DNA from: Candidatus Bathyarchaeia archaeon
GTDB lineage: Archaea > Thermoproteota > Bathyarchaeia > Bathyarchaeales > Bathycorpusculaceae
DNA: 64,000 nt
Direction: 5' to 3'
NCBI GenBank assembly: GCA_038883795.1
Contig: JAVZLK010000002.1
Location: 1 to 64,000, forward strand
Shown here: positions 1-64,000 of the stretch, one piece after another
Layout: the number at the start of each line of letters is the position of its first letter
How positions within the stretch are numbered: position 1 is the first letter of the stretch
The notes under the pieces: model-generated
Databases searched by the model: none
Told to the model about the DNA's origin: nothing
Seen by the model: the letters and a program-made list of their open reading frames with translations, nothing else
Position numbers and translations under genes: made by a program

Positions 1-343
1 CGACTTCGCCGTCGTCTCTGTCTGGTCTGGCTGAGCTTAGGACTAGTATAACTGTGTCATCAACTTCTGTTACTTGCGAAAAAGGGAAAAACTCTTTGAA
101 GAGCAAATAGCCCGTTGAACGATAGTCATGGTTTCCGCTTACATAAATGACTTTTTCCGCCTTCAATCTTTTCAATTCTTTAACTGCCGTTTTAAACTCT
201 GATATTAAACCGTTTTCCGTTAAATCTCCACAAACCAGAACCACATCTGGAGACAAATCGTTAATTTCTTTAATGCTTGCCCTAAGCGTTTCTTTGCTGA
301 GCATTGGACCGCAGTGGACGTCTGATATTTGAGCAATTAGCAT
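1..343 (-). CDS. Calcineurin-like metallophosphoesterase (CpdA/Icc-like), runs off the window edge
   Basis: Not in the ORF track. Manual translation from ATG 343: MLIAQISDVHCG...VLVCGDLTENG...SGNHDYR, i.e. DxH, GD and GNHD motifs. Confidence 0.85.
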   Translation of the reverse strand, partial: MLIAQISDVHCGPMLSKETLRASIKEINDLSPDVVLVCGDLTENGLISEFKTAVKELKRLKAEKVIYVSGNHDYRSTGYLLFKEFFPFSQVTEVDDTVILVLSSARPDRDDGEV

Positions 344-349
344 GCTGTT

Positions 350-1018
350 TCATTCTCTGCTTGCAAGTATAACAATGTAGTCCGCTGTGTCAGCGCACAT
401 ATCGGCGGCGTGTTCAATAAACTCGATTAGGTCGTCGAAAATTACCATGGCGCCACAGTTCACTTTGTCCGAAAACTTTGTGAACAAAGCCTTTGTTTTC
501 AAATATTCCTCGTCAATTTCATGTTCAATCTCTTCAACTTTTTTGGCGCCTTGCATGGCTGCTGCAGCGTCAACTGTTATTTTTTCGAGGCTCCCCCGTA
601 ATGCGTGGGCGCAATCCACCAGTGTTGCCGTCATGTGAGCTGCGCTGTCCCACAATTCTTTTGGAACATTAGTGTCTCCGAGCATTTTTACGCACCTTGC
701 CACGTCTTTCACGTGGTCTGCGAGGGTGTCAAGGCGTTTAACAAGGTGCATTAGGTCTTCGCGGTATTCCGCAAATAGGGCCGCGCCTTTTGAGAGTTCT
801 TTGAAAACTTCTGTTCTTAGGCTGTCCACTTCTTTTTCCACTTTGAAGAGGTTTTCGATGCTTTGGAATGCCTCTTTCTTTTTTCCCTCTGAAATGTTTT
901 TTATGGCTTGGTTTAGCAGTGTTACCGTGTCTAGGGCTTTTGTTATTTGTTCTTGGGCTAAGTCTAAGGCTTTTGTTCTTCTGCGTCTTTCAAACCATGC
1001 ATAGCTTCTTTTTTCCAA
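350..1018 (-). CDS. DUF47/PhoU-like phosphate transport regulator
   Basis: Helical protein with two E-x-E-x-D repeats (EKEVDSLR, EHEIDEEY) and DTLADHVKD / EHAADMCAD; TTG start. Confidence 0.8.
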   Translation of the reverse strand: MEKRSYAWFERRRRTKALDLAQEQITKALDTVTLLNQAIKNISEGKKKEAFQSIENLFKVEKEVDSLRTEVFKELSKGAALFAEYREDLMHLVKRLDTLADHVKDVARCVKMLGDTNVPKELWDSAAHMTATLVDCAHALRGSLEKITVDAAAAMQGAKKVEEIEHEIDEEYLKTKALFTKFSDKVNCGAMVIFDDLIEFIEHAADMCADTADYIVILASRE

Positions 1019-1053
1019 TTTTACATCCCTTTTTAAACTTCTATTTTACAAGT

Positions 1054-1542
1054 TCACTTATAACCCTTCTCTAAATTCCCCCTTTCAGGGAAAGAGGATT
1101 CGGATACCCAGCGGGCGGCTTTTTTACCTTTCTCATCTATAACGTATTCTTTTTTGAAGATGGGTGCTTCTTTCTTGTATCTTTCCACGGCTTCTTCTAA
1201 AACTGGAAAGACATTTTTGCGGTGAGAGCCAGCAACTATAACGTATACTATTTCTTCGCCAACATTAAATTCGCCGAGTAAATGGTGAATTTGAACATTA
1301 ACTATACCATCTCTTCGCTCCAAATCTTGGCAGATTTTGGCTAAAACTTCGTTTGCCTTCTCTTCGTAAGCTTCCAACTCCAATTTTTGAACCTTTTCCT
1401 TTTTCAAAGTTTCTCCACGAACTATTCCAATAAACAAGGCAATTGCTCCAGCCTTCTGAAAATTTGGCAAATTTTTGACATTCTTAATCGCTTCTGAAAG
1501 AGAAAATTTCCCTTTTTCGTGAACTCCAGCGGAAGTTTTCAT
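1054..1542 (-). CDS. moaE: Molybdopterin synthase catalytic subunit
   Basis: GAIALFIGIVR, LELEAY, HRK, K-x-EAPIFKKE motifs; ATG 1542 follows a GGTG SD. Confidence 0.9.
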   Translation of the reverse strand: MKTSAGVHEKGKFSLSEAIKNVKNLPNFQKAGAIALFIGIVRGETLKKEKVQKLELEAYEEKANEVLAKICQDLERRDGIVNVQIHHLLGEFNVGEEIVYVIVAGSHRKNVFPVLEEAVERYKKEAPIFKKEYVIDEKGKKAARWVSESSFPERGNLEKGYK

Positions 1543-1585
1543 GATAAACACCACGATACAATTTGCTCAAGTTTTCTATTAAACG

Positions 1586-2539
1586 TTAACATGGCTTCTT
1601 CAATAGCTTGTTACCTAGATTGTTAAGCATTCGATAATAGGCTTTTGTTTTTTCGTGAGCTAATTGTATTGTGATTTTGGAAAATTCTATGGTGTCGTTT
1701 GGTTTTGCTTGTCCAAGCATGGAAACGTCTGGTGTGATGGCTACGGCAATTTTTGGATAGCCGCCCGTTGTTTGGGCGTCCCGCATTATCACAATTGGTT
1801 TTCCACTTTTTGGGACCTGAATTGCGCCTGGCAGAAGGGCATCCGAAACTATGTCTGCTTTTGCTTTATGCTCTATTGTTGGTCCTTCAAGTCGGTATCC
1901 CATGCGGTCCGCTTCTGGTGTGACTTTATATGGGTTTGAAAGGAAGGTCTTTATCCCATTTTCTGTAAACATGTCGGCTTGCGGTCCCAATACAACATGA
2001 ACTGTGAATTTGCCCGTATATTGGGGTATCAACTCTTCCGGCATTAAATACTTAGTTTTAAGGGGTGAAGTGGCGAAGCCTTCAATTATATCTCCACTTT
2101 TTAATTGCTTGCCGTTGATGCCTCCAAACCCGCCACGCACATAGGTGGATCTGCTTCCAAGCACCAGCGGCGTGTTTATTCCGCCTCTCATGGAAAGGTA
2201 TGCTCGGCATCCGCTTTTCATCTTTCCAAAAGAGATTATGTCACCTGCTTTTACTCGTAATGTTTGCCACATGGGAACATTTTCGTCATTAATTTTTGGT
2301 TCTGCGTTTCCACCTGTTATTGCAATATAAGTTTTTGTTAGGGCTTTAAGTTCTGGACCTATTAGGGTTATTTCTAAACAAGCCTCATTTGGGTTGTTTT
2401 CAACCAAGAGGTTTGCTGCAGTTAGTGCGAATTGATCCATGGCGCCTGAAATTGGCACGCCATATTGTAGATAGCCGTATCTTCCTAAGTCTTGGACGGT
2501 TGTGAATAATCCTGGTTTTAAAACTTGAAAAACTTGCAT
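1586..2539 (-). CDS. pxpC: 5-oxoprolinase subunit C (KipA / allophanate hydrolase subunit 2 family)
   Basis: PGLFTTVQDLGR, GVPISGAMD, DRMGYRL, DAQTTGGYPKI. Confidence 0.9.
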   Translation of the reverse strand: MQVFQVLKPGLFTTVQDLGRYGYLQYGVPISGAMDQFALTAANLLVENNPNEACLEITLIGPELKALTKTYIAITGGNAEPKINDENVPMWQTLRVKAGDIISFGKMKSGCRAYLSMRGGINTPLVLGSRSTYVRGGFGGINGKQLKSGDIIEGFATSPLKTKYLMPEELIPQYTGKFTVHVVLGPQADMFTENGIKTFLSNPYKVTPEADRMGYRLEGPTIEHKAKADIVSDALLPGAIQVPKSGKPIVIMRDAQTTGGYPKIAVAITPDVSMLGQAKPNDTIEFSKITIQLAHEKTKAYYRMLNNLGNKLLKKPC

Positions 2540-3280
2540 TTACTCTTCCTCAAAAGTAGGTTTCCATTCGCCTTTTGAGACGGCTTTTTCAATTGTTTTG
2601 AATTCACTTTCAGAAATTGGTTTAAACTTCACAATATCTCCTGGTTTTAGCAATGTAGGCGGTTGCTGAAGTGGATTGAAGAGTTTAAGTGGTGTTCTGC
2701 CTATTATTCGCCATCCTCCTGGTGCTTCGCAAGGGTAAATTCCCGTCTGTTTTTCTGCAATGCCCACGGAGCCTGCTGGAACTTTTAGTCTTGGTGTTTC
2801 AAGGCGTGGTGTTGCAATTTTGTCTGGAACTTCTCCCAAATATGGAAAACCAGCAACGAATCCAATCATGTAAACCCTATATTCCTTTTCAGAATGCAAC
2901 TTCACAACCATTTCTTCGGTTATCCCATGATATTTGGCGACAAAGCCTATGTCTGGTCCATATTCTCCACCATAAACTACTGGAACAATTATTTTTCTTC
3001 CTCGAGTTTCTTTGGCAAATTTATCAAGGTTTTTCTCAATGTCTTTAATTTGGAATACGAGGTGCTCGTAAGTGGTTTCTAATGGGTTATAGCGGATTAG
3101 GAGAGAGCGGTATGTGGGAACGGTTTCTTCGACTCCCTTAATGTTGGCTTTTGAAACAGTATGGTTTAGGACTATGACTTTTTGGTTTGCTTCAAGACTT
3201 ATTACATTGCCAAACTCAACGACTAGGGCGCTGTCGCCGAAAGGCAAGTAACGGGCAGATTCGTAAATTTTCGCTTGCAT
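2540..3280 (-). CDS. pxpB: 5-oxoprolinase subunit B (KipI family)
   Basis: GDSALVVEFG, VPTYRSLL, YGGEYGPD, GFVAGFPYL, PGGWRIIGRTP. Confidence 0.9.
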   Translation of the reverse strand: MQAKIYESARYLPFGDSALVVEFGNVISLEANQKVIVLNHTVSKANIKGVEETVPTYRSLLIRYNPLETTYEHLVFQIKDIEKNLDKFAKETRGRKIIVPVVYGGEYGPDIGFVAKYHGITEEMVVKLHSEKEYRVYMIGFVAGFPYLGEVPDKIATPRLETPRLKVPAGSVGIAEKQTGIYPCEAPGGWRIIGRTPLKLFNPLQQPPTLLKPGDIVKFKPISESEFKTIEKAVSKGEWKPTFEEE

Positions 3281-3298
3281 TGCTAAACCTTAAAATTG

Positions 3299-4072
3299 TT
3301 AGATAAAGTTGCCAACAGCCGTAACTTCTACTCTAGACTTAACCAGTTCCTTTTTTAAAGTCTGTGTTAATTTTATGGCTGTTGGTGTATCGCCATGCAC
3401 GCAGATGGTATGCACTTTACCTAAGGTTATGGCTTCACCGTTGACACCCAACACTTTTCCTTCCTTTATCACTTTTATGGTTCTTTCGAGAACTGCGGAT
3501 GGCTCCATGATGATGGAGTTTGGTTGTTTTCTTGAGACGAGGCTTCCATCGGGGTTGTAAGCTCTGTCAGCAAAAAACTCGTAGGCAACACGTAATCCTG
3601 CATTGCTGGCGACCTTAGCTAAGATTGATTTTGGAGGAGCAAAAATTATGAGGTTTTTGTCTAACGCCTTAACTGCTTCCACTATTCCCCTGCTTGTTTC
3701 CTCATCTTTTACCGCTGTATTGTATAATGCTCCATGAGGCTTCACATGTTGAAGGTTTAAGCCACCTATTTTTGCGAACCCTTGAAGGGCGCTAACCTGA
3801 TAAATTGTATAGTTTTTGATTTCTTCCATGGTTAGGCGCATTTCTCTCCTTCCAAAACCCAGAAGGTCTGGATAACCCGGATGAGCGCCCACGGCAACAC
3901 CATGCTTTTTAGCTAATTTAATAGTTTTTGCCATCGTCAGCGGGTCGCCTGCGTGGAATCCGCAGGCTACGTTTGCAGATGTTATGTATGGCATTATTCC
4001 CATGTCGTTTCCGACTTTAAATGCTCCGTAGCTTTCGCCTAAATCACAGTTTATATCTATTTTTAGCGTCAA
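3299..4072 (-). CDS. pxpA: 5-oxoprolinase subunit A (LamB/YcsF)
   Basis: DINCDLGES, SANVACGFHAGDP, HVKPHGALYN, TICVHGD. Confidence 0.93.
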   Translation of the reverse strand: MTLKIDINCDLGESYGAFKVGNDMGIMPYITSANVACGFHAGDPLTMAKTIKLAKKHGVAVGAHPGYPDLLGFGRREMRLTMEEIKNYTIYQVSALQGFAKIGGLNLQHVKPHGALYNTAVKDEETSRGIVEAVKALDKNLIIFAPPKSILAKVASNAGLRVAYEFFADRAYNPDGSLVSRKQPNSIIMEPSAVLERTIKVIKEGKVLGVNGEAITLGKVHTICVHGDTPTAIKLTQTLKKELVKSRVEVTAVGNFI

Positions 4073-4092
4073 CTTTTATCACTCTAATAATT

Positions 4093-5124
4093 TTATAGTG
4101 AAACGTATTTTCTCATGTCTTCGACAGCAGCGGAAGGCACTGGCAAATCTTTCATTGTAAGCAAGCCCGGCGGCGCCTTAATCACTTTTGGAATCGCGTT
4201 AACCACCATTGCTACTGTGCCTATGTCACCGTGCACGCATGGCTGAATTTTCTGTTTTACGTTTGGGACCCCATAAATTGTTATGGCGTCATATTCCTCT
4301 TCTGCGCCTATGTAGGCTTGAAAATCGAGGATAATAACCTCCTTATTCTTGATTATGCCCTTTGCCTTTTGTCGTAAACCCGCTGTTTGTCCAGTCTTGA
4401 CTTTTATGTGTTCGCTTTCTACTGGTTTTTTGGCGATTACTGGTTCAACTGGCTCGGCTATTATTTTGTCAAGTTTCCATGCTAGGGCATCAGCTATTAA
4501 GGCAATAGACTGCTCAAGTCCCACATGTCCCGTAATTTGCTTGGTTTCAATCTTCTTCTGAAACTCTTCAAGGGTTAAGCCAGCTCCAATCTTTTTTTGG
4601 AATGGCAAGCGCCTGGTGGCTGCATTCATAACTCTTACTGCTTCAATTTTCTCTATTTTTTGGCAGACGGCCGTAAGCGTTATCACTAGAGTGTCCATTA
4701 GGAAACCCGGGTTTATGCCTGTGCCCAAAACAGTTGAGCCATGCTTTTTAGCAAGCGTATCTAGTTCTCTTGCCATTTTTGGTTCTGTATAATATGGGTT
4801 AGCTAGTTCTTCGCATGTGGATACTACTTTGACGCCGTGTTTTATGAGGGTGGCTAATTGTTGGTGTGTGTCTTTTAGAAAGGAGGAGGTTGCGTGGATG
4901 GCTATGTCCGGTTTGGCTTTTGAAAGAACCGCATCAACGTTGTCTGAAATTTTGACGCCGACTTTCTTGTTTATGCCTAAAACTTCCCCTAAATCTTTTC
5001 CAACCTTATCTTTGGCAACGTCGATGGCTCCGACTATTTCCACTCCTTCCTTTTCAAGCAAAAACTTTGCAATTAAACTGCCAACAGCCCCAACTCCGAA
5101 AATGGCAACTCTTACTTTTTTCAT
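4093..5124 (-). CDS. 2,4-diaminopentanoate dehydrogenase (Ord) / native amine dehydrogenase family, DapB-like Rossmann fold
   Basis: GVGAVG dinucleotide motif, VGKDLGE, STCEEL, LGTGINPGF, C-terminal GDIGT...NAIP...APPGL. Confidence 0.8.
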   Translation of the reverse strand: MKKVRVAIFGVGAVGSLIAKFLLEKEGVEIVGAIDVAKDKVGKDLGEVLGINKKVGVKISDNVDAVLSKAKPDIAIHATSSFLKDTHQQLATLIKHGVKVVSTCEELANPYYTEPKMARELDTLAKKHGSTVLGTGINPGFLMDTLVITLTAVCQKIEKIEAVRVMNAATRRLPFQKKIGAGLTLEEFQKKIETKQITGHVGLEQSIALIADALAWKLDKIIAEPVEPVIAKKPVESEHIKVKTGQTAGLRQKAKGIIKNKEVIILDFQAYIGAEEEYDAITIYGVPNVKQKIQPCVHGDIGTVAMVVNAIPKVIKAPPGLLTMKDLPVPSAAVEDMRKYVSL

Positions 5125-5274
5125 TTGTTAGTCTCCTTTTTCGTTTATCTTTATTGTTTTTATGTTTCTATAAATTTGTCTTGTGGGTTTGATGGTGTTT
5201 TATTAATGTTCAAAAACTTTACGTTTGTAAAGTTTATATCTTGGAGAAACCTCAATAGTAAAGAGGCATAGAGG

Positions 5275-6711
5275 TTGCAAACCACAGAAACCATAATCTC
5301 TAAGGAAAACCTCAAAAAACTCTTAGACATTGAAAAATTGAAATACTGCTTCGAATGTGGCATCTGTACAGCCAGCTGTCCCATGGCAGAACTCTTGGGA
5401 GCATCCTACAACCCCAGGGGGCTTTTGGAAAAAATTTTCTTGAATCCCGAAAGCGTTCTTAATTCTGATGAGCTTTGGCTTTGTGCTTGGTGTTACCGCT
5501 GTTATAGGCATTGTCCACAAGCGCTTAAAATACCAGAAATCCTTCTCTTCTTGCGGAGAACAGCTGTAGAACACGGAATTTTAGCGCCTCTTGAAAATGC
5601 TCTGCAAAAAATAGTTGAGAATGTTCCGCTTCCGCTTGCAACCACTTTGGTTTGCTATCATCCAGAACGTGTTGGAATGGATAAAGAGAAAATTCTTGAA
5701 AAAATTGAGCAAATGCGCCTTGAACGTTTAAAGAAGAGAAAAAGAGCAAGAGCAACAAAAGATTCTCAAAGAAAAATTGCTGTTATAGGTTCTGGACCCG
5801 CCGGTCTCACAGTTGCCTACCAACTAGCTCAGAAAAAATGTAAAGTTACGATTTTTGAAGCTCTTCCCGAGGCGGGCGGAATGTTGAGGAAATGTATTCC
5901 TGAGTATCGCTTTCCAAAGCAAGTTTTAGCCAAAGAAATCAATTTCCTAAAAGATTTGGGTGTGGAAATAAGGACTGGCGTAACTGTTGGTAAGGATTTG
6001 AGTTTTGAAGATTTATGGAATGAAGGTTACAAAGCCATTTTTATCGGTGTTGGTGCTCATGAAAGTCAAAAATTAAGAGTTGAAGGTGTAGATTTGGAAG
6101 GCGTAATTCACGCCCTCGACTTTTTATGGAAAGTTAACTGTGGCGAAAAAATGGAAATGGGAAAGAATATCGCCGTTATTGGTGGCGGAAACGTTGCAAT
6201 AGACGCTGCCAGAACCGCACTGCAAAATGGCGCAAAGGAAGCCACAATCTTCTATCGCAGGTCAAGAGAGGAGATGCCAGCAAATCCATGGGAAGTTAAA
6301 GAAGCAGAAGATGAAGGCGTAAAAATCGAGTTTTTGGTTGCTCCTAAAAGATTTTTGGGAAAAAATGGGAAGGTTTCATCCATCGAGTTTGTTCGCATGC
6401 AACTCGGCGAGCCAGACGAGTCTGGCAGAAGGAAACCCATTCCAATAGAAGGTTCAGAATTCACAAGGGAAGCTGATATGGTGATTTTGGCGATAGGCGA
6501 GACACCAAATTTGAAATTTTTGCCAAAAGAGATAATGTTAAATGATGATGGAACCGTTTGGGTTGACCCAATAACCATGGAAACAAGCTTGAAAGGGGTT
6601 TTCGCTGGAGGGGACGCTGCCACGGGTCCGGCAACGGTTATTGAGGCAATTAAAGCTGGAAAGCGTGCTGCAGAATCGATTGAAAACTACTTGGAATCTT
6701 TGGGAGGATAA
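5275..6711 (+). CDS. Fusion of an HdrC-like 2x[4Fe-4S] domain and a GltD/NfnB-like FAD/NAD(P)H oxidoreductase
   Basis: N-terminal CFECGICTASCP and LWLCAWCYRCYRHCP; then GSGPAG, IPEYR, GGGNVAID, YRRS, FAGGD. Confidence 0.85.
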   Translation: MQTTETIISKENLKKLLDIEKLKYCFECGICTASCPMAELLGASYNPRGLLEKIFLNPESVLNSDELWLCAWCYRCYRHCPQALKIPEILLFLRRTAVEHGILAPLENALQKIVENVPLPLATTLVCYHPERVGMDKEKILEKIEQMRLERLKKRKRARATKDSQRKIAVIGSGPAGLTVAYQLAQKKCKVTIFEALPEAGGMLRKCIPEYRFPKQVLAKEINFLKDLGVEIRTGVTVGKDLSFEDLWNEGYKAIFIGVGAHESQKLRVEGVDLEGVIHALDFLWKVNCGEKMEMGKNIAVIGGGNVAIDAARTALQNGAKEATIFYRRSREEMPANPWEVKEAEDEGVKIEFLVAPKRFLGKNGKVSSIEFVRMQLGEPDESGRRKPIPIEGSEFTREADMVILAIGETPNLKFLPKEIMLNDDGTVWVDPITMETSLKGVFAGGDAATGPATVIEAIKAGKRAAESIENYLESLGG

Positions 6712-6715
6712 TGGC

Positions 6716-9124
6716 ATGGCTGAAGGTGAAATCCGCATCGGAGTTTATGTTTGCCACTGCGGCTTAAACATAGCTGGCTCCGTAGACTGCGAAGAAGTGG
6801 CAAAATACGCGGCAACCCTTCCTCATGTTGTTTTAGCAAAAGACAACCGTTACACATGCTCAGACCAAGGACAAGAAATGATAAAGAACGACATTAAAGA
6901 ACACAGGCTTAACCGTGTGGTTGTAGCTTCATGTTCGCCAAGGCTTCATGAACCCACCTTTAGAAAAACATGCGAAGATGCTGGTTTGAACAAGTATCTT
7001 TTTGAAATGGCTAACATACGCGAGCAGTGCAGTTGGGTGCATCTGCATGATCGGAAGGCTGCTACTGAAAAGGCTAAGGATCTTGTGAAGATGGTTGTGG
7101 CTAAGGCTGCTTTGCTTCAACCCGCAGAAGAAATTGAGGTGCCAATTATTCGGGAAGCCCTTGTGATTGGTGGTGGAGTGGCTGGCATCCAAGCGGCTTT
7201 GGATTTGGCTGATACCGGTTATAAAGTCTATTTAGTTGAGAAGGAGCCAAGCATCGGTGGGATGATGGCACGTATTGACAAGACTTTTCCAACGATGGAC
7301 TGTTCCATTTGTATTCTTGCGCCTAAAATGTCTGATGTTGGGCATCATCCAAACATTGAACTGTTAACCAATAGCGAAGTTATGGATGTGAAAGGGTACA
7401 TTGGCAACTTTAACGTTAAAGTTTTGAAAAAACCACGCTACGTCAAAAGTGACTGTTCAGCATGCGGAGAATGCTCAAAGGTTTGTCCAGTAATCGCTCC
7501 AAACGAGTTTGACGCTGGATTAGCTATAAGACATGCCATTTACACACCCTTCGCCCAAGCAGTTCCATCCACATACATAATTGACATGAGCAGATGCCTC
7601 AACAAAGACGGAGTAACCGTCTGCGACAAATGCATAAAGGCTTGCGAAAGACAAGCCATAGACTTTGACATGAAACCAGAAACCATAGAACTTAAAGTCG
7701 GAACAATAATAGTAGCCATAGGCGCAGATGTCTTCGACCCCTCTGTCTTACCGAATTATGGGTATGGAAAATACTCGAACGTGATAACGTCTCTTGAATT
7801 TGAAAGATTAATAAATGCTGGCGGTCCTTCGGGCGGGCATCTTATAAGACCAAGCGATATGCAAATTCCCCAACGGGTAGCTTTCATCCAATGTGTCGGT
7901 TCCCGTTCAGATAGAAATGGAAGACTATATTGCAGTAACGTTTGCTGCATGAACACAATAAAAGATAGCCTCCTCATTAAGGAGCATTGGCCTGAAACAG
8001 AAATTTACGTTTTTTACGTTGACATAAGGGCTTATGGAAAAGGTTTTGAAGACCTATACAAGCGTGCAAAAAAGGAAGGCGTCATATTCATCAGAGGGCT
8101 TCCAGCAGAGATAATAGAAGACAGAAAAACTCATAATTTGTGGCTCATCGGCGAAAACACGCTTCAGAAAGAGCTATACAAAATCAATGTTGACATGGTA
8201 ATTCTTTCGGTTGGTTTGGAGCCGAGAAAAGACAGTGAAATCATCCAGCGTTTGCTAACATTATCAAGAACTCAAGACGGCTTCTTTATGGAGGCGCATC
8301 CAAAACTTAGACCAGTAGACGCTGCCACTGGCGGAATATTCTTTGCTGGATGTGCTGAAGCGCCTAAAGACATAAAGGACAGCGTAACACAAGCAAGCGC
8401 CGCCGCTGCTAGAGCTGGCATTTTAATGGCTAAGGGAAAAGTGACTGTTGAAGCCATAACGCCAATTTCCTATGCCGATAAGTGTAAGGCTTGCGGGCTT
8501 TGCACAAAAGTTTGTCCCTATAATGCTATAACATTAAACAAGGAGTTAAAGCGCATTGAGATTATTGAGGCTGCTTGTGGCGGATGTGGAACTTGCGCTG
8601 CAGAATGTCCTTTTGATGCTTTAACCCAAAATCACTTTACTGATGAACAAATCTTAGCGCAGATAGATGCTGTAACGGAAGTTAATGCTGAAAAGAAAAT
8701 TGTTGCCTTCTGCTGTAACTGGTGCGCCTATGCTGGCGCAGACTTTGCTGGCGTAAGCCGAATGCAATATCCGCCCAACGTGCGAATAATAAGGACCATG
8801 TGTTCTGGACGGGTGGCTCCAAAATTCATAGAAAGAGCCTTTGCAAGGGGAGCCGCAGCCGTTTTAGTAGCTGGCTGTCATCCTGGAGACTGCCACTACA
8901 TAAATGCCAATTATCATACTAAAAGGCGTGTGGAACGTTTCTGGGAGAAAATGGAGAAAAATGGACTGAACAAGGAAAGGTTGCAGTTGTTGTGGGCTTC
9001 GGCGGCTGAAGGCGAAAGATTTGCTTCAAAAATCCGTGAAATGCAAGCCATAGTGGAAAAAGTGACCAGAGAAGAGATAGAAAATGGCAAAAGAGTTTTT
9101 GAAAAAGCCTTAGGTGGGAGTTAG
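6716..9124 (+). CDS. hdrA: Heterodisulfide reductase subunit A fused to MvhD
   Basis: GVYVCHCGLNI, SCSPRLHE, GGGVAG, DKTFPTMDCSICIL, QCVGSR, C-terminal ferredoxin, then MvhD motifs FCCNWCAYAGAD, MCSGRV, GCHPGDCHY. Start moved to ATG 6716 after GGAGG. Confidence 0.92.
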   Translation: MAEGEIRIGVYVCHCGLNIAGSVDCEEVAKYAATLPHVVLAKDNRYTCSDQGQEMIKNDIKEHRLNRVVVASCSPRLHEPTFRKTCEDAGLNKYLFEMANIREQCSWVHLHDRKAATEKAKDLVKMVVAKAALLQPAEEIEVPIIREALVIGGGVAGIQAALDLADTGYKVYLVEKEPSIGGMMARIDKTFPTMDCSICILAPKMSDVGHHPNIELLTNSEVMDVKGYIGNFNVKVLKKPRYVKSDCSACGECSKVCPVIAPNEFDAGLAIRHAIYTPFAQAVPSTYIIDMSRCLNKDGVTVCDKCIKACERQAIDFDMKPETIELKVGTIIVAIGADVFDPSVLPNYGYGKYSNVITSLEFERLINAGGPSGGHLIRPSDMQIPQRVAFIQCVGSRSDRNGRLYCSNVCCMNTIKDSLLIKEHWPETEIYVFYVDIRAYGKGFEDLYKRAKKEGVIFIRGLPAEIIEDRKTHNLWLIGENTLQKELYKINVDMVILSVGLEPRKDSEIIQRLLTLSRTQDGFFMEAHPKLRPVDAATGGIFFAGCAEAPKDIKDSVTQASAAAARAGILMAKGKVTVEAITPISYADKCKACGLCTKVCPYNAITLNKELKRIEIIEAACGGCGTCAAECPFDALTQNHFTDEQILAQIDAVTEVNAEKKIVAFCCNWCAYAGADFAGVSRMQYPPNVRIIRTMCSGRVAPKFIERAFARGAAAVLVAGCHPGDCHYINANYHTKRRVERFWEKMEKNGLNKERLQLLWASAAEGERFASKIREMQAIVEKVTREEIENGKRVFEKALGGS

Positions 9125-9126
9125 CT

Positions 9127-9405
9127 ATGCCCGTTAGACTTTGGCGCAAACCATTAGACACTGAAAAATTGAAGCTTCCAAAAGCCGAAATCCACATACT
9201 AAAAGACCAGTGTAAAGGATGCGGCTTCTGCATCCATTTCTGTCCCAAAAAAGTTTTGGAAGAATCTGAAGAAATAAATGCTAGAGGTGTTCATCCTCCA
9301 AAGATCGTTGATGAAAGCAAGTGCATCATTTGTAGTTTTTGCACTTCAGTTTGTCCAGACTTCGCAATTTTTGTTGTTGAAAAACCATGTAAAGAGGGAT
9401 GTTAA
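9127..9405 (+). CDS. korD: 2-oxoacid:ferredoxin oxidoreductase delta subunit (2x[4Fe-4S] ferredoxin)
   Basis: CKGCGFCIHFCP and CIICSFCTSVCPDFAI; directly upstream of alpha subunit. Confidence 0.85.
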   Translation: MPVRLWRKPLDTEKLKLPKAEIHILKDQCKGCGFCIHFCPKKVLEESEEINARGVHPPKIVDESKCIICSFCTSVCPDFAIFVVEKPCKEGC

Positions 9406-9407
9406 AT

Positions 9408-10559
9408 ATGAGTAGAAAAGGAGTAATCCTTGAAGGCAGCCACTTCATGAATGGCGACATTGCATGCGCAGAAGGCGCCATAGCCGCTGGTTGCAGATTC
9501 TTTGCTGGTTATCCAATAACGCCGGCAACAGAAATCGCTGAACACTTAGCTCAGCGCATGCCTGAAGTTGGCGGAATATACATTCAAATGGAAGATGAAA
9601 TAGCCTCCATCGCAGCAGTTATAGGCGCATCCTATGCAGGCTTAAAAGCTATGACAGCTACTTCCGGACCAGGTTTTAGTCTCATGCAAGAAAATATAGG
9701 TTTGGCTGTGATGACAGAAGCTCCATGCGTGATTGTGGATGTTATGCGTGGCGGACCCAGCACTGGACAACCAACATTGCCCGGACAGCAGGATGTTATG
9801 CAAGCTAAATGGGGTTCCCATGGAGATTACGAAATCATAGCTTTAGCGCCTTCTTCTGTTCAAGAAATGTTCGACTTAACCATTGAAGCCTTTAACTTGT
9901 CTGAAACTTACAGGGTTCCAGCAATAGTTTTGGCTGACGAGGTGGTTGGGCATATGTGGGAGAAGGTTGTGATTCCTCCTGCTGAAAAGATAAGAATTGT
10001 GAACCGAAAGAAGGCGAATGTTCCGTCGGAAGCTTATGCTCCGTTTATGCCTGATGATGATTTGGTTCCGCCCATGGCATGTTTTGGAGAAGGCTACAGC
10101 TTTCATGCTACTGGCTTGACGCATGATGAGTATGGTTATCCCCAAACATCCAGTTCCGAGGCTCAGCAAAAACTTGTGCAAAGATTATGCGATAAGATTA
10201 GGAAAAATGCGGATAAAATAATTAGAGTTGAAGAGGTTATGCTAGACGATGCCGATATGGTGGTTGTAGCTTATGGAATAGTTGCCAGAGCCGCACTCAG
10301 TGCTGTAAGAAAGGCTAGAGCAGAGGGAATAAAAGCTGGGCTTCTACGCCCAATCACTTTGTGGCCTTTCCCAGAAAAATATGTGGCAAAAATAGCCAAA
10401 CAAGCAAAAGCCATAGTGGTTCCAGAAATGAACTGTGGCCAACTGGTGCGTGAAGTGGAGAGGGCAGCAAAGGAAACACCCGTTGCTTTTCTTTCCAAGT
10501 TGGGAGAGGAACCTCACACGCCTATGGAGATTCTTGAGACAATAAGGAGGAATAGCTAA
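9408..10559 (+). CDS. korA: 2-oxoacid:ferredoxin oxidoreductase alpha subunit
   Basis: FFAGYPITPATE, QMEDE, TSGPGFSLM, MRGGPSTG, EMNCGQ; substrate not established. Confidence 0.88.
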   Translation: MSRKGVILEGSHFMNGDIACAEGAIAAGCRFFAGYPITPATEIAEHLAQRMPEVGGIYIQMEDEIASIAAVIGASYAGLKAMTATSGPGFSLMQENIGLAVMTEAPCVIVDVMRGGPSTGQPTLPGQQDVMQAKWGSHGDYEIIALAPSSVQEMFDLTIEAFNLSETYRVPAIVLADEVVGHMWEKVVIPPAEKIRIVNRKKANVPSEAYAPFMPDDDLVPPMACFGEGYSFHATGLTHDEYGYPQTSSSEAQQKLVQRLCDKIRKNADKIIRVEEVMLDDADMVVVAYGIVARAALSAVRKARAEGIKAGLLRPITLWPFPEKYVAKIAKQAKAIVVPEMNCGQLVREVERAAKETPVAFLSKLGEEPHTPMEILETIRRNS

Positions 10560-11398
10560 TGGAAACTATGATGGCGCATCCTTTTGCAAAATATTTACGA
10601 GAAGCCATGATGCCCCACATATGGTGTTCAGGCTGCGGTAACGGCATAATCCTAAACTGTTTTGTTCAAGCCGTGGACGAGCTGCAAATGGACCTTAACA
10701 AGCTTGTGGTTGTTTCTGGCATTGGCTGCATTGGAAGGGCAGCCGGATACGTCAACACAAACTCTTTTCACACCACTCATGGGCGCCCAATAGCCTTTGC
10801 CACTGGAGTAAAATTGGCAAATCCAGAGCTTGAAGTGGTGATTATAAGCGGTGATGGGGACCTCTTCGCCATAGGGGGAAACCACTTCATACATGCGGCT
10901 CGAAGAAACATTGGAATCAAAGTTATCTGTGCAAACAATTTCAATTATGGAATGACTGGGGGACAGCAAGGACCTACAACACCGCTTGAGGCTTTAACAA
11001 CCACAACCCCTTACGGAAACATTGAACACCCTTTTAATTTAGTGCATTTGGCAGCAGCATCAGGCGCTACTTATGTGGCTAGGTGGACAACTTTGCATGT
11101 GCGAAGGCTTACCCAATCCATCAAAAAATTGTTACAGAAGGAAGGTTTTGGGTTTATTGAAGTTGTTTCGCCATGTCCAGAAATCTTCGGTCGCCACAAT
11201 AAGATGCGAACTGGGCTTGAGATGATGGAATGGTTTAGAAAAGTTTCCACAATAGAAAACTTTTCCGACCCAGCGAAAGCAGAAATTACTCCAGAAAAAA
11301 TTGTCGTTGGAGAGTTTGTTGATATAGCAAAGGTTAGTTATGAAAAGCTGGTTCATGAAAAAATCGCTGAAATTAATGAAAAGAAAATGCAATGGTGA
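10559..11398 (+). CDS. korB: 2-oxoacid:ferredoxin oxidoreductase beta subunit
   Basis: WCSGCG, SGIGC, HGR, TPP motif GDGD...NN, GMTGGQ, SPCP. Confidence 0.88.
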   Translation: METMMAHPFAKYLREAMMPHIWCSGCGNGIILNCFVQAVDELQMDLNKLVVVSGIGCIGRAAGYVNTNSFHTTHGRPIAFATGVKLANPELEVVIISGDGDLFAIGGNHFIHAARRNIGIKVICANNFNYGMTGGQQGPTTPLEALTTTTPYGNIEHPFNLVHLAAASGATYVARWTTLHVRRLTQSIKKLLQKEGFGFIEVVSPCPEIFGRHNKMRTGLEMMEWFRKVSTIENFSDPAKAEITPEKIVVGEFVDIAKVSYEKLVHEKIAEINEKKMQW

Positions 11399-11403
11399 TT
11401 TAA

Positions 11404-11949
11404 ATGCGAATTGAAATTAGGTTTGCGGGTTTCGGCGGGCAAGGCATAATCAAATCTGGAATAATCACAGCTACAGCAGCATGCATCTACAGTGGAAAAA
11501 ATGCCGTTCAAACCCAATCTTACGGTCCAGAATCAAGGGGTGGAGCATGCAAATCCGAAGTTGTAATTTCAGAAGAGGAAATAGACTTTCCAAAGGTTGT
11601 TGAACCAGAAATCCTTGTAGTTATGTCTCAGCATGCCTACAATGAATATGCAGAAAACGTGAAAACAGGCGGCACAATAATCTTGGACCCAGACATGGTT
11701 CCCCACGAAAAAGAGCTGAAAAACGTCAAAGTCTTCAAAGTTCCAGCCACAAGAATTGCTGAAGAGCTAGGAAGGAAGATAGTTGCAAACATTGCCATGT
11801 TAGGCGCTTTTGTGGCTATCACTGGAGTTTTGGATAATGAGGCCGTTAAAGAATCCATTAAAGTAAATGTGCCAAAGGGTACTGAAGAACTGAATTTGAA
11901 AGCTTTTGAGAAAGGATACGAATACGGCAAAAACCTGTTGAAAAGTTAG
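11404..11949 (+). CDS. korC: 2-oxoacid:ferredoxin oxidoreductase gamma subunit
   Basis: AGFGGQG, QSYGPESRGG, ANIAMLGA, NLKAFEKG. Confidence 0.88.
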   Translation: MRIEIRFAGFGGQGIIKSGIITATAACIYSGKNAVQTQSYGPESRGGACKSEVVISEEEIDFPKVVEPEILVVMSQHAYNEYAENVKTGGTIILDPDMVPHEKELKNVKVFKVPATRIAEELGRKIVANIAMLGAFVAITGVLDNEAVKESIKVNVPKGTEELNLKAFEKGYEYGKNLLKS

Positions 11950-11950
11950 C

Positions 11951-12556
11951 TTATCCCGCCTTTTGAAGTGGCTGTTGCATTATAACCTTTGATTTTCTAA
12001 TGCCCACATGCCTCAGTGGAGCAATTTTCTTGGCTTCGTTGTATATATCTGATGCTATTTTTCCCAAAACCATCTCTTGGGCAAACTGGTCTAATGTGAG
12101 GGTAGCCGCCTTTTCTTTAACAATTTTTTCCATAATAGCCCTTATTTCTCTTTCTTGAGCTGTCCTTATCCTTGAAAGTGTAAAGGCGGATACAGCCACA
12201 CGAATTTTGTATCCATCTTTCGTGGTTAAATTAAACAATCCATCAACTTTAGTTGTTCTTCTGCGCACTAGGCTTCGCAAGTAGTCCCGTGAATATTCGT
12301 GTCCTTTAAACATGGTTTTGGCAGTTTTTCCATCAACTTCGGTTATTTGGAAATATATCTTTAAGTATTGGTGGGCAAAATCTCCAGTAACATCATAAAG
12401 CGTTGAATCAATAACTCTCCCAACGAGCTTTTCTGGTTCGTCAGCTGGCACGCTTCCAAGTTCCACACTACCAAAATAGGGCGGAGCGATTGTTGTATAC
12501 CAAGATTTGCTTCGCCACTTATCCCTTACACGTTTTGTTTTTGAAGACACGTTCAT
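11951..12556 (-). CDS. rps3ae: 30S ribosomal protein eS1 (S3Ae)
   Basis: DKWRSKSWY, GHEYSRDYLRSLVRR, IAPLRHVGIRKSKV. Confidence 0.95.
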   Translation of the reverse strand: MNVSSKTKRVRDKWRSKSWYTTIAPPYFGSVELGSVPADEPEKLVGRVIDSTLYDVTGDFAHQYLKIYFQITEVDGKTAKTMFKGHEYSRDYLRSLVRRRTTKVDGLFNLTTKDGYKIRVAVSAFTLSRIRTAQEREIRAIMEKIVKEKAATLTLDQFAQEMVLGKIASDIYNEAKKIAPLRHVGIRKSKVIMQQPLQKAG

Positions 12557-12600
12557 CCTCCAAATGTAGCTTGAAAATTCGCATCTGGGTATTAAAAGTT

Positions 12601-13890
12601 TTACCGTTTCGGCTCTATTTTTGCTATGCCACCCATGTATTTTCTTAAAACTTCTGGCACAATAACCGAACCGTCTTCCTGCTGGTAGTTTTCAAGAATC
12701 GCCACAATTGTTCTTCCAGTGGCAATAGCTGTAGAGTTCAAAGTATGCACAAACCCTTTTGGTGGCTCGCCCTCTTTCTCTCTATATTTTATGTTTAGCC
12801 TTCTTGCTTGATAGTCGGTGCAGTTGCTGCATGAAACTATCTCGCGATAAGCGTTTTGGGCTGGCATCCAAGCTTCTATGTCATATTTTTTGGCTGCAAC
12901 TGTTCCCATGTCGCCAGTGCAACAGTTCACAACACGGTATGGTAAACCAAGCTTTTGCACAAGTTCCTCAGCATTTTTTACAAGCTCCTCGTGGATTTTC
13001 CATGAATCTTCTGGTTTGCAGAAAACAAACTGTTCAATCTTGTTAAATTGGTGGGTTCGAAAAATTCCACGGGTATCTTTGCCGTGGGCTCCAGCCTCCT
13101 TCCTAAAGTTTGTGCTAACTCCCACAAATTTGAGCGGTAAATCATCCGCCAGCAAAACTTCATCCATAAACATTGCCGCCATGGGGTGCTCCGAAGTTGC
13201 AATAAGGTAAAGGTCTTCGTTCTCAATTTTGTATAGGGCATCCTCAAAATCGCTTAGGGCTACGACGCCCTCATATGGTTTTCTTCGCATAAGAAAAGGC
13301 GGCTCTATGGGCTTATAGCCTTTCTTAACCATTTCTTGCAATGCAAAATTCATCAAAGCCATATCCAACAATACGCCATCATTTTTTAAATAGAAGAATC
13401 TGGCTCCAGCAATTTTCCCAGCCCTTTCAATGTCCATTATGTCAAGGCTTAAACCCAAATCTATATGGTCTTTAATGGGAAAGGTGAATTTTGGAATTTC
13501 ACCCCAAGTCCTTATGGGAATATTATCGTTTTCGTCTTTGCCGAAGGGAACCGAATCGTGTAAAAGGTTTGGAAGGCGCATTAAATAATAGCGAACTTTC
13601 TCTTCGTACTCCGAGACCTGCTTTTCTAACATTGTAATTTCTGCATCTATGGCTTTTCCCTTCGCAATTTCTTTTGCTGCATCCTTCCCCTTCTTTTTTA
13701 AAGCTGCAATTTCTGTCGTTATCAATTTTCTTTCATGTCGCAGCTCATTTAGCCTAGTCAAACTCTGCCGCCATTTCCCATCATACTCGATTAGGGCTTC
13801 AAGCATCCTAATGTTTTCCGGGTCTCTCCTCTTCATCAAATTGTTCCTTACAAATTCTGGATTTTCTCGGATGAGTTTAATGTCCAGCAT
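12601..13890 (-). CDS. serS: Serine--tRNA ligase
   Basis: MLDIKLIRENPE, LIATSE, FRKEAG, GIFRTHQFNKIEQ, SCSNCTDYQARR, HTLNST. Confidence 0.97.
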   Translation of the reverse strand: MLDIKLIRENPEFVRNNLMKRRDPENIRMLEALIEYDGKWRQSLTRLNELRHERKLITTEIAALKKKGKDAAKEIAKGKAIDAEITMLEKQVSEYEEKVRYYLMRLPNLLHDSVPFGKDENDNIPIRTWGEIPKFTFPIKDHIDLGLSLDIMDIERAGKIAGARFFYLKNDGVLLDMALMNFALQEMVKKGYKPIEPPFLMRRKPYEGVVALSDFEDALYKIENEDLYLIATSEHPMAAMFMDEVLLADDLPLKFVGVSTNFRKEAGAHGKDTRGIFRTHQFNKIEQFVFCKPEDSWKIHEELVKNAEELVQKLGLPYRVVNCCTGDMGTVAAKKYDIEAWMPAQNAYREIVSCSNCTDYQARRLNIKYREKEGEPPKGFVHTLNSTAIATGRTIVAILENYQQEDGSVIVPEVLRKYMGGIAKIEPKR

Positions 13891-14035
13891 CTTTTCGCAC
13901 GCAACCTTCTAACCTTAGCGTGAATCAATATTTTTACCTTTCTCGGAGAATAGCTGTTTTGCAAAAAATCTAGAGAGGGGCTACGAATTTAGCAAAGGAA
14001 AACAGCCAAAATTTGACTCTTCAAGAATGTTATGG

Positions 14036-14290
14036 CTAAAGTTTCTTTGTTACCTGAATTGTTTTTTCCGCGGTTGAGGTGCAAAAGAGCAAATCGTCAA
14101 TTGTAGCTATGAAAGTTGGAAGCTTTCTCCTACATTTTATTCTTGTAACCACCCTATTTTTCTCTTGATATGTTTTGATGGATAATCCAGCTGGCGTTTT
14201 AAAATTGTCTGGTGAAACTGCCTTGGCTACGGCTTTGGCTGTTTCCTCATCCTCATATTCAATCGTTATTTCAGCTTCCAACCTTCTCAC
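14036..14290 (-). CDS. pcc1: KEOPS complex subunit Pcc1
   Basis: 84 aa, AKAVSPDN...TIDDLL pattern, conserved position between DHH gene and serS/eS1. Confidence 0.8.
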   Translation of the reverse strand: MRRLEAEITIEYEDEETAKAVAKAVSPDNFKTPAGLSIKTYQEKNRVVTRIKCRRKLPTFIATIDDLLFCTSTAEKTIQVTKKL

Positions 14291-15722
14291 CCCTCAACTG
14301 TTTCCCCACAAGTTCATTAACAACTTTGATAAAAGTGTCAACATTTTCTATGGGCACTTGCGCTCCAGCGGCAATATCGTGTCCGCCTCCATTTCCTAGG
14401 CATTTTTCTGCGGCTATTTGCATTACTTTGCCAAGGTTGATGCCCTTGTTTATCATGATATTTATCGTTCTTGCTGAAAATTTCGCCAAGCCCTCTTCTT
14501 CAACGTTAGCGTATGCAATCAATGGTTTTTCTGGGTTTGGGAGGCTTGTTGCAAGTATGGAGGAGATGGCGCCCACAATTTTTTCGTTTATGAAGTTTTC
14601 GCCATAAACCACATAAATGTTTTCCATCTCCCTCATCCTCTCAGCTTTCTCCATTATCCATCCAAGATACTTGTTTATGGTTCGCCTATACTCCTCCAAA
14701 ACCTTATTTGCCTCTTCTAATGCTGAGCCTCGGTCGCCCATGCAGATGGAAACTCCAAGGCTTGGTTTTTCCATACGCCCCGTAGCATTTAACAGAACAG
14801 CAAATTCCCTCGCATCCCTAAGCGGAGTCCAAGGTTCTTCGCGGGTTAAAGTGTAAACATGTCCAATCAAGTTCGTAATTTCATAGCGTAAACCCTTCGA
14901 AAGCAAATAATCCGCCAAAGCTGAACACAGCCTTTTCTTTTCATTATCTGAAAGGTCTCTTAAAGCTCGCCATTTTTCTCCAAATTTTGGCTTGATATCC
15001 AAACTTGCCAGAAAAGCCAAACTTTTGTCTTCTTCTCCGCTTATGCCTGGAATAAAAGGGTTTGTTGTGGAAGCCAATGTCTTATGGATTGGACGGGTTT
15101 CTCTACCAAAAAATATCAAATCCCTTTCAACTGTCAAAAGTCCGGCGTTTACGGCATCCTCAACTATTTTTTCGTTAACTCCGCCAAGCTTTCGCTGGTC
15201 ATACTTATCCTGCAAATCTCCGAGGGCCCCAACAACGGCTATGGGCGCCAAATCCACATTTTTTTCATCAATCTTTTTAGCCACAAAATAAGCCACACCA
15301 GCACCGCTGATATCGCGGGCTCCATCAATCCCATAAGAATGGGGATTCACATGCACAATATTCGGGTTTCTAGCTTCTCCTACGATTTGATGGTGGTCCA
15401 AAACGATAATCTTAAAGTTTGAAAGCTTTTCATTTAACAAATCAATGTAGCCACTTCCAAAGTCTGATAAAATTATCATTTGAGGCTTTTCTGAATGGAT
15501 TTCCGCAAAAATTTTTTCGTCAACCCATTGAGTTATGCGAATCCGAAACTTTGCGTCAAGCCTAAACAAGGCTTTTCCAATAATTCCAGCTGCAGCCACA
15601 CCATCAGCATCTAAATGCGAAAAAACCTGTATCAATCCATCTTCGTTTACAGTTTCCCGAATGGCTTTCGCTGCCTCTTCTGCTGATTTCAAAAACTCCG
15701 CTGTAGAGTCTTTTTCCGCCAT
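14271..15722 (-). CDS. DHH-family phosphoesterase (RecJ-like) with DHHA1 domain
   Basis: SHLDADG, DFGSG, LDHH, GALGDLQ, GGGHDIAAGA. Confidence 0.9.
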   Translation of the reverse strand: MAEKDSTAEFLKSAEEAAKAIRETVNEDGLIQVFSHLDADGVAAAGIIGKALFRLDAKFRIRITQWVDEKIFAEIHSEKPQMIILSDFGSGYIDLLNEKLSNFKIIVLDHHQIVGEARNPNIVHVNPHSYGIDGARDISGAGVAYFVAKKIDEKNVDLAPIAVVGALGDLQDKYDQRKLGGVNEKIVEDAVNAGLLTVERDLIFFGRETRPIHKTLASTTNPFIPGISGEEDKSLAFLASLDIKPKFGEKWRALRDLSDNEKKRLCSALADYLLSKGLRYEITNLIGHVYTLTREEPWTPLRDAREFAVLLNATGRMEKPSLGVSICMGDRGSALEEANKVLEEYRRTINKYLGWIMEKAERMREMENIYVVYGENFINEKIVGAISSILATSLPNPEKPLIAYANVEEEGLAKFSARTINIMINKGINLGKVMQIAAEKCLGNGGGHDIAAGAQVPIENVDTFIKVVNELVGKQLRGEKVGS

Positions 15723-15795
15723 GACAATCACTTTAGGCTAAGAAGCCAAATTATTTAAAGGTTTAAAAGTATCATACAAATGTAGAAATGATTAA

Positions 15796-16236
15796 TTAGG
15801 TTATGGAGGCTATTTTTGGCTCATATTTCCAGTTAGGCGGCAAAACCCCTTCCCGCTTATAATAACGTGAGAGTTTGTGAATTTTCGCCTCCAAAATTTG
15901 AAGCGCCCTCTTATTATGCAAATCCTTCTTATTCCTTTCCAAGTGTGTTGCGAGGCTTTCAGCCTTTTTCAGCATGTTCGCCAAATCTTCTGGCATTGCT
16001 GGCGCAAGTCCCGCGTCTTTAAGGATTTTTGTTATTGTTTTACCTGTTATCGGTTTTACAAGGGGAATTGCATATTGGTCTCTAAGGATTGTCCCTATTC
16101 GGCTTGGAGAATTGCCCTCTTTCGCCAGTTTAATCACTAATGCTTCCACCTCTTCCGGTTGGTATTTGCACCAGCTTGGGGGACGCTTGCTGACTGGTCT
16201 TATTTGGTGGGATTTTCCCTTTTCTTGTTTTGGCAT
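15796..16236 (-). CDS. rps15: 30S ribosomal protein uS15 (S13e-like)
   Basis: IGTILRDQY, PEDLANM, KDLHNKRAL, KIHKLSRYYK. Confidence 0.95.
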   Translation of the reverse strand: MPKQEKGKSHQIRPVSKRPPSWCKYQPEEVEALVIKLAKEGNSPSRIGTILRDQYAIPLVKPITGKTITKILKDAGLAPAMPEDLANMLKKAESLATHLERNKKDLHNKRALQILEAKIHKLSRYYKREGVLPPNWKYEPKIASIT

Positions 16237-16302
16237 TTCATTTCCCTTTTAGCGTGCTATGAGCGAGGTTAGACGAATATTTAAAACCTTCGATGCTAAG
16301 TT

Positions 16303-16878
16303 TTAGGCTGACCTATGAAAACGAACCAAAGTAAACAATTCATTCATAACCTTTGAAGGCTGACTAACATCCTTAAGCTCAACCCTCGAATAAGCAGAAC
16401 GCCTCATGTAGGGATATGGAACAGCATAAAATCCTCGGACGCCTGGGCTTAACGGCGTTATGGAACCATAGTTAAGGATTCTGGCAATTGGACCTTGGCT
16501 TAGGATGATGTCTGTGATTTCCGAGTAAGCAATCTCTCTAACCGATATTGTGATGAATTTTCTAAATAGTATGATACGGCGATTAGTCAGAATATAGAGG
16601 TGTCCTCGAACGTAAAAGTATCCAACCAAAGCCATCAAGGCAAAGAAAACCGCAAACCCGATTATTATTATGTAAAGAAGCCAAAAGGAGTAAGCTTCTA
16701 TAGACTGAGCGTATTGGGCAAGATTTCTGACAATGGAACTCAAGCTTACTAAAAGTGCAGTTGCCATGAAGGAAAGGATGGATGTGAATATGGAAGCATA
16801 ACGCCTCTGCAGCCTCATTATTACTTTCTCGTCTTGAAGCAATGACACTTGAGGCGGAACAGTCTCTTCGACAGCCAT
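16303..16878 (-). CDS. Membrane protein with bacterial PH (bPH_2) domain
   Basis: Two TM helices, then YILTNRRI...ITDI..QGPIARILNYG. Confidence 0.75.
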   Translation of the reverse strand: MAVEETVPPQVSLLQDEKVIMRLQRRYASIFTSILSFMATALLVSLSSIVRNLAQYAQSIEAYSFWLLYIIIIGFAVFFALMALVGYFYVRGHLYILTNRRIILFRKFITISVREIAYSEITDIILSQGPIARILNYGSITPLSPGVRGFYAVPYPYMRRSAYSRVELKDVSQPSKVMNELFTLVRFHRSA

Positions 16879-16883
16879 TACTT

Positions 16884-17441
16884 TTATTGCCCCTCTGGCT
16901 GTTTAGCTTTCACCAACTTCGCTATGCTATCCCTAACCTCGTATGGGTTTCGCACACCAGAAATGGAGAATATGGCGGCTCCCATGGGCATTATCATTCC
17001 AGCTGTTATCGGCGAAACTCTTCCATAATTGCAAATCCTACCGATTGGTCCCTGATTCACGATTAAGTCTGTTATTTTGTCATGAGTAACGGTTCTTAAC
17101 AGAATTCCAATGAATTTTCTGAACATTATGATTCTTTCATTTGTGATTATGTAGCGGTGTCCTTTAACATAAATGTAGCCCAAACCATAAAGTATTGGCG
17201 GAAGGATTACGAAGAAGAACACGGCTAGAGGAAGCATAATCCACTGGTTTTCTTTGGGAATAGCAAAGTTTAGTATTCCCAGCGCCACCGCAATTATCAC
17301 AAGCCCCACGGTGGCAACGGTAACGAAGGATATGTATGTTCTCTCTAAAACCATGAGTATTTTTTCATTGGGTGCTATAACTATCTCTTTTGGTATAGCT
17401 AAGTGAGACCCTTCGGAAGTTCCCATGGATTTCTCGGTCAT
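16884..17441 (-). CDS. Membrane protein with bacterial PH (bPH_2) domain, paralog of neighbour
   Basis: Two TM helices, YIITNERI...ITDL..QGPIGRICNYG...V.NP..V. Confidence 0.75.
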   Translation of the reverse strand: MTEKSMGTSEGSHLAIPKEIVIAPNEKILMVLERTYISFVTVATVGLVIIAVALGILNFAIPKENQWIMLPLAVFFFVILPPILYGLGYIYVKGHRYIITNERIIMFRKFIGILLRTVTHDKITDLIVNQGPIGRICNYGRVSPITAGMIMPMGAAIFSISGVRNPYEVRDSIAKLVKAKQPEGQ

Positions 17442-17486
17442 TTAAATCACCATGTTATAATTAAAGTCAACTCTTATCTTGTTTTA

Positions 17487-18074
17487 TTAACATTTTCCTT
17501 TATACCACTCAGCAAACCTTCTCAAGGCATTAGCCCTATGCGAGTATTTATTTTTCTCCTCAACTGTCATCTCAGCAAAAGTTTTTCCCCCACCACTTAA
17601 CGGTTCAAAAATCGGGTCAAAACCAAAGCCCGCATTTCCTCGGCGTTCCTCCTTTGTTATTAAACCAGCAACTTCTCCCTTAAAACATAATGGCGATTTC
17701 CGTTCAGAAGCGCAGTAGGCTATGACTGACTGAAACTTTGCCCTTCTGTTCTTAACATTTTCCATAAGCTTCAAAATTCCCTTATTCCCTATAGCCCTAT
17801 ACACATAAGCAGCGTATGGTCCTGGAAATCCATTTAACGCCTCTATGAATAGTCCCGCATCTTCTGTTATAACTGGCAAATTGGATTTTCTGAAAGCCTC
17901 AATGGCGCTTGTTTTTGCGATTTCTTCTAGGCTTTCGCTTTGAATTTCAAAAGCTTTAACTCTTAACATGCCCACGGCAATTTTATATTCGGCTAAAACC
18001 TTGCGGGCTTCATTAAATTTGTTAATGTTGTTTGTGGCGAAGAATATAACTCTGCCTTTTAACCTAAAACTCAT
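17487..18074 (-). CDS. rdgB: XTP/dITP diphosphatase (HAM1 family)
   Basis: FATNNINKFNE, EDAGL..LNGFPG, GFGFDPIF, EKNKYSHR. Confidence 0.95.
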   Translation of the reverse strand: MSFRLKGRVIFFATNNINKFNEARKVLAEYKIAVGMLRVKAFEIQSESLEEIAKTSAIEAFRKSNLPVITEDAGLFIEALNGFPGPYAAYVYRAIGNKGILKLMENVKNRRAKFQSVIAYCASERKSPLCFKGEVAGLITKEERRGNAGFGFDPIFEPLSGGGKTFAEMTVEEKNKYSHRANALRRFAEWYKGKC

Positions 18075-18478
18075 TTTGCTTCACGTTTCTTTGCGCCTTC
18101 CGCTGAAACACTAAAGTATTTTTCCCAGTTTATCTGCGCTATTTCCAAGATGTTGCCGTCTGGATCTGTGAAGGTTGCTTGCTTTCCACCCCAAGGTTCA
18201 TCATGCAGCTCTTTGATGAATTTTACTCCTTTCTTTTGCAGTTCGCCATAAGCTTTTTCCACATCATCCACAAGGAATTCAACTGAAGGTGATAATAGGC
18301 TTACTTTTTGTCCTCGTGCAAGTTTAGGAATCAATCCAATTTCTACGCCACCGCATTCGAAGCCAACATAACTCGAGTATTCGTATTTCTTTTCCAAGCC
18401 CAAAGTTTTCTCATAGAATTCTGCAGCTTTTTTTAAATCTGAGACATAGAATGTGACGCACCAAACTGTCTTAATCAT
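18071..18478 (-). CDS. VOC / glyoxalase-bleomycin resistance family protein
   Basis: VSDLKKAAEFY..LGL, FLVDDV, EPWGG...FTDPDGNILE. Confidence 0.85.
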   Translation of the reverse strand: MIKTVWCVTFYVSDLKKAAEFYEKTLGLEKKYEYSSYVGFECGGVEIGLIPKLARGQKVSLLSPSVEFLVDDVEKAYGELQKKGVKFIKELHDEPWGGKQATFTDPDGNILEIAQINWEKYFSVSAEGAKKREAK

Positions 18479-19131
18479 TCCAGCTCACCTTTTCTTTTGG
18501 CGACATACCTTCCCCTTCTCTCTATCTCCCTTATCTTATCTAAAACGTTTTTTACGGTTTCAGCGCCCAAAATCCTAGAATATCCCACAAGTACAGCGTC
18601 AAAACATTCTTCGGTGAAGCGGAAATGGGTGCTTTGCAGAGCCCTTTTCATAAGATGCAAGTCAACTCCTCTGGCTTCCAACTCCTTAGTTTTCTCGCCG
18701 AGTCCGAAATCGACAAAGAAAATTTTTCCTTCCCGCGTCAGAATCATGTTAGATGTGGTTAAATCGCCATGAATTATCCCATTGATATGGAGTCTACCTA
18801 TCAATTCGCCGATTTTTTGGCATAAACCTTCTCTCTCCTCTTTTGAAACTTCGCCTAGCAACTGTTTAACTTGTCTTCCCTCAATAAACTCCATTATTAT
18901 AGTAGTACTCTTTGTGTCGACGAGAAAAATTGTTGGCGTTGGCACTCCCGCCTTTTTTGCTTCATGCATCAACTGCGGTTCATGAATTGTTCTGTATATT
19001 CGAATCTGTTCATCCAAAATTTTTGGGCGATACTTTTTAGTTAAACGCTTTTTCATTACGACTTTCTTGCCATGCCAATCTGCAAGGTAGAGACTGGCTT
19101 CTGCTCCCTTCTTAATTAATACGGGTTTCAT
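18475..19131 (-). CDS. bud32: KEOPS kinase Bud32
   Basis: KGAEA, IIHGDLTTSN, DFGL, IERRGRY; ATGA overlap with kae1 stop. Confidence 0.93.
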   Translation of the reverse strand: MKPVLIKKGAEASLYLADWHGKKVVMKKRLTKKYRPKILDEQIRIYRTIHEPQLMHEAKKAGVPTPTIFLVDTKSTTIIMEFIEGRQVKQLLGEVSKEEREGLCQKIGELIGRLHINGIIHGDLTTSNMILTREGKIFFVDFGLGEKTKELEARGVDLHLMKRALQSTHFRFTEECFDAVLVGYSRILGAETVKNVLDKIREIERRGRYVAKRKGELE

Positions 19132-20135
19132 TTGACCCATGGAACCTCAACTTCATCCAAACGCCACTTTAACTTTACAAAACTTTTCTCGATAGGCGTA
19201 GTTAAACTGCTTTTGTAGGCTAATACTCCCGTCCATGCAATCATAGCCCCATTATCAACGGCGAATTCGCTTGGCACCACACAGAATTTAGCGTTATGCT
19301 CTTCTGCTATAGCCTCAACCATCGACTGTAACCTTTTGTTGGCAGCCACCCCCCCAGTTAATAGAACCTCTTTTTTCTCTGTGTGGGCTAAGGCTCTTTC
19401 AGTAACTTCGGTAACCATGGAAAAAGCTGTCTCTTGAAGGCTATAACATAAATCCTCAAGCCTATAGTCACCTTTTTTTAGCAGGTTAACCGCTGCTGTT
19501 AACAAGCCACTAAAAGAAGTGTCCATACCCTTAACAGTATACGGTAAAGGAATCAGCTTTTTCCCTTTTCTTGCAAGTTTTTCCACCATGGCGCCGAAAG
19601 GCATGCCATGACTTTGGCGAAGTCCAGCCTCTATAGCGAACGCATCTAAACAGTTTCCTAGGGCTATATCCAATGTTTCGCCGAAAACTCTGTAACGCCC
19701 AGAATCAAAGGCTGAGACAATGGTGTTTCCGCCAGAAACATAAAGCGTAACAGGATCCTTAACATGCTTTGTTAATTTTCCAATTTCAATATGTGCTATA
19801 CAATGATTAACTCCCACAAGGGGAATGTTAAGATAAGAGGCTAATGCACGGGCTACCGTTGCGCCTGTGCGAAGGCACGGTCCCAACCCTGGTCCTTGAG
19901 AGAATGCTATTACTGATAATTCTCTTGGTTTTAATCCAGATTTTCGGAAAGCTTCTTCTAGGACTTGGCTTGCAACTTCAGCATGGTGTCTTGCCGCTTC
20001 TCTTGGATGGATGCCGCCTTTTTCTGGAATGTAAGCGCTTATTACGTTAGCTAAAATTTCGCCTTCAAACGTTGATATTCCAACACTAAAGTCATCCGCG
20101 GTACTCTCGATACCTAGGCAGTATTTGTCACGGAT
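19128..20135 (-). CDS. kae1: KEOPS tRNA t6A threonylcarbamoyltransferase Kae1
   Basis: Frame is open upstream of the track start (19886): CLGIESTA, GGIHPREAARHH, SQGPGLGPCL, VNHCIAHIE, SGGNT, DNGAMIA. No canonical start in frame before the conserved N-terminus; ATC at 20135 follows an AGGTGA SD. Confidence 0.93.
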   Translation of the reverse strand: MRDKYCLGIESTADDFSVGISTFEGEILANVISAYIPEKGGIHPREAARHHAEVASQVLEEAFRKSGLKPRELSVIAFSQGPGLGPCLRTGATVARALASYLNIPLVGVNHCIAHIEIGKLTKHVKDPVTLYVSGGNTIVSAFDSGRYRVFGETLDIALGNCLDAFAIEAGLRQSHGMPFGAMVEKLARKGKKLIPLPYTVKGMDTSFSGLLTAAVNLLKKGDYRLEDLCYSLQETAFSMVTEVTERALAHTEKKEVLLTGGVAANKRLQSMVEAIAEEHNAKFCVVPSEFAVDNGAMIAWTGVLAYKSSLTTPIEKSFVKLKWRLDEVEVPWVK

Positions 20136-20392
20136 TTTTTGTCACCTGTATATGAGTGTTTAAAACAAACAATAAAAGTCTCTCTGAAGGAAGTTTGGAT
20201 AACCTTAAAAATGTAGATGAGTTTTCTATTGTATGATAGTTTAATGGTGGTTTGTTTGTCCAGTAAGGTTACGGAGCGCACGCTTTATCCCTTTATTGGC
20301 AAGGTTTTGAGAGGTTTGGCTAGCTACTTCCTAGGCGTTTGGAGAGAACGCAGAAGGACTGAAAAATAACTAGTTTGTCTCTAAAAAGCACC

Positions 20393-22135
20393 TTAAGTTT
20401 TACACTCGACCCACGCATAAATTGCTTTGTATGAATTATTTCTATCGATGCTTAAAGTGTTGTGCGCGCATGCACGCGCTAAAATAAGCATCAGGGTTAG
20501 AGAAATTAACAATGCTAAAAGGGTGGCTACTGTTGGAAACCCTGGAATAACCGTATAAACATAATATTTATCTTCGATTATATAGCGATAGTTAATTTTA
20601 TCAGAAACTAAAACACAATATTTAACGGTCGTATTCTCTGGTTGCTCAGGAATCGTGCCTTCATATAATCTCGAAGTTTCATTATGAATCATGTTTGAGT
20701 AACTCCATACATCTTCATTAATTCGATACCAAAGCGAGACATAACATACTTCAACATTTTGACTAGTAATATTAGCCCGAACGGTTACACTTTGATTGGG
20801 CATAACCCTCTCTTGTTCTGGTTCTTGTGTTACGGCAAGAATCTGAACTGGTGGAAGGAAGTATGAGTTATATAGGTTGGAAATTTCATTTTCAGTTAAC
20901 GCTTTACTGTAAATTCTGAAATCGTCAATCCTTCCCATAAAAAACTCGCAAACGTCGTTTCTCTTTCCAATGGTTAATGGGGCATTCCTGTCTTCAGGAT
21001 GGATTCTGCATGTGTAGTTAATGCTTGAATTCTTGTAAGTTCCATTTTTATAAATATGTAATTTGCCTTTTCCATCAATAACTGCAGTTATGAAAATCCA
21101 TTCATTAACAGAAATAGGTTCTTGAAAATATGTCCCATTTCCTAGCCCCCCTTCAGGATTATGGATATAAAAGCTAATTCTGTTAGGTCTCTCGCTTTCA
21201 TTGTTATAAATTACAAAGCACCATTCATGCTCATTGGTTTCATCGCCTTTACCTAGGAAGCGAATGCGTCCATCTTTAGCGGTAGGATAAGAAACTGTGG
21301 CGGGACAAATCCAAAAGGATATGGTCATGCCATTTGGATTATTAACAATACTAAATTCCGGCTCATCTGGGATGCCTATATAATCGTTGATTCCATCCAG
21401 ATAAAGAGCCTTTCCGCTAATCCCGTCTTCAAATTTTAATGGTGTGCAAAAACTTTGTGCATGATAGCCATTTTTTGAACTGTCTTTTAGATTTTCTTCA
21501 AATTGTAACCATAAAACTAAATCGTCATCAACCGAAGGTCCTTTAACATCATAAAGAACAAAGTAAAGGTCTTGGGTAGGATAGGGAATCCATGACTCTC
21601 CCTCATTAGCTGAGGCAAATCTTTGACCCTCTGAATAAGGGTTATTAATACTCATTTTCAACCCAACCCAATCAGAATCGGTCGCACTCCCAACAGATTT
21701 CAATACAATAGCATAGAATGTCCCGTTATTGACTTTGATTTTTAAGCTAAAAGTGTATTTTATAACTGTATAGTTTTCGCTCAAATTGGTAAATGTCTCT
21801 TCATGCAGTTGTCTTCCCAAATTATTGACGGACGTATTCCAAATATATATGCCTATGGAAATTCCAGTTATGGTTCCGTTTTTCATTAAATAAAGGTCAA
21901 TTGTTGTAATGCAAGCATTTGCATCCAACCTGAATGTTTGAGCAACCCAAATGTTATGCTTCATGACAGTTGCGTTCAGAGATTCTATTTGCGAAACTAA
22001 AATGCCATAGGATGCATTAACATGGATGGCAGCAACTACTGGCAGCATCGCAAAAACTAAGGAGAGCACCAACCAATACGCTACCAATATCTTTATGCCA
22101 GTCTGGAACATGCCTCTACTTATGCTTCTCTTCAT
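20393..22135 (-). CDS. Secreted/surface glycoprotein with LamG-like jellyroll and C-terminal PGF/PEF-type sorting signal
   Basis: Hydrophobic N-terminus; LamG_3-like G.ALYLDG.NDY, TISFWI, W..IT.V, GRIDDFRIYSKALT; VIPGFP + TM helix; at least 15 N-x-S/T sequons; visibly AT-rich. Confidence 0.75.
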   Translation of the reverse strand: MKRSISRGMFQTGIKILVAYWLVLSLVFAMLPVVAAIHVNASYGILVSQIESLNATVMKHNIWVAQTFRLDANACITTIDLYLMKNGTITGISIGIYIWNTSVNNLGRQLHEETFTNLSENYTVIKYTFSLKIKVNNGTFYAIVLKSVGSATDSDWVGLKMSINNPYSEGQRFASANEGESWIPYPTQDLYFVLYDVKGPSVDDDLVLWLQFEENLKDSSKNGYHAQSFCTPLKFEDGISGKALYLDGINDYIGIPDEPEFSIVNNPNGMTISFWICPATVSYPTAKDGRIRFLGKGDETNEHEWCFVIYNNESERPNRISFYIHNPEGGLGNGTYFQEPISVNEWIFITAVIDGKGKLHIYKNGTYKNSSINYTCRIHPEDRNAPLTIGKRNDVCEFFMGRIDDFRIYSKALTENEISNLYNSYFLPPVQILAVTQEPEQERVMPNQSVTVRANITSQNVEVCYVSLWYRINEDVWSYSNMIHNETSRLYEGTIPEQPENTTVKYCVLVSDKINYRYIIEDKYYVYTVIPGFPTVATLLALLISLTLMLILARACAHNTLSIDRNNSYKAIYAWVECKT

Positions 22136-22320
22136 AGTAAACTCCGAAATTATCACTTTCCCAACTATTTTTCGTTTTCGCAAAATGTATAATTTACGCG
22201 TGTATGCATGCATCCTTTCAAAGGTTATAAGCCAAAATTCCGTACTAGCCTATGCAATTAAAAATGAGGCAGAGAAAAATGGGCTAAGCTATAACCAGCG
22301 GTCTTTGGGCTGCGCGTGCT

Positions 22321-22407
22321 AATCTCTGCACAAAATCTATAATCTGCACTCCCGTCTCTAAAATCTGCACAAACCCCTCACCTCCCCCCTACCACCCACC
22401 CATACCC
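22321..22407. repeat. Three TCTGCAC direct repeats followed by a C-tract cluster (G-quadruplex consensus on the minus strand)
   Basis: TCTGCAC at 22325, 22343, 22364; minus strand reads GGGTATGGGTGGGTGGTAGGGGGGAGGTGAGGGG (22407-22374). Confidence 0.7.
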
Positions 22408-22560
22408 TATCGATTCGATTCCTAAACAGTAGGCTTTATCTTCTTTTCTTTCTCGCATAGTCTTTAACTCTTCCATAATGTTTTCTTATAAACTGAAACA
22501 TACATCTTTTTATTTAAAATTGCGTATATTATTAGTGTTAAAAGCGTGGAATTGGTGAAA

Positions 22561-22938
22561 ATGCCGAAACGCAATGATTTAGAGCAAAAAGCACTTCAAT
22601 ACATAATGAATACGGGCTTTGAGGGTGTGCTCCAGTCAGAACTATGGCGAAAACTCGGAGCAAGCAGCAGAGAAGGCTCAAGGATAGCCCTAAAACTTGA
22701 AGATAAGAAGCTTATCCGCCGAGAACGGGAACTTCGCGATGGACGGTGGACTTATAGGCTTTATCCGAGGAGGGTTCCAGCGTCAATAGACTCGATAGCG
22801 GATGTTCCATGCTTAAAATGCCCAGACAGCACCAGATGCGACCCCTCAAGCGCCATTTCGCCCCAAACCTGCGAGAAACTCACGGATTGGCTTCTGTCCA
22901 CAGCTAAAAACGAGTCTGACATTTTGGGTGACAGCTAG
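22561..22938 (+). CDS. Transcription factor E beta-like (RPC34 homolog): winged HTH plus Cys-rich Fe-S domain
   Basis: GVLQSELWRKL..SSREGSR..LE, GRWTYRL, then PCLKCP..RC...ISP..CEKL..WL. Confidence 0.8.
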   Translation: MPKRNDLEQKALQYIMNTGFEGVLQSELWRKLGASSREGSRIALKLEDKKLIRRERELRDGRWTYRLYPRRVPASIDSIADVPCLKCPDSTRCDPSSAISPQTCEKLTDWLLSTAKNESDILGDS

Positions 22939-22940
22939 TT

Positions 22941-23555
22941 TTGCCAAAAGCATGGCTTCAAGAAAGAAAAAGAGACTATTATTATAAGAAGGCTAAAGAA
23001 GAAAAATACCGCTCCAGAGCAGCCTACAAACTTTTAGAAGCTGTTCAAAAATATCAGTTTATAAAACGTGGCGATGTTGTCGTTGATTTAGGCGCTGCGC
23101 CCGGTGGTTGGGTTCAAGCGGCGAGAAAAATTGTTGGAGGCAAAGGTTTCGTTTTGGGAGTAGACGTTAAACCCATCGAGCCTTTTCCACAAAGTAATGT
23201 TCGAACAATCATAGGAGATATAACAGAACAAGAAACGATAAAGCGGATTTTGCAAATACTTCCAAGAAAAGCTGACGCCGTAATTTCAGATGCGTCGCCA
23301 AACATTTCTGGAATTTGGGAAATAGACCACGCCCGCCAAATAGACTTGGCGCAATACTCATTAAAAGTTGCTTTAGAAACTCTTAGGTTTCCCGGAAATT
23401 TTTTTGTGAAAGTTTTTCAAGGCGATTTGCTCGATGACTTCATCCAAAGAATGAAGAAACACTTTGAAATTGTAAAAATAGTGAAGCCAAAGGCGAGTAG
23501 GGCTAAAAGTTCAGAAATATTCCTTTTAGGAATGCAGTTAAGAAGAGAATATTAG
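22941..23555 (+). CDS. rlmE: 23S rRNA 2'-O-methyltransferase RlmE/FtsJ
   Basis: YRSRAAYKL, DLGAAPGGW, SDASPN, VKVFQG, KPKASRAKSSE. Confidence 0.95.
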   Translation: MPKAWLQERKRDYYYKKAKEEKYRSRAAYKLLEAVQKYQFIKRGDVVVDLGAAPGGWVQAARKIVGGKGFVLGVDVKPIEPFPQSNVRTIIGDITEQETIKRILQILPRKADAVISDASPNISGIWEIDHARQIDLAQYSLKVALETLRFPGNFFVKVFQGDLLDDFIQRMKKHFEIVKIVKPKASRAKSSEIFLLGMQLRREY

Positions 23556-23589
23556 ACAGCAAATATAAATTCTCTTACCTCCTCTTAAT

Positions 23590-24297
23590 ATGCAAGGTGA
23601 AAAGTTGAAAATTATTGCTGCGGATTCTTCGGCAGCCATACTAAACAACAAGTTTGAGCCCTTAGCCATTGTGGCTGCCGCTTCTGTGTTGGTTAACCCG
23701 CCTTATAAAGAGCCAAGCATGTATTTGGCTGAGCCAATTTTTGCGAAAGCCTCCGATGGGCATGAAGTTGTGGTGCATGAGGCAGAGCTTTGTAGGGAAT
23801 TATTAGGGAAGGTAAAGGCTGATATGGTGCATTTGGACATGTCTCTTGGAGCCATTCCATTGGAGCAATTGTCGCCCATTCAATTCTCAAATATGAAAAT
23901 CTCAAGTAAAGCGAGGCGGAGTCTCATCGGAATCTTGCCTAAACTGCGGAAAATTGCTGGCGAAATAGCACAAAAATATGGAGTTGAAGTCTTAGCTATA
24001 GGAAAAGAAAGCATCCCAGTAAGGATTGCAGAACTAACAGCTGGAGCCCACGCAATATTATACGCATGTGAAAAAGCCGTTAAAGAAGACCAAACTGTTC
24101 TTCTTGGCTTACCCTCTAAATGTCAACATACGCTTTCAGAAAATAGAGTATACCTTAACTCTCTAATGCTTGCAGAACATGACGTAAGAGGTTATGCAGA
24201 AGACACAAAAGAAATTCTGAAAAAGGTTAATATCACAGACATGCTAAATCCCATTGCAAGAGGCTTCAGAATCCTAAAAATAACGCCGAAACAATAA
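23590..24297 (+). CDS. DUF4152-like protein (possible RNase H-like fold)
   Basis: IIAADS..AIL, VVHE..LC, VHLDMSLG, AIGKESIPVRIAEL. Confidence 0.6.
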   Translation: MQGEKLKIIAADSSAAILNNKFEPLAIVAAASVLVNPPYKEPSMYLAEPIFAKASDGHEVVVHEAELCRELLGKVKADMVHLDMSLGAIPLEQLSPIQFSNMKISSKARRSLIGILPKLRKIAGEIAQKYGVEVLAIGKESIPVRIAELTAGAHAILYACEKAVKEDQTVLLGLPSKCQHTLSENRVYLNSLMLAEHDVRGYAEDTKEILKKVNITDMLNPIARGFRILKITPKQ

Positions 24298-24316
24298 CAT
24301 AAATGGTGATTGTTAC

Positions 24317-24901
24317 ATGAGTTTGGAATTTTGGAAGAGTGCTTCACCCCTTGTGAGAAGGATCATAACGATTGTCATCGTTTTCGTTTTTGCTGTAATC
24401 ATAACGACTGTGGGAACATGGACGCCTATTGAAGAACAAGAGGCAAAAGAGATAGATAATGCAATGAATCAAACCATAAATTCGTTGATAACAACTAATG
24501 CTTTGGTGCAATACATTTTTGGAAACAACTTTATGTTTGCCCTCATAATGTTTGTACCCATAATTGGCGTTGCTTTTGGAACTTATGTACTCTTTAACAC
24601 CGGAGCTGTTATAGCGGCTATTGCGATTTCTAAGGGTGTTCCTCCAGCCCTCACTCTAATTGCTTTGTTTTTGACGCCCGTTTTTTGGCTTGAATTCATA
24701 GCTTATTCAACTGCGATGGCTGAAAGTGTTTGGTTAACTTATCGCCTATGGTGGCGCAGAGGCAAACATGAGCTCATAAATGCATGCAAGTTCATTTCAG
24801 TTTGCGCTGTGATTCTTTTGGTGGCTGCAATTATAGAAGCAGCGATGATTTATTCAGTTCAAGAACCGCAGGAATCATTATTTTATTTGCTTTTCCTATA
24901 A
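24317..24901 (+). CDS. SpoIIM / DUF95 family membrane protein
   Basis: IFGNN, several TM helices, P..WLE, LLVAAIIEA. Confidence 0.8.
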   Translation: MSLEFWKSASPLVRRIITIVIVFVFAVIITTVGTWTPIEEQEAKEIDNAMNQTINSLITTNALVQYIFGNNFMFALIMFVPIIGVAFGTYVLFNTGAVIAAIAISKGVPPALTLIALFLTPVFWLEFIAYSTAMAESVWLTYRLWWRRGKHELINACKFISVCAVILLVAAIIEAAMIYSVQEPQESLFYLLFL

Positions 24902-25755
24902 ACCCTTGTTATTTCTAGGCTTATGTCTAATGCCTTTGGGCTGTCTGTTATTTCGCCCAAACTTACAATATCAACTCCTGTTGAAGCGTATTCAGTAATG
25001 TTTTCTGCAGTTATTCCGCCGCTGGCTTCCAGCAAAACCTTTCCTAAAAAGCCTTCCCTTTTTAGAAGTTTAATTGCCTCTGTTATTTGTTTTGGGGAAA
25101 AATTGTCCAGCATGATTATGTCTGCCCCAGCCTTCGCAGCCTTTAATGCATCATTAACGCTTGTGGCTTCAACCTCAATTTTCTTGCTAAAAGATGCGCT
25201 TTCTTTTGCTTTTTTAACAGCCTTTTCAATGTTTCCAGCCACTTTAATGTGATTGTCTTTTATCAAAACCATGTCATCCAAATGGAGCCTATGGGGGTCA
25301 CCGCCACCAAACAACACCGCCTTTTTGTCAAAGTATAAGAGTCCGGGCGCTGTCTTACGTGTGCATGCAACTTTGGTTTTTAACCCTTTCTTTTGAAGTT
25401 TTTCCACTAACTTTTTTGTGGTTGTTGCTATGCCGCTCATGCGTGAAAGAATATTTAGTAGCGTGCGTTCAGTTGAAAGTATCGTTTTTGCGTTTCCAGA
25501 AACTTTCATTAAAATTTGTTTTTCCCTTATTTTTTCTCCATCCAAAACCAGAGTTTCAACTTTAATCCCCAAACTTTCCAGAAGGATTTTTGCTTCTTCA
25601 ATTCCCGCAGCAACTCCAGCCTCTTTCGCAATTACCTCCGCCTCCGCCTCGATTTCTGGTGGAACAATTAATGTTGTGGTTATATCCCCTTGCCCAACAT
25701 CTTCGGCAAGCATTTTTTGAAGTTTTTCTTCCAAAATTTTACGCGGTATAAACAT
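24883..25755 (-). CDS. nadC: Quinolinate phosphoribosyltransferase
   Basis: EDVGQGDITT, ERTLLN, CTRKTAPG, IKDNH, IEVE, MLDN, EASGGI. Confidence 0.96.
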   Translation of the reverse strand: MFIPRKILEEKLQKMLAEDVGQGDITTTLIVPPEIEAEAEVIAKEAGVAAGIEEAKILLESLGIKVETLVLDGEKIREKQILMKVSGNAKTILSTERTLLNILSRMSGIATTTKKLVEKLQKKGLKTKVACTRKTAPGLLYFDKKAVLFGGGDPHRLHLDDMVLIKDNHIKVAGNIEKAVKKAKESASFSKKIEVEATSVNDALKAAKAGADIIMLDNFSPKQITEAIKLLKREGFLGKVLLEASGGITAENITEYASTGVDIVSLGEITDSPKALDISLEITRVYRKSK

Positions 25756-25778
25756 ACTTCACCTTATGTGCATTTGAC

Positions 25779-26969
25779 TTAAAATATTTGCTTGTTCTCT
25801 ACTATCTGGATTATTGTTTCCACAGCCTTGCTTAATCCATCATAATTTAGAACTTCTTTCTGAACCTCTTTGAGGTTTTCTGGAACTTTGCTGTTTAGGA
25901 TGTGCTCAACGCTTTTTAGGAGGTTTTCTTTGCTTAATTCTTCTTGCTGAAGGGTTTTCGCTACGCCTAATTCTTCTGCTTGTTTTGCATTACTAAGCTG
26001 TTCGGTGTGGCTTGGTGTGGGTATAAGTATCATGGGTTTGCCATAGCACATGCAATGGGTTATGGTTCCATGTCCAGCCCGACTTACTATTATGTCGGAA
26101 GCCTTCAAGTATTCAAAACGGTTTGGAATCCACTTATAAATTGTTAAGTTGCCGTGGCGTATGGGTTGGTTATTGTCTGCGTTTGGATAACCAAGCGACA
26201 TGACAATCTCGTAATCTTTTGGAAAATCCAAAAATATTTTCCTCAAAATTCCAGTCAAAAAGGCTCTTTCCCTTATTGGACCGCTTATTGGCGCAAAAAT
26301 AATTGGCTTGTCAACCGGCAACTTCAATTTTTTACGCAGTTCCTTTTCGCTTGCCAACTCGTTGGGATGCACTGGCAATATTGGACCTATGAGCTTCACA
26401 TTTTTTCTGTAAAACTTTGGAATGTTCAAGTTTCCAGCGCATATGGTGTATGGTTTTGGAAAGTCTGGTATCAGCACCATGTTTCCGCTCGTCCAAATTT
26501 TTCCAATGATTGTTAATGTTATGAAATCTGCAAACTTTGCCAAGCGCAAAAACCGTCTTTTCCTTGGAATTATCAGCTGAAACTGATTTAAAATGCAAAT
26601 TCTGGGTATTCCCAAAATTCTTGCCGCTAATAAAGGCGAAATGCGGGAATCCGAAACCACAATGTCGGGCTTAAAACTTTCAATGGTTTGAACTTCAGCA
26701 TTCACCTGTTTCAGAAGAGTGAAGGAAGCCAAAAATGGTCCTGGATTAACTGCTGTTTGTTTAAAATCCACTGTTCCATCAGGCTTGACTTGGAAACCAA
26801 TTGGAGGAGCTTTTATGAGAGGTAATTTTTCCCTTTCTATATAGGGTATGCCTTCGCGGTAAGTGGAAAAAACCACTCCAGCTTTTTTCTCCAAAAGCTT
26901 CTTTGCTATAGGAACACATCTTCCCACATGTCCCAAACCGATTCCGCAAGGAGCAAAATAAACTTTCAT
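25779..26969 (-). CDS. GT-B glycosyltransferase (GT28 / MJ1255-like)
   Basis: GIGLGHVGR, PDIVVSD, SRAGHGT, P...HTEQ..NA. Confidence 0.85.
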   Translation of the reverse strand: MKVYFAPCGIGLGHVGRCVPIAKKLLEKKAGVVFSTYREGIPYIEREKLPLIKAPPIGFQVKPDGTVDFKQTAVNPGPFLASFTLLKQVNAEVQTIESFKPDIVVSDSRISPLLAARILGIPRICILNQFQLIIPRKRRFLRLAKFADFITLTIIGKIWTSGNMVLIPDFPKPYTICAGNLNIPKFYRKNVKLIGPILPVHPNELASEKELRKKLKLPVDKPIIFAPISGPIRERAFLTGILRKIFLDFPKDYEIVMSLGYPNADNNQPIRHGNLTIYKWIPNRFEYLKASDIIVSRAGHGTITHCMCYGKPMILIPTPSHTEQLSNAKQAEELGVAKTLQQEELSKENLLKSVEHILNSKVPENLKEVQKEVLNYDGLSKAVETIIQIVENKQIF

Positions 26970-26973
26970 GAAA

Positions 26974-27600
26974 TTATTTCCCGCCGAGGGCTTTAAGCCT
27001 AACCTCGCCTCTCGGTTTTTCTTCTTCAAAAATTATAGCTTGGAACTTGTAAATCTTTGTGCCTTCCAGAAGCCAATTGTCTGGTGGTAAACCCGCCTTT
27101 ATGCAGCATTGACAAAGAAATTCTTCTTCATCCCATTCCCATTCAACCGGCACCTGTGGCAAAAGCAGTCCTTTAAACGGGCCTCTTTCAACAATCAATC
27201 CGTCCATTCCAACCTTAATTTTTGTTGGATAATCCTTAGGTTTTTCAACCCTAACGAGTTGAGGAGGTGTTAATACGCTTACTTCAAAAACAACCTTGTC
27301 CAATTCATCCAAAGAAAGCGGATAAAATCTTGGGTCTTGGGTTGCCGAGCTTATAGCTGAGTCGATAACCGCCTCAACCAACGGATTTGTTGGGTATGGA
27401 TATCCAATGCAGCCCCTCAGTTCCTTTTCTTCATTTATTATACTGTTTATTGTGACGAAAACTCCGCAAGGTTGTAGAAACTTTTCTGGCGTATTTTCTG
27501 GGGCTTTAATGCGTTTTCTTTTTTGTAAGTATTCTTCTACGGCTTTGCGTGCAAGCTCAACTAAAAATCTTCCTTCTTCTAAGCTAAGCTCAAATGACAA
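26974..27600 (-). CDS. AMMECR1 domain protein
   Basis: GVFVT, LRGCIG, DPRF, EVSVLT, GLLLPQV, C.KAGL. Confidence 0.92.
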   Translation of the reverse strand: MSFELSLEEGRFLVELARKAVEEYLQKRKRIKAPENTPEKFLQPCGVFVTINSIINEEKELRGCIGYPYPTNPLVEAVIDSAISSATQDPRFYPLSLDELDKVVFEVSVLTPPQLVRVEKPKDYPTKIKVGMDGLIVERGPFKGLLLPQVPVEWEWDEEEFLCQCCIKAGLPPDNWLLEGTKIYKFQAIIFEEEKPRGEVRLKALGGK

Positions 27601-27677
27601 TTCGTTTTCCTCTGATTATTTGATGAATATTCTGTTGTATAATCTGAAGGTTTTAAACTTTCCTTGAAAGCGCTGTT

Positions 27678-28298
27678 TTAGAATTTTATTGATTCTTCTC
27701 TTGCGCCATCCTTTGTTAGGTAAAGAAAATCTATGCCGTCACCGCTCATTATGTCTCGGCTAATGGCTGATTTTATTGCTCTTATAACTAAATCTCTTGC
27801 TTCCTCCACAGTCATGCCTTCTCTATATCCCTCTTCCAGCACTCCCATGGCGATTTCGGTTCCAGAGCCCACGACTGCATACTTGTCCGGTATTACAGAG
27901 CCTAAAACGTCTAACACGTAAAGAGATGCGCCTTCCTCGTCTATTCCACCTACAATTGTTTGGGTTATTAGTGGGGCTAATCGTCGGGCAAAAAGCAGAT
28001 TTGACATGAGTTTAGCAGTTGACCTTACGGAGATTGGTCTGTTACAGTCTAAACCGAAAAGGTTGGCGTAAGCTTCCACTTCCCTAACAAGAATTTGCAT
28101 GTCTGAAACCAGTCCCGCGCATGCGGCGCCTATACGCTCTGTTATTTTGAAAACCTTTTTCCCACCTTTGCTGACAACCAAATAACCATAAGAAACACGT
28201 TTTTCAGAGGCTAATATAACACCGTCTGAACAAACGACGCCAACTGTTGTGGCGCCTGGTACCCAAAGATACTCGCCACGTTGAGCTTGCCCTTCCAT
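27678..28298 (-). CDS. psmB: Proteasome beta subunit
   Basis: Short propeptide then GATTVGVV (catalytic Thr), GLVSD, GSG, RDIMSGDG. Confidence 0.93.
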   Translation of the reverse strand: MEGQAQRGEYLWVPGATTVGVVCSDGVILASEKRVSYGYLVVSKGGKKVFKITERIGAACAGLVSDMQILVREVEAYANLFGLDCNRPISVRSTAKLMSNLLFARRLAPLITQTIVGGIDEEGASLYVLDVLGSVIPDKYAVVGSGTEIAMGVLEEGYREGMTVEEARDLVIRAIKSAISRDIMSGDGIDFLYLTKDGAREESIKF

Positions 28299-28357
28299 GT
28301 CATTCACCTTTTCCGTCATATACGCAAGCAACCTATTAAACTTAATCGTAAAATCTT

Positions 28358-29647
28358 TTACACTTCTATTGTTGCTATGCCTAAGACATCATTCAGCCTT
28401 CTCAATTGTTCTCTATAATCGCCGTAAACCATGACGTGATGATTTCCAGAAGTTTTGTGGATAAACTCTCTTGGATTGACAACTTTCACTTTAACAGTTA
28501 CTCTGCAGTATTCCTCAGCATCAACATCCGCACAATCTATAATCGTGCCTCTCGCAATTATCATGCTTTTCAAGTCTCCACTTAAACGGCATACGGTAAC
28601 CTCTTGTCCCTTATTCATTTCCACGAAGGCTGTTAGGCTTCCAGTAAACTTTTCTCTATGATACCGCCTTAACCTATAAGGCGCAGCATCTACACTATAT
28701 CCTCCCATTTTTCGTGGGCATACGCAATGGCTTAGGATTAATGTGTCATCTTTGACGTCAACGAAAGTGTTGCCCATGAAACAGGGCTTGTTTGCTAAAT
28801 AATGAAGAATTACCATCGACAGAAGCGAAATTATGTCTGCCTCGCATGCTGCTGGAAAACCCTCATCTCTTAAATTGGTGTAAGCGAAACATGGAACTGG
28901 TAGGGGATTGTCTCCATAAGCCATCGTTAATGCCTGCGCGTTTTTCTCTTTCAGCAAATCCTTCATGACCAAGTAAAGTTTTGCAACGCTAACTAAGTCC
29001 TTTTCTTCTGGTTCAACAACCCTTTCCGCCTCTTTCACCCATTTCCCCACTAAAGGTTTAACACGTTTTTCATCCATGTTTTGCCACCTTCGAATAACCT
29101 CTTCACTTTCCACAGATTCCAGCCTTATACCAAGCTTTTCTCTGATGGCTTTGCTACCTCCATGAACACGGCACAGGAATCGTTGCCAATGGGGATATTC
29201 GGCGTTTAAAATCAGTATTTTTGTTTGTTCCATCTTTTTCTTTGCTTGTAAAGCTCCTAAAATATTGTTTAGGTCTTTATAGTCAACGGCGACCCAAACC
29301 TTTTCTTTAGGATAAATGTATTCTAAAGCGTCTAGAGGATTGTTCACCATTCCCTCATCATTGAAAAGAATTGTTGGAAGACCATACTCAGAAATTTTTA
29401 TTATACAATCGCCCAAGCCTAGATGAGGCTTGTAAAGGAGAATCACATCCGCCCTCGCCAAATGCTCCTTTAAGATTGGAACATCCTTTTCTTCATTAAT
29501 AACTATGTGCTCTAAGAGTTGAACATTATTTTTCAGATTTTCTCTTAATCGCTTTATTTTCTTCTCCATGAAATTTTCTTCAACTTGGCCCTTCCTACAT
29601 ACTAAAACTGGAAGAATCCTAAAAGGCTCCAAATTTGACTTCTCCAT
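28358..29647 (-). CDS. L-fucose/L-arabinose isomerase-like protein
   Basis: PVPCFAY..L.DEG.PAACEAD, LSHCVCP, VTVCRL, CRV, GNHHVMVYGD. Confidence 0.7.
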   Translation of the reverse strand: MEKSNLEPFRILPVLVCRKGQVEENFMEKKIKRLRENLKNNVQLLEHIVINEEKDVPILKEHLARADVILLYKPHLGLGDCIIKISEYGLPTILFNDEGMVNNPLDALEYIYPKEKVWVAVDYKDLNNILGALQAKKKMEQTKILILNAEYPHWQRFLCRVHGGSKAIREKLGIRLESVESEEVIRRWQNMDEKRVKPLVGKWVKEAERVVEPEEKDLVSVAKLYLVMKDLLKEKNAQALTMAYGDNPLPVPCFAYTNLRDEGFPAACEADIISLLSMVILHYLANKPCFMGNTFVDVKDDTLILSHCVCPRKMGGYSVDAAPYRLRRYHREKFTGSLTAFVEMNKGQEVTVCRLSGDLKSMIIARGTIIDCADVDAEEYCRVTVKVKVVNPREFIHKTSGNHHVMVYGDYREQLRRLNDVLGIATIEV

Positions 29648-29668
29648 TTGCTCTACATTATCTTTTAC

Positions 29669-30337
29669 TTATAAATAATATTGCTCTAAGTTGCCTTTCC
29701 AATTTTCATACTTATATTCAGGAAGCTCCTTTACGCGGCAAATGGGTTTAGCTATTATCTCTCTAACCTCAAACTCTTTGAAGAAGCTTCCGCTGTAGGT
29801 AGTTTTCACGACTAAGGCAGTGTCTAATCCTTTATATGTGCCTGCACAAGAAACGATTTCTTCTCCAGCGTCAACTTCTCCCGCGTCTGTTGCCATGACA
29901 GCAGCTTCTATGGCTATTTTTGTTCCTGCACCAAATATTTCTAATGTTTTGTCGATTATACCTTCTGGGGTTGGATATTCCCAGTTTATTGAGCGAGTTG
30001 GAGGCGCAAAGGGTCTTGTTCCCTGAACGATTCTTACTCCGTTTTCTTCAAGTCTCCTCAGCGTTTCTGCGTATTCTTTTCGCTTTAACCCTATGAGTAT
30101 GTCTCCTTTTGGACCCCATGTTTTGGCTGGATAGTGGGTTACAACAATCAATTTGATTTTTGTCCCCTTAAACACTGTAAGCGCTTTCATGGCGCTTTTT
30201 CCAGTTTCCGAGGCAATAACCACCTTGTTTATTCCCGTTTCTTCGCATCTCGATTTTGCTTTTTGCAAAACTTTTCCCGTATTCGCTTCGCCACAATATC
30301 GAAAATAGGTGATTATTTTTTCAACAGCATCTTCCAT
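29669..30337 (-). CDS. Pyruvate kinase C-terminal-like domain protein (COG1751)
   Basis: ITYF...G..NT, VIASETG.SA, VVTH, G.K.AIE..VMATDAG, G.DTA. Confidence 0.8.
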   Translation of the reverse strand: MEDAVEKIITYFRYCGEANTGKVLQKAKSRCEETGINKVVIASETGKSAMKALTVFKGTKIKLIVVTHYPAKTWGPKGDILIGLKRKEYAETLRRLEENGVRIVQGTRPFAPPTRSINWEYPTPEGIIDKTLEIFGAGTKIAIEAAVMATDAGEVDAGEEIVSCAGTYKGLDTALVVKTTYSGSFFKEFEVREIIAKPICRVKELPEYKYENWKGNLEQYYL

Positions 30338-30396
30338 TCCAATCACCATAGAGCTAAATACTCACACTTTCTATAACACTCTAAGGCTAGAGTGAA

Positions 30397-30981
30397 ATGA
30401 TAAACCTTTACATCAAAGAAAAGGAAAGCGTCTGGTTTGGGGTTGCCTTTGAAAACGAAAAGATTTTTGCTACTGCGTTTGCTTTCAACCAGCAAAGGGC
30501 TCTGCAAAGTCTTTTGAGAAGCATTCCATTTAATGTCCCCTTCCAACAGTTAGAAATGCCCTTAGATTTTGCTGAGCGTGTCGTGGCTGTTTTAAAGGAT
30601 ATTTATGATGGTAAAGATGTTTCAGTTAATTTCTCTTTAGCCACAAACCACTTGCCAAACTATACTAGACGAGTCATTGAAGCCACAATCTTAATTCCAA
30701 CGGGATACGTAACCTCTTATGGAGCAATCGCAAAAGCAGTAAGCGGAAGCCCAAGGGCTGTTGGTAATGTTATGGCTATGAACCCCTTTGCGCCGCTTGT
30801 TCCATGCCATAGAGTTGTCTGCTCAGACTTTACTTTAGGTGGGTACGGCGGCGGCTTAAACCTTAAACTTCAAATCTTAAGGCGGGAGAGGAGAGGCTAC
30901 ACTTCTAAAAAAGAAATCTCTTTGAACGGCGGAAAACTGCTACTGTTCCCCGTTGAGTTTGTGTTAAATAGGATTAAGTAA
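30397..30981 (+). CDS. ogt: O6-methylguanine-DNA methyltransferase
   Basis: IP.G...SYG, PRAVG, NP...VPCHRVV, GGY. Confidence 0.92.
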   Translation: MINLYIKEKESVWFGVAFENEKIFATAFAFNQQRALQSLLRSIPFNVPFQQLEMPLDFAERVVAVLKDIYDGKDVSVNFSLATNHLPNYTRRVIEATILIPTGYVTSYGAIAKAVSGSPRAVGNVMAMNPFAPLVPCHRVVCSDFTLGGYGGGLNLKLQILRRERRGYTSKKEISLNGGKLLLFPVEFVLNRIK

Positions 30982-31750
30982 AAGCCTTCAAATTCTTCCC
31001 AACTTCATCAAGGTTTTTCATGCCAATAACCATCGCATCAACAAAGCCAAGACTGGCAACAGCCTTTATCACTTTTTCAGGATTTCTAACAAGCGAAGGA
31101 AGTCCATTCCCCAAAACCTTCATTGCAATTGTTCCTTTTCCATTCCTGTGCGCCATTTTGAGAGCTTTAAACATTTCATCCATTGTACCGTCTTCGAGAG
31201 GTATGTATCTTGGAAATTTGTCAATTGTGGCTTGGCTGATTTTAGTGCAAACCGCCAATAAAACATCCAAATCTTCAAAATTAGCTGCTTCTTCTGCGAC
31301 TTTAACACTGTGAGTGGATATTCCAACAGCCCTAACAACTTCACTGGTTTTTAACTCTTCCATTTCTCTTAACGTTTGATGGCAACCATCAATCCAGTCA
31401 GATTTAACGTAATGTAATAAGAAAATGTCCATGTAGTCGGTCTGAAGTTCTTTGAGAGAATTTTTAAGGCTTTTTTGGGCTTCTTTGCCGCTTTTGGCAT
31501 AAGTTTTAGTGCATATTACAACCTCCCTTCTTGGTATTTGTTTTAAGGCTGAGGCAATATGTGGATGGCTTCCATAATCGTCTGACGTGTCCCAAAAGTT
31601 TATTCCCAACTTGAAGGCTTCAACCAGGATTCGGGCTCCTTCTTCAATTCCTATGTTAAGCGATGGCACTCCAAAATCGAATGTTCCAAAACCAATCTTA
31701 GAAATCTTTAACCCTGTTCTTCCAAGGTTTACTAATGGAATGTTTTGCAT
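30974..31750 (-). CDS. Aldo/keto reductase
   Basis: LGRTGLKIS.IGFG, FWDTSDDYG, ICTK, SLKELQTDY.D...LH, GISTH. Confidence 0.9.
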   Translation of the reverse strand: MQNIPLVNLGRTGLKISKIGFGTFDFGVPSLNIGIEEGARILVEAFKLGINFWDTSDDYGSHPHIASALKQIPRREVVICTKTYAKSGKEAQKSLKNSLKELQTDYMDIFLLHYVKSDWIDGCHQTLREMEELKTSEVVRAVGISTHSVKVAEEAANFEDLDVLLAVCTKISQATIDKFPRYIPLEDGTMDEMFKALKMAHRNGKGTIAMKVLGNGLPSLVRNPEKVIKAVASLGFVDAMVIGMKNLDEVGKNLKAFT

Positions 31751-32550
31751 TATGCCACACTAATAATAACTTTTAAAAAGCCAGTTTCCCTTAAAACTTG
31801 CAGTATTTCGGCATCTGCTTTCTGCATGGGTTGAGTGGCTGTTTTGTGTTGTATATGGTTTGAATAGCGATAGGTTGGTTTTTGATTGGAATATTTTTGG
31901 TAATATCCCTCTTTTGCGAGCGCATCATTCATATGCTCTAAAAACATTTTTATCTCTTCATCTGAAGGGTCTCGATAACCATCTACATGAAAAATTGTTG
32001 AGATGGGCAATCTTGGTCTTGTTGGAGGCTCTTCTTCTGGATAACCAATGCAAAGAAGTGTTAAGGGCAAAACACCTTCTGGCAACTTCAAGACACTTAT
32101 GACCTCCTTGTTTGCAAGCGCCCCGCCAAGATAAACAGAGCCTAAACCTAAACATTCAGCAGCCAACGTCATATTTTCCGCCACAAGAGCAGCGTCAATT
32201 ATACTCATCAACTTGATGGCGTAACCACCATCTTGTTTGAGGCAATGGTCCGCTTTTAAATAATCAAGTGTTCTGCGTAATCTGCGGAAATCAGCGCAAA
32301 TCACAAAAACCACAGGCACATTTCTCATTTGCTTTGAAGCCCAACAAGCATCCAAGATTTTTTCCTTAATTTCCGCATCTTTAACCCAGATAATAGAGTA
32401 TGTTTGGAGATTGCATGCGCTTGGAGCTCGCTGACCCGTTTCAACAATTTTGTGTATAGTCTCTTCCGAGATTGGTTTGGAGCTGAATTTTCTTATGCTT
32501 CGCCTGTTGAAAAATATGTTTAACAATTTTGATTCGGCATTTTTCGTCAT
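31750..32550 (-). CDS. Nitroreductase (NfsA/FRP-like)
   Basis: RRSIRKF, APSACNLQ, AAECLGLGSVYLG, L.IGYP, RPRLP. Confidence 0.9.
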   Translation of the reverse strand: MTKNAESKLLNIFFNRRSIRKFSSKPISEETIHKIVETGQRAPSACNLQTYSIIWVKDAEIKEKILDACWASKQMRNVPVVFVICADFRRLRRTLDYLKADHCLKQDGGYAIKLMSIIDAALVAENMTLAAECLGLGSVYLGGALANKEVISVLKLPEGVLPLTLLCIGYPEEEPPTRPRLPISTIFHVDGYRDPSDEEIKMFLEHMNDALAKEGYYQKYSNQKPTYRYSNHIQHKTATQPMQKADAEILQVLRETGFLKVIISVA

Positions 32551-32672
32551 ATGGCATACCGTTTAAGCCTAAGCTTCACTGTTGGAATATATGTTTTGCT
32601 TTTCCGTGCTTTATAGCGATTTTATCGTAAATGATAAATGTAGGGTGGATACACCAAAGAGCGAGGGATTTG

Positions 32673-33197
32673 ATGGTTAAACGTGGACTTTATGTTGGAC
32701 GTTTTCAACCTTTCCATTTGGGACATCTTGGCGCAATAAAAGACATCTTAAAGGAAGTTGATGAACTTGTTATTGTTATTGGCAGTGCTCAATACAGCCA
32801 CCGCATTGACAACCCATTCACTGCTGGTGAACGGCTGATTATGATTCGCAAGGCTTTGGAAGAAGCAAAAATAGACCATTCAAGGGTTTGGATTGTGCCC
32901 GTGCCAGATGTGCACTTACACATGATGTGGGTTGCCGCAGTGGAAGGCTATACCCCACCTTTTGAAGTTGTTTATTCTAATGAACCCTTAACCCGTCGAC
33001 TTTTCCTTGAAGCCAAATATAAGGTTAAACCCATACGTTTCCATGAAAGAAAACTTTATTCATCAACTGAAATTAGGGCGAGAATGCTGAAAGACGAGAG
33101 TTGGGAGAAACTTGTTCCAAAAAGTGTTGCCGCTTTCATAAAAGAGATAGACGGAATTAACAGACTTAAAGATTTAACTAAAAGCGATAAAGTTTAA
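32673..33197 (+). CDS. nadM: Nicotinamide-nucleotide adenylyltransferase (archaeal)
   Basis: GRFQPFHLGH, GSAQYSH, NPFTAGER, SSTEIR. Confidence 0.93.
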   Translation: MVKRGLYVGRFQPFHLGHLGAIKDILKEVDELVIVIGSAQYSHRIDNPFTAGERLIMIRKALEEAKIDHSRVWIVPVPDVHLHMMWVAAVEGYTPPFEVVYSNEPLTRRLFLEAKYKVKPIRFHERKLYSSTEIRARMLKDESWEKLVPKSVAAFIKEIDGINRLKDLTKSDKV

Positions 33198-33259
33198 CTT
33201 TTCTTCTTGACTTTCTGCGGTAACGATACTTTTTGGCTGTGGAAAAATAAACTTCAAAA

Positions 33260-34228
33260 TTAAGCTTTAAGGTATTGACCTATGCCTTTTTCCTTTGCTC
33301 GTTTGTAAGCGTGCAATGCAACACTCGCATCTTCTACGCCCATTCCTATAGATATAAACAGTATTTTCTCTAGGTCACTTTCCCTTCCCTTCTTTTTACC
33401 TGCAACAATGTCAGCTATTTCTGCGTAAACATCTTTTCGTTTAGTATTTGTTTTCCTAATTTCTGGTACTCTGCTGCTGACGTATTCCCAAGAATCAACG
33501 ACTAGCTTATCAACCATTTTGGGTATGTCAAGGTCAATTTCTTGATAAGATCCAACTTTAGCGATAAACATTCCTGGTTCAATCCACTCTTTTTTAACTA
33601 GTGGTTCATTTCCCGTTGTAGCTGTTACGACGATATCAACACCTCTTACTGCTTGCTCGTTATCGTCCGCAGGCGTGATGTCTAATCCGAGTTTTTCACC
33701 CATCTCTTTAGCAAATTGATTTTGATATTCCCTTGAAACGTCCGCAATCCATACACTTTTAAGTTTAAATATCTCATTAAGTGCCATTAAATGACTTTTA
33801 CCTTGAACCCCTGCTCCGAATATCCCAACAATCTCCGAATCCCGCTTAGCCAGATACTTTGCAGCCACAGCCGTTGTAGCTGCAGTTCTTATTGCGGTAA
33901 TCCATGTGCCATCCATTATTGCGAAGGGCACGCCTGTATCAGGTTTATTCAAAACTATGGTTGCTGTTATGGTTGGCAATCCACGCTTTCTGTTTTCTGG
34001 GAAGAAACTAAAAATTTTAGTAGCAGAAACGTTCATTGGTTCATCTACAAAAGCGATCATTGGCTTTATGAAACCATGGTACTTATCTAGTTCAAGGTAG
34101 ATCTTTGGAGGTTGTATTGCTTTTCCTTGACCTAATAATTTAATACCTTCTTCTACAACTTCAACGGCTTCCTTTACTGTCACACATTTCATAACATCTT
34201 CCTGTGCTAAGTATAAAATTTGACTCAT
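33260..34228 (-). CDS. Ornithine cyclodeaminase / mu-crystallin family (archaeal alanine dehydrogenase-like)
   Basis: N...GLPT, ITAIRTAA, GAGVQG, GRES, S.GMGVED. Confidence 0.85.
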   Translation of the reverse strand: MSQILYLAQEDVMKCVTVKEAVEVVEEGIKLLGQGKAIQPPKIYLELDKYHGFIKPMIAFVDEPMNVSATKIFSFFPENRKRGLPTITATIVLNKPDTGVPFAIMDGTWITAIRTAATTAVAAKYLAKRDSEIVGIFGAGVQGKSHLMALNEIFKLKSVWIADVSREYQNQFAKEMGEKLGLDITPADDNEQAVRGVDIVVTATTGNEPLVKKEWIEPGMFIAKVGSYQEIDLDIPKMVDKLVVDSWEYVSSRVPEIRKTNTKRKDVYAEIADIVAGKKKGRESDLEKILFISIGMGVEDASVALHAYKRAKEKGIGQYLKA

Positions 34229-34472
34229 TTTTTCTCACCTGCTTATTAAAGAGAATTTGATAGTAAAGGCTATAATTAATAAGTTTTTAGCTTTGGCTCT
34301 CATTATCTTATGAATTTTCAAAGATTGTGGCTTTCAATGACAGCTAAGAGCTTTTTTGCTTCACACTTCCGCATAAACTTTGAAAAAGTTTCAATTGAGC
34401 AAGGCATAACTTTCTTATAAACATTTAACGCTACAAAATTATTGTCTTTCAAAAGCCAAGGGAGTTTCAAAA

Positions 34473-35342
34473 GTGAAGGTCAGCAAAAACTTTTCAGCAA
34501 AAAGCGTGGCTTTAATTGTTTGCTTTACAGGTCTCTACACAATTTCTGGCTTCGTATCCCTTTCTCCAATAATTGGTTTGCCGGGCAAAACCATAACGGC
34601 AGCTGCAATAATGGCACCCGTGATCGGCATAATCCTTGGACCATATATAGGCGCAGTATCCACGGTTTTAGGCGGAATTATTCCCTTTTTTACTGGCGCT
34701 TTTTCTCCTCCAAGTTTAGTTTCTGGTACTGTTACAACTTTTTGTTCCGGCATGCTTTGTCTTCAAAAGCGAAGCCTCTGCATCTTTACTTATTTCTCAT
34801 TGCTGTTTCTTTTTGGTTTCTACCCTTTTGTTGGTCCTTTTTGGCTTTATCCTCCATTAATGTGGTTTCAAATAGTTGGTTTTCTCCTTCTCATTTCGCC
34901 ATTACAATCCAAAGCCGTCAAAAATTTGAACTCTGAGAGCGTTTCGAAACTTTTTCAAACTTTTTTCATAACTCTCCTTACATCAACTTTGGCTGGCCAA
35001 ATCGCTGGTTCTTTAGTTTTTGAAGTTCTTGCTTGGCCTGTTTTTATGGCAGATTTGAATGGTTGGAGGGCCACGTGGCAATTTTTAACATTCATTTACC
35101 CTGTTGAACGGATACTTATCGCATTAATGGGAACGTTTATTGGGATAACTTTACACAAAATTCTAAAGTCTGCAAATTTAAATTTCCTTCTTAATTCTTC
35201 GCTTGGCAAGAAAGGTGCCCATGAAAATGCACTCTTTCGATGGTATGGTCATTTCTGCAGAACCGTAAACGCCATTATTAAAGTCCACAATAGCACCCCT
35301 AATAATCACCAGAGGAGTTTTTTCGGCCGCTTCTCCCATTAG
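34473..35342 (+). CDS. Integral membrane protein, ECF S-component-like
   Basis: Multiple TM helices; AP..GI.LGP..G motif and late YPVER; 3' end overlaps cofE by 165 nt. Confidence 0.6.
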   Translation: MKVSKNFSAKSVALIVCFTGLYTISGFVSLSPIIGLPGKTITAAAIMAPVIGIILGPYIGAVSTVLGGIIPFFTGAFSPPSLVSGTVTTFCSGMLCLQKRSLCIFTYFSLLFLFGFYPFVGPFWLYPPLMWFQIVGFLLLISPLQSKAVKNLNSESVSKLFQTFFITLLTSTLAGQIAGSLVFEVLAWPVFMADLNGWRATWQFLTFIYPVERILIALMGTFIGITLHKILKSANLNFLLNSSLGKKGAHENALFRWYGHFCRTVNAIIKVHNSTPNNHQRSFFGRFSH

Positions 35343-35960
35343 AAAATGTGCTGCAGAAGCCAAATCATCAGCCACCGCATGTTGCGTGATGATTATCCGC
35401 TTTTCGTAAATGTCCTTTTCTCCTCTTCTATCTTTTATTGGTTTGAAACCGGCCACCGCCAAAGCCAAACCAACAGTACCCTTTCTAAGCGGTGCTAAAC
35501 CGCTGTCAACAATTAAAACACCCACACGCTTACCCGTCTTATTTTTAATTTCATCTCTTACGTATCTTGCCCATTTTTGAGGGTTGCTTGACCACAAAAC
35601 TACATGATCTATGGGAGCATTTTTGTTGTCTATTCCCGCATTAGCGGTTAAAATTCCATTTTTAAGTGTCAAAACAGCCTTTTCAACCCCTCCATAAATT
35701 TTGTCCGCTTCCCTTAAAATTAGCTCTGCGAAAGGTGGTTGCAGAGAAAAGCGTTTCGCTAACTCTTTTGCTTTTTCTGAGGGTTTAATTTCGCTCAATT
35801 TCACGAGGCGATTTTCTGCATAAGCAACAACCTTCGATGTTAAAGCTATTATGTCTTTGTCCTCAAGCTCTAAACCTTGTCTCTTTATAGCGTCAAGAAT
35901 AAACTCCACCAAGTTATCGCCAATACTGATAACCTTTGTTTTAACGGCATAAAGCCTCAA
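35178..35960 (-). CDS. cofE: Coenzyme F420:L-glutamate ligase family
   Basis: SKVVAYAE, ANAGID..N, I.DS...PLR.G..G.A, D.RG..D, ADDLASAA..MGE. Confidence 0.85.
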   Translation of the reverse strand: MRLYAVKTKVISIGDNLVEFILDAIKRQGLELEDKDIIALTSKVVAYAENRLVKLSEIKPSEKAKELAKRFSLQPPFAELILREADKIYGGVEKAVLTLKNGILTANAGIDNKNAPIDHVVLWSSNPQKWARYVRDEIKNKTGKRVGVLIVDSGLAPLRKGTVGLALAVAGFKPIKDRRGEKDIYEKRIIITQHAVADDLASAAHFLMGEAAEKTPLVIIRGAIVDFNNGVYGSAEMTIPSKECIFMGTFLAKRRIKKEI

Positions 35961-35965
35961 TCACT

Positions 35966-36250
35966 TCATCCTCCATGAATTATTGGAACAAGAACAATTT
36001 CATCTCCGTCCTTAACCAACGTTTCTAAACCAGTTAGGACGCTGATTTCCTTTCCATTCACAAGTATTAACGCATTAGGTCTTGGATCCTCAAGCTCAGG
36101 GTCAATAAGCGTCTGTTTGAGGGCGGGAATCTTTTCAACAGTTTTCTTTACAACTTCCTTTAACGGCATGGTTCCCTTAATTTTGATGGCGATTTTTCTT
36201 CTTCCCGATATGGTGCGGAAAGCGCCAATAAAATTAACATTTACAGCCAT
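35966..36250 (-). CDS. MoaD/ThiS/SAMP ubiquitin-like protein
   Basis: ILVNG, L.DGDEI..VP.IHGG with C-terminal GG. Confidence 0.88.
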   Translation of the reverse strand: MAVNVNFIGAFRTISGRRKIAIKIKGTMPLKEVVKKTVEKIPALKQTLIDPELEDPRPNALILVNGKEISVLTGLETLVKDGDEIVLVPIIHGG

Positions 36251-36265
36251 AAAGGTTCCTCGTCC

Positions 36266-37642
36266 CTACAACACTATAATCACCGAAATGTCGTTTACAT
36301 TCGTGCCTGTGGGACCTGTAAAAATGAGGTCTTCAAGTTTTGAGAAAAAATTGTAGGAGTTATTTTCAGCAAGAAACTCCTCTGGAACTAATTCCTCTTT
36401 TGCTGCTCTTATCAATGTTTTCCCATCAACTATGGCTCCTGCAGCATCCGTTGGACCATCAACACCGTCAGTGCTTATAGAAGCCAGAACCACACCATCC
36501 ATACTTTTCATTTTTATTGCCGCTGCCAATGCTATTTCTTGATTTCTTCCCCCTTTACCTTTTCCAGTGATCGTTACGGTTGTTTCTCCTCCAGCGATTA
36601 TGCCCGCTAGTTTTGGTATGGGATTTCCTGAGACAGAAACTTCGCGAGCTATTGAGGCTAGTATGGTTCCAACATGTCTGGCTTCTCCTTCCAACGTCGC
36701 TGTCAACAAAAGCGTGTTTAACCTTTCTGATTTGAGGTGGTTTTGGGCAGCTTGGCTTGCAAGCCGATTATTTCCAATAACCACGTTGAAAACTTTGCTA
36801 AATGCTTCGTCATCGACTTTCGGTGTTTCTGGAATTTTGCCCGCTTCCCCATCTAAGAGAACCTTTCGGATGGATGCTGGAGCCCTTTCCCACAGTCCAT
36901 ATTTTTTCAAAACTTTTATGGCGTCGCTGAAAGTTGTGGAATCTGGAACTGTTGGACCTGAGGCAATAAAATCTAGTGGGTCGCCAACCACATCTGAGAG
37001 AATAAGGTTTAGAATTGTGGCTGGATAAGCCTTCTTTGCAAGCCAGCCTCCCTTAAAATCTGATATGTGCTTTCGGACAGTGTTAATCTCGTTTATTGTT
37101 GCACCACATTTTAACAAAGCATCAGTTATTTCCCTTTTATCGTCGATGGTTATTTCGCCGCGGGGCAAAGGCATAAGGCTTGAGCCTCCGCCAGAAATCA
37201 AACAAATAATTAAATCGTCTTTTTCTGCCTTTTTCGCTATTTCGAGCATCTGCCGAGTTCCTTTCACGCCTGAATCGTCTGGAATTGGGTGGCTTGCTTC
37301 GTGAAGCTCTATAATGTCTGTTTTGTGTTTGCTTCCATAAGGAACGTTAACAAATCCCCTTTTTATCCAGTGACCTAAAACTTGTTCTAGTGCTTCTGCC
37401 ATTGAACCGCTTGCTTTGCCACCGCCCACAACATAAACATTCCTGAACTTTTTCAAATCGAAAACATATTTATCAACGTGGAGGGTTGAGTTTTTCAATA
37501 AAACCTTTAATTTTATTATGTTTTTTGGGTCAACTGCATTCAATGCGGATTCTAGGCTTTTTAGAGCGAGTTCTCTTGCTTTCTTGTTAAGTTGTGTTTC
37601 GCCATTCTCTATGAGTTTTTCTTTATTCTTTATTTTTATCAT
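36266..37642 (-). CDS. Glycerate 2-kinase (MOFRL family)
   Basis: GGGKAS, HPIPD, LISGGGS, NTVRKH, SDVVGD, IASGPT, GGETTV, GGRNQE, TGTNVND. Confidence 0.93.
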   Translation of the reverse strand: MIKIKNKEKLIENGETQLNKKARELALKSLESALNAVDPKNIIKLKVLLKNSTLHVDKYVFDLKKFRNVYVVGGGKASGSMAEALEQVLGHWIKRGFVNVPYGSKHKTDIIELHEASHPIPDDSGVKGTRQMLEIAKKAEKDDLIICLISGGGSSLMPLPRGEITIDDKREITDALLKCGATINEINTVRKHISDFKGGWLAKKAYPATILNLILSDVVGDPLDFIASGPTVPDSTTFSDAIKVLKKYGLWERAPASIRKVLLDGEAGKIPETPKVDDEAFSKVFNVVIGNNRLASQAAQNHLKSERLNTLLLTATLEGEARHVGTILASIAREVSVSGNPIPKLAGIIAGGETTVTITGKGKGGRNQEIALAAAIKMKSMDGVVLASISTDGVDGPTDAAGAIVDGKTLIRAAKEELVPEEFLAENNSYNFFSKLEDLIFTGPTGTNVNDISVIIVL

Positions 37643-37738
37643 TTGTTTACCCTAACATGAATTTTTTATGGTTAACTGCGTAATTGTAATAAGCTAATGT
37701 TAATAAAGAATTCCACAAATCTTTGCAGGTGAACCATT

Positions 37739-38740
37739 ATGCCAAAACCAAAAGTTTATGTCACCCGTGAACTTCCAGAAAGGGGCTTGAAAATAATTAA
37801 GGAGCATTTCGACACTGAAGTTTGGCCAGAATATGCTCCGCCACCGAAAAAAGTGATTATAGAGAAGGCTAGAAATGTGGATGCTCTTGCTACGCTTTTG
37901 TCTGATAAGATAGATGCTGAAGTTTTTGATGCTGCACCAAAGCTTAAGATTATTGCTCAAATGGCTGTTGGCTTTGACAACATAGATATTCCAGAAGCCA
38001 CAAAAAGAGGCATATACGTAACGAACACACCCGAAGTTCTAACGGACACAACGGCAGACTTTGCATGGGCTTTGTTGTTGGCTGTGGCTAGGCGTGTTGT
38101 TGAAGCAGATAAGTATGTTCGCAGTGGGCAGTGGAAGGTTGGTTGGCATCCAATGATGATGCAGGGCAGAGACGTTCACGGCGCCACATTAGGCATCATT
38201 GGTGCTGGAAGAATTGGCTTTGCGGTGGCAAAAAGAGCCACAGGCTTTAACATGAGAATCCTTTTCTACGATGTTGTGCCCAGACCAGAAATGGAAAAAT
38301 TAGGCGCCAAAAAAGTTGACTTGGACACGCTTTTGAGGGAATCGGACTTTGTTAGCATTCACGTTCCTCTAATGAAAGAGACATATCACCTGATAAATGA
38401 AGAAAAACTTAAACTTATGAAGAAAACCGCTTACTTGATAAACAATTCCCGCGGACCAGTAGTTGACGAGAAAGCCTTGTATAAAGCGCTGAAAGAAGGT
38501 AGAATTGCCGGCGCAGCCCTCGACGTTTTCGAACAAGAACCAACACCTTTGGATAATCCTTTGTTAAAACTTGATAATGTAGTTGTGGCTCCCCACATAT
38601 CCAGTGCAAGCTATGAAACCCGCTCTAGAATGGCTGAGATGGTTGCAGAAAATTTGGTAGCCTTCTTTAAGGGAGAAAAACCGCCAAACCTTGTCAATCC
38701 AGAAGTAATGAAAATTAGACCATTACAAAAGCATTTTTGA
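37739..38740 (+). CDS. gyaR: Glyoxylate/hydroxypyruvate reductase
   Basis: [41 protein letters not shown]. Confidence 0.88.
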
Positions 38741-38826
38741 CATGAATTTTCAACCAATCTTACTGCAATAGTTAAATACCCCTTATTTTTACCTTTCTTT
38801 TTCCGTTTCCCGCATAGGTGATTTAA

Positions 38827-39999
38827 GTGAGCTCTATCTTTGCTAAAAGAATGGAAACTTTAGGAACAGAAACAGCGTTTGAGGTGCTTGCAAAGGCAAA
38901 AGCGTTGGAAAAGCAAGGGAAAGATATTGTGCATTTGGAAATAGGCGAACCAGATTTTGACACGCCAAAAAACATTAAAGACGCCGCTGTAAAAGCTCTA
39001 TATGAAGGTTATACCCATTATGTTCCCGCCGCTGGTATTCCAGAACTGAGGGAAACCATCGCCGAATATGTTTCTAAGACGAGAAGAATAAAAGTTGAAC
39101 CTGAAGAAGTTGTTGTAACACCAGGCGCTAAACCAATAATGTTTTTTGTCATACTTGCATGCGTAAATCCAGGCGAAGAAGTTCTTTATCCAAATCCGGG
39201 CTTTCCAATTTACGAGTCAGTCATAAACTTTGTTGGAGCCAAACCAGTACCTATACCTCTTTTAGAAGAAAATGGCTTCAGAATGGACCATGAATATGTG
39301 AAAAAGAAAATAACAAAAAAGACAAAAATGATTATAATAAACTCTCCTGAAAATCCAACAGGTGGCGTCTTAACCAGAGAAGACTTGAAAGTTATAGCTG
39401 ACTGCATCTCAAACAGGGATGATGTCCTTGTGCTTTCCGACGAAATCTATAGCAGAATAATCTATGAAGGAGAACATGAAAGCATCGCTTCGCTTCCAGG
39501 GATGAAAGAGAAAACAATTATACTAGACGGTTTTTCGAAAACCTACGCCATGACAGGTTGGAGACTCGGCTATGGCGTAATGCGAAAAGACTTAGCCCAA
39601 AAAATCACCCAACTCATGATTAACTCTAACTCTTGCACTTGCACGTTCGTCCAAATGGCTGGCGTCGAAGCATTAAAAGGACCGCAAAATGAAGTGGAAA
39701 AGATGGTTGCCGAATTCGGAAAGAGAAGAGAAGTAATAGTTTCTGGTTTAAACAAGATTAAGGGGATAACATGCAAAAAACCCCGCGGCGCCTTCTATGT
39801 ATTTCCAAACATAAAGGGAACTGGAATGGACTGCCGCAAGCTTGGAGATTACCTGCTTAATGAAGCTGGCGTGGCTGTTTTACCTGGCACATCCTTTGGA
39901 AAATATGGCGAGGGCTATCTGCGTTTGTCCTTTGCCAACTCCATTGAGAATATTAAAAAGGCTTTAGACCGCATATCCAAGGCTCTTGAAAAGCGATAA
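38827..39999 (+). CDS. PLP-dependent class I aminotransferase (AspC-like)
   Basis: IGEPDFDTP, NSPENPTG, SDEIY, GFSKTYAMTGWRLG, YLRLSFA. Confidence 0.93.
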   Translation: MSSIFAKRMETLGTETAFEVLAKAKALEKQGKDIVHLEIGEPDFDTPKNIKDAAVKALYEGYTHYVPAAGIPELRETIAEYVSKTRRIKVEPEEVVVTPGAKPIMFFVILACVNPGEEVLYPNPGFPIYESVINFVGAKPVPIPLLEENGFRMDHEYVKKKITKKTKMIIINSPENPTGGVLTREDLKVIADCISNRDDVLVLSDEIYSRIIYEGEHESIASLPGMKEKTIILDGFSKTYAMTGWRLGYGVMRKDLAQKITQLMINSNSCTCTFVQMAGVEALKGPQNEVEKMVAEFGKRREVIVSGLNKIKGITCKKPRGAFYVFPNIKGTGMDCRKLGDYLLNEAGVAVLPGTSFGKYGEGYLRLSFANSIENIKKALDRISKALEKR

Positions 40000-40003
40000 T
40001 TCT

Positions 40004-40378
40004 TTAATCCTCTATTTTTTCTCCAGTTAGGGTTTCAACTATATCTGAAGCTAACTGGATTAAATTGTCTGCCCTTTTCATAGCCATTTCGCCATTAACT
40101 TCTCCCAGTTGAGCGAGTTGCTGCACCATCTCTTCAATCTGCACCAAAAATCTCAACACTGGGTCATCTATTGTCTGTGTTTTTTCCGCAGCTTCTCTTA
40201 TGACTATTTCCACGAATGCTGGTTCTCCGAGGCTGAAATAAATGGCGTTTCGAGCTTTTCTGATAGCTTCTATTACTAAAGTTGGAGCCATATATGGCAA
40301 TTTTCTTGCAGCTTCAAGCTCTGCCTTTGCCTCGCGCAAGTATCGATGCGCCCATCCTCTTCTGTATTCGTCCATCAT
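40004..40378 (-). CDS. Hypothetical helical protein, HEPN-like start
   Basis: W..RYLREAKAEL..A resembles HEPN helix 1; no RxxxxH motif. Confidence 0.55.
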   Translation of the reverse strand: MMDEYRRGWAHRYLREAKAELEAARKLPYMAPTLVIEAIRKARNAIYFSLGEPAFVEIVIREAAEKTQTIDDPVLRFLVQIEEMVQQLAQLGEVNGEMAMKRADNLIQLASDIVETLTGEKIED

Positions 40379-40433
40379 TTTCGTCCGCTTCTCTCCGTGT
40401 GTTTCATAAAAGGATTAAAAGTGTTTTATAAGG

Positions 40434-40655
40434 TTACGCTTCTTCTGGGGTTTCGTTTGATGATGGTGCTTGGGTTCCAGCGAAAGCATGGGTTATGTAT
40501 CCTGCTATTTGATTTCTCACTTTCGTTGTTGCTCCTCTTATAAGCATATCAACCATGCGTTTGTTGTTTTCAAAATTGTTAGAGAATTTGTCGGGAAAGC
40601 GGCGAATAAGCTCTTTGGCTATTCGTTTAATCTGTTCTGTTCGTACATTTCCCAA
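40434..40655 (-). CDS. rps17e: 30S ribosomal protein eS17
   Basis: MGNVRT..IKR.A..L, F..NK, KVRNQIAGYIT. Confidence 0.95.
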   Translation of the reverse strand: MGNVRTEQIKRIAKELIRRFPDKFSNNFENNKRMVDMLIRGATTKVRNQIAGYITHAFAGTQAPSSNETPEEA

Positions 40656-40997
40656 GTTTCAGTTTCCTCCAAGCACAACTGTTCCAGCCTCGATGTACGT
40701 ATGCTCTGAAGTAAACCCTTCATAAAAGAAAAGGATAATTTAACCTTTCTCAAGTTAAACCGAGACGAAGCAATGCGATTGTCAGAGTTTTATTGAATTT
40801 TAATTATGTATCGAAAATTGATATATGTTTGCATTTGGAAGAACTGATTTATTAAGATATGCGATATATAATAAGGGAATAAAATGAACGCAAAAATAAA
40901 CCTAAGCGAAAAATCAATCTATGAAAACATTGAACTACTTAAAGCGCAAATATTGAACTTTTCAATTTTATTTTCTCGTAAATTCGCCTAAACTCTC

Positions 40998-41777
40998 CTA
41001 TTTCACTTTTATTTCGAAAAATTTTTCAAAATTCTCTATCATTTGCTCGGCTACAATTGCCATTTCTAAATTTTTAATTTCTGCTATGGCTTTAACTACG
41101 GTTGGGATGAAGGCTGGCGTTGTTATTTGTCCATTGAAAGGCTGCTTAAAATAGCGTACTGGCCCATCAGTTTCCGTCAACAAATTTGTTAATGGTATTT
41201 TTCTAACAATTTCTCGTATGCCATTAGAGTAAGCTGCGGGCGGTCCTTCGGTAATGTAATATCCATTCTCCACAATTTTGGTTAGTAAGCTTATGGGATA
41301 GCTGAACCAGTGGAGCAAAACCTTCTTAATTTTGAAAGATGGAAGCATATCGACGATTTGTGGTGTTGTACCACGGGAATGGATTATAACTGGCAAGTCA
41401 AGTCTTTCAGCTAACCGCAGCATTTCGTTAAAAACCTTCAGTTGTTTATCCCATATGTTTGAGTATTTGTAGTCTAAACCTATTTCGCCTATAGCAATCA
41501 TCATTTTATTGTTTCTTTGTTCGCAAATAAAATCCACTGTTTTTTGAAGTTCATCTTCCTTTAGATTTTTCACGTTCCATGGATGGATTCCTAAAGCAGC
41601 GTAAACTGTTCCTTGATATCTTTCAGCCAGTTTGAGACTTCTAATGCATGTTTCTAAATCCATGGAATTGGAAACCAAGGCAACAACGTTCGAGTTTACG
41701 GCCTCAGCTATGATGTCTTCAATGTGTTCTGAATATTCCTCATCTGAAAGGTGAACGTGAGAGTCAACGAATTTCAT
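40998..41777 (-). CDS. tatD: TatD family hydrolase
   Basis: DSHVH, GIHPW, IGEIGLD, IHSR, HWF, ETDGP. Confidence 0.92.
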   Translation of the reverse strand: MKFVDSHVHLSDEEYSEHIEDIIAEAVNSNVVALVSNSMDLETCIRSLKLAERYQGTVYAALGIHPWNVKNLKEDELQKTVDFICEQRNNKMMIAIGEIGLDYKYSNIWDKQLKVFNEMLRLAERLDLPVIIHSRGTTPQIVDMLPSFKIKKVLLHWFSYPISLLTKIVENGYYITEGPPAAYSNGIREIVRKIPLTNLLTETDGPVRYFKQPFNGQITTPAFIPTVVKAIAEIKNLEMAIVAEQMIENFEKFFEIKVK

Positions 41778-41931
41778 TTGGAAACCCGCGGCTTATTAGA
41801 GTGTCTGAATTTTGCTTTTAAAATTTCCTTTTCTTTTGAAAGAATCCTTCGTGCTGCTTTGTTCGGGAAAATAAAGAACAATAAACGTTAAATATTGTTT
41901 CAAATAGAAAAAGAGGCTCGGAGGAGTGTTT

Positions 41932-42153
41932 ATGGCTGATTTAGAGTTGGCTGTGGCTCCCATGCACAGAATATGCAAAAAAGCTGGAGCTGACAGAGTA
42001 AGCGAAGCAGCAGCCAAAGAACTTGCTAAGGCATTGGAAGAAATCGGCGTGAAAATCGCCAAAGAAGCCTTAGATTTTGCCATGCATGCTGGAAGAAAAA
42101 CAATAAAAGCTGAAGACATTGAAATTGCTGCCAAAAAAGTTATGGGCAGATAA
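41932..42153 (+). CDS. Archaeal histone (HMf-type)
   Basis: [29 protein letters not shown]; GGAGG SD. Confidence 0.95.
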
Positions 42154-42200
42154 ACTTCTTTTATAAATATCTCCTTTCTTTTTCAAACAAATTTCATTTC

Positions 42201-42974
42201 CTAACAAGCTTTCTGTGAAGATTCCCAGAGAAATTGGAAATAATCTCTTGCGAATTGTACCAAACCTACATGATTGCTCCATATAACTAAACTTGGTTTT
42301 TCCTCTCCTAAAAACAACATAGCTTCTTTTCCATCCACAATTATCCCCCCACCAAACATTTTATCCCTAATCCGCAATTCAGCTGTGCCCTTTAACTTTT
42401 CGATGTTTCTCCATTCTTCGGGTTTCCCAGTAACCATAAGTTTGATAGTTAAGCGAGTTTTCTGAAGAGCTTCTAAGGAAAGGGTTGTTGAAGCAAATGC
42501 GCTTTTAGCAAATTTGGGTGCAGCTATCATTATTTCTTTAGCGGCTTTTCTAATGGTTTCTTCAAGCTTAGTCATAACCGCATGTTGACCGTGTAATATT
42601 AGTATGTCTGGGCGTTCCACAAGTTCTCTTTTTTCATATAAAGGTTGTAATTGGTTGGTGATTGTTTGTTCCCAACTTTTGTATTTGTCTTCCAGCCTAA
42701 TTTTTGTTGCTGCTAAGGCTTCGATGGGTGGTAAAGGATAGTATTTGTTTGGGCGGCTTTCTAAACTTTTAATCCATCCCTTTTCTTTAAGAGAGTTTAG
42801 GGCTTCGTAGATTTTTGAGTATGGTACTTTTGCTTTCTTGCTTATTTCCATGGCTGTCATTTGCCCGCCTTCTAGCAAAGCAAAATAAGCGTCAATTTCG
42901 TAGGTGTTCAATCCCATTTCTCGCAAAATCTGTTTACTTTCTTCGGTTATGGGCAACTTAAACCCCTCAATCAC
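42201..42974 (-). CDS. TrmB family transcriptional regulator
   Basis: GLNTYE..AY..LL, VPYSKIYE.L.SL..KG, C-terminal IIVDGKE effector domain. Confidence 0.9.
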   Translation of the reverse strand: MIEGFKLPITEESKQILREMGLNTYEIDAYFALLEGGQMTAMEISKKAKVPYSKIYEALNSLKEKGWIKSLESRPNKYYPLPPIEALAATKIRLEDKYKSWEQTITNQLQPLYEKRELVERPDILILHGQHAVMTKLEETIRKAAKEIMIAAPKFAKSAFASTTLSLEALQKTRLTIKLMVTGKPEEWRNIEKLKGTAELRIRDKMFGGGIIVDGKEAMLFLGEEKPSLVIWSNHVGLVQFARDYFQFLWESSQKAC

Positions 42975-43050
42975 CTTATGAGAAGTTTGGAAACCTTATT
43001 ATATCCTTCCTTAAAATCTTCAAAACACAGCTTAAAAGCTTGGTGAATGC

Positions 43051-44541
43051 ATGAAGGTTATTAAAGAAACAGAGAGTTTATGCCCAGAATGCCTAAAAGT
43101 GTTGAAGGCTACAATCTTCGAAGAAGACGGCAAAGTCTACTTAAAAAAGGAATGCCCACGACATGGCTTTTTCCAAGAAGTTTACTGGTCTGATTACGAG
43201 CAATATTTACGAGCTGAAAGATTCAGGTATGACGGCGAAGGCTTAAACAATCCGAGAACAAAAACCGTAAACAACTGCCCATACGACTGCGGCATATGCC
43301 CGCAGCACAAATCCCACACAGCACTTGCAATAATCGATGTGACAAACCGCTGCAACCTTAAATGTCCTGTTTGTTTTGCCAACGCTGCAGCTGCTGGCTA
43401 CGTTTACGAACCATCAAAAGAAGAAATTCGAGGCATGCTGGAAAACTTACGCAAGAATGACCCTGTTCCTGCTACGGCTCTTCAGTTTTCTGGTGGCGAA
43501 CCAACCGTTCGCAATGACCTCTTCGAACTTATTCGAATGGCTAAGGAGCTTGGTTTTCGCCATGTGGAAGTTAATACGAACGGGCTTCGGCTTGCGCAAA
43601 GCGTTGATTATTGCAGAGGCTTAAAAGAGGCTGGAATGAGCACAGTCTATTTGCAGTTTGACGGGTTAACATCTGAAGTTTACAAGTTTATTCGCGGAAT
43701 AGATTTGTTGGGCATCAAAATGAAGGCTATTGAAAATTGTCGCAAAGCTGGGATTGACAGCGTGGTTTTGGTTGTCACATTGATTAAGGGCGTAAATGAT
43801 GGTCAACTTGGCGACATTATACGTTTTGCAGTGCAAAATTTCGATGTAGTGCGTTGCATAAACGTTCAACCAGTTTCCCTCTGTGGAAGACTTCCCCAAA
43901 CAGAAAGGGAGAAAATGCGCATAACAATTCCAGACTTTATGCGACTGGTGCAAGAGCAAACAAACTGCAAAATAAAAATGTCAGACTTCTATCCAGTGCC
44001 AACAGTTGTACCAGTTTCTAAGGCTGTTGGAGCATTAAAAGGTAAAAGATATGTAGAGTTCACTGCACATCCCCACTGCGGAATGGCAACATACATATTT
44101 GTTGAAAATGGCGAAATCATTCCCATAACACATTATGGAAATGTAGATAACTTCATTAAGACAATGCAGAAAGTTTACGAGGATGCTTCAAAAGGAAGCA
44201 AGAATAAGGCAAAACTGCGTTTGGTTGGAGCTTTACGCCATATCAAGTTCAGTTTTCTGAGAAAGCATGTTTGGGGTGTATTAAGGGAAGGGAGCTACGA
44301 GGCTTTGGGGAATTTGCAAAGAAAATCCATACTGCTTTCAGCAATGCACTTCATGGATCCATACAACTTTGACTTGGAAAGGGTCCAACGCTGCGTAATC
44401 CACTATGCAATTCCAGATGGACGCATAATTCCCTTCTGCACAATGAATTCCATTCACCGTCCAGAAATTGAGAAAAAGCTTGGAATGTCAATTAAAGAGT
44501 GGCAAAATAGGCATAAGGTTGAAATAACCCAGTACGCTTAG
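43051..44541 (+). CDS. tes: Tetraether lipid synthase (Tes / GDGT-MAS) radical SAM enzyme
   Basis: SLCPEC...K.CPRHG, CPYDCGICPQH, CNLKCPVCFA, QFSGGEPT, HPHCG, RC.IHY..PDGRIIPFC..N. Confidence 0.88.
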   Translation: MKVIKETESLCPECLKVLKATIFEEDGKVYLKKECPRHGFFQEVYWSDYEQYLRAERFRYDGEGLNNPRTKTVNNCPYDCGICPQHKSHTALAIIDVTNRCNLKCPVCFANAAAAGYVYEPSKEEIRGMLENLRKNDPVPATALQFSGGEPTVRNDLFELIRMAKELGFRHVEVNTNGLRLAQSVDYCRGLKEAGMSTVYLQFDGLTSEVYKFIRGIDLLGIKMKAIENCRKAGIDSVVLVVTLIKGVNDGQLGDIIRFAVQNFDVVRCINVQPVSLCGRLPQTEREKMRITIPDFMRLVQEQTNCKIKMSDFYPVPTVVPVSKAVGALKGKRYVEFTAHPHCGMATYIFVENGEIIPITHYGNVDNFIKTMQKVYEDASKGSKNKAKLRLVGALRHIKFSFLRKHVWGVLREGSYEALGNLQRKSILLSAMHFMDPYNFDLERVQRCVIHYAIPDGRIIPFCTMNSIHRPEIEKKLGMSIKEWQNRHKVEITQYA

Positions 44542-44596
44542 CATAGAAAACCTAAAGAATTACGAAAACTCTTTCCTTTAATGGAAGCTGATAGTC

Positions 44597-44923
44597 ATGG
44601 GTGGTAAAAAGAAGCTTAGCTTAAAGCAAATGGAGCGCATGCAGCTTAGAAAGGATGCTGAAGAAAAGGAGAAAAAGAAAAAGGAAAAAGAGGCTGGACC
44701 CAAAGAAAAGAAGCCCTCCGGAATAATTCCGCCAGACCCGAGAAGCGAAAAAATTGTGGGCGAATTAAAGAAGATGAACGTTTTGACACCTTATGCCGTG
44801 GCTTCGCGCTTCAATTTGCGAATAAGCGCTGCAAAGGACTTATTAGAACAATTGGAGGACGAGGGCATAGTTCAGCTTGTCTCTGGAAGCCATAACATCA
44901 AAATATACAAACCAATAAGCTAA
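44597..44923 (+). CDS. rps25e: 30S ribosomal protein eS25
   Basis: Lys-rich N-terminus MGGKKK, then winged helix LTPY.VA.RF..RIS.A..LL..L. Confidence 0.88.
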   Translation: MGGKKKLSLKQMERMQLRKDAEEKEKKKKEKEAGPKEKKPSGIIPPDPRSEKIVGELKKMNVLTPYAVASRFNLRISAAKDLLEQLEDEGIVQLVSGSHNIKIYKPIS

Positions 44924-44978
44924 TTCTTTTTGGTTCTCTTCCTTAATTTTCATTAACTGATTAAGGTTTGGAATTGTA

Positions 44979-45461
44979 ATGGAAACTTTTCCAAAAAGAA
45001 TATACACTCATAAAGAGGTTAAAAAAGCAAAGGAATTTGTCGATAAGGGCTATAAGCATCGTTTAAAAATTAAGGGAGATGCTGTCTTTAAAGAAAAAGT
45101 ACGCCAAGCCCTTAAGCTTGTTAAAACTGCTGGTTACTACGACTTTTTGAGGACTTATATTCGCTGTATCGTTGAAATTGATGGTTTGACACAGCTTAGG
45201 GAATCGGAAGCTTCTATTTGGGCAAACAGGTATGCTGTAGAGAATCCCATAGATGCGGCCAGTTTGTTTGTGCAAAAGGCACATCACATGCAAGAGTATT
45301 TGGAAGGCAAACTTTATTATGGTGGCATGGCTGAGAAGCGTTCCGTTGAAGTGCGCATGGAATTTCTTAAAAAATTAATGGAGAAAAGCCGAAAGAAAGA
45401 TGTTAAGAATGAGTGTGAAAAGCTTCTAAAAATTTGGAGTGAAAGTTTCCTAATTTATTAA
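44979..45461 (+). CDS. Hypothetical protein, possible degenerate zincin fold
   Basis: 160-aa ORF; AASLFVQKAHH where zincins have HExxH, followed by a downstream E (AEKRS). Confidence 0.6.
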   Translation: METFPKRIYTHKEVKKAKEFVDKGYKHRLKIKGDAVFKEKVRQALKLVKTAGYYDFLRTYIRCIVEIDGLTQLRESEASIWANRYAVENPIDAASLFVQKAHHMQEYLEGKLYYGGMAEKRSVEVRMEFLKKLMEKSRKKDVKNECEKLLKIWSESFLIY

Positions 45462-45841
45462 GCGGATTCAACTCTGATTTTTGTTCCGCTCTTGACTTGT
45501 TTAAATAATTCGAGGTTTTTGGTGATTTTGCCCAAAACATTAACTGGGCTGTAAGGCTGTGATTCTCCATAAAATATGCATAGGGCGCTTCCCATGGGCC
45601 AGAAGGCTATTGTTCCCTTTTCTACAGAGCTTTTTGCTTTTTCCTCTCCCATTTTGATTGGTGTTTCAAAGTATACTTCTTCTTTCCATAGGGCGGCTCT
45701 GCCTTCTATTGGAAGTTTTCTGACTAGCATGTCTACTGTTCTTGGTGCTAGAAAACGCACAAGCTCTCCTTCTGCCTCTCCCAATCCTTCAACTATAAAC
45801 TTTATTTTTACACGCGAAATTTCCTGTTCTTCAGCGCTCAC
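45458..45841 (-). CDS. Cyclophilin-like fold protein (DUF369/TM1367 type)
   Basis: AP.T...LPIEG....W.EEVYF, G.IAFWP.G.ALCIFYG, SPVNVLG. Confidence 0.85.
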   Translation of the reverse strand: MSAEEQEISRVKIKFIVEGLGEAEGELVRFLAPRTVDMLVRKLPIEGRAALWKEEVYFETPIKMGEEKAKSSVEKGTIAFWPMGSALCIFYGESQPYSPVNVLGKITKNLELFKQVKSGTKIRVESA

Positions 45842-47169
45842 TATTTCCCACCTCTTTTGAGGAACTCTTCCAATATTTGCTCAAGGGTTACTGGACCCAA
45901 AACTTGGAGTTCATATTTCACTCTTACCGTTGGTTTGCTTAATGTCATGACCCTTCTTAGGTCGATGGGTGTTCCTATCACTACGACGTCGCAGGGTGTT
46001 CGGTCAATGGTTTCTTTAAGTTCAGCTATTTGTTTCTCTCCATAACCCAGTGCAGGGAGGATTTTTCCCAAATGAGTATATGCCTTATAGGCTTCTTTTA
46101 TTGAACCAACAGCATAAGGTCTCGGGTCAACAATTTCGCTGGCTCCAGACTTTTGCGCCATTATTGTTCCAGCTCCATAAGGCATATTTCCATGCGTCAA
46201 TGTGGGTCCATCCTCAATTACTAGCGCACGTTTTCCCCTGACCAGTTCTGGATTGTCAGCTGTTACTGGCGAGGCTGCCTCCAGAATTAGGGCGTTAGGA
46301 TTAACCTTCTTTACGTTTTCTTTGACCTTTTCTACATTTTCTGGTTGTGCCGTGTCCACCTTATTTATTATCACGACGTTTGCCATTCGCAAATTGGCTT
46401 CTCCAGGGTGATAAGTTAGTTCGTGTCCCGCTCTGTGGGGGTCTGCCACGACTATGTGTAAGTCTGGTTTGTAGAAAGGTATGTCATTGTTGCCTCCATC
46501 CCAAACAATGATGTCTGCTTCCTTTTCAGCTTCGTGCAGAATCTTTTCGTAGTCCACGCCCGCATAAACAATTATGCCATTGTCAATGTGAGGTTCATAT
46601 TCTTCTCTTTCCTCGATAGTGCAGTGGTATTTGTCCAAGTCTTCATAAGAAGCGAATCTTTGGCAAATCTGCTTTGTTAAGTCGCCGTAGGGCATTGGAT
46701 GTCTGATGGCGACAACCCTTAAACCTTTATTTTTTAAGATTTTTGCAACTTGCCTTGAAGTTTGGCTTTTCCCCGAACCAGTTCTAACAGCGCCCACAGA
46801 AATCACTGGAACTTTTGCCTTCAACATTGTTGTTTTGGGTCCCATTAAGCGGAAATCTGCCCCGCTTGACAATGCTATGGACGCTTTATGCATGACATAT
46901 TCGTGGGAGACATCGCTGTACGCGAAAATCACTTCATCAACGTCATGCTGCTTTATTAATGTAGGCAGTTTTTCTTCAGGGTAAATTGGTATTCCTTTAG
47001 GATAATTTGGGCCTGCAAGTTCAGTGGGATATGTTCTGCCTTCAATGCCCGGAATTTGTGTGGCTGTGAAAGCGACAACCTCGTAGGCCTCATTGTTTCG
47101 GAAGTAAACGTTAAAGTTATGGAAGTCTCTACCCGCGGCTCCCATTATAATAACCTTAACTTTTTTCAT
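45841..47169 (-). CDS. arcE: COG2403 P-loop ligase; probable arginine synthetase (ArcE-type), cDPG synthetase-related
   Basis: IMGAAGRDFHNFN, AFTATQIP, RTGSGKSQT, RHPMPYG, EEREEYEPH, WDGGNND, EDGPTLTHG. Confidence 0.7.
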   Translation of the reverse strand: MKKVKVIIMGAAGRDFHNFNVYFRNNEAYEVVAFTATQIPGIEGRTYPTELAGPNYPKGIPIYPEEKLPTLIKQHDVDEVIFAYSDVSHEYVMHKASIALSSGADFRLMGPKTTMLKAKVPVISVGAVRTGSGKSQTSRQVAKILKNKGLRVVAIRHPMPYGDLTKQICQRFASYEDLDKYHCTIEEREEYEPHIDNGIIVYAGVDYEKILHEAEKEADIIVWDGGNNDIPFYKPDLHIVVADPHRAGHELTYHPGEANLRMANVVIINKVDTAQPENVEKVKENVKKVNPNALILEAASPVTADNPELVRGKRALVIEDGPTLTHGNMPYGAGTIMAQKSGASEIVDPRPYAVGSIKEAYKAYTHLGKILPALGYGEKQIAELKETIDRTPCDVVVIGTPIDLRRVMTLSKPTVRVKYELQVLGPVTLEQILEEFLKRGGK

Positions 47170-47250
47170 GACACTAATCCTCCATTAGAACTCTAACAAG
47201 AGGATTCAATACTACCTAAATCATTCCATATAAACCTTAACATGTAACTC

Positions 47251-48354
47251 CTATCCTATCAAATGTAAAACTGTTTCGCCTATAAACTCTATCTGCTCTA
47301 CCGTGACGCCGGGATGAACTGGTAATGAAAAAACTTGCTCTGCAGCTTTTTCTGTTTCTGGAAGCTTGTTTTTTCCAAATTTTCTGTAAAATGGCATTAA
47401 GTGTATAGGATTGGAATAGTAAACCTCTGCGCCTATTCCCTTCCTTTTTAATTCCTCAACAATTTTATCCCTTTCTTTTCTTTTTGCTTTTTTCAATCTG
47501 ACCGTGAAGAGATACCAACTGTGCTTATACCCGTGTGGTTCTTTCGGTAATGTTAATCTATTTGCGTTTTTTAGTCTCCTTTCAAGTTTTTCTGCGTTTT
47601 CTCTTCTTTTCGCCAAAAATTTTGGCAATTTTTCAAGCTGAACATAGCCTATGGCTGCTTCAATTTCTGGCATGCGATAGTTGTATCCCAACATTATCGA
47701 CTTATACTTCTCCACTTCACCGTGGCTTCTCATAAGGCGAATTTTCTCTGCTAATTTTTCATCGTTGGTTGTTATCATTCCTCCTTCTCCAGTCATCATA
47801 TTTTTGCTTGCGTAAAAGCTCCAGCATGCAACATCCGCATATGTTCCCGGGGGTCTTCCCATGTATTGTGCACCATGGGCTTGTGCGGCGTCTTCAACAA
47901 TTTTTAATCCATGTTTTTCGGCAATTTCTCTTATGGGCTTCATGTCTGCTGATAAGCCGTAAAGGTCCACGGGCACTATAGCCTTAGTCTTTTTTGTTAT
48001 GGCTTCTTCAATTTTTTCTGTGGAAATGTTATATGTTTCTGGATTTATGTCTACAAAGACTGGTTTAGCTCCAACCGTGACTATGGCTTCGGCTGTGGCT
48101 ACGAAAGTGAAGCTTGGGAGAATAACCTCATCGCCTGGTTTTACGCTTGCCGCTGCAATTGCCAAGTGTAGAGCTGCTGTTCCTGAGTTTACGGCTATTG
48201 CTTCCTTTGCTCCCACAAAATTTGCGTAGGCTTTCTCAAACTGTGTAACCATTGGGCCGGCGCCAAGTCCATGGGTTAGAACTCCACTTTTTAAAACCTT
48301 AACGACAGCGTCGATTTCCTCTTTTCCTATTTGTGGGGCGTTAATTGGAATCAT
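47251..48354 (-). CDS. DegT/DnrJ/EryC1/StrS sugar aminotransferase
   Basis: NSGTAALH, FTFVATA, EDAAQAHG, SFYASKN, GEGG, GYNYRM. Confidence 0.93.
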   Translation of the reverse strand: MIPINAPQIGKEEIDAVVKVLKSGVLTHGLGAGPMVTQFEKAYANFVGAKEAIAVNSGTAALHLAIAAASVKPGDEVILPSFTFVATAEAIVTVGAKPVFVDINPETYNISTEKIEEAITKKTKAIVPVDLYGLSADMKPIREIAEKHGLKIVEDAAQAHGAQYMGRPPGTYADVACWSFYASKNMMTGEGGMITTNDEKLAEKIRLMRSHGEVEKYKSIMLGYNYRMPEIEAAIGYVQLEKLPKFLAKRRENAEKLERRLKNANRLTLPKEPHGYKHSWYLFTVRLKKAKRKERDKIVEELKRKGIGAEVYYSNPIHLMPFYRKFGKNKLPETEKAAEQVFSLPVHPGVTVEQIEFIGETVLHLIG

Positions 48355-48440
48355 AATTTAACCTTTAAGCTATTATGCTGTTTAGCATTAAATAACTTGT
48401 GTGTTTAAACAATTTGGGTTGAGCTAAAAATTAAAGGGTG

Positions 48441-49064
48441 TTAGTGTATTGGAAAGTTGTTTAAACCTTTTATTCTGTTTAGGAATTCCTCCATTTCCTT
48501 TTCTACTTCTTCCTTTCTCTTTGTCAGAAACTCTAATTCTTCAGATATTTCCTCCAGCCATTCCTTAATAGCTAAATTGCACTCTTCCTTTGTCATTTTT
48601 GCAAGATATTTGGAAATATCTTGTGGAGCACGCTTCTTCAATCGATGAAGTGGACAGTTTATCTTTTGAAATTTTGAAAAGGAGAAAAAGTGTCTTGTTG
48701 AGCGGGGTTTCATGAGACGTCCACTGAGTCCCGCCGAGATAACTTTCTCAACACTTATCTCTTCATCTGGATTGCATATGTAACGGTGGATCCTTCTCCT
48801 TCCAACGCGGATTTTTGGGTTTTGGAAGGCGTCGACGAGAATGGCTGGTATTTGTGTGTAACCGAGGCTTTTTAGCGCAAGCCACCGGTGCATTCCATCT
48901 AATATCACATGAGTTTTTTCATCTGCAATTATCGGATACTTTAGCAAACCATCTCTAAGAATTTCTTGTTTCAGTAGTTCCAAATATAGTGGGGAGCCTT
49001 TTTCGTGGGGTTTTAAAGAGTTTATTGGGAGAAAAACAATTTTGAAATCTTGCTTTTCAGTCAT
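48441..49064 (-). CDS. ParB/Srx-fold protein resembling free serine kinases SerK/SbnI, with C-terminal coiled coil
   Basis: LKPHE, PII, LDGMHRW.AL..LG, and VI..G..G.LM.PRSTRH; ATG 10 nt after trpB2 stop. Confidence 0.75.
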   Translation of the reverse strand: MTEKQDFKIVFLPINSLKPHEKGSPLYLELLKQEILRDGLLKYPIIADEKTHVILDGMHRWLALKSLGYTQIPAILVDAFQNPKIRVGRRRIHRYICNPDEEISVEKVISAGLSGRLMKPRSTRHFFSFSKFQKINCPLHRLKKRAPQDISKYLAKMTKEECNLAIKEWLEEISEELEFLTKRKEEVEKEMEEFLNRIKGLNNFPIH

Positions 49065-49074
49065 CTTCCTTACC

Positions 49075-50430
49075 TTAATGACTGAAGGTTGGAACTTCGA
49101 TTTTTTCCGGTTCATAATCTACTAGTTTGCCGCTGAGGAACTGTTCATAGGCTGTTAAGTCGAGCAAACCATGTCCACTATAATTCATTGCGATTACTTT
49201 TTTCTCGCCAGTTTTCTTACATCTTAATGCTTCATCTATTACGAATTTTAGGCTGTGGGCGGTTTCTGGAGCGATTATTAACCCTTCTGTTTGGGCCAAA
49301 ATTTTGGCAGCTTCGAAAACTTCGTTTTGACTGTAAGCTACAGAGCGCATATACCCCTTATGTATTAGGTAGGATATTGAAGGAGCCATTCCATGATATC
49401 GCAAACCGCCAGCATGAATAGGCGGACACGCATATCCATGTCCAATTGTTAACATTTTCAAAAGCGGTGTCATTTTGCCAGTGTCTCCATAATCATATGT
49501 GTAAACGCCCCTTGTCGTGTGGGGAACAGCCTTTGACTCGCAAGCCACAAATTCCGTGTTTGTCCTGCCTTTGAGTTTGTCCATCATAAAGGGATATGCG
49601 AAGCCTGCATAGTTAGAGCCTCCTCCTATGCATCCACAAACTACGTCTGGGTAAGTATCTATTAGTTCAAACTGTTTCTTGGCTTCTAAGCCAACTATTG
49701 TTTGGTGCATGAGCACGTGATTCAGAACAGAGCCCAAAGAGTATCGTGTGTCTTCGTTTGTAAGTGTGTCTTCTATGGCTTCTGTTATGGCTATTCCCAA
49801 AGTTCCTGGGTTTTCCGGGTTTTCTTTGAGCAGTTTTCTGCCGAAGTTTGTTTGTTCGCTTGGTGATGGAAACATTTCTGCGCCGTAAATTTGCGCTATG
49901 ATTCTTCTGCCTGGTTTTTGGTGATAGCTTGCTCTAACCATGTAGATTCGGCATTTTAATCCGAAAATTGTGCATGAGAAGGCTAAGGCGGTGCCCCATT
50001 GTCCCGCTCCAGTTTCCGTCACTAGTCTTTTTATTCCTTGTTCTTTATTGTAGTAGGCTTGTGCTAGGGCCGTGTTGGTTTTGTGGCTTCCCGTAGGGCT
50101 AAAGTTTTCACATTTAAAGTATATTTGAGCTGGTGTTTTCAGATAACTTTCTAATCTTTTTGCCCTATACAGCGGTGTGGGACGTGGAAGCCTTAGATAT
50201 GCATCCAAAACGTCTTCTGGAATTTTTATGTAGCGTTCTGTGGAAACTTCTTGTTTTATAAGTTCTTTCGCAAATATTCTCTCTAATAATTGTGGGCTTA
50301 TGGGTTTTAGGGTTGTAGGGTCTAATGGTGGCGGTAACGGTTCTGGAAGGTCTGCCTGTATGTTATACCATTCTCTTGGTATTTCTTCCGGGCTGAGAAG
50401 CGTGAAGCTTTCGTTGATTTTTTGATGCAT
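49075..50430 (-). CDS. trpB2: Tryptophan synthase beta chain 2 (TrpB2)
   Basis: WYNIQADLP, RPTPL.RA..LE, GSHK.NTA, TETGAGQWG, GSVLNHV, GGGSN, HAGGLRYHG, SGHG. Confidence 0.95.
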   Translation of the reverse strand: MHQKINESFTLLSPEEIPREWYNIQADLPEPLPPPLDPTTLKPISPQLLERIFAKELIKQEVSTERYIKIPEDVLDAYLRLPRPTPLYRAKRLESYLKTPAQIYFKCENFSPTGSHKTNTALAQAYYNKEQGIKRLVTETGAGQWGTALAFSCTIFGLKCRIYMVRASYHQKPGRRIIAQIYGAEMFPSPSEQTNFGRKLLKENPENPGTLGIAITEAIEDTLTNEDTRYSLGSVLNHVLMHQTIVGLEAKKQFELIDTYPDVVCGCIGGGSNYAGFAYPFMMDKLKGRTNTEFVACESKAVPHTTRGVYTYDYGDTGKMTPLLKMLTIGHGYACPPIHAGGLRYHGMAPSISYLIHKGYMRSVAYSQNEVFEAAKILAQTEGLIIAPETAHSLKFVIDEALRCKKTGEKKVIAMNYSGHGLLDLTAYEQFLSGKLVDYEPEKIEVPTFSH

Positions 50431-50439
50431 ACAGATGCC

Positions 50440-50533
50440 CCTTCATGTATGTTTTTGTTCATTTATGTATGGTAATATACTAAAGATGACACGAACATAT
50501 TTATACTTTACTGCACAAAACAGTACATGAAGG
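50440..50533. promoter_or_regulatory. 19-bp inverted repeat bracketing the divergent trpB2 / ACT-regulator promoter
   Basis: CCTTCATGTATGTTTTTGT (50440-50458) versus ACAAAACAGTACATGAAGG (50515-50533): 16/19 complementary; arms end 9 and 10 nt before the two ATGs. Confidence 0.65.
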
Positions 50534-50543
50534 AACCCGAAAT

Positions 50544-51047
50544 ATGTGGAGCAAAATCGTAAAATACCTAGAAGGCTATCCAGAAAGACTAAAAGTAGCC
50601 AGAGTTCTCGTCGAAAATGGACTAAGCGTAAGAAACGGAAAAATCTACCTTAACGAAATCGAAATCCCACCAGTTCGCATAGCCAGAGTCGCCAAAGTAG
50701 ACAGAAGAACAGTAAACGAGACGCTAAATGCCATCCGCACAAACCACGAACTAAAACAAATCTTTGAAGGATTAAGGTCAGCAGGACACTCTTTAAAAGA
50801 AATTGCCAAACATTTAGACTTTGGAGTTGTTGAAATAACGCCTGTGGATGCTAAAATGCCAGGCATACTTGCAGGCTCCGCCTCACTTCTTGCGAAAGCT
50901 GGTTTAAGCATAAGACAAGCAATAGTTGATGACCCAGAATTGTCGCCTGAACCTAAATTGACTTTGATTGCTGAGAAAAAAATTCCAGGCGAATTAATCC
51001 CAGAACTTTTGAAAATAAAGGGCATAGCCAAAGTTTCAGTTTACTAA
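50544..51047 (+). CDS. Predicted amino-acid metabolism regulator with HTH and ACT domains (COG2150)
   Basis: IARVAKVDRRTV HTH; PGILA, SIRQAIVDDPEL..P.LT ACT domain. Confidence 0.88.
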   Translation: MWSKIVKYLEGYPERLKVARVLVENGLSVRNGKIYLNEIEIPPVRIARVAKVDRRTVNETLNAIRTNHELKQIFEGLRSAGHSLKEIAKHLDFGVVEITPVDAKMPGILAGSASLLAKAGLSIRQAIVDDPELSPEPKLTLIAEKKIPGELIPELLKIKGIAKVSVY

Positions 51048-51134
51048 AATAGTTTTATGTTGGCTATCAGCGTATTAAACCGCTATGAATAATAAAGAGA
51101 TTTAACGGGTAAATTACTCTCAAGAGGTCTGCAG

Positions 51135-54100
51135 ATGCTTAGGATAGGCGTTTACGTTTGCCACTGTGGCTTAAACATTGCTGGCGTGGTTGATGTAGAG
51201 AAAGTGGCTGAATACGCTGGGAAATTGCATGATGTTGTGGTGGCTAAGCATTATGTTTACATGTGTTCTGAAACTGGACAGCGCATGATTAAAGAAGACA
51301 TTAAGGCACATAATCTTGACAGGATAGTTATCGCCACATGTTCGCCGAGGATGCATGAAGAAACCTTCCGCAAAACTGTTGCTGAAGCAGGCTTAAATCC
51401 TTACTTGCTTGAAATCGTCAATTTAAGAGAGCACGTCTCGTGGGTTCACAGCGAAGAGCCAGAAAAAGCTACAGAAAAGGCGAAAGACCTTGTGAGGGTG
51501 GGTGTAGCCCGTGCGAGATTTTTAGAGCCCTTACAAAGAAGTAAAGTGCCTGCTGAGAAGAGTGTTTTAGTTTTGGGCGGTGGAATAGCGGGAATACAAG
51601 CAGCCCTTGATTTAGCCAATGCGGGCTTGAAGGTTTTTTTGGTGGAGAAGTCTCCAAGCATTGGCGGAAAAATGGCTTTACTTGACAAGACATTTCCAAC
51701 CCTTGATTGTAGTGCATGTATATTAACGCCAAAAATGACCGAAGTGGCAAGGCATCAAAATATACAATTGATAACTTGTGCAGAAGTGGAAAACGTATCG
51801 GGTTTTGTAGGCAACTATGAAGTCTCTATAATAAAAAACCCGAGATATGTGGACGAAGCTAAATGCACAGGTTGTGGCGAATGCGAAAAGGTATGCCCAG
51901 TTGCATTACCGAACGAGTTTGAATTGAAGCTTGCCGAAAGAAAAGCCATTTACAGACCCTACCCCCAAGCAGTTCCAAACGTTTACACCATAGACAAAAA
52001 GGGCACAGCCCGCTGCAGAGCCGCTTGTCCAGCAGGCGTAAACGCTCAAGGCTACGTTGCCCTTATAGCAAAGGGAAAATTCAAAGAAGCCTACGAGTTA
52101 ATTAGAAAAGCCATACCATTCCCCGCGGTTTTGGGAAGAGTTTGTTTTCACCCATGCGAGAACGACTGTGAAAGGGGCGATGTTGAGGAGCCAATTGCAA
52201 TTTGCGCCCTAAAACGTTATGTTGCAGATTACATGATGAGACAACCCCAAGAGAAGCCTACTCGAATTCCACCAAAATATGAAGAAAAAATTGCTGTAAT
52301 AGGTGCGGGTCCAGCGGGGTTAACTGCAGCTTACGAATTAGTTAGAATGGGTTATTCAGTAACAGTTTTTGAGGCTTTGCCAGAACCAGGCGGCATGTTA
52401 AGGATAGGCATACCAGAATATAGGCTTCCAAAAAAGATTTTGGCGAAAGAAGTTGAATATTTGGAAAGTTTAGGTGTTCAAATTCGCACTAATGTAACTA
52501 TTGGTAAAGATTTAAGTTTTGAAGATTTGAATAAAATGGGGTATAAGGCAGTTTTCTTAGCCGTTGGCATGCAAAAAAGCCTAACATTAGGCATTGAAGG
52601 AGAAGAATTACAAGGCGTTTTTCAAGGCGTCGAATTCTTAAAAAATGTGAATTTGGGTAAAAAAGTTGAAGTCGGAGAACGTGTCGCCGTAATAGGCGGT
52701 GGAAACGTCGCTATTGACGTTTCAAGAGTTGCATTACGGTTAGGCGCCAAAAAAGTTTACATTCTGTACAGAAGGTCAAGAGAAGAAATGCCCGCATTCC
52801 AACCAGAAGTTGAGCAAGCAGGAAAGGAAGGTGTTGAATTTCTCTTCCTCAAAGCGCCTAAAAGAATCATCGGCGAAAATGGCAGGGTTGTCGCTGTTGA
52901 ATGTTTTGAAATGATGCTCACCGAACCAGATGAAACAGGAAGAAGAAAACCAGTTCCTATCGAAGGTTCAGAACATGTAATTCCAGTGGACACAGTTATC
53001 ACAACCATAGGTCAAGCTTTAGATGTGGCTTCTCTACCGAAAGGGTTGAAGCTGAACCATGGCACAATAGAAGTTGACCCCAAAACTCTTCAAACAAACA
53101 TACCCAACATATTTGCAGGTGGAGACGCAGTTTTGGGTCCAGCCACAGTTATCGAAGCAGTAGCAGCTGGGAAAAGAGCGGCAATTTCCATCCACAAATA
53201 CTTACGGGGCGAAGACTTGAAAGCTATTGAAGAGGAAGAGCTGCCTCCAGTTAAGATATCGCCTAAAATAGGCATTGAGAAAAAGAAAAGGCAAGCCATG
53301 CCTCTTCTGCCAGTTGAAGAAAGAATTAGAAGTTTTGATGAGGTTGAGTTGGGCCTTAGCGAAGAAATGGCTATCGAAGAAGCGAAACGTTGTCTTGCTT
53401 GTGGCGGCTGCTCCGAATGCCTAGAGTGCGAAAAGATATGTGAAGCAAAGGCAATTGACCACAAACAAAGGCTTCAAAGAATAAACGTGAAAGTTGGTGC
53501 AATAATAATTGCCACTGGAAGCGAACTTTTCGATGCCTCAAAAATCCAAGAATACAGTTTCGGAAAATCCAAAAACATAATCACAAACCTCCAATTTGAA
53601 AGACTATGCAATGCTTCTGGACCCACAAGCGGAAAAATCCTTTGCCCACAAAACGGCAAAACACCAAAAGCCGTGACTTTCATCCAATGTGTAGGTTCAA
53701 GGGATTCGAGGTTTCATGAATATTGTTGTCGTATCGGTTGCATGGCAACATTAAAGCAAGCAATCCTCACTCGAGAAAAACTTGGCAAGGAGGTGGATAT
53801 TTATGTTTGTTTTAATGACATGCGGGCTTTTGGTAAGGGTTATGACGAGTTTTATGGGCGAGCAAGAGAAATGGGCATAAACTTTGTCGCTGGCTTGCCC
53901 TCCGAAATCCGCTGCGCCTCTGATGGTTCGCTTTACTTTGACGTTTATGATAAGGGAACAAACAAGCTCTTAGAACTGCGTTCAGACCTTGTTGTGCTTG
54001 CCAGCGGGCTTGTCCCTAACAGCGACTTGGGAAAAATAAGCAGCATATTCCATGTTTCAAGAAGCGCCGATGGCTTCCTATTAGAAGCCCATCCGAAACT

Positions 54101-54518
54101 TCGCCCTCTGGAAAGTGCAATAACTGGAATTTTCATTGCTGGCACATGCCAAGGTCCAAAAGATATCCCCGATACTGTGGCTCAAGCAAGTGGGGCAGCA
54201 GCAAAAGCCATAGACCTTTTGGCAAGTGGGGAGATTGAGCTTGAACCATTGAAAGCAGTTGTTGACGAAGACTTATGCAGTGGCTGTCGCCTTTGCGAGG
54301 CAATATGCCCATTTGTTGCCATAGAGATGAAAACTGAAACTTTGGATGGTGCTGAAAGGGTTAGGGCTGAGGTTGTAGAAGCCATGTGTCAAGGCTGTGG
54401 TTTATGCGTTTCAGCTTGTCCCACTAAGGCTATTATAATGCGCCATTACACTGATGAGCAATTCCTTGCGCAGGTTAAGGCTGCATGTTTAGAAACGGAA
54501 GCCCTTGGAGGTGGCTAA
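51135..54518 (+). CDS. HdrA with inserted GltD/NfnB-like NAD(P)H oxidoreductase module (HdrL-type)
   Basis: HdrA N-terminus (VCHCGLNI, DKTFPTLDCSACIL); insert CRAACP, GRVCFHPCENDC, GAGPAG, GGGNVAID, EAKRCL; then QCVGSRD, GTCQGPKDI, C-terminal ferredoxin. Confidence 0.9.
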   Translation: MLRIGVYVCHCGLNIAGVVDVEKVAEYAGKLHDVVVAKHYVYMCSETGQRMIKEDIKAHNLDRIVIATCSPRMHEETFRKTVAEAGLNPYLLEIVNLREHVSWVHSEEPEKATEKAKDLVRVGVARARFLEPLQRSKVPAEKSVLVLGGGIAGIQAALDLANAGLKVFLVEKSPSIGGKMALLDKTFPTLDCSACILTPKMTEVARHQNIQLITCAEVENVSGFVGNYEVSIIKNPRYVDEAKCTGCGECEKVCPVALPNEFELKLAERKAIYRPYPQAVPNVYTIDKKGTARCRAACPAGVNAQGYVALIAKGKFKEAYELIRKAIPFPAVLGRVCFHPCENDCERGDVEEPIAICALKRYVADYMMRQPQEKPTRIPPKYEEKIAVIGAGPAGLTAAYELVRMGYSVTVFEALPEPGGMLRIGIPEYRLPKKILAKEVEYLESLGVQIRTNVTIGKDLSFEDLNKMGYKAVFLAVGMQKSLTLGIEGEELQGVFQGVEFLKNVNLGKKVEVGERVAVIGGGNVAIDVSRVALRLGAKKVYILYRRSREEMPAFQPEVEQAGKEGVEFLFLKAPKRIIGENGRVVAVECFEMMLTEPDETGRRKPVPIEGSEHVIPVDTVITTIGQALDVASLPKGLKLNHGTIEVDPKTLQTNIPNIFAGGDAVLGPATVIEAVAAGKRAAISIHKYLRGEDLKAIEEEELPPVKISPKIGIEKKKRQAMPLLPVEERIRSFDEVELGLSEEMAIEEAKRCLACGGCSECLECEKICEAKAIDHKQRLQRINVKVGAIIIATGSELFDASKIQEYSFGKSKNIITNLQFERLCNASGPTSGKILCPQNGKTPKAVTFIQCVGSRDSRFHEYCCRIGCMATLKQAILTREKLGKEVDIYVCFNDMRAFGKGYDEFYGRAREMGINFVAGLPSEIRCASDGSLYFDVYDKGTNKLLELRSDLVVLASGLVPNSDLGKISSIFHVSRSADGFLLEAHPKLRPLESAITGIFIAGTCQGPKDIPDTVAQASGAAAKAIDLLASGEIELEPLKAVVDEDLCSGCRLCEAICPFVAIEMKTETLDGAERVRAEVVEAMCQGCGLCVSACPTKAIIMRHYTDEQFLAQVKAACLETEALGGG

Positions 54519-54520
54519 AT

Positions 54521-55030
54521 TTGGGCTTGACTGATTTGATGTCTATGGCTAAATCAAACGCAGAAGCCCGCGAAAAAATCTTGTCAAAACTTGGTGGAAA
54601 AGAGCTTGTCAACTGTTTTCAGTGTATGAAGTGTACAAGTGGATGCACCGCCCTAAAACTTTTGGAGTTAAAACCTCATGAGATTGTGAAACTCGTGAAT
54701 TTGGGCTTTGTTGATGAGTTGACGGCTTCCGACATAATTTGGACTTGCGCCACATGCCTAAAATGTGTTGAGCGGTGTCCCCAAAAGGCTTCCCCCTACC
54801 ATGTGATTATCGCATTGCGAAATCTTGCAGTTGAGAGAGAGACCAAAGTGCCAGAAGGATATTTGAAAGCTGTTTCGCAAATTCTTGAGACGGGTTTAGC
54901 GGAAACTGTTCAAAAAGTTGTGACGAAAAAAATGGAGACTTTTGACCGTGAAAACCTAAAACTGCCAAAAATTACTCTACCTAAAGAAGGTTTTCAATCT
55001 GCTTTTATGAAAATGCTGGAGGAGAAATAA
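54521..55030 (+). CDS. hdrC: Heterodisulfide reductase subunit C-like
   Basis: CFQCMKCTSGC, IWTCATCLKCVERCP; TTG 54521 after GGAGGTG. Confidence 0.88.
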   Translation: MGLTDLMSMAKSNAEAREKILSKLGGKELVNCFQCMKCTSGCTALKLLELKPHEIVKLVNLGFVDELTASDIIWTCATCLKCVERCPQKASPYHVIIALRNLAVERETKVPEGYLKAVSQILETGLAETVQKVVTKKMETFDRENLKLPKITLPKEGFQSAFMKMLEEK

Positions 55031-55031
55031 A

Positions 55032-55901
55032 ATGAAGGTTGCTGTTTTTTGGGGTTGTCGAATATTAACAAGCCAATACGCTTATGAAATGTCGATGAGG
55101 GAAGTTTTTCCAAGGCTAAATGTTGAACTTGTGGATTTGCCTGAAACCAACTGTTGTGGAGACCCTGTTAAAAGCATGAACGATTCAGCAGCAAATTATT
55201 TGGCAGCGAGAATTTTAGCCTTAACAAACAAAACTGGCTTAGAAAATCTGCTCGTTCCATGTAATCGTTGCCACTTCGCAATTTCTGAGGCAAAGGATGC
55301 CATAAACAAAAATGAAAAAATCGGTAAGAAAATTATTGAATTATTAAAGGAGGAAGGTTTACAATATAATTCTCATATCAAAATTTGGCATCTAATCGAC
55401 TTTTTACATGATTTTGTTGGCTTGGACGGTGTTAAAGTGGCGGTGCAGAAACCCCTTAATGGTTTAAAATTTGCCACACATGTTGGTTGCCAGATTATAC
55501 GTTACACCGACTTGGGCAGAGTTGACAATTCGGAAAATCCGAGGAAACTGGATGAGCTTGTGCGCATTTTGGGGGCAGAAACAGTGGATTATGCTGAAAA
55601 ATTGGACTGTTGCGGTGCCGCTTTGCTGCATAGCCATCCAGACTCTGCCCTTTCTTTGGCTGGTGCAAAAATTAAGGCTTTACAGAATTTGGCTGTGGAT
55701 GGTTTGGTTGTTTCTTGTCCAGAATGTGGTTTAATGTTTGACGCTAAACAGAAGGACGCTCAAGCAGTTGTTGGAGCAAAACTTGGCATGCCCGTGTTAT
55801 ATTATACGCAGTTGTTAGGCTTAGCCCTAAACATTGGAGTGGAGAAGCTTGGTTTGCATTTAAACCAAAGTCCAGTTGAAAACTTTTGCCGCTGTTTCTA
55901 A
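55032..55901 (+). CDS. hdrB: Heterodisulfide reductase subunit B-like (CCG domains)
   Basis: FWGC, NCCG, PCNRC, HVGC, DCCG, SCPEC, YYTQLLGLA. Confidence 0.9.
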   Translation: MKVAVFWGCRILTSQYAYEMSMREVFPRLNVELVDLPETNCCGDPVKSMNDSAANYLAARILALTNKTGLENLLVPCNRCHFAISEAKDAINKNEKIGKKIIELLKEEGLQYNSHIKIWHLIDFLHDFVGLDGVKVAVQKPLNGLKFATHVGCQIIRYTDLGRVDNSENPRKLDELVRILGAETVDYAEKLDCCGAALLHSHPDSALSLAGAKIKALQNLAVDGLVVSCPECGLMFDAKQKDAQAVVGAKLGMPVLYYTQLLGLALNIGVEKLGLHLNQSPVENFCRCF

Positions 55902-56015
55902 TGTAAATTTTTAAGCGATTTGTAAATTACATTTACGCTAAAGTATTTTCGGTAAATACTATATATGCAAATGGAATATATCATTCAAGCAGTCTAAATA
56001 TTTTTGGTGACATAA

Positions 56016-56264
56016 GTGGGACAACTAGAAACGCTAAACCTTCAGAAAGTCAACGAAAAATCCAACATAGTAGGGGTTAGGCCATTTAAATGTAATAATC
56101 ACATGGTGCACAACATCAAAGTAATCGAATATGCGGATGGTTCAATATGGGTTTCATGCCCACTTTTCGGCTGGTACACTGAAAACTGTTATGGAAAAGC
56201 TATTTTAAAACTTGGGTGTAAAGAAAGAAAGAAACGGTGCACTTGGTATATAGGTACACGCTAA
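56016..56264 (+). CDS. Small Cys/His-containing hypothetical protein
   Basis: 82 aa, GGTGA SD before GTG, five Cys; no family recognised. Confidence 0.5.
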   Translation: MGQLETLNLQKVNEKSNIVGVRPFKCNNHMVHNIKVIEYADGSIWVSCPLFGWYTENCYGKAILKLGCKERKKRCTWYIGTR

Positions 56265-56349
56265 CAAACTCTTAACAAAATTTTGCTGAAAAAGCTGAAC
56301 AACTCTTTTATATCCCAACTTTAGTAGTTAGGCTTCAAGGTGAAAGTTT

Positions 56350-57567
56350 ATGGTAGATTTCGCTTTCACAGAAGAACAAGAACTCTTTCGCAACGCCCTA
56401 AAAGAATGGTGCCAAAAAAGTTTACCACTAGAAAAAATTCGGGAGTTTGACAGAAACGGCGAGATTCCAAAGGAAATAATAAAACAGATGGCTGATTTGG
56501 GCTTGCTTGTTATGACTGCACCGCAAGAGCATGGCGGGACAGGGGCTGACTGGGTTACCGCCTGTATCGCCGGAGAAGAGTTAGGTTATGCTGACATAAG
56601 CATTGCCATTCCAGTTTTTTGGCTTGTGGAATCCTCCTGGGGTTTTGTTGTCGACAGATACTGCACTGAAGAAGTTCGCGAAGCAGTTATCCGTCCAGCA
56701 ATAAAAGGTGAAGCCTTCATCGGTATTGCCTCCACAGAGTCTGGCGGAGGCTCCGATGTCGCCGCCTTCAAATCCACAGCCCGTAAAGAAGGAAACGATT
56801 GGGTTTTGAATGGAGAGAAAATGTATATCAGCGGAACAGAAGAAGCCAAAAAACTCGGCGGAGGCTACTTCGTCATCGCCAGAACCTCACCTGCACCACC
56901 AGAAGCCCCCCATCGTGGGATGACAGGCTTTTACCTGCCAATAAATGCGTCTGGGGTTGAAATTAACAAGCGCTTTGATGACATGGGAAGGATGGCGATT
57001 TCCACGGGCGGTTTTATGATGAAAAATGTTAGGATACCAGACTCGTACCGCATTGGCGAAGTGGATAAGGGCTTCTATTTGACTATGGAAGGCTTTGACA
57101 ATGCACGAATACTGATAGCTGCAGTTTGTGTTGGAGCTGCAAAAAGAGCGCTTGAAATTGGTATGGAATACATTAAAGAGCGGAAGGCCTTCGGCAGACC
57201 CATCGGCAAGTTTGAAGGAATACAATTTGAATTGGCTGATGACTGGGCGCAACTTGAAGCATTGCGTTCACTCACTTATCGAACCGCATGGATGAACGAC
57301 AAAAAGTACAAAGAAGGCAAATTCACTCCTCTGGAAGTGAGCAGAATGATTGCTGCTTGCAAACTGATGGCACCACATTTCGCCTTCGACGTTTTCAAAC
57401 ACGCCATGATTTGGCTTGGCGCCTACGGTTACACAAAAGAATGCCCATTAGAAATGGGATTACGTGGAATAATGTCCTACTGCGTCGGAGCAGAAGGAGC
57501 CACAAACATTCAAAGAATAGTCATAGCCAGAGAACTTTTGGGCAAAGAATACATACCCTACAAATAA
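56350..57567 (+). CDS. Acyl-CoA dehydrogenase
   Basis: TESGGGSDV, LNGEKMYISG, GE..KGF, R.AFGRPI..F, GAYGY, EGATNIQRIVIARE. Confidence 0.93.
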   Translation: MVDFAFTEEQELFRNALKEWCQKSLPLEKIREFDRNGEIPKEIIKQMADLGLLVMTAPQEHGGTGADWVTACIAGEELGYADISIAIPVFWLVESSWGFVVDRYCTEEVREAVIRPAIKGEAFIGIASTESGGGSDVAAFKSTARKEGNDWVLNGEKMYISGTEEAKKLGGGYFVIARTSPAPPEAPHRGMTGFYLPINASGVEINKRFDDMGRMAISTGGFMMKNVRIPDSYRIGEVDKGFYLTMEGFDNARILIAAVCVGAAKRALEIGMEYIKERKAFGRPIGKFEGIQFELADDWAQLEALRSLTYRTAWMNDKKYKEGKFTPLEVSRMIAACKLMAPHFAFDVFKHAMIWLGAYGYTKECPLEMGLRGIMSYCVGAEGATNIQRIVIARELLGKEYIPYK

Positions 57568-57579
57568 TCCGCACCATCT

Positions 57580-58048
57580 ACATTTTTCTTTCTTTATGGA
57601 GTTTAAGCATAACCGTAAAAAATCATCTATATTTAGCCCAAAGTCTTCACATTTTAACACATTGGTTTTGTACCATGGGCACACTTAATTCTTCAGCTTC
57701 CATTCTCATATTCTCTATTAGACTTGCTAGGGAATCTGTTGCTATCAATGCCTTGTCAAGCTTGCTTTTTGGTTTAATTCCGCTTCTGTAATCATGAGCC
57801 TTAATAGCATAAAGACATTTTTTGGGTAATTTTCCCTTCAGCATTTCAGCAGCAACAACACCATGCATTTTCATGTCATCTTTAACCCTATCATAATCCA
57901 AATCATGCAATAGCCCAACCAACATCCACTCCTCTCCATTTTCATTTAACGCCTTCGCCAACTCTTTCATCATACAAGAAACCATCAAAACATGAGAATA
58001 CTTACTTGTACTCTTAACAAGCCTCAACGCTTCATCTTTGGATATCAT
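57580..58048 (-). pseudogene. HDIG/HD-domain hydrolase with apparent frameshift near 57680
   Basis: H...V...M..LA, GLLHDLDY, HG, I.AH, D motifs; a family-like C-terminal tail (KCEDFGLNIDDFLRLCLNSI) lies in the other frame (track ORF 57460..57684). Confidence 0.6.
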
Positions 58049-58180
58049 AAACTATTACAAAATAACAACCCATTTATTTAATTATTTTAGTGAAAAACTA
58101 GAGGGTAAGGTCCGTATTGGTTGATTTTAAAGCCAAACGAACATAGAAAGCACTAAAGCGTCAGTTCGCTTTGAAACATT

Positions 58181-58474
58181 TTAAAGCATAAGCTTTAAAG
58201 CTTCCGCGCCTTTCATTCCAACTTTAACGCCAAACGTTTCAGCTTTACTTGTTACAGCTTTAACACTTGCATTCAAAACGTCGTCAAAGGTTTTAACGCC
58301 ACTAACCATGGCGGCAGCCACGCCCAAACGTTCAGCAGCGTCCATGTTCAAAAACCCGCACATGACAAAACCCCTATCTGCTATGATAACTAAAAGCGGC
58401 GGCGAATCTGGAAGTTCAACACGCAAACCCAAACATGCTTTGCCATCAACTTTTAAGGACGCCACATTAATCAT
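58181..58474 (-). CDS. YunC / DUF1805 family protein
   Basis: LP..PLL, GFVMCGFLN, AAMVSGVKT, GM.G.EAL. Confidence 0.88.
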   Translation of the reverse strand: MINVASLKVDGKACLGLRVELPDSPPLLVIIADRGFVMCGFLNMDAAERLGVAAAMVSGVKTFDDVLNASVKAVTSKAETFGVKVGMKGAEALKLML

Positions 58475-58558
58475 AGCCCAACACCCTTTTGCTAAACAAA
58501 TTTATCTTACATGCCCACTTAAATAACAATCGCTCCAGAAATAGACGGCGACGCTCAT

Positions 58559-59173
58559 ATGCTTACAAAACTTAAAGAAAGAATCCAAAAAATGCTCCTT
58601 GCCGAGGCGCAAGCAGCCCACAAAATAGGCTTAACACCTAACAGGATAAGCCTAATTGGCATAATCTTAGCCTTTCTTTCAGCCATGGCATATTTACAGT
58701 GGCAAACAAACACGCTTTACCTCTTCCTCGCCACAATTCTCCTTTTGCTCTCGGGTTTTTGTGACGCATTAGACGGCGTAATAGCCAGAACATACCAAAA
58801 GGCAACATGCTTTGGCGGTTTCTTAGACTCTTTATTGGATAGGTATGCCGACGCCATAGTTTATACTGGAATAATTTTGGGCGGATTATGTGAAGCCATA
58901 TGGGGTTTGATAGCCCTAATTGGCTCTTTATTAGTGAGTTACAGTCGTGCAAGAGCCGAAGCCGCTGGAATAAAAATGGAGTCGATAGGTTTAGCTGAAA
59001 GGGCAGAACGCATAATCGTATTGGCTATTACAACCATAATAGCATTCCTTTGGCAAACGCAAACCCAAGCAGTAATGAACGCCGGCATAATTTTACTCGC
59101 AATCCTAACGAACCTAACAGTATTGCAAAGAAGTTTGCATGTTTATAAAAGACTAAAATCTTCTGGGACGTAA
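58559..59173 (+). CDS. CDP-alcohol phosphatidyltransferase (archaetidylinositol phosphate synthase-like)
   Basis: TPN.IS, D.LDG..AR, GGFLDS.LDRYAD, SYSRARAE, ERAER. Confidence 0.9.
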   Translation: MLTKLKERIQKMLLAEAQAAHKIGLTPNRISLIGIILAFLSAMAYLQWQTNTLYLFLATILLLLSGFCDALDGVIARTYQKATCFGGFLDSLLDRYADAIVYTGIILGGLCEAIWGLIALIGSLLVSYSRARAEAAGIKMESIGLAERAERIIVLAITTIIAFLWQTQTQAVMNAGIILLAILTNLTVLQRSLHVYKRLKSSGT

Positions 59174-59464
59174 ACGGCTGCGCCTTTCTTCCCTAGCTCT
59201 AACCTTCACAATACCACGATGCACTGCGCAAGAAATACAATAATACTTAGTGTCAATCCATGAAGACAAATAGGTGCCCTTCTGACGAAGCTCCTTAGCC
59301 AACTGGGGATCAACAATCGAGCGCCTAGTGGTAACCTTTTTGGCTTTATCTCGAGGAACCAGTTGTCCACACATGGCGCATTGAACAGCACCACTAAGAC
59401 CTTTGCCGCCTTTCGAACGTCCCCGACTCTTTCTTTTATAAGGCAAATTTCCTCTACTCCTCAA
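59153..59464 (-). CDS. rps26e: 30S ribosomal protein eS26
   Basis: RGRSKG, VQCAMCG..VPRDKA, YCISCAVH..IV.VR. Confidence 0.95.
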   Translation of the reverse strand: MRSRGNLPYKRKSRGRSKGGKGLSGAVQCAMCGQLVPRDKAKKVTTRRSIVDPQLAKELRQKGTYLSSWIDTKYYCISCAVHRGIVKVRAREERRSRLRPRRF

Positions 59465-59492
59465 ATGCTAAAAACAATAAGGCGAAGCCACC

Positions 59493-60383
59493 TTATATAT
59501 CTGTCCTCAACTTCAAAATCGAAGCAATATTAGCCTTAGCATCAATTTTTGGAATAATTTTCCCGGTTGAAGATGTGAAAAGGGTTGTAACTCCAGGTCC
59601 GTGGCCGGAAGTAACGCAGTTTGTGTGGACAACAATACCAACGGATACAGCGCCTTTCCTGTATATTCGCCCGTAAGAGTGGTCTGCGTCCAAGATTGCC
59701 ACTAAATCGCCAAGTCTCAAATCGTCAAGCCCATACTCCTTCCGAGTTTCTTCATCAAAGAGTTGAATGTCATAATCTCCAGAATATGTTTGGTTCGCCC
59801 CCAAACCAGAACCCATTATAGCCGCTGGAATAACATGCGTAACAGGAACCTCTAATTTGTCGCCGTTTGGCTTGGGATCTAATGCCTCGAGAAAACGTGG
59901 GTCCATATTCATAACCTTCACTTCTGGAAAATCCAAAAGTTTTAAGCCTACGCCGAAAGCTTTAACGAGAACTTTGTCGCCTAACATGAGCTTTTCAAGG
60001 GTTTCGGGTTGAAAATCAACTAGCACATGTTCTATTCCGCCATGCTTCCCTGTTACAACTCCTTTTGCGCCTTTGGCTTCGCCTCCAACAACCAATGCCT
60101 CGTTTCCAACACATGAAAGCACGTTAAAAGCTGTGTTTGCGCCCTGTCCATAACGTGGGTCATTCTCTTTATTCTCTAAGCTTACGCCCGGTTCAACGTG
60201 GTCTGCTTCCCATCCGCATGCGGGATCGCCCACACGCACATTATATGTGATTCCGCCGACGCCTGGCAAAACCATGGGAATTCCTTGGGCAGAAACCCTG
60301 TAGATGTCTCTTCCATAAACTGGGCTGGCTACTTCGCCTACTACAGATATTTTCACCAATTTTTCAACGTTTGTTTTTAACGT
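59493..60383 (-). CDS. DUF4438 family protein
   Basis: GGITYNVRVGD, DHVEPGVS, CVGN, GKHGGIEH, MGSG.G, GDYDI, SGHGPG; probable ACG start at 60383 after GGAGG. Confidence 0.8.
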   Translation of the reverse strand, partial: TLKTNVEKLVKISVVGEVASPVYGRDIYRVSAQGIPMVLPGVGGITYNVRVGDPACGWEADHVEPGVSLENKENDPRYGQGANTAFNVLSCVGNEALVVGGEAKGAKGVVTGKHGGIEHVLVDFQPETLEKLMLGDKVLVKAFGVGLKLLDFPEVKVMNMDPRFLEALDPKPNGDKLEVPVTHVIPAAIMGSGLGANQTYSGDYDIQLFDEETRKEYGLDDLRLGDLVAILDADHSYGRIYRKGAVSVGIVVHTNCVTSGHGPGVTTLFTSSTGKIIPKIDAKANIASILKLRTDI

Positions 60384-60536
60384 TTACTATTCCTCCCTGT
60401 GTTAGACTGAACCTTTTGGCAAAACATCTTAATTAGTTTTTTATGTGACACGGCAAGTTTTAAAAGTGTGTTGTTTATTTTGAGTTGAGTGAAGCTTTAA
60501 ACTAAAAAGGGCAAAGGCTTTCAGTGGTTGAAGGGA

Positions 60537-61124
60537 ATGGCTGAAATTGGATTAAGGTCGAGGATGCTGGTAAGAGATGTTATGAGCAGTCCAGTTATAA
60601 CCATAGAAGAAGATGCACCTGTTAACAAGGCTGCAGAATTGATGGAAAAGCATGGTTTGGGCTGCATAATAGTAACGAACAAGGAAGGAAAACCATTAGG
60701 GATAATAACCGAAAGAGACTTGGTTGCCAGAGTTTTAGCAAGAAATATTAAGCCGGATTCTCTCCAAACAAAAGAGGTTATGACCTCGCCCTTAATCACC
60801 ATAGAGCCTCATGAAACAATTAATGAAGCAGCAAGAAGAATGAGTCGTCTAAACATAAGAAGGTTAGGAGTCGTTTATAAGGGACAGCTTATTGGGTTGG
60901 TTTCAAGCAAAGACATTTTGGCAGTTATGCCAGAACTTGTGGAAACAATCCAGGAACGGGCACTTATAGAAGGTGAAAATAGAGTTCAAGAAAGCGCTGA
61001 GGAATCCACGCCTCTTGCTGGTTATTGTGACCGCTGCGGTGGATGGTCTGAGGATTTAAAAGAGGTTAATGGAGAATTTGTTTGTGAAGATTGTAGGGTG
61101 GAGTTAGAAGAAGAGGAAGGGTGA
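60537..61124 (+). CDS. CBS-pair protein with C-terminal zinc ribbon
   Basis: VRDVMSSPV, GIITERDL, VMTSPL; C-terminal GYCDRCG...VCEDC. Confidence 0.88.
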   Translation: MAEIGLRSRMLVRDVMSSPVITIEEDAPVNKAAELMEKHGLGCIIVTNKEGKPLGIITERDLVARVLARNIKPDSLQTKEVMTSPLITIEPHETINEAARRMSRLNIRRLGVVYKGQLIGLVSSKDILAVMPELVETIQERALIEGENRVQESAEESTPLAGYCDRCGGWSEDLKEVNGEFVCEDCRVELEEEEG

Positions 61125-61133
61125 GGGCGATTT

Positions 61134-61919
61134 TTGCGTGTTAAAGAAATCATGAATGAAAAGCACCCATCCATTTATGAAGATGAACTTGCCACAAAAG
61201 CTAGAGCAATAATACGTGATTTTGCCCTAAGAATTCTTCCAGTAATAGACAAAACTAAAAAGCTTATGGGCATAATTTCCCGCAGCGACGTCATGACAAT
61301 TTCCTCCGCTGTCTCCCCAATAAGAGTCAAAGGAATAATGAGAAACCCAAAACACACAGCGGCAATGGAAGATGATGCGGTCTCTGCAGTTAAAGAAATG
61401 ATTCGACTGGATGAATGGAACATACCTGTCATAAACTTCGTTCAAGACAGAAGTTATATGGGCGTTTTCGGCTTAGAAAACTTCATTGAAGCCATAATTA
61501 AAACAAGTCCTGAAAAACTTGCAAAACCCGTTGAAGAAGTAATGTCAAAAAATGTTTTAGCTTGTTCTCCAGAAGATGAAGTAGATAACATTTGGCGCTT
61601 AATGCAGACCAAATCCCTAGGAGGTCTGCCGGTCACAAAAAATGATAGGTTAGTTGGAATTGTCACGCAGAAAGACCTTATTCAAAGTGGGGCGTTATTG
61701 CCCACATTTGAGTCTAAGAAAGGACGCTTTCGTGGGTCATCGAAAATTTCTTCGGTTATGAATACGCAAGTTATAGCCGTAGAACCCCACATAAAAGTGA
61801 TTAGAGTTGCAAAAATCATGGTTTCAAAAGATATTGGAAGGGTTCCCGTAGTAGATAAGCAAGGTAAGTTGATTGGTATAGTTGACCGGGAGGATGTTGT
61901 TAGGTTAGTTGTCAAATGA
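61134..61919 (+). CDS. Protein with four CBS domains
   Basis: Repeated VM...V / LPV / GIVT..D CBS motifs. Confidence 0.88.
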   Translation: MRVKEIMNEKHPSIYEDELATKARAIIRDFALRILPVIDKTKKLMGIISRSDVMTISSAVSPIRVKGIMRNPKHTAAMEDDAVSAVKEMIRLDEWNIPVINFVQDRSYMGVFGLENFIEAIIKTSPEKLAKPVEEVMSKNVLACSPEDEVDNIWRLMQTKSLGGLPVTKNDRLVGIVTQKDLIQSGALLPTFESKKGRFRGSSKISSVMNTQVIAVEPHIKVIRVAKIMVSKDIGRVPVVDKQGKLIGIVDREDVVRLVVK

Positions 61920-61931
61920 GAGGATGATATT

Positions 61932-62840
61932 TTGAGTAGAGAAACCTTTAGAAGAACATTAAAGGAGAAGGGGCCTCTCTCTTTGAGGGTTCATCCTTCT
62001 AAAAAACGTGAAAGCGAAATAATGCACATTGCAAAAAGCCCCGTTGTAACCATGGCGCCTACCACACCAATTTATGAGGCCATCCGAATAATGGCAAAGG
62101 AAGGGTTCCGCAGAATACCAATAGCCAATCCTGGAACAAAAGCCCTAGAAGGAATCATAACAGCCATGGACATAATAGACTATCTTGGCGGCGGGAAAAA
62201 ATTTGAAATAATCCAGCAAAAACATGGCGGAAACTTTTTCAAAGCCATAAACGAACCCGTAAGACTCATAATGACAAAAAATGTTGTTTCCGTTAAAACT
62301 TCTTCAAAAATAGGCGATGCAGTAAAATTGATGAGAGAGAAAAATCTTGGCGGTTTACCGGTGGTTGACGAAGAAAATCGTGTTAGAGCAATAATCACTG
62401 AAAGAGACATAGCAAACATGTTTGCCGATAGAATGAGCGGCGTAAAAGTTGCTGAGTTGATGTCGGAAAAAGTTGTTACCGCTTTGCCAAGAACAACAAT
62501 TTTTGAGGCTGAAAAAACAATGGCAACTCAAGGATTCAGGAGACTGCCTATAGTTTCTGACGGCAAGATAATGGGCATAATAACAGCCATGGACATCATA
62601 AGATTTTTCGGTTCAGGAAAAGTTTTCGCATACTTACAATCGGGAAACATAATCCAAGTTTTGAACACGCTTGCCATAGAAATAGCAACAAAAGAAGTTG
62701 CAACCATAGAACCTAATGCGGACATTGGCAAGGCAGCAAAAATTATGCGAGAGAAAAATGTTGGCGCTATTCCAGTTGTTGAAAATCAAAAGCTTGTCGG
62801 AATCTTGACGGAGAGAGATTTCTTCAAAATAATAGAATAA
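61932..62840 (+). CDS. Protein with four CBS domains
   Basis: GFRRIPI/GFRRLPI and GIITAMDII twice, ITERD twice. Confidence 0.88.
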   Translation: MSRETFRRTLKEKGPLSLRVHPSKKRESEIMHIAKSPVVTMAPTTPIYEAIRIMAKEGFRRIPIANPGTKALEGIITAMDIIDYLGGGKKFEIIQQKHGGNFFKAINEPVRLIMTKNVVSVKTSSKIGDAVKLMREKNLGGLPVVDEENRVRAIITERDIANMFADRMSGVKVAELMSEKVVTALPRTTIFEAEKTMATQGFRRLPIVSDGKIMGIITAMDIIRFFGSGKVFAYLQSGNIIQVLNTLAIEIATKEVATIEPNADIGKAAKIMREKNVGAIPVVENQKLVGILTERDFFKIIE

Positions 62841-62872
62841 ACTTTATACTTGAAATAAAGAGAGCGTTTAAC

Positions 62873-64000
62873 TTGACCGTTAATTTAATTCTAAAAAATG
62901 CGAAAGCCTACCTAAACAAAAAATTGGTGGAGTGCAGCATCGCCATAGAAAACGGCAAAATCTGCAAGATAGGCAAAGAAGCGAACATGCCAAAAGCTGA
63001 TAAAAAAATGGATTTAAAAAATCTCATAGTCTTACCTGGTTTAATAGACATTCACACGCATTTAAGGGATGAAGGAAAAGCATACAAAGAAGACTTTTAC
63101 ACCGGGACAGCGGCTGCTGCAGCTGGAGGAATAACAACAGTTTTGGACATGCCAAACAATGATCCAGTAACCATGAGCGTTGAAACTTTAAAAGGGCGCA
63201 TGGAGATTGCCGAAAGAAAGATTTTTGTTAATGTTGGCTTTTACTCAGAATTTCCAAAAAACACGAGCGAAATTAATGCAATTGTTAAGGCAGGGACTAT
63301 TGCCTTTAAGCTTTTCATGATGGAACAAGTAGGTGGATTAAATATAGACGATGATAAAGCCTTGTTAGAAGCATTTGAGACGATTGGCAAATTGAAAACT
63401 TTGGTAGCGATTCACGCAGAAGACAAAGAAACAATAAAAAGGGCTGAAGAAAACTATAAACGGCTTAACCGCAATGACATTGAAGCATTTTTGAAGGTAC
63501 ACTCGGAAAATGCAGAATGGAAAGCCATAAAACGTTCGTTAAACATAGCCAAACAAACCCGTGCTCACATACATTTTTGTCATGTAAGCACAGGAAAGGG
63601 ACTGGAAACAATAATGGAAGGAAAAAGTTTGGGATTACCAATAAGCTGTGAAGCCACGCCCCATCACATGTTTTTATCGGTCAAGGATTTGAGGAAAATT
63701 GGTAATTTAGCTTTGACTTTGCCGCCGGTTCGAGATAGAAAAAGTGTTTTGGTTCTTTGGGATGGCGTTAAAAGTGGTTGGATTGACATTTTGGCTTCTG
63801 ACCACGCTCCGCATACTATCGCTGAGAAAAAGGCTGAAAATGTTTGGAATGTTAAGGTTGGCTTTCCAGGTTTAGAAACCACGTTGCCGCTTTTACTCAC
63901 GGAAGTTAACAGCGGAAGATTGTCAATAGGAGATGTTGTTAGGTTGATGGCGGAAAAACCCGCTGAGATCTTCAAACTTAAGGGTAGGGGGGCCATAGAA
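62873..64000 (+). CDS. pyrC: Dihydroorotase / cyclic amidohydrolase family, runs off the window edge
   Basis: Not in the ORF track. Manual translation from TTG 62873: LPGLIDIHTHLRDEG, AAAGGITTVLDMPNN, HAED, CHVST, CEATPHH, ASDHAPH. Confidence 0.8.
   Translation, partial: MTVNLILKNAKAYLNKKLVECSIAIENGKICKIGKEANMPKADKKMDLKNLIVLPGLIDIHTHLRDEGKAYKEDFYTGTAAAAAGGITTVLDMPNNDPVTMSVETLKGRMEIAERKIFVNVGFYSEFPKNTSEINAIVKAGTIAFKLFMMEQVGGLNIDDDKALLEAFETIGKLKTLVAIHAEDKETIKRAEENYKRLNRNDIEAFLKVHSENAEWKAIKRSLNIAKQTRAHIHFCHVSTGKGLETIMEGKSLGLPISCEATPHHMFLSVKDLRKIGNLALTLPPVRDRKSVLVLWDGVKSGWIDILASDHAPHTIAEKKAENVWNVKVGFPGLETTLPLLLTEVNSGRLSIGDVVRLMAEKPAEIFKLKGRGAIE

Follow-up and report, generated by a model that had tools for sequence, protein, structure and literature searches.

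The "Ord-like" gene found in the 64,000-nucleotide stretch of bathyarchaeal DNA analysed here (the window) codes, judging by its pocket residues, for a native amine dehydrogenase of the G1 group and not for a 2,4-diaminopentanoate dehydrogenase. Gene neighbourhoods in related genomes point to glutamate, or a compound much like it, as the substrate of this dehydrogenase; three unrelated lactam-type families, PxpABC, HyuAB and a D-glutamate-cyclase-like protein, adjoin it in different Bathyarchaeia. We tentatively propose that an NAD-linked dehydrogenase turns a glutamate-type amino acid into 2-oxoglutarate, that lactam opening optionally feeds this reaction, and that it is coupled to the 2-oxoacid oxidoreductase Kor.

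At the family level the Ord label holds. The product of the gene (4093..5124, minus strand) combines DapB_N with PF19328, as do the Ord enzymes of group G2 (AmDH4 of Petrotoga mobilis, PDB 6G1H/6G1M; 7XDU), whose fold it shares with E-values of about 1e-77. Beyond that level the label fails: the Ord model NF040740 is still the best NCBIfam match, but its 349.2 bits lie under the cut-off of 400. Aligning the protein with AmDH4, whose pocket table stands in supplementary file 10 of PMC11164908, places positions P1 to P21 and gives S81, C104, E105, G136, I137, N138, F141, L142 and R164 for P1–P9, M166, N167, R171, F175, I179, H200, V201, G202 and F268 for P10–P18, and A270, G299 and T303 for P19–P21. 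Twenty of these 21 positions, Arg at P12 included, agree with the G1 rows printed in the same file, and no distinguishing difference separates the dehydrogenase from that group (e.g. E1QRK4, D2RES1, A0A256ZH63). Compared with G2, the catalytic Glu at P3 and the distal-carboxylate Arg and His at P9 and P15 are kept, but the pocket departs at P2, P10, P12, P14, P18 and P19: Ord has Phe at P12, and N, Q, H and Q at P10, P14, P18 and P19 where we find the hydrophobic M, I, F and A. That the Ord homolog is not a canonical Ord is supported: Arg takes the place of the Phe that in Ord lines the pocket for the methyl group of the substrate. This Arg is present in 119/119 aligned homologues; since P12 is the methyl pocket for 2,4-diaminopentanoate, it would meet the need of a glutamate-type substrate carrying a carboxylate there. 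Asp35 occupies the cofactor-selectivity position R1, which by the rule given in section 10 of PMC11164908 predicts a preference for NAD.

That the enzyme might nevertheless be a genuine Ord, oxidising 2,4-diaminopentanoate in ornithine fermentation, seems to us extremely improbable. PF19328 and the NF040740 best match would fit such a role, and two G1 enzymes did act on 2,4-DAP (PMC11164908); against it stand the score under the Ord cut-off, the G2 signature unmet at five positions (P10, P12, P14, P18 and P19), and the lack of any ornithine-pathway neighbour at this locus and in the 130 homologue loci examined (0/130). No PF09043 ornithine aminomutase-type TIM barrel was found in the 87%-complete assembly either, which is a weak argument, the family being matched in no control genome. 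As for G1 itself, section 8 of the same 2024 paper (PMC11164908) gives its substrates as not known. In that paper, context analysis by NetSyn yielded no clear clue, the G1 enzymes showed no activity towards the hypothesised substrates (2-oxoglutarate may be among those tested, which Supplementary Table 4 lists), most of the G1 proteins could not be seen in crude lysate (Supplementary Data 2), and assays of native amine dehydrogenases were run in the aminating direction.

The dehydrogenase gene is followed on the same strand by the three subunits of 5-oxoprolinase, after gaps of 20, 18 and 0 nt: pxpA (3299..4072, LamB/YcsF; PF03746 329.6 bits, NF003814 354.9, cut-off 226), pxpB (2540..3280; PF02682 255.2 bits, TIGR00370 222.6, cut-off 145.55) and pxpC (1586..2539, carboxyltransferase subdomains A/B; PF02626 325.5 bits, TIGR00724 314.5, cut-off 230.2), the latter scoring 254.6 bits with the PxpC equivalog NF045499, under its cut-off of 500. 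The open reading frames and families confirm this leftward run with its gaps of 0–20 nt. A DUF47 gene and moaE (1054-1554, minus strand, 31 nt after pxpC) lie further downstream on the same strand; as they are equally closely packed in this compact genome, tight spacing by itself is not specific. The same three families form adjacent genes in pxpTABC of Corynebacterium glutamicum (PMC13274462); the present locus differs in having no adjoining pxpT transporter or pxpR regulator, in placing pxpABC after a co-directional G1 amine dehydrogenase gene, and in its PxpC below the equivalog cut-off.

Among 80 loci around close homologues of the dehydrogenase, the slot directly downstream of it is taken by pxpABC in 32 and pxpA alone in 1, by hyuAB in 6 (plus 1 convergent), by a D-glutamate-cyclase-like gene in 4, by moaE directly in 26 and by another gene in 5, the remaining 5 offering no DNA to judge. 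The ord-pxp and pxp-kor arrangement is not unique to this genome. On the protein tree of the dehydrogenase these states require at least 17 changes, and one hyuAB clade sits within the pxp clade. In an even sample of 251 Bathyarchaeia genomes, 132 of which carry the dehydrogenase, 9 have both PxpA and the dehydrogenase, side by side in all but one of them (8 of 9); high-scoring cyclase-like genes co-occur with it in 8 genomes, within 3 kb in 6. HyuB is present in 94/251 genomes but adjoins the dehydrogenase in only 3, with 1 more nearby. The HyuAB proteins beside the dehydrogenase have the caprolactamase subunits CapA/CapB as best matches, at 548 and 349 bits, far below the equivalog cut-off of 1000. 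The caprolactam pathway, in which CapAB is followed by an omega-aminotransferase (PMC8453981), shares the logic of an ATP-dependent lactam opening and subsequent removal of the freed amine; here, by contrast, a dehydrogenase would take off the amine, and its pocket suggests a dicarboxylate.

On the other side of a 150-nt divergent spacer (5125..5274), the rightward genes follow one another with gaps or overlaps of at most 7 nt, and the head-to-head layout originally described is confirmed. The gene hdrC-gltD (5275..6711, plus strand, like all those that follow) fuses an HdrC-like 2x[4Fe-4S] domain (Fer4_8, residues 22-82; TIGR03290 HdrC, 77 bits, residues 23-114) to a GltD/NfnB-like NAD(P)H flavoprotein (Pyr_redox_2, residues 167-462; PRK12771, 367.9 bits, residues 76-474). 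Then comes hdrA2-mvhD (6716..9124; NF040770 HdrA2, 1281.3 bits, cut-off 1100), whose open reading frame opens at 6641 with a likelier start at ATG 6716, preceded by GGAGG; its fused FlpD/MvhD domain covers residues 687-807 counted from 6641. Kor consists of the ferredoxin-like delta subunit korD (9127..9405; best NCBIfam match NF042987 OGOR_delta, 67.1 bits, cut-off 125), the alpha subunit korA (9399..10559; PRK08659 596.7 bits, cut-off 411; PRK09627 2-oxoglutarate synthase alpha 415, under its cut-off of 579), the TPP-binding beta subunit korB (10559..11398; PF02775; best match PRK09628 2-oxoglutarate ferredoxin oxidoreductase beta, 275 bits, cut-off 364) and the gamma subunit korC (11404..11949; PRK08537 255.1 bits, cut-off 235). 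The grouping of delta, alpha, beta and gamma subunits in a single operon and the 2-oxoglutarate-type best matches recall the four-subunit KorABCD/OorDABC 2-oxoglutarate:ferredoxin oxidoreductases, but since beta and delta fall under the curated cut-offs the specificity of Kor is defined at family level, and that for 2-oxoglutarate is putative. Here Kor is also co-operonic with HdrA2-MvhD and the HdrC-GltD fusion. HdrA2-MvhD, the HdrC-like di-cluster domain and the GltD-like flavoprotein recall HdrA-based bifurcating complexes (MvhADG-HdrABC, HdrA2B2C2) and GltD/NfnB-type NADPH modules; this operon differs by the fusion of HdrC to GltD, by a 2-oxoacid oxidoreductase as partner and by the absence of HdrB, hence of a disulfide-reducing site. 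A literature text search found no published description of an Hdr/GltD operon partnered with a 2-oxoacid oxidoreductase.

The Kor context recurs. In 47 of the 80 loci hdrC-gltD, hdrA2 and kor lie on the other side of the dehydrogenase; fumarate-reductase-like genes occupy this side in 2 loci and a malate dehydrogenase gene does so in L039, and in 7 loci lacking the Hdr-Kor block an S3Ae gene abuts the dehydrogenase directly. The HdrC-GltD orthologue occurs in 20 of 41 same-family genera, all 20 carrying the dehydrogenase (20/29 genera with it, 0/12 without), and in 15 of the 20 the orthologue and the dehydrogenase diverge from each other across no more than 200 bp. The spacer holds TATA-like boxes and a palindrome (5218-5231, arms TTTAC/GTAAA separated by 4 nt); an alignment of 49 spacers shows its core to be conserved, and the palindrome tracks hdr/kor, not the dehydrogenase.

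The original prediction is partly supported. In its favour are the synteny shared with other genomes, the departure from canonical Ord, the recurring lactam enzymes and the Kor context; two points go against it. One concerns the link between PxpABC and Kor, for which the dehydrogenase is not obligatory: PxpA is present in just 9 of the 132 dehydrogenase-bearing genomes, and five genomes that carry the dehydrogenase have no PxpA, HyuB or cyclase-like gene. Moreover, in genome G257 (99% complete) moaE-pxpCBA stands head-to-head with hdrC-gltD-hdrA2-kor and no PF19328 gene is present, the dehydrogenase having been lost, so that neither neighbouring module needs it. The other point concerns gdhA, which the genome does not lack: the host has two canonical GdhA-type genes, which would make an L-glutamate dehydrogenase redundant, and canonical GDH occurs in 31 of the 41 same-family genera, both with and without the dehydrogenase. 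PxpA is also found without the dehydrogenase (6 of 15 PxpA-bearing genomes of the 251). In favour of the glutamate-type reading, pxpABC loci of this kind (L157, L159) carry aminotransferases instead, and among 40 loci from other Thermoproteota 9 have a class-III aminotransferase directly beside the homologue and 4 further ones have it within 5 kb; several of these aminotransferases match glutamate-1-semialdehyde aminomutase models best, below cut-off. Creatininase-family, amidase, M20 peptidase and amidohydrolase genes also occur as neighbours.

It could also be that common descent alone keeps the three modules side by side, with PxpABC as a stand-alone enzyme that repairs or salvages spontaneously formed 5-oxoproline, Hdr/GltD-Kor as a self-contained 2-oxoacid oxidoreductase complex and the G1 enzyme acting on an unrelated amine. 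All genomes compared are relatives and owe much of their common gene order to inheritance; pxpABC is absent downstream in 26/80 loci and the Hdr-Kor block in 7, PxpA is missing from 123/132 dehydrogenase-bearing genomes, and the loss in G257, the equally tight spacing of moaE and the DUF47 gene, the attachment of the palindrome to hdr/kor and the unclear NetSyn result (PMC11164908) all point the same way. We hold this to be rather unlikely, because chance adjacency fails to account for three unrelated lactam-type families arriving beside the same gene in separate branches, and leaves unexplained the 8/9 PxpA and 6/8 cyclase-like genes beside the dehydrogenase as well as the confinement of the HdrC-GltD orthologue to genera that carry it.

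The dehydrogenase might also serve amino-acid or lactam catabolism with an amine other than glutamate whose amine carbon is flanked by a carboxylate or carbonyl; this could be a caprolactamase-like or creatininase-like ring-opening product, 2-aminoadipate, or the product of the HemL-like aminotransferase, of the glutamate-1-semialdehyde/4,5-diaminovalerate type. The sub-cut-off matches of HyuAB to CapA/CapB and of the class-III aminotransferases to glutamate-1-semialdehyde aminomutase, the creatininase and amidase-type neighbours, and the inactivity of G1 enzymes on the substrates hypothesised in PMC11164908 would agree with it. We consider it unlikely: PxpABC and D-glutamate cyclase are characterised, by their family-model names and passages of PMC5339696, on the 5-oxoproline/glutamate pair alone, Kor, fumarate-reductase-like and malate dehydrogenase genes indicate C4/C5 dicarboxylates, and a pocket with two Arg and one His suits a dicarboxylate at the Ord spacing. 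Flux could, finally, run backwards, flavin-based bifurcation by Hdr/GltD with NAD(P)H driving Kor as a 2-oxoglutarate synthase from succinyl-CoA and CO2, and the dehydrogenase aminating 2-oxoglutarate to glutamate in a biosynthetic reductive branch where PxpABC is incidental. TfrA/TfrB-like fumarate-reductase, flavodoxin and malate dehydrogenase genes near the dehydrogenase and Kor (L020, L036, L039, L160) match steps of such a branch, HdrA belongs to a bifurcating flavoprotein family (the HdrA2 model is passed), and the aminating assays of PMC11164908 fit this direction. It appears quite improbable to us, since canonical GDH genes are already there, the lactam-opening enzyme, aminotransferase, amidase and amino-acid transporter neighbours suggest catabolism, and the operon has no high-potential acceptor module (HdrB).

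Returning to the glutamate-type reading, the dehydrogenase, presumably NAD(H)-linked, would interconvert an amino-dicarboxylate of this type with 2-oxoglutarate and ammonia, glutamate itself, of either stereochemistry, being the likeliest substrate. As in Ord, the distal carboxylate would be gripped by R164 and H200; R171 would bind the carboxylate attached to the carbon that bears the amine, with E105 serving as the catalytic glutamate. PxpABC would be an optional ATP-dependent feeder from 5-oxoproline to glutamate, replaced in other Bathyarchaeia by HyuAB-type lactamases or D-glutamate-cyclase-like proteins. KorDABC would oxidise the 2-oxoacid to acyl-CoA, while HdrA2-MvhD and HdrC-GltD would shuttle electrons between ferredoxin and NAD(P); any physical complex of these proteins would be a further prediction.

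The dehydrogenase also gives a weak match to TIGR01921 (E 5.6e-4). Meso-diaminopimelate dehydrogenase, of a different family but with a related DapB-like N-terminal domain, is a natural NAD(P)-dependent dehydrogenase working on a D-amino-acid centre, and would offer the precedent should D-glutamate be the substrate of the G1 enzyme. What the present analysis adds to the published work on G1 is the genomic context.

ORF and family searches bear out the gene layout of the original prediction: pxpC (1586-2539), pxpB (2540-3280), pxpA (3299-4072) and the Ord-like dehydrogenase gene (4093-5124) run leftward on the minus strand with gaps of 0, 18 and 20 nt, and a 150-nt spacer separates them from a rightward, plus-strand operon. 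In the latter an HdrC-GltD fusion gene (5275-6711), recognised by family search, precedes the gene of an HdrA2 with fused MvhD (likely start 6716, end 9124) and korD, korA, korB and korC (9127-11949; NCBIfam and PRK models). The adjacent PF03746, PF02682 and PF02626 genes are, from their sequences, those of a predicted PxpABC 5-oxoprolinase: PxpA (NF003814, 354.9 bits) and PxpB (TIGR00370, 222.6 bits) exceed the curated NCBIfam cut-offs of 226 and 145.55, and PxpC passes the domain-level model TIGR00724 only (314.5 vs 230.2), missing the equivalog cut-off (254.6 vs 500). HdrA2 also scores above its NCBIfam cut-off. The Kor/Oor-type enzyme is complete with its delta, alpha, beta and gamma subunits; KorA (alpha, PRK08659, 596.7 vs 411) and KorC (gamma, PRK08537, 255.1 vs 235) are above cut-off, while KorB and KorD have 2-oxoglutarate-type models as best matches with scores below the cut-offs, 2-oxoglutarate specificity being a family-level similarity only. 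Besides, the genes beyond pxpC, moaE and a DUF47 gene, are just as closely packed, so that spacing alone says little in this genome. The Bathyarchaeia assignment agrees with the label carried by the close homologues and with the archaeal S3Ae and RecJ genes that flank the region. Just past the window, the contig has a second Kor-type alpha/beta/gamma set (G000:C2:70720-73172, G000 being the window's own assembly), 41-53% identical to the one discussed here, and Por/Vor-like sets are found on contigs C1 and C4 of this assembly.

The dehydrogenase belongs to the native amine dehydrogenases: it carries PF19328 (183 bits) and DapB_N (44 bits), its closest solved relatives are 7XDU and AmDH4 (6G1H/6G1M), and its E105 aligns with E102 of AmDH4, the catalytic Glu of pocket position P3. 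Elisee et al. 2024 (PMC11164908) split this family into groups G1 to G5. The genuine 2,4-diaminopentanoate dehydrogenases (Ord) make up G2; G1 (1,427 models) has retained the Arg of P9 and the His of P15 but carries an Arg at P12 in place of Phe, and the authors consider that this P12 Arg binds a negatively charged group where the methyl of the substrate would sit. We transferred the pocket residues by alignment from the AmDH4 P1-P21 list in supplementary file 10 of that study, which gave S81 C104 E105 G136 I137 N138 F141 L142 R164 M166 N167 R171 F175 I179 H200 V201 G202 F268 A270 G299 T303. This pocket equals the G1 rows printed there at 20 of 21 positions, including the diagnostic residues (R171 at P12, R164 at P9, H200 at P15), and differs from G2 at P2, P10, P12, P14, P18 and P19. 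Arg occupies P12 in all 119 aligned homologues. The cofactor position R1 is Asp35 which, by the rule given in the same study, suggests a preference for NAD.

The identification as Ord is thus rejected: the NF040740 score (349.2 bits) misses the equivalog cut-off of 400, and where a G2 pocket should show Asn at P10, Phe or Tyr at P12, Gln at P14, His at P18 and Gln at P19, we found M166, R171, I179, F268 and A270. As for partners of ornithine fermentation, a search of the assembly (87% complete) for the aminomutase family PF09043 gave no match, a weak observation as it matched no control genome either. The G1 substrates, according to PMC11164908, "are still not known" in 2024 after docking, virtual screening, context analysis and assays; there, genomic context yielded no clear clue and G1 enzymes were negative on "hypothesised" substrates. 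Supplementary Data 2 concerns two substrates only, with no more than about ten G1 proteins, references included, visible in crude lysate, and glutamate, oxoglutarate, glutamic and related words have no match in the 11 supplements of the paper that were searched.

By tblastn we mapped the genes at 80 loci, each surrounding a homologue (45-94% identity) of the dehydrogenase; almost all of them bear a Bathyarchaeia label, and the set is biased to close relatives. Directly downstream of the dehydrogenase stand pxpABC at 32 loci, pxpA alone at one, hyuA-hyuB at six plus one in convergent orientation, and a D-glutamate-cyclase-like gene (PF14336) at four; moaE follows directly at 26 and other genes at five, the DNA being insufficient to judge at the last five. 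For the HyuAB pair, the nearest NCBIfam models are those of caprolactamase CapAB, with scores far below cut-off. On the upstream side, 47 of the 80 loci display the complete hdrC-gltD, hdrA2 and kor series and four more have it broken off within the set; kor occurs without hdrC-gltD at three, and an HdrA-like gene with TfrA/TfrB-like fumarate-reductase genes at two. S3Ae lies directly upstream at seven loci, none of which has a lactam enzyme; ten loci have other genes there, and seven offer insufficient DNA. Three of the loci (L033, L052 and L071) are on contigs filed as Thermoplasmatota, Acidiferrales and Krumholzibacteriaceae, with 68-75% identity and the gene order of Bathyarchaeia; these contigs are probably mis-binned. 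In a tree of 87 proteins (the window's, those of 78 of the 80 close loci, two short ones being left out, and of 8 out of 40 distant loci), pxpABC appears as the state of one large clade with many losses, within which a hyuAB clade is nested; the basal branches have cyclase-like and hyuAB states, and at least 17 changes of state are required.

In an even sample of 251 Bathyarchaeia genomes, PF19328 occurs in 132. PxpA is found in 15 of the 251, nine with the dehydrogenase and six without, and in eight of these nine pxpA adjoins the dehydrogenase gene; the remaining genome is a fragmentary assembly. Cyclase-like genes occur in 35 genomes: the high-scoring copies are present in 12, eight of which also have the dehydrogenase, within 3 kb in six of these eight and in either orientation, and the lower-scoring subfamily is never on the contig of the dehydrogenase. 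HyuB is widespread (94 genomes), adjoins the dehydrogenase in three genomes of a single genus and is near it in one more, which rules out HyuAB as a general partner and leaves it an occasional one. In five genomes where moaE directly follows the dehydrogenase, PxpA, HyuB and the cyclase-like gene are all absent genome-wide, the blank for the cyclase being weak since PF14336 matched no control. In the window's own family, sampled by one genome per genus, the dehydrogenase is present in 29 of 41 genera and the HdrC-GltD orthologue in 20, always together with the dehydrogenase and in none of the 12 genera devoid of it, a co-occurrence to be read with the caveat that kin are not independent and that one deletion can remove adjacent genes together. 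The two genes are divergent and at most 200 bp apart in 15 of these 20 genera, 1.3-1.9 kb apart in three, 6.6 kb apart in one and on different contigs in the last.

Some genomes dispense with the dehydrogenase. In G257, a 99% complete genome of another family of the same order, moaE-pxpCBA is head-to-head with hdrC-gltD-hdrA2-korDA, with about 140 bp between pxpA and hdrC-gltD (L154, G257:C46, 5000-5912), and no PF19328 gene was found anywhere in this genome. At other loci that have pxpABC but lack the dehydrogenase we found a class I/II aminotransferase (L157), class IV and class III aminotransferases (L159), or a gene of the Asp/Glu/hydantoin-racemase superfamily (L158). These losses show that the link of the dehydrogenase to the lactam enzymes and to Kor is facultative. 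Genes of this racemase superfamily adjoin the dehydrogenase, the cyclase-like gene or pxpABC at four places (L070:12051-12758, L129:4940-5659, L163:1362-2075 and L158:5844-6575); their Pfam match is Amdase, and arylmalonate decarboxylase and EutA are their top NCBIfam models, below cut-off. Two genomes of family f13 have a creatininase-family amidohydrolase between the dehydrogenase and the cyclase-like gene (L162:1607-2380, L163:4875-5648), in a cluster with an amino-acid-type ABC transporter also, and in genome G557 fumarate-reductase-like genes are upstream of the dehydrogenase on the same strand. Among the 40 distant loci a class-III aminotransferase is recurrent, as immediate neighbour at nine and within 5 kb at four more. 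It stands beside a G1 dehydrogenase at L129, L131, L139-L141, L146-L148, L151, L073 and L078, on contigs of Thermoproteota plus one labelled Dehalococcoidales and one Euryarchaeota, and for several of these enzymes the best match is a glutamate-1-semialdehyde aminomutase model, with a score under the cut-off. The distant loci also have genes for amidase, aldehyde dehydrogenase, M20 and M19 peptidases and amino-acid transporters in the vicinity.

Aminotransferases commonly use the glutamate/2-oxoglutarate pair. This node is the thread common to the neighbours, i.e. enzymes opening or forming 5-oxoproline, aminotransferases, a Kor of the 2-oxoglutarate type and enzymes of the C4 branch. As for the pocket, alignment predicts that it is one with two carboxylate-binding sites at the spacing of Ord and without the polar residues that distinguish G2 from G1. 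Taken together, the thread and the two-carboxylate pocket point to a glutamate-type dehydrogenase forming 2-oxoglutarate. In the window's genome, PxpABC would feed the dehydrogenase, which would convert a glutamate-type amino acid to 2-oxoglutarate; Kor would drain this product, and HdrA2-MvhD with HdrC-GltD would shuttle electrons between ferredoxin and NAD(P). From context and homology we hold this scheme for a tentative one, with chances somewhat short of even. There is a real risk that the negative assays of G1 enzymes on undisclosed "hypothesised" substrates in PMC11164908 count against glutamate.

The original prediction had asked whether the genome lacks gdhA; it does not. Contig C1 has two GdhA-type genes in opposite orientation, with about 4 kb between them (G000:C1:245042-253736; L081 and L082), one of them an ORF of 620 residues with a GDH match only from residue 199, and such long (~590-620 aa) and short (~420 aa) forms recur paired in relatives. 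Canonical GDH is present in 31 of the 41 genera, both with and without the dehydrogenase, so that a complementarity between the two enzymes is rejected: the dehydrogenase is no replacement for GDH. An L-glutamate dehydrogenase would then be redundant, which makes D-glutamate a live option, and specificity for D-glutamate would explain the coexistence with canonical L-glutamate dehydrogenases. If the substrate were placed as in Ord and AmDH4, with a carboxylate taking the methyl's place in the Arg-P12 pocket, and if the (S)-selectivity of the family for 4-aminopentanoate were kept, the matching glutamate enantiomer would be (R), that is D-glutamate; this mapping is stereochemical reasoning, conditional on the Ord binding mode. 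The D-glutamate-cyclase-like and racemase-superfamily neighbours are compatible with it. With these and PxpABC or HyuAB, Thermoproteota might burn necromass D-glutamate and 5-oxoproline through Kor. That the G1 enzymes, the window's included, are natural NAD-dependent D-glutamate dehydrogenases nevertheless seems to us unlikely.

The Hdr part of the operon is not a HdrABC heterodisulfide reductase, as HdrA2 and an HdrC-like domain are present with no CCG/HdrB gene. The window contains a second HdrA/GltD pairing (51135-55901, plus strand), here with the disulfide-reducing subunit HdrB: a GltD-like NAD(P)H module is inserted (about residues 288-788) in an HdrA of 1,127 residues, followed by HdrC (54485-55030) and HdrB (55032-55901). 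Directly upstream of this fusion gene, a TrpB-like PLP enzyme (above cut-off) is divergent from a TrpY-family regulator (49075-51047). The spacer between the dehydrogenase and hdrC-gltD harbours a palindrome (5218-5231, arms TTTAC/GTAAA separated by 4 nt) that is conserved across 49 divergent spacers. Its 6+6 form has only two copies in the assembly, the second of which immediately precedes a paralogous gltD-like/hdrA-like cluster (G000:C5:64717), and in relatives the palindrome keeps with hdr or kor even where the dehydrogenase is absent or displaced. An operator shared with the dehydrogenase is rejected on these grounds, and the palindrome is rather a candidate operator of the Hdr/GltD operons. 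A scan for bacterial-type promoters and terminators, ill-suited to archaea, gave counts not above those of shuffles. As to expression, none of the sequencing runs listed as containing the sequence is registered as RNA; the one raw-read RNA run yielded 0 reads, and two runs filed as metatranscriptomic are stored as short contigs that cover evenly and are probably DNA.

The component families are already known. The assignment of this dehydrogenase to the orphan group G1, the way in which lactam-type enzymes and Kor recur as partners of G1, and the substrate hypothesis drawn from the G1 context appear to be new, none being found in the open-access literature searched; the same searches returned no description of an HdrA-GltD-Kor complex, of a link between this dehydrogenase (ord) and pxp, or of a D-glutamate dehydrogenase. 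The Bathyarchaeia neighbourhoods offer a concrete and cheaply testable clue to the G1 substrate, L- or D-glutamate and 2-oxoglutarate. If true, a function would be assigned to an orphan group whose gene is present in 110 of the 401 Thermoproteota genomes sampled, about one in four, and a natural NAD-dependent D-glutamate dehydrogenase would be of interest to biocatalysis. The undescribed HdrA/GltD-linked Kor complex would receive a physiological stream of substrate, and archaea abundant in sediments and hot springs would have an added route by which 5-oxoproline and glutamate, possibly D-glutamate, enter their energy metabolism.

Follow-up and report, generated by a model that had tools for sequence, protein, structure and literature searches.

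HdrC is the HdrA-binding subunit, receives electrons from the C-terminal ferredoxin domain of HdrA, and normally wires HdrA to HdrB. The closest described systems are the methanogen MvhAGD-HdrABC and Fdh-/Elp-Hdr(-Fwd) complexes (PDB 5ODC, 7BKB, and 8RVU). According to the available text of PMC13518236, a physical connection links Hdr to Fwd, and the input modules of Hdr can be exchanged for one another. HdrA2B2C2 of Methanosarcina acetivorans contains an HdrA-MvhD fusion; its partner is HdrB2C2, and electrons pass from F420H2 to the heterodisulfide (available text of PMC5296606). GltD/NfnB modules joined to the HdrA system have also been published (available texts of PMC12054007, PMC9012536, PMC2702500, and PMC9430772). 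A GltD/NfnB-type NAD(P)H flavoprotein module goes with HdrA in the type III HdrA of ANME-1 and Bathyarchaeota, in HdrL of sulfate reducers, and in Moorella thermoacetica with its giant HdrA. As far as these texts describe it, the GltD module lies inside HdrA or is fused to it, and both HdrB and HdrC are retained; the module keeps its own Fe-S domain (PF14691). It is also reported that NfnL-like domains are non-bifurcating NADPH input modules (available text of PMC12018979).

A Bathyarchaeia archaeon, from a group of sediments and hot springs, has a tight six-gene operon consisting of an HdrC-GltD hybrid, HdrA2-MvhD, and korDABG. Positions are those of the window, the whole 64,000-nt stretch of contig JAVZLK010000002.1 that was analysed.

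1586..5124, - strand: divergent neighbours, context only and outside the complex (profile matches), namely PxpC (1586-2539), PxpB (2540-3280), and PxpA (3299-4072) of 5-oxoprolinase type, and 2,4-diaminopentanoate dehydrogenase (4093-5124)
5125..5274, no strand: intergenic region from which the 2,4-diaminopentanoate dehydrogenase gene (-) and the operon (+) diverge, read directly
5275..6711, + strand: HdrC-GltD hybrid subunit, 478 aa, HdrC-type dicluster head and NfnB/GltD-type FAD/NADP(H) body
6716..9124, + strand: HdrA2-MvhD fusion, 802 aa (profile and PDB-chain matches)
9127..9405, + strand: KorD, 2x[4Fe-4S] delta subunit (OGOR_delta E 1.2e-18, below the cut-off)
9399..10559, + strand: KorA, 2-oxoacid:acceptor oxidoreductase alpha subunit (NF006412, 596.7 bits against a cut-off of 411)
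10559..11398, + strand: KorB, beta (TPP-binding) subunit (profile matches)
11404..11949, + strand: KorG, gamma subunit (NF006323, 255 bits against a cut-off of 235)

The intergenic spacings are, in gene order, 4, 2, -7, -1, and 5 nt. The hybrid and HdrA2-MvhD are separate ORFs, the TAA stop of the first being followed by 4 nt up to the start of the second. The hybrid starts with TTG, 8 nt downstream of a GAGG (5263-5266), and the AT-rich TATA-like TTTATAT at 5233-5239 in the same intergenic region is a candidate promoter element of the operon. The divergent 2,4-diaminopentanoate dehydrogenase gene is likewise adjacent in 37 of the 57 related loci with upstream room.

Like the methanogen Hdr complexes, the operon has HdrA (residues 5-653) and MvhD (659-781) parts collinear with the solved subunits, the HdrC fold and both of its cluster motifs in the head of the hybrid, and a ferredoxin-dependent CO2-releasing or -fixing enzyme encoded alongside. 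Unlike them, it is without HdrB and without a disulfide site, it has HdrC joined to an FAD/NADP(H) protein and MvhD joined to HdrA, it has neither hydrogenase nor formate dehydrogenase, and Kor replaces Fwd. It was claimed in an earlier note that the hybrid precedes HdrA-MvhD and Kor with no hdrB or mvhAG in the operon, and this is borne out: a profile search of the genome placed neither a CCG/HdrB domain nor a [NiFe] large subunit in 5275-11949. With HdrA2B2C2 the operon shares the HdrA-MvhD fusion, but the hybrid is found here in place of HdrB2C2, and F420 biosynthesis looks incomplete in this genome (87% complete), where cofE was found twice and cofH and cofD were not found. In contrast to type III HdrA and HdrL, the GltD module is a separate polypeptide with HdrC in the place of its Fe-S domain, and the operon is without HdrB. 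A literature search found no paper on a stand-alone HdrC-GltD subunit with HdrA2 and Kor. The idea is nevertheless less new than it looks: type III HdrA, HdrL, and Moorella HdrA are published examples of GltD/NAD(P)H modules combined with HdrA in other topologies.

Head and body of the hybrid subunit

The features of the hybrid, and a separate Hdr locus used for comparison, are as follows.

5347..5379, + strand: cluster motif A, C25-x2-C28-x2-C31-x3-C35(-P), invariant
5482..5517, + strand: cluster motif B, C70-x2-C73-x2-C76-x3-C80-P81, invariant
5626..5664, + strand: relic of the second GltD Fe-S motif, PLPLATTLVCYHP, residues 118-130
5788..5805, + strand: FAD dinucleotide fold, G172-S-G-P-A-G177 (Pyr_redox_2 match and conservation)
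6181..6261, + strand: NAD(P)H fold, G303-G-G-N-V-A308 through Y327-R-R329 (5jca_L alignment and conservation)
51135..55901, + strand: separate hdrA(type III)-hdrC-hdrB locus, with a GltD-bearing type III HdrA gene at 51135 (a kind described in the available texts of PMC12054007 and PMC9012536)

Residues 23-114 match HdrC TIGR03290 (E 1.4e-21), although the profile is covered only in part (positions 2-92 of 144) and the whole-protein score of 77 bits is under the curated cut-off of 160; the last third of HdrC (positions 93-144) is missing from the head. The solved HdrC 5odc_C matches residues 19-106 with an E-value of 4.1e-19. All eight cysteines of the head are invariant in 52/52 aligned homologues, and motif A is invariant in 56/56 sequences when heads and HdrC proteins are taken together. 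When an AF2 model of the head alone was compared with 48,161 chains, the top match was HdrC 7bkb_C (Z 10.1, rmsd 2.7, 94 residues aligned) and the second HdrC 5odc_C (Z 9.7), the following match reaching only Z 6.5; the Fe-S domains of NfnB and GltD are distant structural relatives (Z 5.3-5.5). The closest free-standing relatives of the head, about 52% identical, are encoded by HdrC genes directly upstream of hdrB in other Bathyarchaeia. HdrC ancestry of the head is thus well supported by sequence, fold, and synteny.

The body belongs with GltD/NfnB. Residues from about 75 to 475 match PRK12771 (E 8.7e-110) and Pyr_redox_2 (PF07992, E 1.6e-34), but the equivalog cut-offs are not reached (306 against 471.75 bits for gltA TIGR01316, and 368 against 516 bits for PRK12771). 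As sequence matches, the E-values of both head and body are far beyond chance, and the stretch from motif B to about residue 114 is matched by the HdrC and the GltD profiles alike. For residues from about 165 to 475 the best matches are NfnB/NfnL chains (E 8.7e-97 to 6.6e-78; Z 31-34). The FAD and NADP(H) folds are those of NfnB/NfnL (NfnAB/NfnSL) and of the NfnL-like domain of NfnABC/Stn (PDB 5JCA, 4YLF, 9N5U, 9BOV, and 8OH5). Unlike NfnB, however, the hybrid lacks the motif of the non-Cys-ligated proximal cluster, its head is HdrC-like, and no NfnA/PyrK-type partner is adjacent; no NfnA/PyrK-like [2Fe-2S] FAD subunit was found in the operon or adjoining the hybrid.

G172, G174, P175, A176, and G177 of the FAD fold are invariant in the 52-sequence alignment. 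The NAD(P)H-fold pattern aligns with the same pattern in the NADP(H)-bound NfnI-L subunit (5jca_L). With GXGXXA as the NADP criterion (available text of PMC12054007), the hybrid probably prefers NADP over NAD.

The earlier note held that an HdrC-type 2x[4Fe-4S] head stands in for the usual GltD clusters and that only a relic of these remains, and both points hold. The GltD Fe-S domain PF14691 (Fer4_20) has no match in the hybrid at E <= 0.01, and it matches the paralog at 51135 with an E-value of 3.8e-20. The relic, conserved as VC[FY]HPER, is the sole remnant of this domain in the hybrid and keeps only C127 of the C...C-E..C ligand set present in bacterial relatives and in the paralog, which carries the intact counterpart PFPAVLGRVCFHPCENDC. 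The full-length AF2 model of the hybrid (pLDDT 91.9, pTM 0.91) superposes on NfnI-L 5jca_L over residues 8-475 (Z 34.1, rmsd 3.2, 394 residues aligned), and in this predicted structure the head occupies the place of the NfnB/GltD Fe-S domain.

HdrA2-MvhD and Kor as conserved neighbours

The second gene reaches 1281.4 bits with NF040770 HdrA2 (curated cut-off 1100) over residues 7-788, and FlpD matches residues 662-782. Its HdrA part matches 5odc_A (E 6.5e-257), and its MvhD domain (residues about 656-802, nt 8681-9124) matches 5odc_D (E 1.2e-43), the protein being collinear from residue 5 to residue 781 with the solved bifurcating HdrA and MvhD. Mean column identity is 85% for HdrA2-MvhD (37 sequences) compared with 53% for the hybrid (52 sequences).

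Seventy archaeal-type loci were compared, 68 of them evaluable for pairing with HdrA2-MvhD. HdrA2-MvhD lies directly downstream of the hybrid, as a separate ORF, in 63/70; in the other seven it is divergent upstream (three), DNA downstream is lacking (two), or HdrA2-MvhD is absent (two). The pair thus occurs in 66 of the 68 evaluable loci. korDABG is present in 43 of the 44 loci having at least 3 kb beyond MvhD. The operon is consistently without hdrB and mvhAG across genomes: hdrB is not adjacent in 68/70 loci (the exceptions are L019 and L044), and none of the 70 loci has a third redox module in the operon. An assembly chimera, named in the earlier note as a possible refutation, can be set aside, since the fusion is conserved together with HdrA2-MvhD and korDABG. 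The link between the hybrid and HdrA is well supported by sequence, fold, and synteny. Conserved adjacency and HdrC ancestry suggest that the hybrid docks physically on HdrA.

A possible HdrB-free HdrA complex and its alternatives

It is quite possible, although we propose it tentatively, that the products of the six genes form an HdrA complex without HdrB but with energy coupling among NADP(H), Kor/ferredoxin, and a third partner at MvhD. HdrA2-MvhD would provide the electron-pair-splitting flavin and the full set of Fe-S domains, and the hybrid would take HdrC's usual seat. Its two HdrC-type [4Fe-4S] clusters would then link the HdrA flavin to the hybrid's own FAD, not to the disulfide site of HdrB, and this FAD would exchange hydride with NADP(H). 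The co-translated Kor would oxidise a 2-oxoacid, probably 2-oxoglutarate, and pass low-potential electrons through KorD or ferredoxin to the ferredoxin arm of HdrA; alternatively, it may draw electrons from that arm. The third partner, docking at the conserved MvhD domain and encoded outside the operon, could be an Mvh-type hydrogenase, F420, or an Hdr/fumarate-reductase-like module. The most likely mode is that these three take part in flavin-based confurcation or bifurcation. The earlier note had suggested such a heterodisulfide-independent bifurcating complex. HdrC ancestry and the HdrA link stand, while bifurcation or confurcation is conjectured because HdrA is collinear with solved bifurcating HdrA; the direction of electron flow and the energy coupling are presumed likewise. 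The operon suggests that carbon oxidation, ferredoxin, and NADPH are connected in a way not yet characterised.

Several points count against the coupled complex: no third module, a truncated HdrC head, the genome's own canonical NfnAB (contig C5), patchy spread, and incomplete F420 genes. The partners identifiable from the operon, NADP(H) and Kor/ferredoxin, are two of the three (of low, middle, and high potential) on which bifurcating HdrA complexes rely, and third-partner candidates elsewhere in the genome are without a link to the operon. CCG/HdrB and [NiFe] matches outside it fall at C2:55038-55742 and on contigs C5, C9, C16, and C26, with a third [NiFe] large subunit on C9. Both mvhGA pairs (contig C5) sit in clusters with their own hdrA, mvhD, and hdrCB, which also counts against the coupled complex.

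An unlikely alternative that still carries weight is that the same complex is uncoupled, HdrA2-MvhD acting simply as a wire of flavin and Fe-S clusters that carries electrons from Kor (or ferredoxin) to the hybrid. The net reaction would be 2-oxoacid + CoA + NADP+ -> acyl-CoA + CO2 + NADPH, or that of a ferredoxin:NADP+ oxidoreductase. Kor and the NADP(H) site are indeed the only substrate-binding modules in the operon (43/44 loci with room), and a precedent is provided by 2-oxoacid oxidoreductases that depend on NAD(P)+ and have an additional flavoprotein, such as Azoarcus KGOR and phenylglyoxylate dehydrogenase; the profile search also gave weak NCBIfam Pad matches. Purified HdrA2 of Methanosarcina acetivorans alone has two-substrate ferredoxin:F420 activity (available text of PMC5296606). 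However, a full-domain bifurcating-type HdrA with an MvhD domain at 72-97% identity across the loci compared far exceeds the needs of a wire, NfnB-like proteins already have ferredoxin-facing clusters, and about 150-200 mV would be wasted. It is distinctly unlikely that the arms are reassigned, with Kor at MvhD as electron-pair donor and HdrA splitting to NADP+ (uphill in potential, via the hybrid) and to free ferredoxin (below about -600 mV), or, in reverse, with NADPH and reduced ferredoxin driving reductive carboxylation. Apart from HdrA2-MvhD and the hybrid, Kor is the one redox enzyme that the operon encodes, a partner is required at the MvhD domain, the operon plus free ferredoxin would fill all three HdrA arms, and comparable electron-splitting logic has been proposed for class II benzoyl-CoA reductase. 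No sequence feature ties KorD to MvhD, however, no acceptor requiring such low potentials was identified, and the solved methanogen supercomplexes hang ferredoxin-dependent Fwd on the low-potential arm and not on MvhD (available text of PMC13518236).

A further point against the coupled complex is that the equivalent Fe-S domain of NfnB is itself the ferredoxin site, so that the hybrid could work with ferredoxin alone. As a stand-alone NfnB-like ferredoxin:NADP(H) oxidoreductase with canonical Fe-S ligands, it would be adjacent to hdrA through co-regulation only. The compact NfnB-like model, in which the head sits where the Fe-S domain usually lies, and the distant relationship of the NfnB and GltD domains to the head agree with this, but we consider it very unlikely: pairing with HdrA-MvhD recurs in nearly all evaluable archaeal loci and on bacterial contigs with different neighbours, only 4 nt separate the two genes, and the head resembles specifically HdrC, the subunit that binds HdrA. 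Least probable of all is that the hybrid is an extra HdrC serving a distant HdrB (e.g., that at 55032), giving a disulfide reductase with added NADP(H) input. CCG domains give 13 matches in the genome, spread over at least six genes, and next to the related locus L019 are encoded a CCG protein and a fumarate-reductase-like flavoprotein. Yet an hdrC of its own precedes every one of the three separate HdrB genes examined (the HdrB at 55032 belongs to the type III operon), the final third of the HdrC profile is unmatched in the head, and hdrB is so rarely adjacent.

Related fusions and gene order in other lineages

The hybrid is patchy within its class, fusion-size frames being found in 14 of 201 sampled genomes. 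On three Desulfobacterota-type contigs (L077, L079, and L080) a GltD gene with an HdrC-type head lies directly downstream of HdrA-MvhD, with no Kor nearby. These proteins share the head, the GltD body, and the adjacency to HdrA-MvhD, but they are about 580 aa long and have a complete GltD Fe-S domain (PF14691, E 5.9e-21 in L080) and a C-terminal extension. In a quick tree, their GltD cores group apart as a clade with long branches, and the archaeal and Desulfobacterota-type fusions may therefore have arisen independently. In the single Hadarchaeota locus, formylmethanofuran dehydrogenase genes stand in for Kor, this enzyme being likewise dependent on low-potential ferredoxin.

The HdrC-GltD hybrid and its partners

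Six ORFs follow each other on the + strand at 5275-11949 almost without spacing. They encode the HdrC-GltD hybrid, HdrA2-MvhD, and the four Kor subunits (korD, korA, korB, and korG). korD starts at 9127, and the HdrA2-MvhD ORF ends at 9124. The korD and korA reading frames share 7 nt and those of korA and korB 1 nt, and a gap of 5 nt lies between korB and korG. The first two ORFs and the genes upstream are as follows.

Features at the start of the operon
1586-5124, - strand: genes for 2,4-diaminopentanoate dehydrogenase and 5-oxoprolinase-type PxpA, PxpB, and PxpC, upstream of and divergent from the operon
5275-6711, + strand: hybrid ORF, 478 aa, stop codon at 6709-6711
6716-9124, + strand: HdrA2-MvhD ORF, ATG start at 6716, with GGAGG within the 3' end of the hybrid gene

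The N-terminal part of the hybrid (the head) is of HdrC type. TIGR03290 (HdrC) matches residues 23-114 (E 1.4e-21), covering only positions 2-92 of the 144 in the profile and scoring 77 bits, short of the 160-bit cut-off. The solved HdrC chain 5odc_C matches residues 19-106 (E 4.1e-19). The head has two CX2CX2CX3CP motifs, whose eight Cys are present without exception in all 52 aligned homologues. NfnB/GltD models match residues from about 75 to 475. Among solved structures, this body is closest to the NfnL-like modules of NfnABC and NfnI.

The same arrangement is seen in the predicted structure. In the AF2 model of the whole hybrid (pLDDT 91.9, pTM 0.91; all models are without cofactors), residues 8-475 superpose on the NfnI-L chain (5jca_L: Z 34.1, rmsd 3.2, 394 aligned), so that the head sits in the place of the NfnB Fe-S domain, beside the FAD domain. 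When the head was modeled alone (pLDDT 92.5) and compared with 48,161 chains, HdrC came on top, with 7bkb_C (Z 10.1, rmsd 2.7, 94 aligned) and 5odc_C (Z 9.7). RnfC (6.5), the Fe-S subunits of succinate/fumarate reductases (about 6), GltD (5.5), and NfnB (5.3) ranked lower. The profile match, the match to 5odc_C, the eight invariant Cys, and the HdrC fold bear out the claim of an earlier note that a GltD/NfnB-like protein here carries an HdrC-type dicluster head.

That note had also held that the usual GltD clusters are reduced to a relic compared with the paralog, a type III HdrA gene at 51135 with a GltD domain inside HdrA. This was confirmed. PF14691, the GltD Fe-S domain, has no match in the hybrid, whereas it matches the GltD insert of the paralog (E 3.8e-20) and one bacterial relative. 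The paralog reads CRAACP...PFPAVLGRVCFHPCENDC and the hybrid reads CYRHCP...PLPLATTLVCYHPERVG. The two are collinear past 'CP', but in the hybrid the second GltD motif has lost its Glu and two of its Cys. C127, which is kept in at least 90% of the sequences, is the sole ligand of this motif left. The archaeal form appears to have arisen by joining the second HdrC motif straight to the GltD chain, right past the first GltD motif. The other GltD ligands would have decayed after the fusion, leaving two canonical clusters.

The second dinucleotide fold of the hybrid has the pattern GGGNVA ... YRRS. G303-305 and A308 do not vary among the aligned sequences, and at least 90% of these have Y327, R328, and R329. 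Since this pattern aligns with the NADP(H)-bound NfnI-L chain, and since GXGXXA rather than GXGXXG is the criterion for NADP over NAD in the available text of PMC12054007, we infer with moderate confidence that the body uses NADP(H).

The next ORF (6716-9124) scores 1281 bits against a curated HdrA2 cut-off of 1100. Its residues 5-653 align collinearly with a solved bifurcating HdrA (E 6.5e-257), and its residues 659-781 with MvhD (E 1.2e-43). The four Kor genes match subunits of 2-oxoacid:acceptor oxidoreductases, alpha and gamma above the cut-offs. The delta subunit is nearest to the 2-oxoglutarate type yet below the cut-off, so 2-oxoglutarate is only the probable substrate.

Conservation and synteny of the operon

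The hybrid is covered over at least 99% of its length by 117 of the 120 best database proteins, with identities of 71-95%. This coverage, together with the intact gene on dozens of independent contigs, rules out an assembly chimera. An apparent N-terminal truncation of the hybrid at one locus (L088) is only a masked stretch.

In a scan of species-representative genomes, 140 relatives were found and 80 loci were retained, in which neighbours were called by tblastn with the window proteins. The stand-alone archaeal form of the hybrid is present in 70 loci. HdrA2-MvhD (at least 70% identical) lies within 300 nt downstream on the same strand in 63 of them, and divergently upstream in three (L047, L054, and L055). 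Two end without downstream DNA, one of which (L045) has a divergent HdrA2-MvhD. It is absent in the other two: L044 has other HdrA types and hdrCB, and L049 has none. korD, korA, korB, and korG are all found in 43 of the 44 loci with at least 3 kb past MvhD (L056 is the exception), and korD is found in six of the seven with partial room (L018 is the exception). The mean column identity is 85% for HdrA2-MvhD versus 53% for the hybrid.

Within the class, the fusion is patchy, as seen from a frame-size survey of 201 sampled genomes. The head was matched at E <= 1e-25 in 24 of them, including the window's genome; 14 matches are in frames of 451-515 aa, and 10 in frames of 162-250 aa. Both small-frame cases examined are HdrC genes with hdrB directly next. 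By sequence, the head is nearest to such genuine bathyarchaeal HdrC. In another family of the class (L086:5999-7341 and L087:6080-7410), HdrB comes straight after a free HdrC that shares about 52% identity with the head; next to this pair are another hdrCB pair and a tandem hdrA accompanied by mvhD.

The dehydrogenase gene adjoins the operon in 37 of the 57 related loci with upstream room. The neighbouring dehydrogenase and pxpABC genes hint at a link of the operon to the breakdown of ornithine, proline, and glutamate.

Complete operons of bathyarchaeal type, with HdrA 81-82% identical to the window's, are also found on contigs labelled Krumholzibacteriaceae (L014) and Anaerolineales (L043). 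These contigs are probably wrongly binned. By the names of its database hits, the best of them 95% identical, the window belongs to Bathyarchaeia. The sequencing runs containing the window DNA come from hot-spring metagenomes. Two runs labelled metatranscriptomic are probably DNA, and they gave no more than short contigs (200-400 nt) of mixed strain origin, which are uninformative about transcripts.

A candidate complex around HdrA

Electrons take three paths in HdrA: through MvhD, through HdrC, and through the inserted ferredoxin domain. HdrC passes electrons from the flavin side of HdrA to HdrB, and to our knowledge the HdrC arm ends at the HdrB site in every characterised complex with full-length HdrA. 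The conversion of an NADPH hydride to single electrons is the job of NfnL-like modules. The module of this kind in NfnABC is described in the available part of PMC12018979 as a non-bifurcating input module.

The operon product is plausibly, though somewhat short of probably, an energy-coupled three-way complex. The hybrid would dock at the HdrC site of HdrA, so that NADP(H) would be the terminus of the HdrC arm. Kor would swap low-potential electrons with the ferredoxin arm. This placement of Kor draws on two analogies: the Fwd-Hdr wiring reported in the accessible text of PMC13518236, and a locus labelled Hadarchaeota (L056:4481-14471). There, the hybrid and HdrA2-MvhD have Mtd and Ftr genes upstream, and formylmethanofuran dehydrogenase-type genes downstream instead of Kor. 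The conserved MvhD domain would serve a third partner encoded outside the operon.

The same proteins could also form a plain 2-oxoacid (or ferredoxin):NADP+ wire, which is rather unlikely. Kor itself is an improbable electron-pair donor at MvhD. A self-contained three-armed machine would be a long shot: electron pairs from 2-oxoacids would pass from Kor to the HdrA flavin, which would split them, sending one share along the HdrC-GltD arm to NADP+ and the other to ferredoxin. Ferredoxin would then be pushed to potentials far more negative than that of the 2-oxoacid couple. In reverse, NADPH and reduced ferredoxin would power the reductive carboxylation of succinyl-CoA. If true, it would be a disulfide-independent HdrA bifurcation with a carbon substrate as the electron-pair donor, giving Bathyarchaeia very low-potential electrons without H2. 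Least likely is a hybrid that is independent of HdrA or serves a distant HdrB; an hdrC gene of its own precedes each of the three separate HdrB genes examined in the genome.

The source genome (87% complete) has 13 CCG matches spread over at least six genes, plus three [NiFe] large subunits and eight MvhD matches. Its contig C5 carries canonical nfnAB, mvhGA-hdrA(mvhD)-hdrCB, and gcvH-gltD-mvhD-hdrA(tandem)-mvhD-hdrCB-mvhGA. Both mvhGA pairs are within clusters having their own hdrA, mvhD, and hdrCB, and the third [NiFe] large subunit is on contig C9. A [NiFe] large subunit is found in 10 of the 12 other fusion-bearing genomes, the remaining two being 77-78% complete, a distribution that speaks neither for nor against H2 as the third substrate. 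A second Kor set exists at C2:71249-73172. No cofH or cofD turned up in this 87% complete genome, and tblastn with one query found no Mtd. Two homologues of CofE (F420 glutamyl ligase) are above the cut-off, at 35274-35933 (-) of the window and at C3:94334-95080 of the same genome. F420 as the third substrate is neither favoured nor disfavoured by these findings.

The redox island on C5 (L081 and L082) spans about 40 kb. It has nfnAB, thioredoxin reductase, a TfrB-like protein, three further HdrA genes (one of them tandem, 1006 aa), two mvhGA pairs, gcvH, and a 570-aa GltD with a C-terminal ferredoxin. In another genome (L019:3560-9850), a second HdrA-MvhD gene (788 aa) lies directly upstream of the hybrid-HdrA2-Kor operon, and divergent from this second gene are genes for a fumarate-reductase-like flavoprotein and a CCG-domain (HdrB/TfrB-like) protein. 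L019 is the only one of the 70 loci of archaeal type in which a fumarate-reductase-like neighbour was seen. Such neighbours could supply some genomes with a high-potential acceptor.

In anoxic sediments, Bathyarchaeia rank with the most abundant archaea. How they re-oxidize ferredoxin from peptide fermentation is an acknowledged gap in the available text of PMC9534799. If real, the complex would be an HdrA system with a pyridine nucleotide terminating its high-potential arm. It would join amino-acid carbon, NADPH, and ferredoxin by one enzyme; the link to amino-acid carbon comes from 2-oxoglutarate as the probable Kor substrate and from neighbour genes that act on oxoproline and ornithine. It would also widen the known modularity of flavin-based electron bifurcation. 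The operon is a concrete target for expression and assay.

Bacterial relatives and known GltD-HdrA arrangements

GltD modules joined to HdrA are already published: type III HdrA of ANME-1 and Bathyarchaeota, HdrL, and Moorella HdrA. In full-text literature searches, a separate HdrC-GltD subunit replacing HdrBC in an operon with HdrA2 and Kor was not found, and prior mention is possible.

In three bacterial loci (L077, L079, and L080), an HdrC-headed GltD protein of about 580 aa is encoded directly downstream of HdrA-MvhD, without Kor. These three Desulfobacterota-type relatives combine the HdrC head with an additional stretch of about 21 residues, which carries the first GltD motif, and keep the second motif intact. 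In L067, L068, and L074, the head, a thioredoxin-reductase piece, GltD, and HdrA are joined as one giant gene, resembling HdrL and the Moorella type as described in the available parts of PMC2702500 and PMC9430772.

A quick, unrooted tree with SH-aLRT support only was built from 35 of the 82 GltD cores (15 selected archaeal loci plus every special case). The archaeal hybrids group together (support 96), and the bacterial HdrC-headed proteins lie on a long branch of their own (support 100). These are not sister groups, and a single origin of the archaeal and bacterial fusions is unsupported in this tree. The fusions are possibly independent.

The window also has a type III cluster at 51135-55901 (+), in which HdrC and HdrB come after an HdrA of 1127 aa that has the GltD domain inserted between about residues 300 and 750. 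mvhADG is part of the bathyarchaeotal type III cluster described in the available text of PMC12054007, whereas the window's cluster is without it. An acyl-CoA dehydrogenase gene (56350-57567) comes after the HdrB of this cluster.

Follow-up and report, generated by a model that had tools for sequence, protein, structure and literature searches.

TrpB2-type tryptophan synthase beta enzymes have been known for more than 20 years and their physiological role is still debated. In Methanothermobacter thermautotrophicus, trpB2 is under the control of TrpY, and the consensus of the TRP box is TGTACA. To our knowledge, no dedicated source of O-phospho-L-serine for TrpB2 has been described, and we know of none identified in the studies of the characterised enzymes, i.e. 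those of Sulfolobus solfataricus (PDB 4qys, 6hte and 6hul) and Thermotoga maritima. TrpB2 enzymes have been reported to use or prefer O-phospho-L-serine (Busch 2014, as cited in PMC11917138), and TrpB2 is described as salvaging indole, which it binds tightly (PMC11535334). A neighbourhood analysis of 2007 found trp operons to be the sole conserved context of trpB2 (PMC1854888).

Phosphoserine-forming kinases of the ParB fold have been described beside two other enzymes. SerK (TK0378) of Thermococcus kodakarensis, which is ADP-dependent (PDB 5x0b to 5x0k; 1vk1 is the Pyrococcus furiosus protein), supplies O-phosphoserine to the fold-type-II PLP enzyme CysK, and tryptophan is nowhere mentioned in the SerK paper (PMC5120207). 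SbnI of Staphylococcus (5ujd, 5uje and 6nr6) is likewise a ParB-fold free serine kinase, whose gene accompanies that of the PALP enzyme supplied by it, the phosphoserine-using SbnA of the staphyloferrin B pathway (PMC12704722, PMC13759103). No description of a TrpB2 paired with a SerK-like kinase was found in the literature searched.

Such a pair is present in a 64,000-nucleotide stretch of DNA (hereafter the window) from the 87%-complete genome of an uncultured hot-spring Candidatus Bathyarchaeia archaeon. The trpB2 gene (49075-50430, minus strand, stop codon included; 451 aa) encodes a stand-alone TrpB2-type tryptophan synthase beta. It is followed by the gene of a compact SerK/SbnI-like ParB-fold protein (48441-49064, minus strand; 207 aa), here proposed to be a free L-serine kinase, and is divergent from the gene of a TrpY-family HTH-ACT regulator (50544-51047, plus strand; 167 aa). 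As stated in the initial annotation, the ParB-fold gene lies on the same strand just past trpB2: 10 nt (GGTAAGGAAG) separate the TAA stop codon of trpB2 from an ATG at 49064. Its reading frame is open further upstream, up to an ATG at 49115 inside trpB2 (ORF 48441-49115, minus strand, 224 aa); since the first 10 homologs listed were all 207-224 aa long (10/10), the ATG at 49064 fits as the start. Four sequencing runs yielded only short contig pieces of mixed strains, and a piece bridging the junction between both genes is no proof of a single transcript; two runs labelled metatranscriptomic are marked 'probably DNA'. We infer that trpB2 and the ParB-fold gene are co-transcribed. An Rfam scan of positions 47000-52000 returned no RNA families; hence, there is no T-box or riboswitch in this region.

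The 451-aa product matched the TrpB2 models NF009057 (691 bits, cut-off 366) and TIGR01415 (677 bits, cut-off 519) above their cut-offs, whereas the TrpB1 model TIGR00263 gave 157 bits, under its cut-off of 392. Its best PDB relatives were the Sulfolobus chains 6hul_B (498 bits) and 4qys and 6hte (465 bits), with TrpB1 chains at 150 bits or less. It is therefore of the same class as the characterised TrpB2 enzymes, and by analogy with them it would probably prefer O-phospho-L-serine. It differs from them in having a fixed kinase-like partner, and in that TrpA is missing in most genomes that carry the pair. A second TrpB2 paralog is encoded in the same genome outside the window (C2:95784-97085).

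Among solved structures, the ParB-fold protein is closest to those of the free serine kinases SerK and SbnI, in sequence as well as in fold, as the initial annotation had anticipated. The best NCBIfam match was to the SerK model (NF053625) with 51.2 bits, far under the cut-off of 380, and spanned residues 21-99 of the 224-aa ORF and positions 11-93 of the 244 of the model, i.e. its N-terminal part. The SbnI model NF033589, whose name in NCBIfam is that of a bifunctional regulator, gave 28.5 bits over residues 27-96, under its cut-off of 350. In a phmmer search of the PDB, SerK (5x0b) was the best match (E 2.4e-8), followed by SbnI (about 1e-6), and ParB/Noc structures appeared at 0.018 or worse. 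An AlphaFold model of the 207-aa protein (pLDDT 93.1) was compared with solved structures using Foldseek; 5x0b was again the best (E 8e-9, TMq 0.55), SbnI gave 1.9e-7, and ParB/Noc structures were found only at E-values of at least 1e-4 (TMq 0.31). Public records name the homologs 'ParB N-terminal domain-containing protein' or 'hypothetical protein'. The relatives present in the ESM Atlas were Bathyarchaeota clusters of hypothetical proteins only.

The protein shares with SerK a ParB/Srx-like core and carries three motifs with counterparts in SerK, which had been pointed out at the outset and were located in both the translation and the DNA. The first, KPHE (residues 18-21; 49002-49013, minus strand), aligned with the KPHE of SerK and ends in E21, the proposed catalytic base. 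This residue corresponds to E30 of SerK, which is changed in 5x0j (E30Q) and 5x0e (E30A), the crystal forms with bound phosphoserine and AMP. In an alignment of 58 diverse family members E21 is conserved to at least 90%, and in 39 orthologs it is invariant. The second, DGMHRW (residues 56-61; 48882-48899, minus strand), is the counterpart of DGHHRW, with Met in place of the first His of SerK and with the Asp, the Gly, the second His and the Arg kept; in the 58 members D56, G57 and R60 are invariant and H59 is at least 90% conserved. The third, PRSTRH (residues 120-125; 48690-48707, minus strand), corresponds to PKTTRH near the C-terminus of SerK, and in the same alignment P120 and H125 are invariant and R124 reaches at least 90% conservation. 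Compact paralogs linked to TrpB2 or to CysK have Trp or Lys in place of the Arg of TRH, indicating that it is not essential to whatever these paralogs share.

Two differences of architecture from SerK that had been proposed earlier, the loss of a middle domain and the gain of a coiled coil, were also observed. Residues 4-82 aligned with SerK 15-95 and, in a weak second phmmer stretch that includes PRSTRH, residues 106-138 aligned with SerK 206-237. Only about 23 residues separate these stretches, and about 110 residues of SerK (approximately 96-205, the middle domain) are absent; the AlphaFold model, likewise, is without a SerK-type middle domain. At the C-terminal end, a long helix of 43 residues (residues 159-201; 48462-48590, minus strand; pLDDT 94-98) forms a coiled-coil-like tail, with weak matches to Prefoldin_2 and Rad50, that is present in neither SerK nor SbnI. 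SbnI also differs in its size (about 254 aa), in having the middle region, and in its bacterial origin and siderophore pathway.

The divergent regulator matched the NCBIfam TrpY family (NF053754) with 190.5 bits (cut-off 180) over residues 2-164 of 167, and Pfam gave weak HTH and ACT matches only; the HTH-ACT protein of the initial annotation is thus a TrpY-family protein. The 113-bp region between trpY and trpB2 (50431-50543) contains a TATA-like element and GTAC boxes. Across 67 such regions, the conserved features are an ATGTACA beside the trpY start, a central AAAGTATAAATA element, and up to three GTAC boxes ahead of the ribosome-binding site of trpB2. NGTAC occurred 2.09 times per region, versus 0.30 in shuffled sequences. 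The M. thermautotrophicus trpY-trpE pair is likewise divergent, with repeated boxes and overlapping promoters (PMC6737238), and its TrpY belongs to the same family model; the presumed target here is trpB2 plus the kinase-like gene, whereas there it is trpEGCFBAD. The Bathyarchaeia protein may well sense tryptophan, although the TrpY homolog of T. kodakarensis has been reported not to regulate trp genes (PMC6737238).

One important question is whether this arrangement is maintained in related genomes, since loss of the adjacency to trpB2 had been named beforehand as a result that would speak against the idea. TrpB2 was found directly upstream of the ParB-fold gene, on the same strand, in all 73 Bathyarchaeia loci, and trpY was divergent and adjacent in all 60 loci where this could be tested. 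Retention of the pair at every one of 73 related loci indicates more than chance. A different TrpB2 type (52-57% identity) stands beside the tail-form kinase in four of the 73 loci and also in one further genome. In two genomes the order is reversed, with trpY followed by a tail-less SerK-like gene and then by TrpB2 of the different type; the tail-form and the tail-less proteins fall into separate, well-supported clades and are non-orthologous subfamilies. The partners have therefore been shuffled and the trio kept, which supports the proposed unit. A downstream gene for a DegT aminotransferase was considered as a further member of the unit and rejected: of 65 testable loci, 44 have it next to the pair, 8 have it at a greater distance and 13 do not have it.

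Compact paralogs of the ParB-fold protein occur with other partners. In the same genome, one of them lies 7 nt before a CysK/M-like gene; the pairing with a CysK-like gene recurs at three other loci, with a weaker CysK-like match beside a fourth, and in three further cases the compact paralog is fused to a CysK-like enzyme. At another locus SepCysS is encoded directly upstream. The TrpB2, CysK-like and SepCysS partners all point to O-phosphoserine as the common theme. In the nearest clade with the same tail, the protein is joined to a sugar-phosphate nucleotidyltransferase, cytidylyltransferase-like or Asn-synthase domain, a hint that close relatives act on other substrates. The compact family was also present in 72 of 201 genomes of one other phylum, with housekeeping genes as neighbours, and neither a TrpB2 nor a CysK-like gene was found within 1.5 kb at any of 30 loci (0/30).

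The lack of trpA and of other trp genes, first noted for the window, extends to the genome: in a genome-wide profile search TrpA, IGPS (TrpC), chorismate-binding TrpE, PRAI (TrpF) and TrpD were not found above cut-off in the 87%-complete source genome. Among the carrier genomes searched, two of which are complete chromosomes, TrpA and IGPS were above cut-off in none of six, and TrpE, PRAI and TrpD in none of five. In a sample of 251 genomes of the class, TrpA was absent in eight of the nine genomes with a full-length ParB-fold gene, compared with 111 of 251 overall; two genomes have TrpA despite a module. Because these carriers are without the de novo pathway, the proposed unit would be their only tryptophan-forming route. 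With respect to a possible supply of phosphoserine from 3-phosphoglycerate, the SerA model detected 2-hydroxyacid dehydrogenases below cut-off in five of five carrier genomes, and SepRS was above cut-off in none of the five. A gene of the tryptophanase family was present in four of the five.

We consider it probable that these genes form a tryptophan-repressed indole-salvage unit. The 207-aa ParB-fold protein would act as a compact free L-serine kinase that converts serine into O-phospho-L-serine, with ATP, ADP or another nucleotide as phosphate donor, and the TrpB2 encoded upstream would form tryptophan and phosphate from this phosphoserine and scavenged indole. The TrpY-family protein encoded divergently would sense tryptophan through its ACT domain and repress both promoters at the GTAC boxes. 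The unit would resemble TrpA-TrpB in that it has two genes and the partner provides one of the two substrates of TrpB; here, however, the partner would provide activated serine and not indole. This phosphoserine-fed salvage is what the initial annotation had put forward, and every element that could be tested computationally turned out as proposed, the kinase activity being predicted from sequence. Several features would count against a kinase: the SerK model is matched far under cut-off and in its N-terminal part only, the middle domain, which might help to shape the serine pocket, is absent, and DGMHRW has the Met. In addition, one SerK-like archaeal protein has been reported to bind CTP and not ATP (PMC12704722).

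A bolder version of this salvage unit, which we regard as possible but unlikely, would make the kinase-like protein a stoichiometric subunit of TrpB2, i.e. a serine-activating kinase in place of the indole-producing alpha subunit, handing phosphoserine directly to the PLP site and docking or oligomerising through its C-terminal helix. More widely, archaeal TrpB2, CysK-type and SepRS/SepCysS routes would all draw their O-phosphoserine from the unannotated mini-SerK superfamily as its general, dedicated source.

It is similarly improbable, in our estimate, that the product is a different one, with the ParB-fold protein acting as a kinase or other phosphotransferase on another small molecule, or TrpB2 carrying out another beta-replacement, under TrpY-family control. 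The fusions of the same-tail sister clade to nucleotidyltransferase and Asn-synthase domains are typical of alcohol activation followed by nucleotidylation, and the motif residues that depart from those of SerK (Met here where SerK has His, and Trp or Lys in paralogs where it has Arg) would fit another substrate; nevertheless, the sole characterised relatives are serine kinases, and the recurrent partners have O-phosphoserine as their common metabolite. The DegT-type gene downstream in 44 of 65 loci might belong to such a pathway, but it is missing or displaced in the other 21. The tryptophanase-family gene in four of five carriers suggests that indole and tryptophan metabolism may be more complex, whereas the TrpB2 itself is about as close to the characterised Sulfolobus enzymes as these are to one another (465-498 bits).

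Even less is to be expected of the view that the ParB-fold protein is no enzyme at all, but binds nucleotides as a partner or regulator of TrpB2, either standing in for the missing TrpA as allosteric effector or gating TrpB2 according to the energy state. The close coupling to TrpB2, with which it strictly co-occurs, the lack of TrpA in most carriers, and a conserved long helix that could serve docking or oligomerisation would all agree with it, and ParB-fold proteins are often nucleotide-dependent switches (PMC12704722). However, the equivalent of E30 and the phosphate/nucleotide motifs are kept across members whose partners differ widely, as would be expected of catalysis more than of a single specific contact between proteins. 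The same operon setting is also occupied by the tail-less subfamily, and the CysK-like fusions parallel the substrate supply of SbnI-SbnA and SerK-CysK. Finally, it is very improbable that the gene is a mere neighbour of trpB2 that belongs to a mobile element or encodes an ordinary protein of the ParB type (PF02195, TIGR00180), be it DNA-binding, a CTP switch or a nuclease: the public names and a weak match to Pfam ParB_N (PF02195, 20.8 bits) would suggest it, but this match is under the gathering score of 26.3, the profile search gave neither an HTH nor the C-terminal dimerisation domain of ParB, PADLOC assigned no defence family to the protein or to TrpY, the gene adjoins trpB2 in all 73 loci amid varying flanks, and SerK and SbnI rank above every ParB/Noc structure by E-value, SerK by at least four orders of magnitude.

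A tryptophan-regulated partnership of TrpB2 with a SerK-like protein offers a concrete and testable answer to the questions of the role of TrpB2 and of the source of its phosphoserine. If the salvage reading is true, one phosphoryl transfer would be spent on a better leaving group in serine, enabling the cell to capture scarce indole. The reading would also carry the logic of SerK-CysK and SbnI-SbnA over to a third PLP enzyme class, and it provides a proposed working function for a large family labelled 'ParB N-terminal domain-containing' or 'hypothetical'. Bathyarchaeia are abundant archaea of sediments and hot springs, and some of their lineages appear to have dispensed with the entire tryptophan pathway; these would rely on indole supplied by the surrounding community or, perhaps, by their own tryptophanase-family enzyme.

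The trpB2 gene (positions 49075-50430, minus strand) encodes a protein of 451 amino acids, which scored over the cut-offs of the NCBIfam TrpB2 models NF009057 (691 bits) and TIGR01415 (677 bits) and reached 157 bits with the TrpB1 model, for which the cut-off is 392. The closest PDB chains were those of the Sulfolobus TrpB2 (6hul_B, 4qys and 6hte, 465-498 bits), TrpB1 chains giving 150 bits or less, and on the basis of these comparisons the gene is classified as a trpB2. Ten bases, GGTAAGGAAG, as read from the DNA, separate its TAA stop codon from the ATG at position 49064, where the SerK/SbnI-like ParB-fold gene begins on the same strand (open reading frame 48441-49115). The product from this ATG would have 207 amino acids, in keeping with the length of the homologs (207-224 amino acids in the ten closest among the matches listed). 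The divergent gene (50544-51047, plus strand), located 113 bp from trpB2, encodes a protein of 167 amino acids, regarded as a TrpY-type protein since it passed the NCBIfam model of the TrpY family (190.5 bits, cut-off 180). The arrangement proposed in the initial annotation, i.e. a trpB2 gene followed 10 nt further on by a ParB-fold gene on the same strand, with a divergent COG2150 HTH-ACT regulator, was confirmed as a whole by gene calls, models and DNA, the regulator being more exactly of the TrpY type. Beyond trpY lies a gene for 1127 amino acids (51135-54518, plus strand), putatively HdrA-like as judged by eye from the sequence alone, which was matched by tblastn in many related loci and showed no evident link to the module.

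The ParB-fold protein was compared with the free L-serine kinases SerK and SbnI. In Pfam, the ParB_N match was below threshold and a weak Prefoldin match ran across the tail. Among NCBIfam families, SerK, an archaeal serine kinase, ranked first (51 bits) and SbnI second (28.5 bits), both matches being far below their cut-offs and confined to the N-terminal part. A PDB-wide sequence search gave SerK as the best match (5x0b, E 2.4e-8), then its P. furiosus ortholog 1vk1 and SbnI (~1e-6), with ParB and Noc first appearing at E 0.018. Residues 4-82 were aligned with SerK residues 15-95, KPHE falling on KPHE and DGMHRW on DGHHRW, and a second, weak alignment placed residues 106-138 on SerK 206-237, with PRSTRH on PKTTRH. 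The SerK-like motifs previously noticed by eye (KPHE, DGxHRW and PxxTRH) were recovered in this way, the third one within the weak stretch. In the PDB variants 5x0j and 5x0e, the titles of which describe E30Q and E30A mutants with phosphoserine and AMP bound, only the Glu of KPHE is changed with respect to the wild type, and E30 of SerK is reportedly the catalytic base. An alignment of 58 sequences, which takes in tail-less forms of ~130 amino acids, showed L55, D56, G57, R60, P73, P120 and H125 to be invariant and E21, H59 and R124 to be at least 90% conserved. The AlphaFold model obtained with an alignment of this size (pLDDT 93.1, pTM 0.86) predicted a compact core followed by a single long helix (residues 159-201). 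When this model was compared with the PDB by Foldseek, SerK (E 8e-9, TMq 0.55), 1vk1 and SbnI occupied the top ranks, with ParB/Noc, sulfiredoxin and similar structures in lower ones (E at least 1e-4, TMq ~0.3). The window protein lacks an equivalent of approximately 110 SerK residues, which, together with the predicted helix, agrees with the suggested loss of the SerK middle domain and addition of a helical tail.

A genome scan, performed with one genome per species, provided 80 loci, 73 of which (L004-L076; two loci each in three MAGs) contained close relatives with a best segment 63-90% identical. Seventy of them span most of the query, L072, L074 and L076 being cut, and their titles are of the Bathyarchaeia type or read 'uncultured archaeon', with the exception of L050, which is labelled bacterium. 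Using the window proteins in tblastn, TrpB2 was found directly upstream and on the same strand in 73 out of 73 loci; hence, the adjacency to trpB2 in relatives, set beforehand as a test, held throughout. Divergent TrpY was present in all 60 loci with enough upstream sequence. The gap between trpB2 and the kinase-like gene, estimated from heuristic starts in 65 loci, was mostly -4 to +30 nt. In L036 and L074 the TrpB2 match was split into two frames, which may reflect a frameshift, an error in the sequence or gene decay. None of the seven distant, N-terminal-only matches (L077-L083) had a TrpB2 neighbour. Downstream of the ParB-fold gene, the window contains three genes (45458-48354, minus strand), one for a DegT-type aminotransferase, one for a P-loop protein of 442 aa that distantly resembles cyclic 2,3-diphosphoglycerate synthetase (9sxb, E 2e-6) and one, overlapping the second, for a cyclophilin-like protein. 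This trio is kept in many related loci, not in all; of 65 testable loci, 44 had the DegT aminotransferase gene adjacent, 8 had it at a greater distance and 13 lacked it.

The family extends well past these loci. A word-indexed search retrieved 599 relatives of the ParB-fold protein, the best 120 being 76-100% identical. Public names among the matches listed, which correspond to Bathyarchaeia/Bathyarchaeota records, were 'hypothetical protein' or 'ParB N-terminal domain-containing protein'; the expected automatic ParB assignment was met with in some records, others being hypothetical. An exhaustive representative search gave 1168 proteins at E ≤0.001, including compact forms (~130 aa), longer forms (240-300 aa) in which an insert separates the two motifs, and fusions. 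Protein P0139 consists of two compact SerK-like units and then a CysK/M-like PALP domain. Sugar-phosphate nucleotidyltransferase or cytidylyltransferase-like domains are fused in P0126, P0130, P0136 and P0138, and an Asn-synthase domain in P0131; these five are the nearest relatives also bearing the C-terminal helix. The tail-bearing fusions suggest pathways with a kinase and a nucleotidyltransferase, and given the nucleotidyltransferase fusions in this sister clade, close relatives may act on other substrates. In another phylum, centred on genome G256, compact members of the family occur in 72 of 201 genomes, and none of 30 loci had a TrpB2 or CysK-like gene within 1.5 kb, the genes nearby being Cbf5/TruB, PolyA_pol-type or HEAT-repeat ones. 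This indicates that the family as a whole is not tied to TrpB2 or CysK-like partners.

A second compact paralog of the window's own genome (SerK model, 61.6 bits; motifs LKQHEE, DGQHRF and PPKTSKH) precedes a CysK/M-like gene by 7 nt (L084:6112-7576 = G000:C1:173111-174575). The 305-aa partner scored 337.6 bits with TIGR01136, just below the cut-off of 344, and the pair likely encodes a serine kinase and a phosphoserine sulfhydrylase. Neighbours were surveyed in 21 regions, namely 20 around compact relatives from the class survey plus G150:C2 (L085). Two correspond to tail-less forms beside TrpB2 (L095 and L097). A CysK-like gene is adjacent in L096, L099 and L100, a weaker CysK-like match (36%) lies beside L104, and in L103 a CysK-like gene is 4 kb off. 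Fusion to a CysK-like enzyme was observed in L085 and L098 (G168:C3), whose products, like P0139, have ~580-600 aa and comprise two compact SerK-like units plus the CysK/M-like PALP domain. In L101:3779-5434 (G102:C51), a compact SerK-like gene comes ~30 nt downstream of a SepCysS gene, the latter being over the cut-offs of NF006810 and TIGR02539. Seven regions, from a single genus, are near a BacA gene or on short contigs, and the remainder adjoin unrelated genes. The substrate of SepCysS is phosphoseryl-tRNA. The use of phosphoserine has been reported for TrpB2 (Busch 2014, cited in PMC11917138) and for the CysK-type enzyme of T. kodakarensis (PMC5120207). The three kinds of partner point to O-phosphoserine as their common metabolite.

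The partners vary between loci of the module. In four of the 73 loci (L009, L012, L015 and L018) and in genome G013, the tail-form gene stands beside a different TrpB2 type, 52-57% identical to the window TrpB2 and ~49% to the second TrpB2 paralog of the window's genome. In L018, the TrpB2 of the divergent type is separated from the kinase-like gene by a 34-residue remnant (L018:2493-2594) that matches the C-terminal end of the window-type TrpB2 with 68% identity, which suggests that one TrpB2 was replaced in place by another. In G087 and G168 (L095 and L097), a divergent trpY is followed by a tail-less SerK-like gene (142-158 aa) and then by TrpB2; the latter is 75% identical to the L015 type, and the kinase-like gene is only 43% identical to that of the window over the core. 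In a maximum-likelihood tree of 40 sequences (midpoint root for drawing only), the TrpB2-linked tail forms grouped together (99/98), with the tail-bearing fusion proteins as their sister group (88/84). The tail-less TrpB2-linked genes fell elsewhere, inside a clade (98/97) that also holds the genes linked to CysK and to SepCysS. Judged from this tree, two non-orthologous SerK-like lineages share the TrpY-TrpB2 setting, which favours function, and not inherited gene order, as the reason for the association.

The TRP-box consensus is TGTACA, and trpB2 is under TrpY control in M. thermautotrophicus. The trpY-trpB2 spacer, of 100-121 bp in 66 loci, is strongly conserved. It contains ATGTACA, adjoining the start of trpY, an element in the middle (AAAGTATAAATA) and, upstream of the ribosome-binding site of trpB2, as many as three GTAC boxes spaced by ~10 bp. 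NGTAC occurred 2.09 times per region versus 0.30 in shuffles (n=67, window included). No Rfam element was present at the window locus. MtTrpY is described as a repressor that responds to tryptophan and binds TRP boxes where the promoters of trpY and trpE overlap, and the T. kodakarensis TrpY homolog does not act like MtTrpY at trp (PMC6737238).

The absence of trpA and other trp genes, initially noted for the window, held genome-wide in G000, the window's genome (87% complete), where TrpA, IGPS, a chorismate-binding enzyme, PRAI and TrpD were not found over cut-off. TrpA was found in none of five relatives, two complete chromosomes among them, IGPS in none of five, and TrpE, PRAI and TrpD each in none of five genomes, G000 counted in; 14 of 14 control genomes were positive in every trp-gene search. 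In a class sample of 251 genomes, nine had a full-length tail-form gene; TrpA (E ≤1e-8) was absent from eight of these nine and present in 111 of the 251, and in the window's family it was present in 28 of 33, although the genomes are kin and such counts are not independent. The five TrpA-less members of the family contained the tail-form module (three), the tail-less module (G168) or none (G216). The module coexists with TrpA in G087 and in G150, a tail-form carrier whose TrpA is low-scoring (137 bits). A possible internal source of indole is a beta-eliminating lyase of the tryptophanase family, present in four of five carrier genomes (in G000, L137:674-2119 = G000:C20:24673-26118); it reached 604 bits with NF009709 and stayed under the equivalog cut-offs for TnaA and tyrosine phenol-lyase. 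The second TrpB2 of G000 (L003:1480-2781 = G000:C2:95784-97085; 433 aa, 51% identity with that of the window) is a stand-alone gene flanked by PIMT-like and FEN1-like genes, without a kinase-like neighbour.

No description of a TrpB2 paired with a SerK-like protein or serine kinase was found in the literature searched, which comprised openly available main texts and, in part, titles and abstract beginnings. The word 'tryptophan' is absent from the SerK paper (PMC5120207), 'TrpB' and 'tryptophan' from the 2025 ParB-CTPase survey and 'TrpB2' from GapMind 2026, and Merkl 2007 (PMC1854888) gives trp operons as the only conserved trpB2 neighbourhood detected. Taken together, trpB2, the SerK-like gene and trpY very probably constitute one tryptophan-linked unit, and independent comparative evidence supports the interpretation first put forward for it. 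With somewhat better than even confidence, the full mechanism would be the following: the ParB-fold protein, a putative serine kinase, would supply phosphoserine, TrpB2 would use it for indole salvage, and TrpY would repress the unit. The module would follow the same substrate-supply logic as SerK-CysK and SbnI-SbnA, from which it differs in that the kinase-like protein is compact, carries a helical tail and has TrpB2 as its partner.
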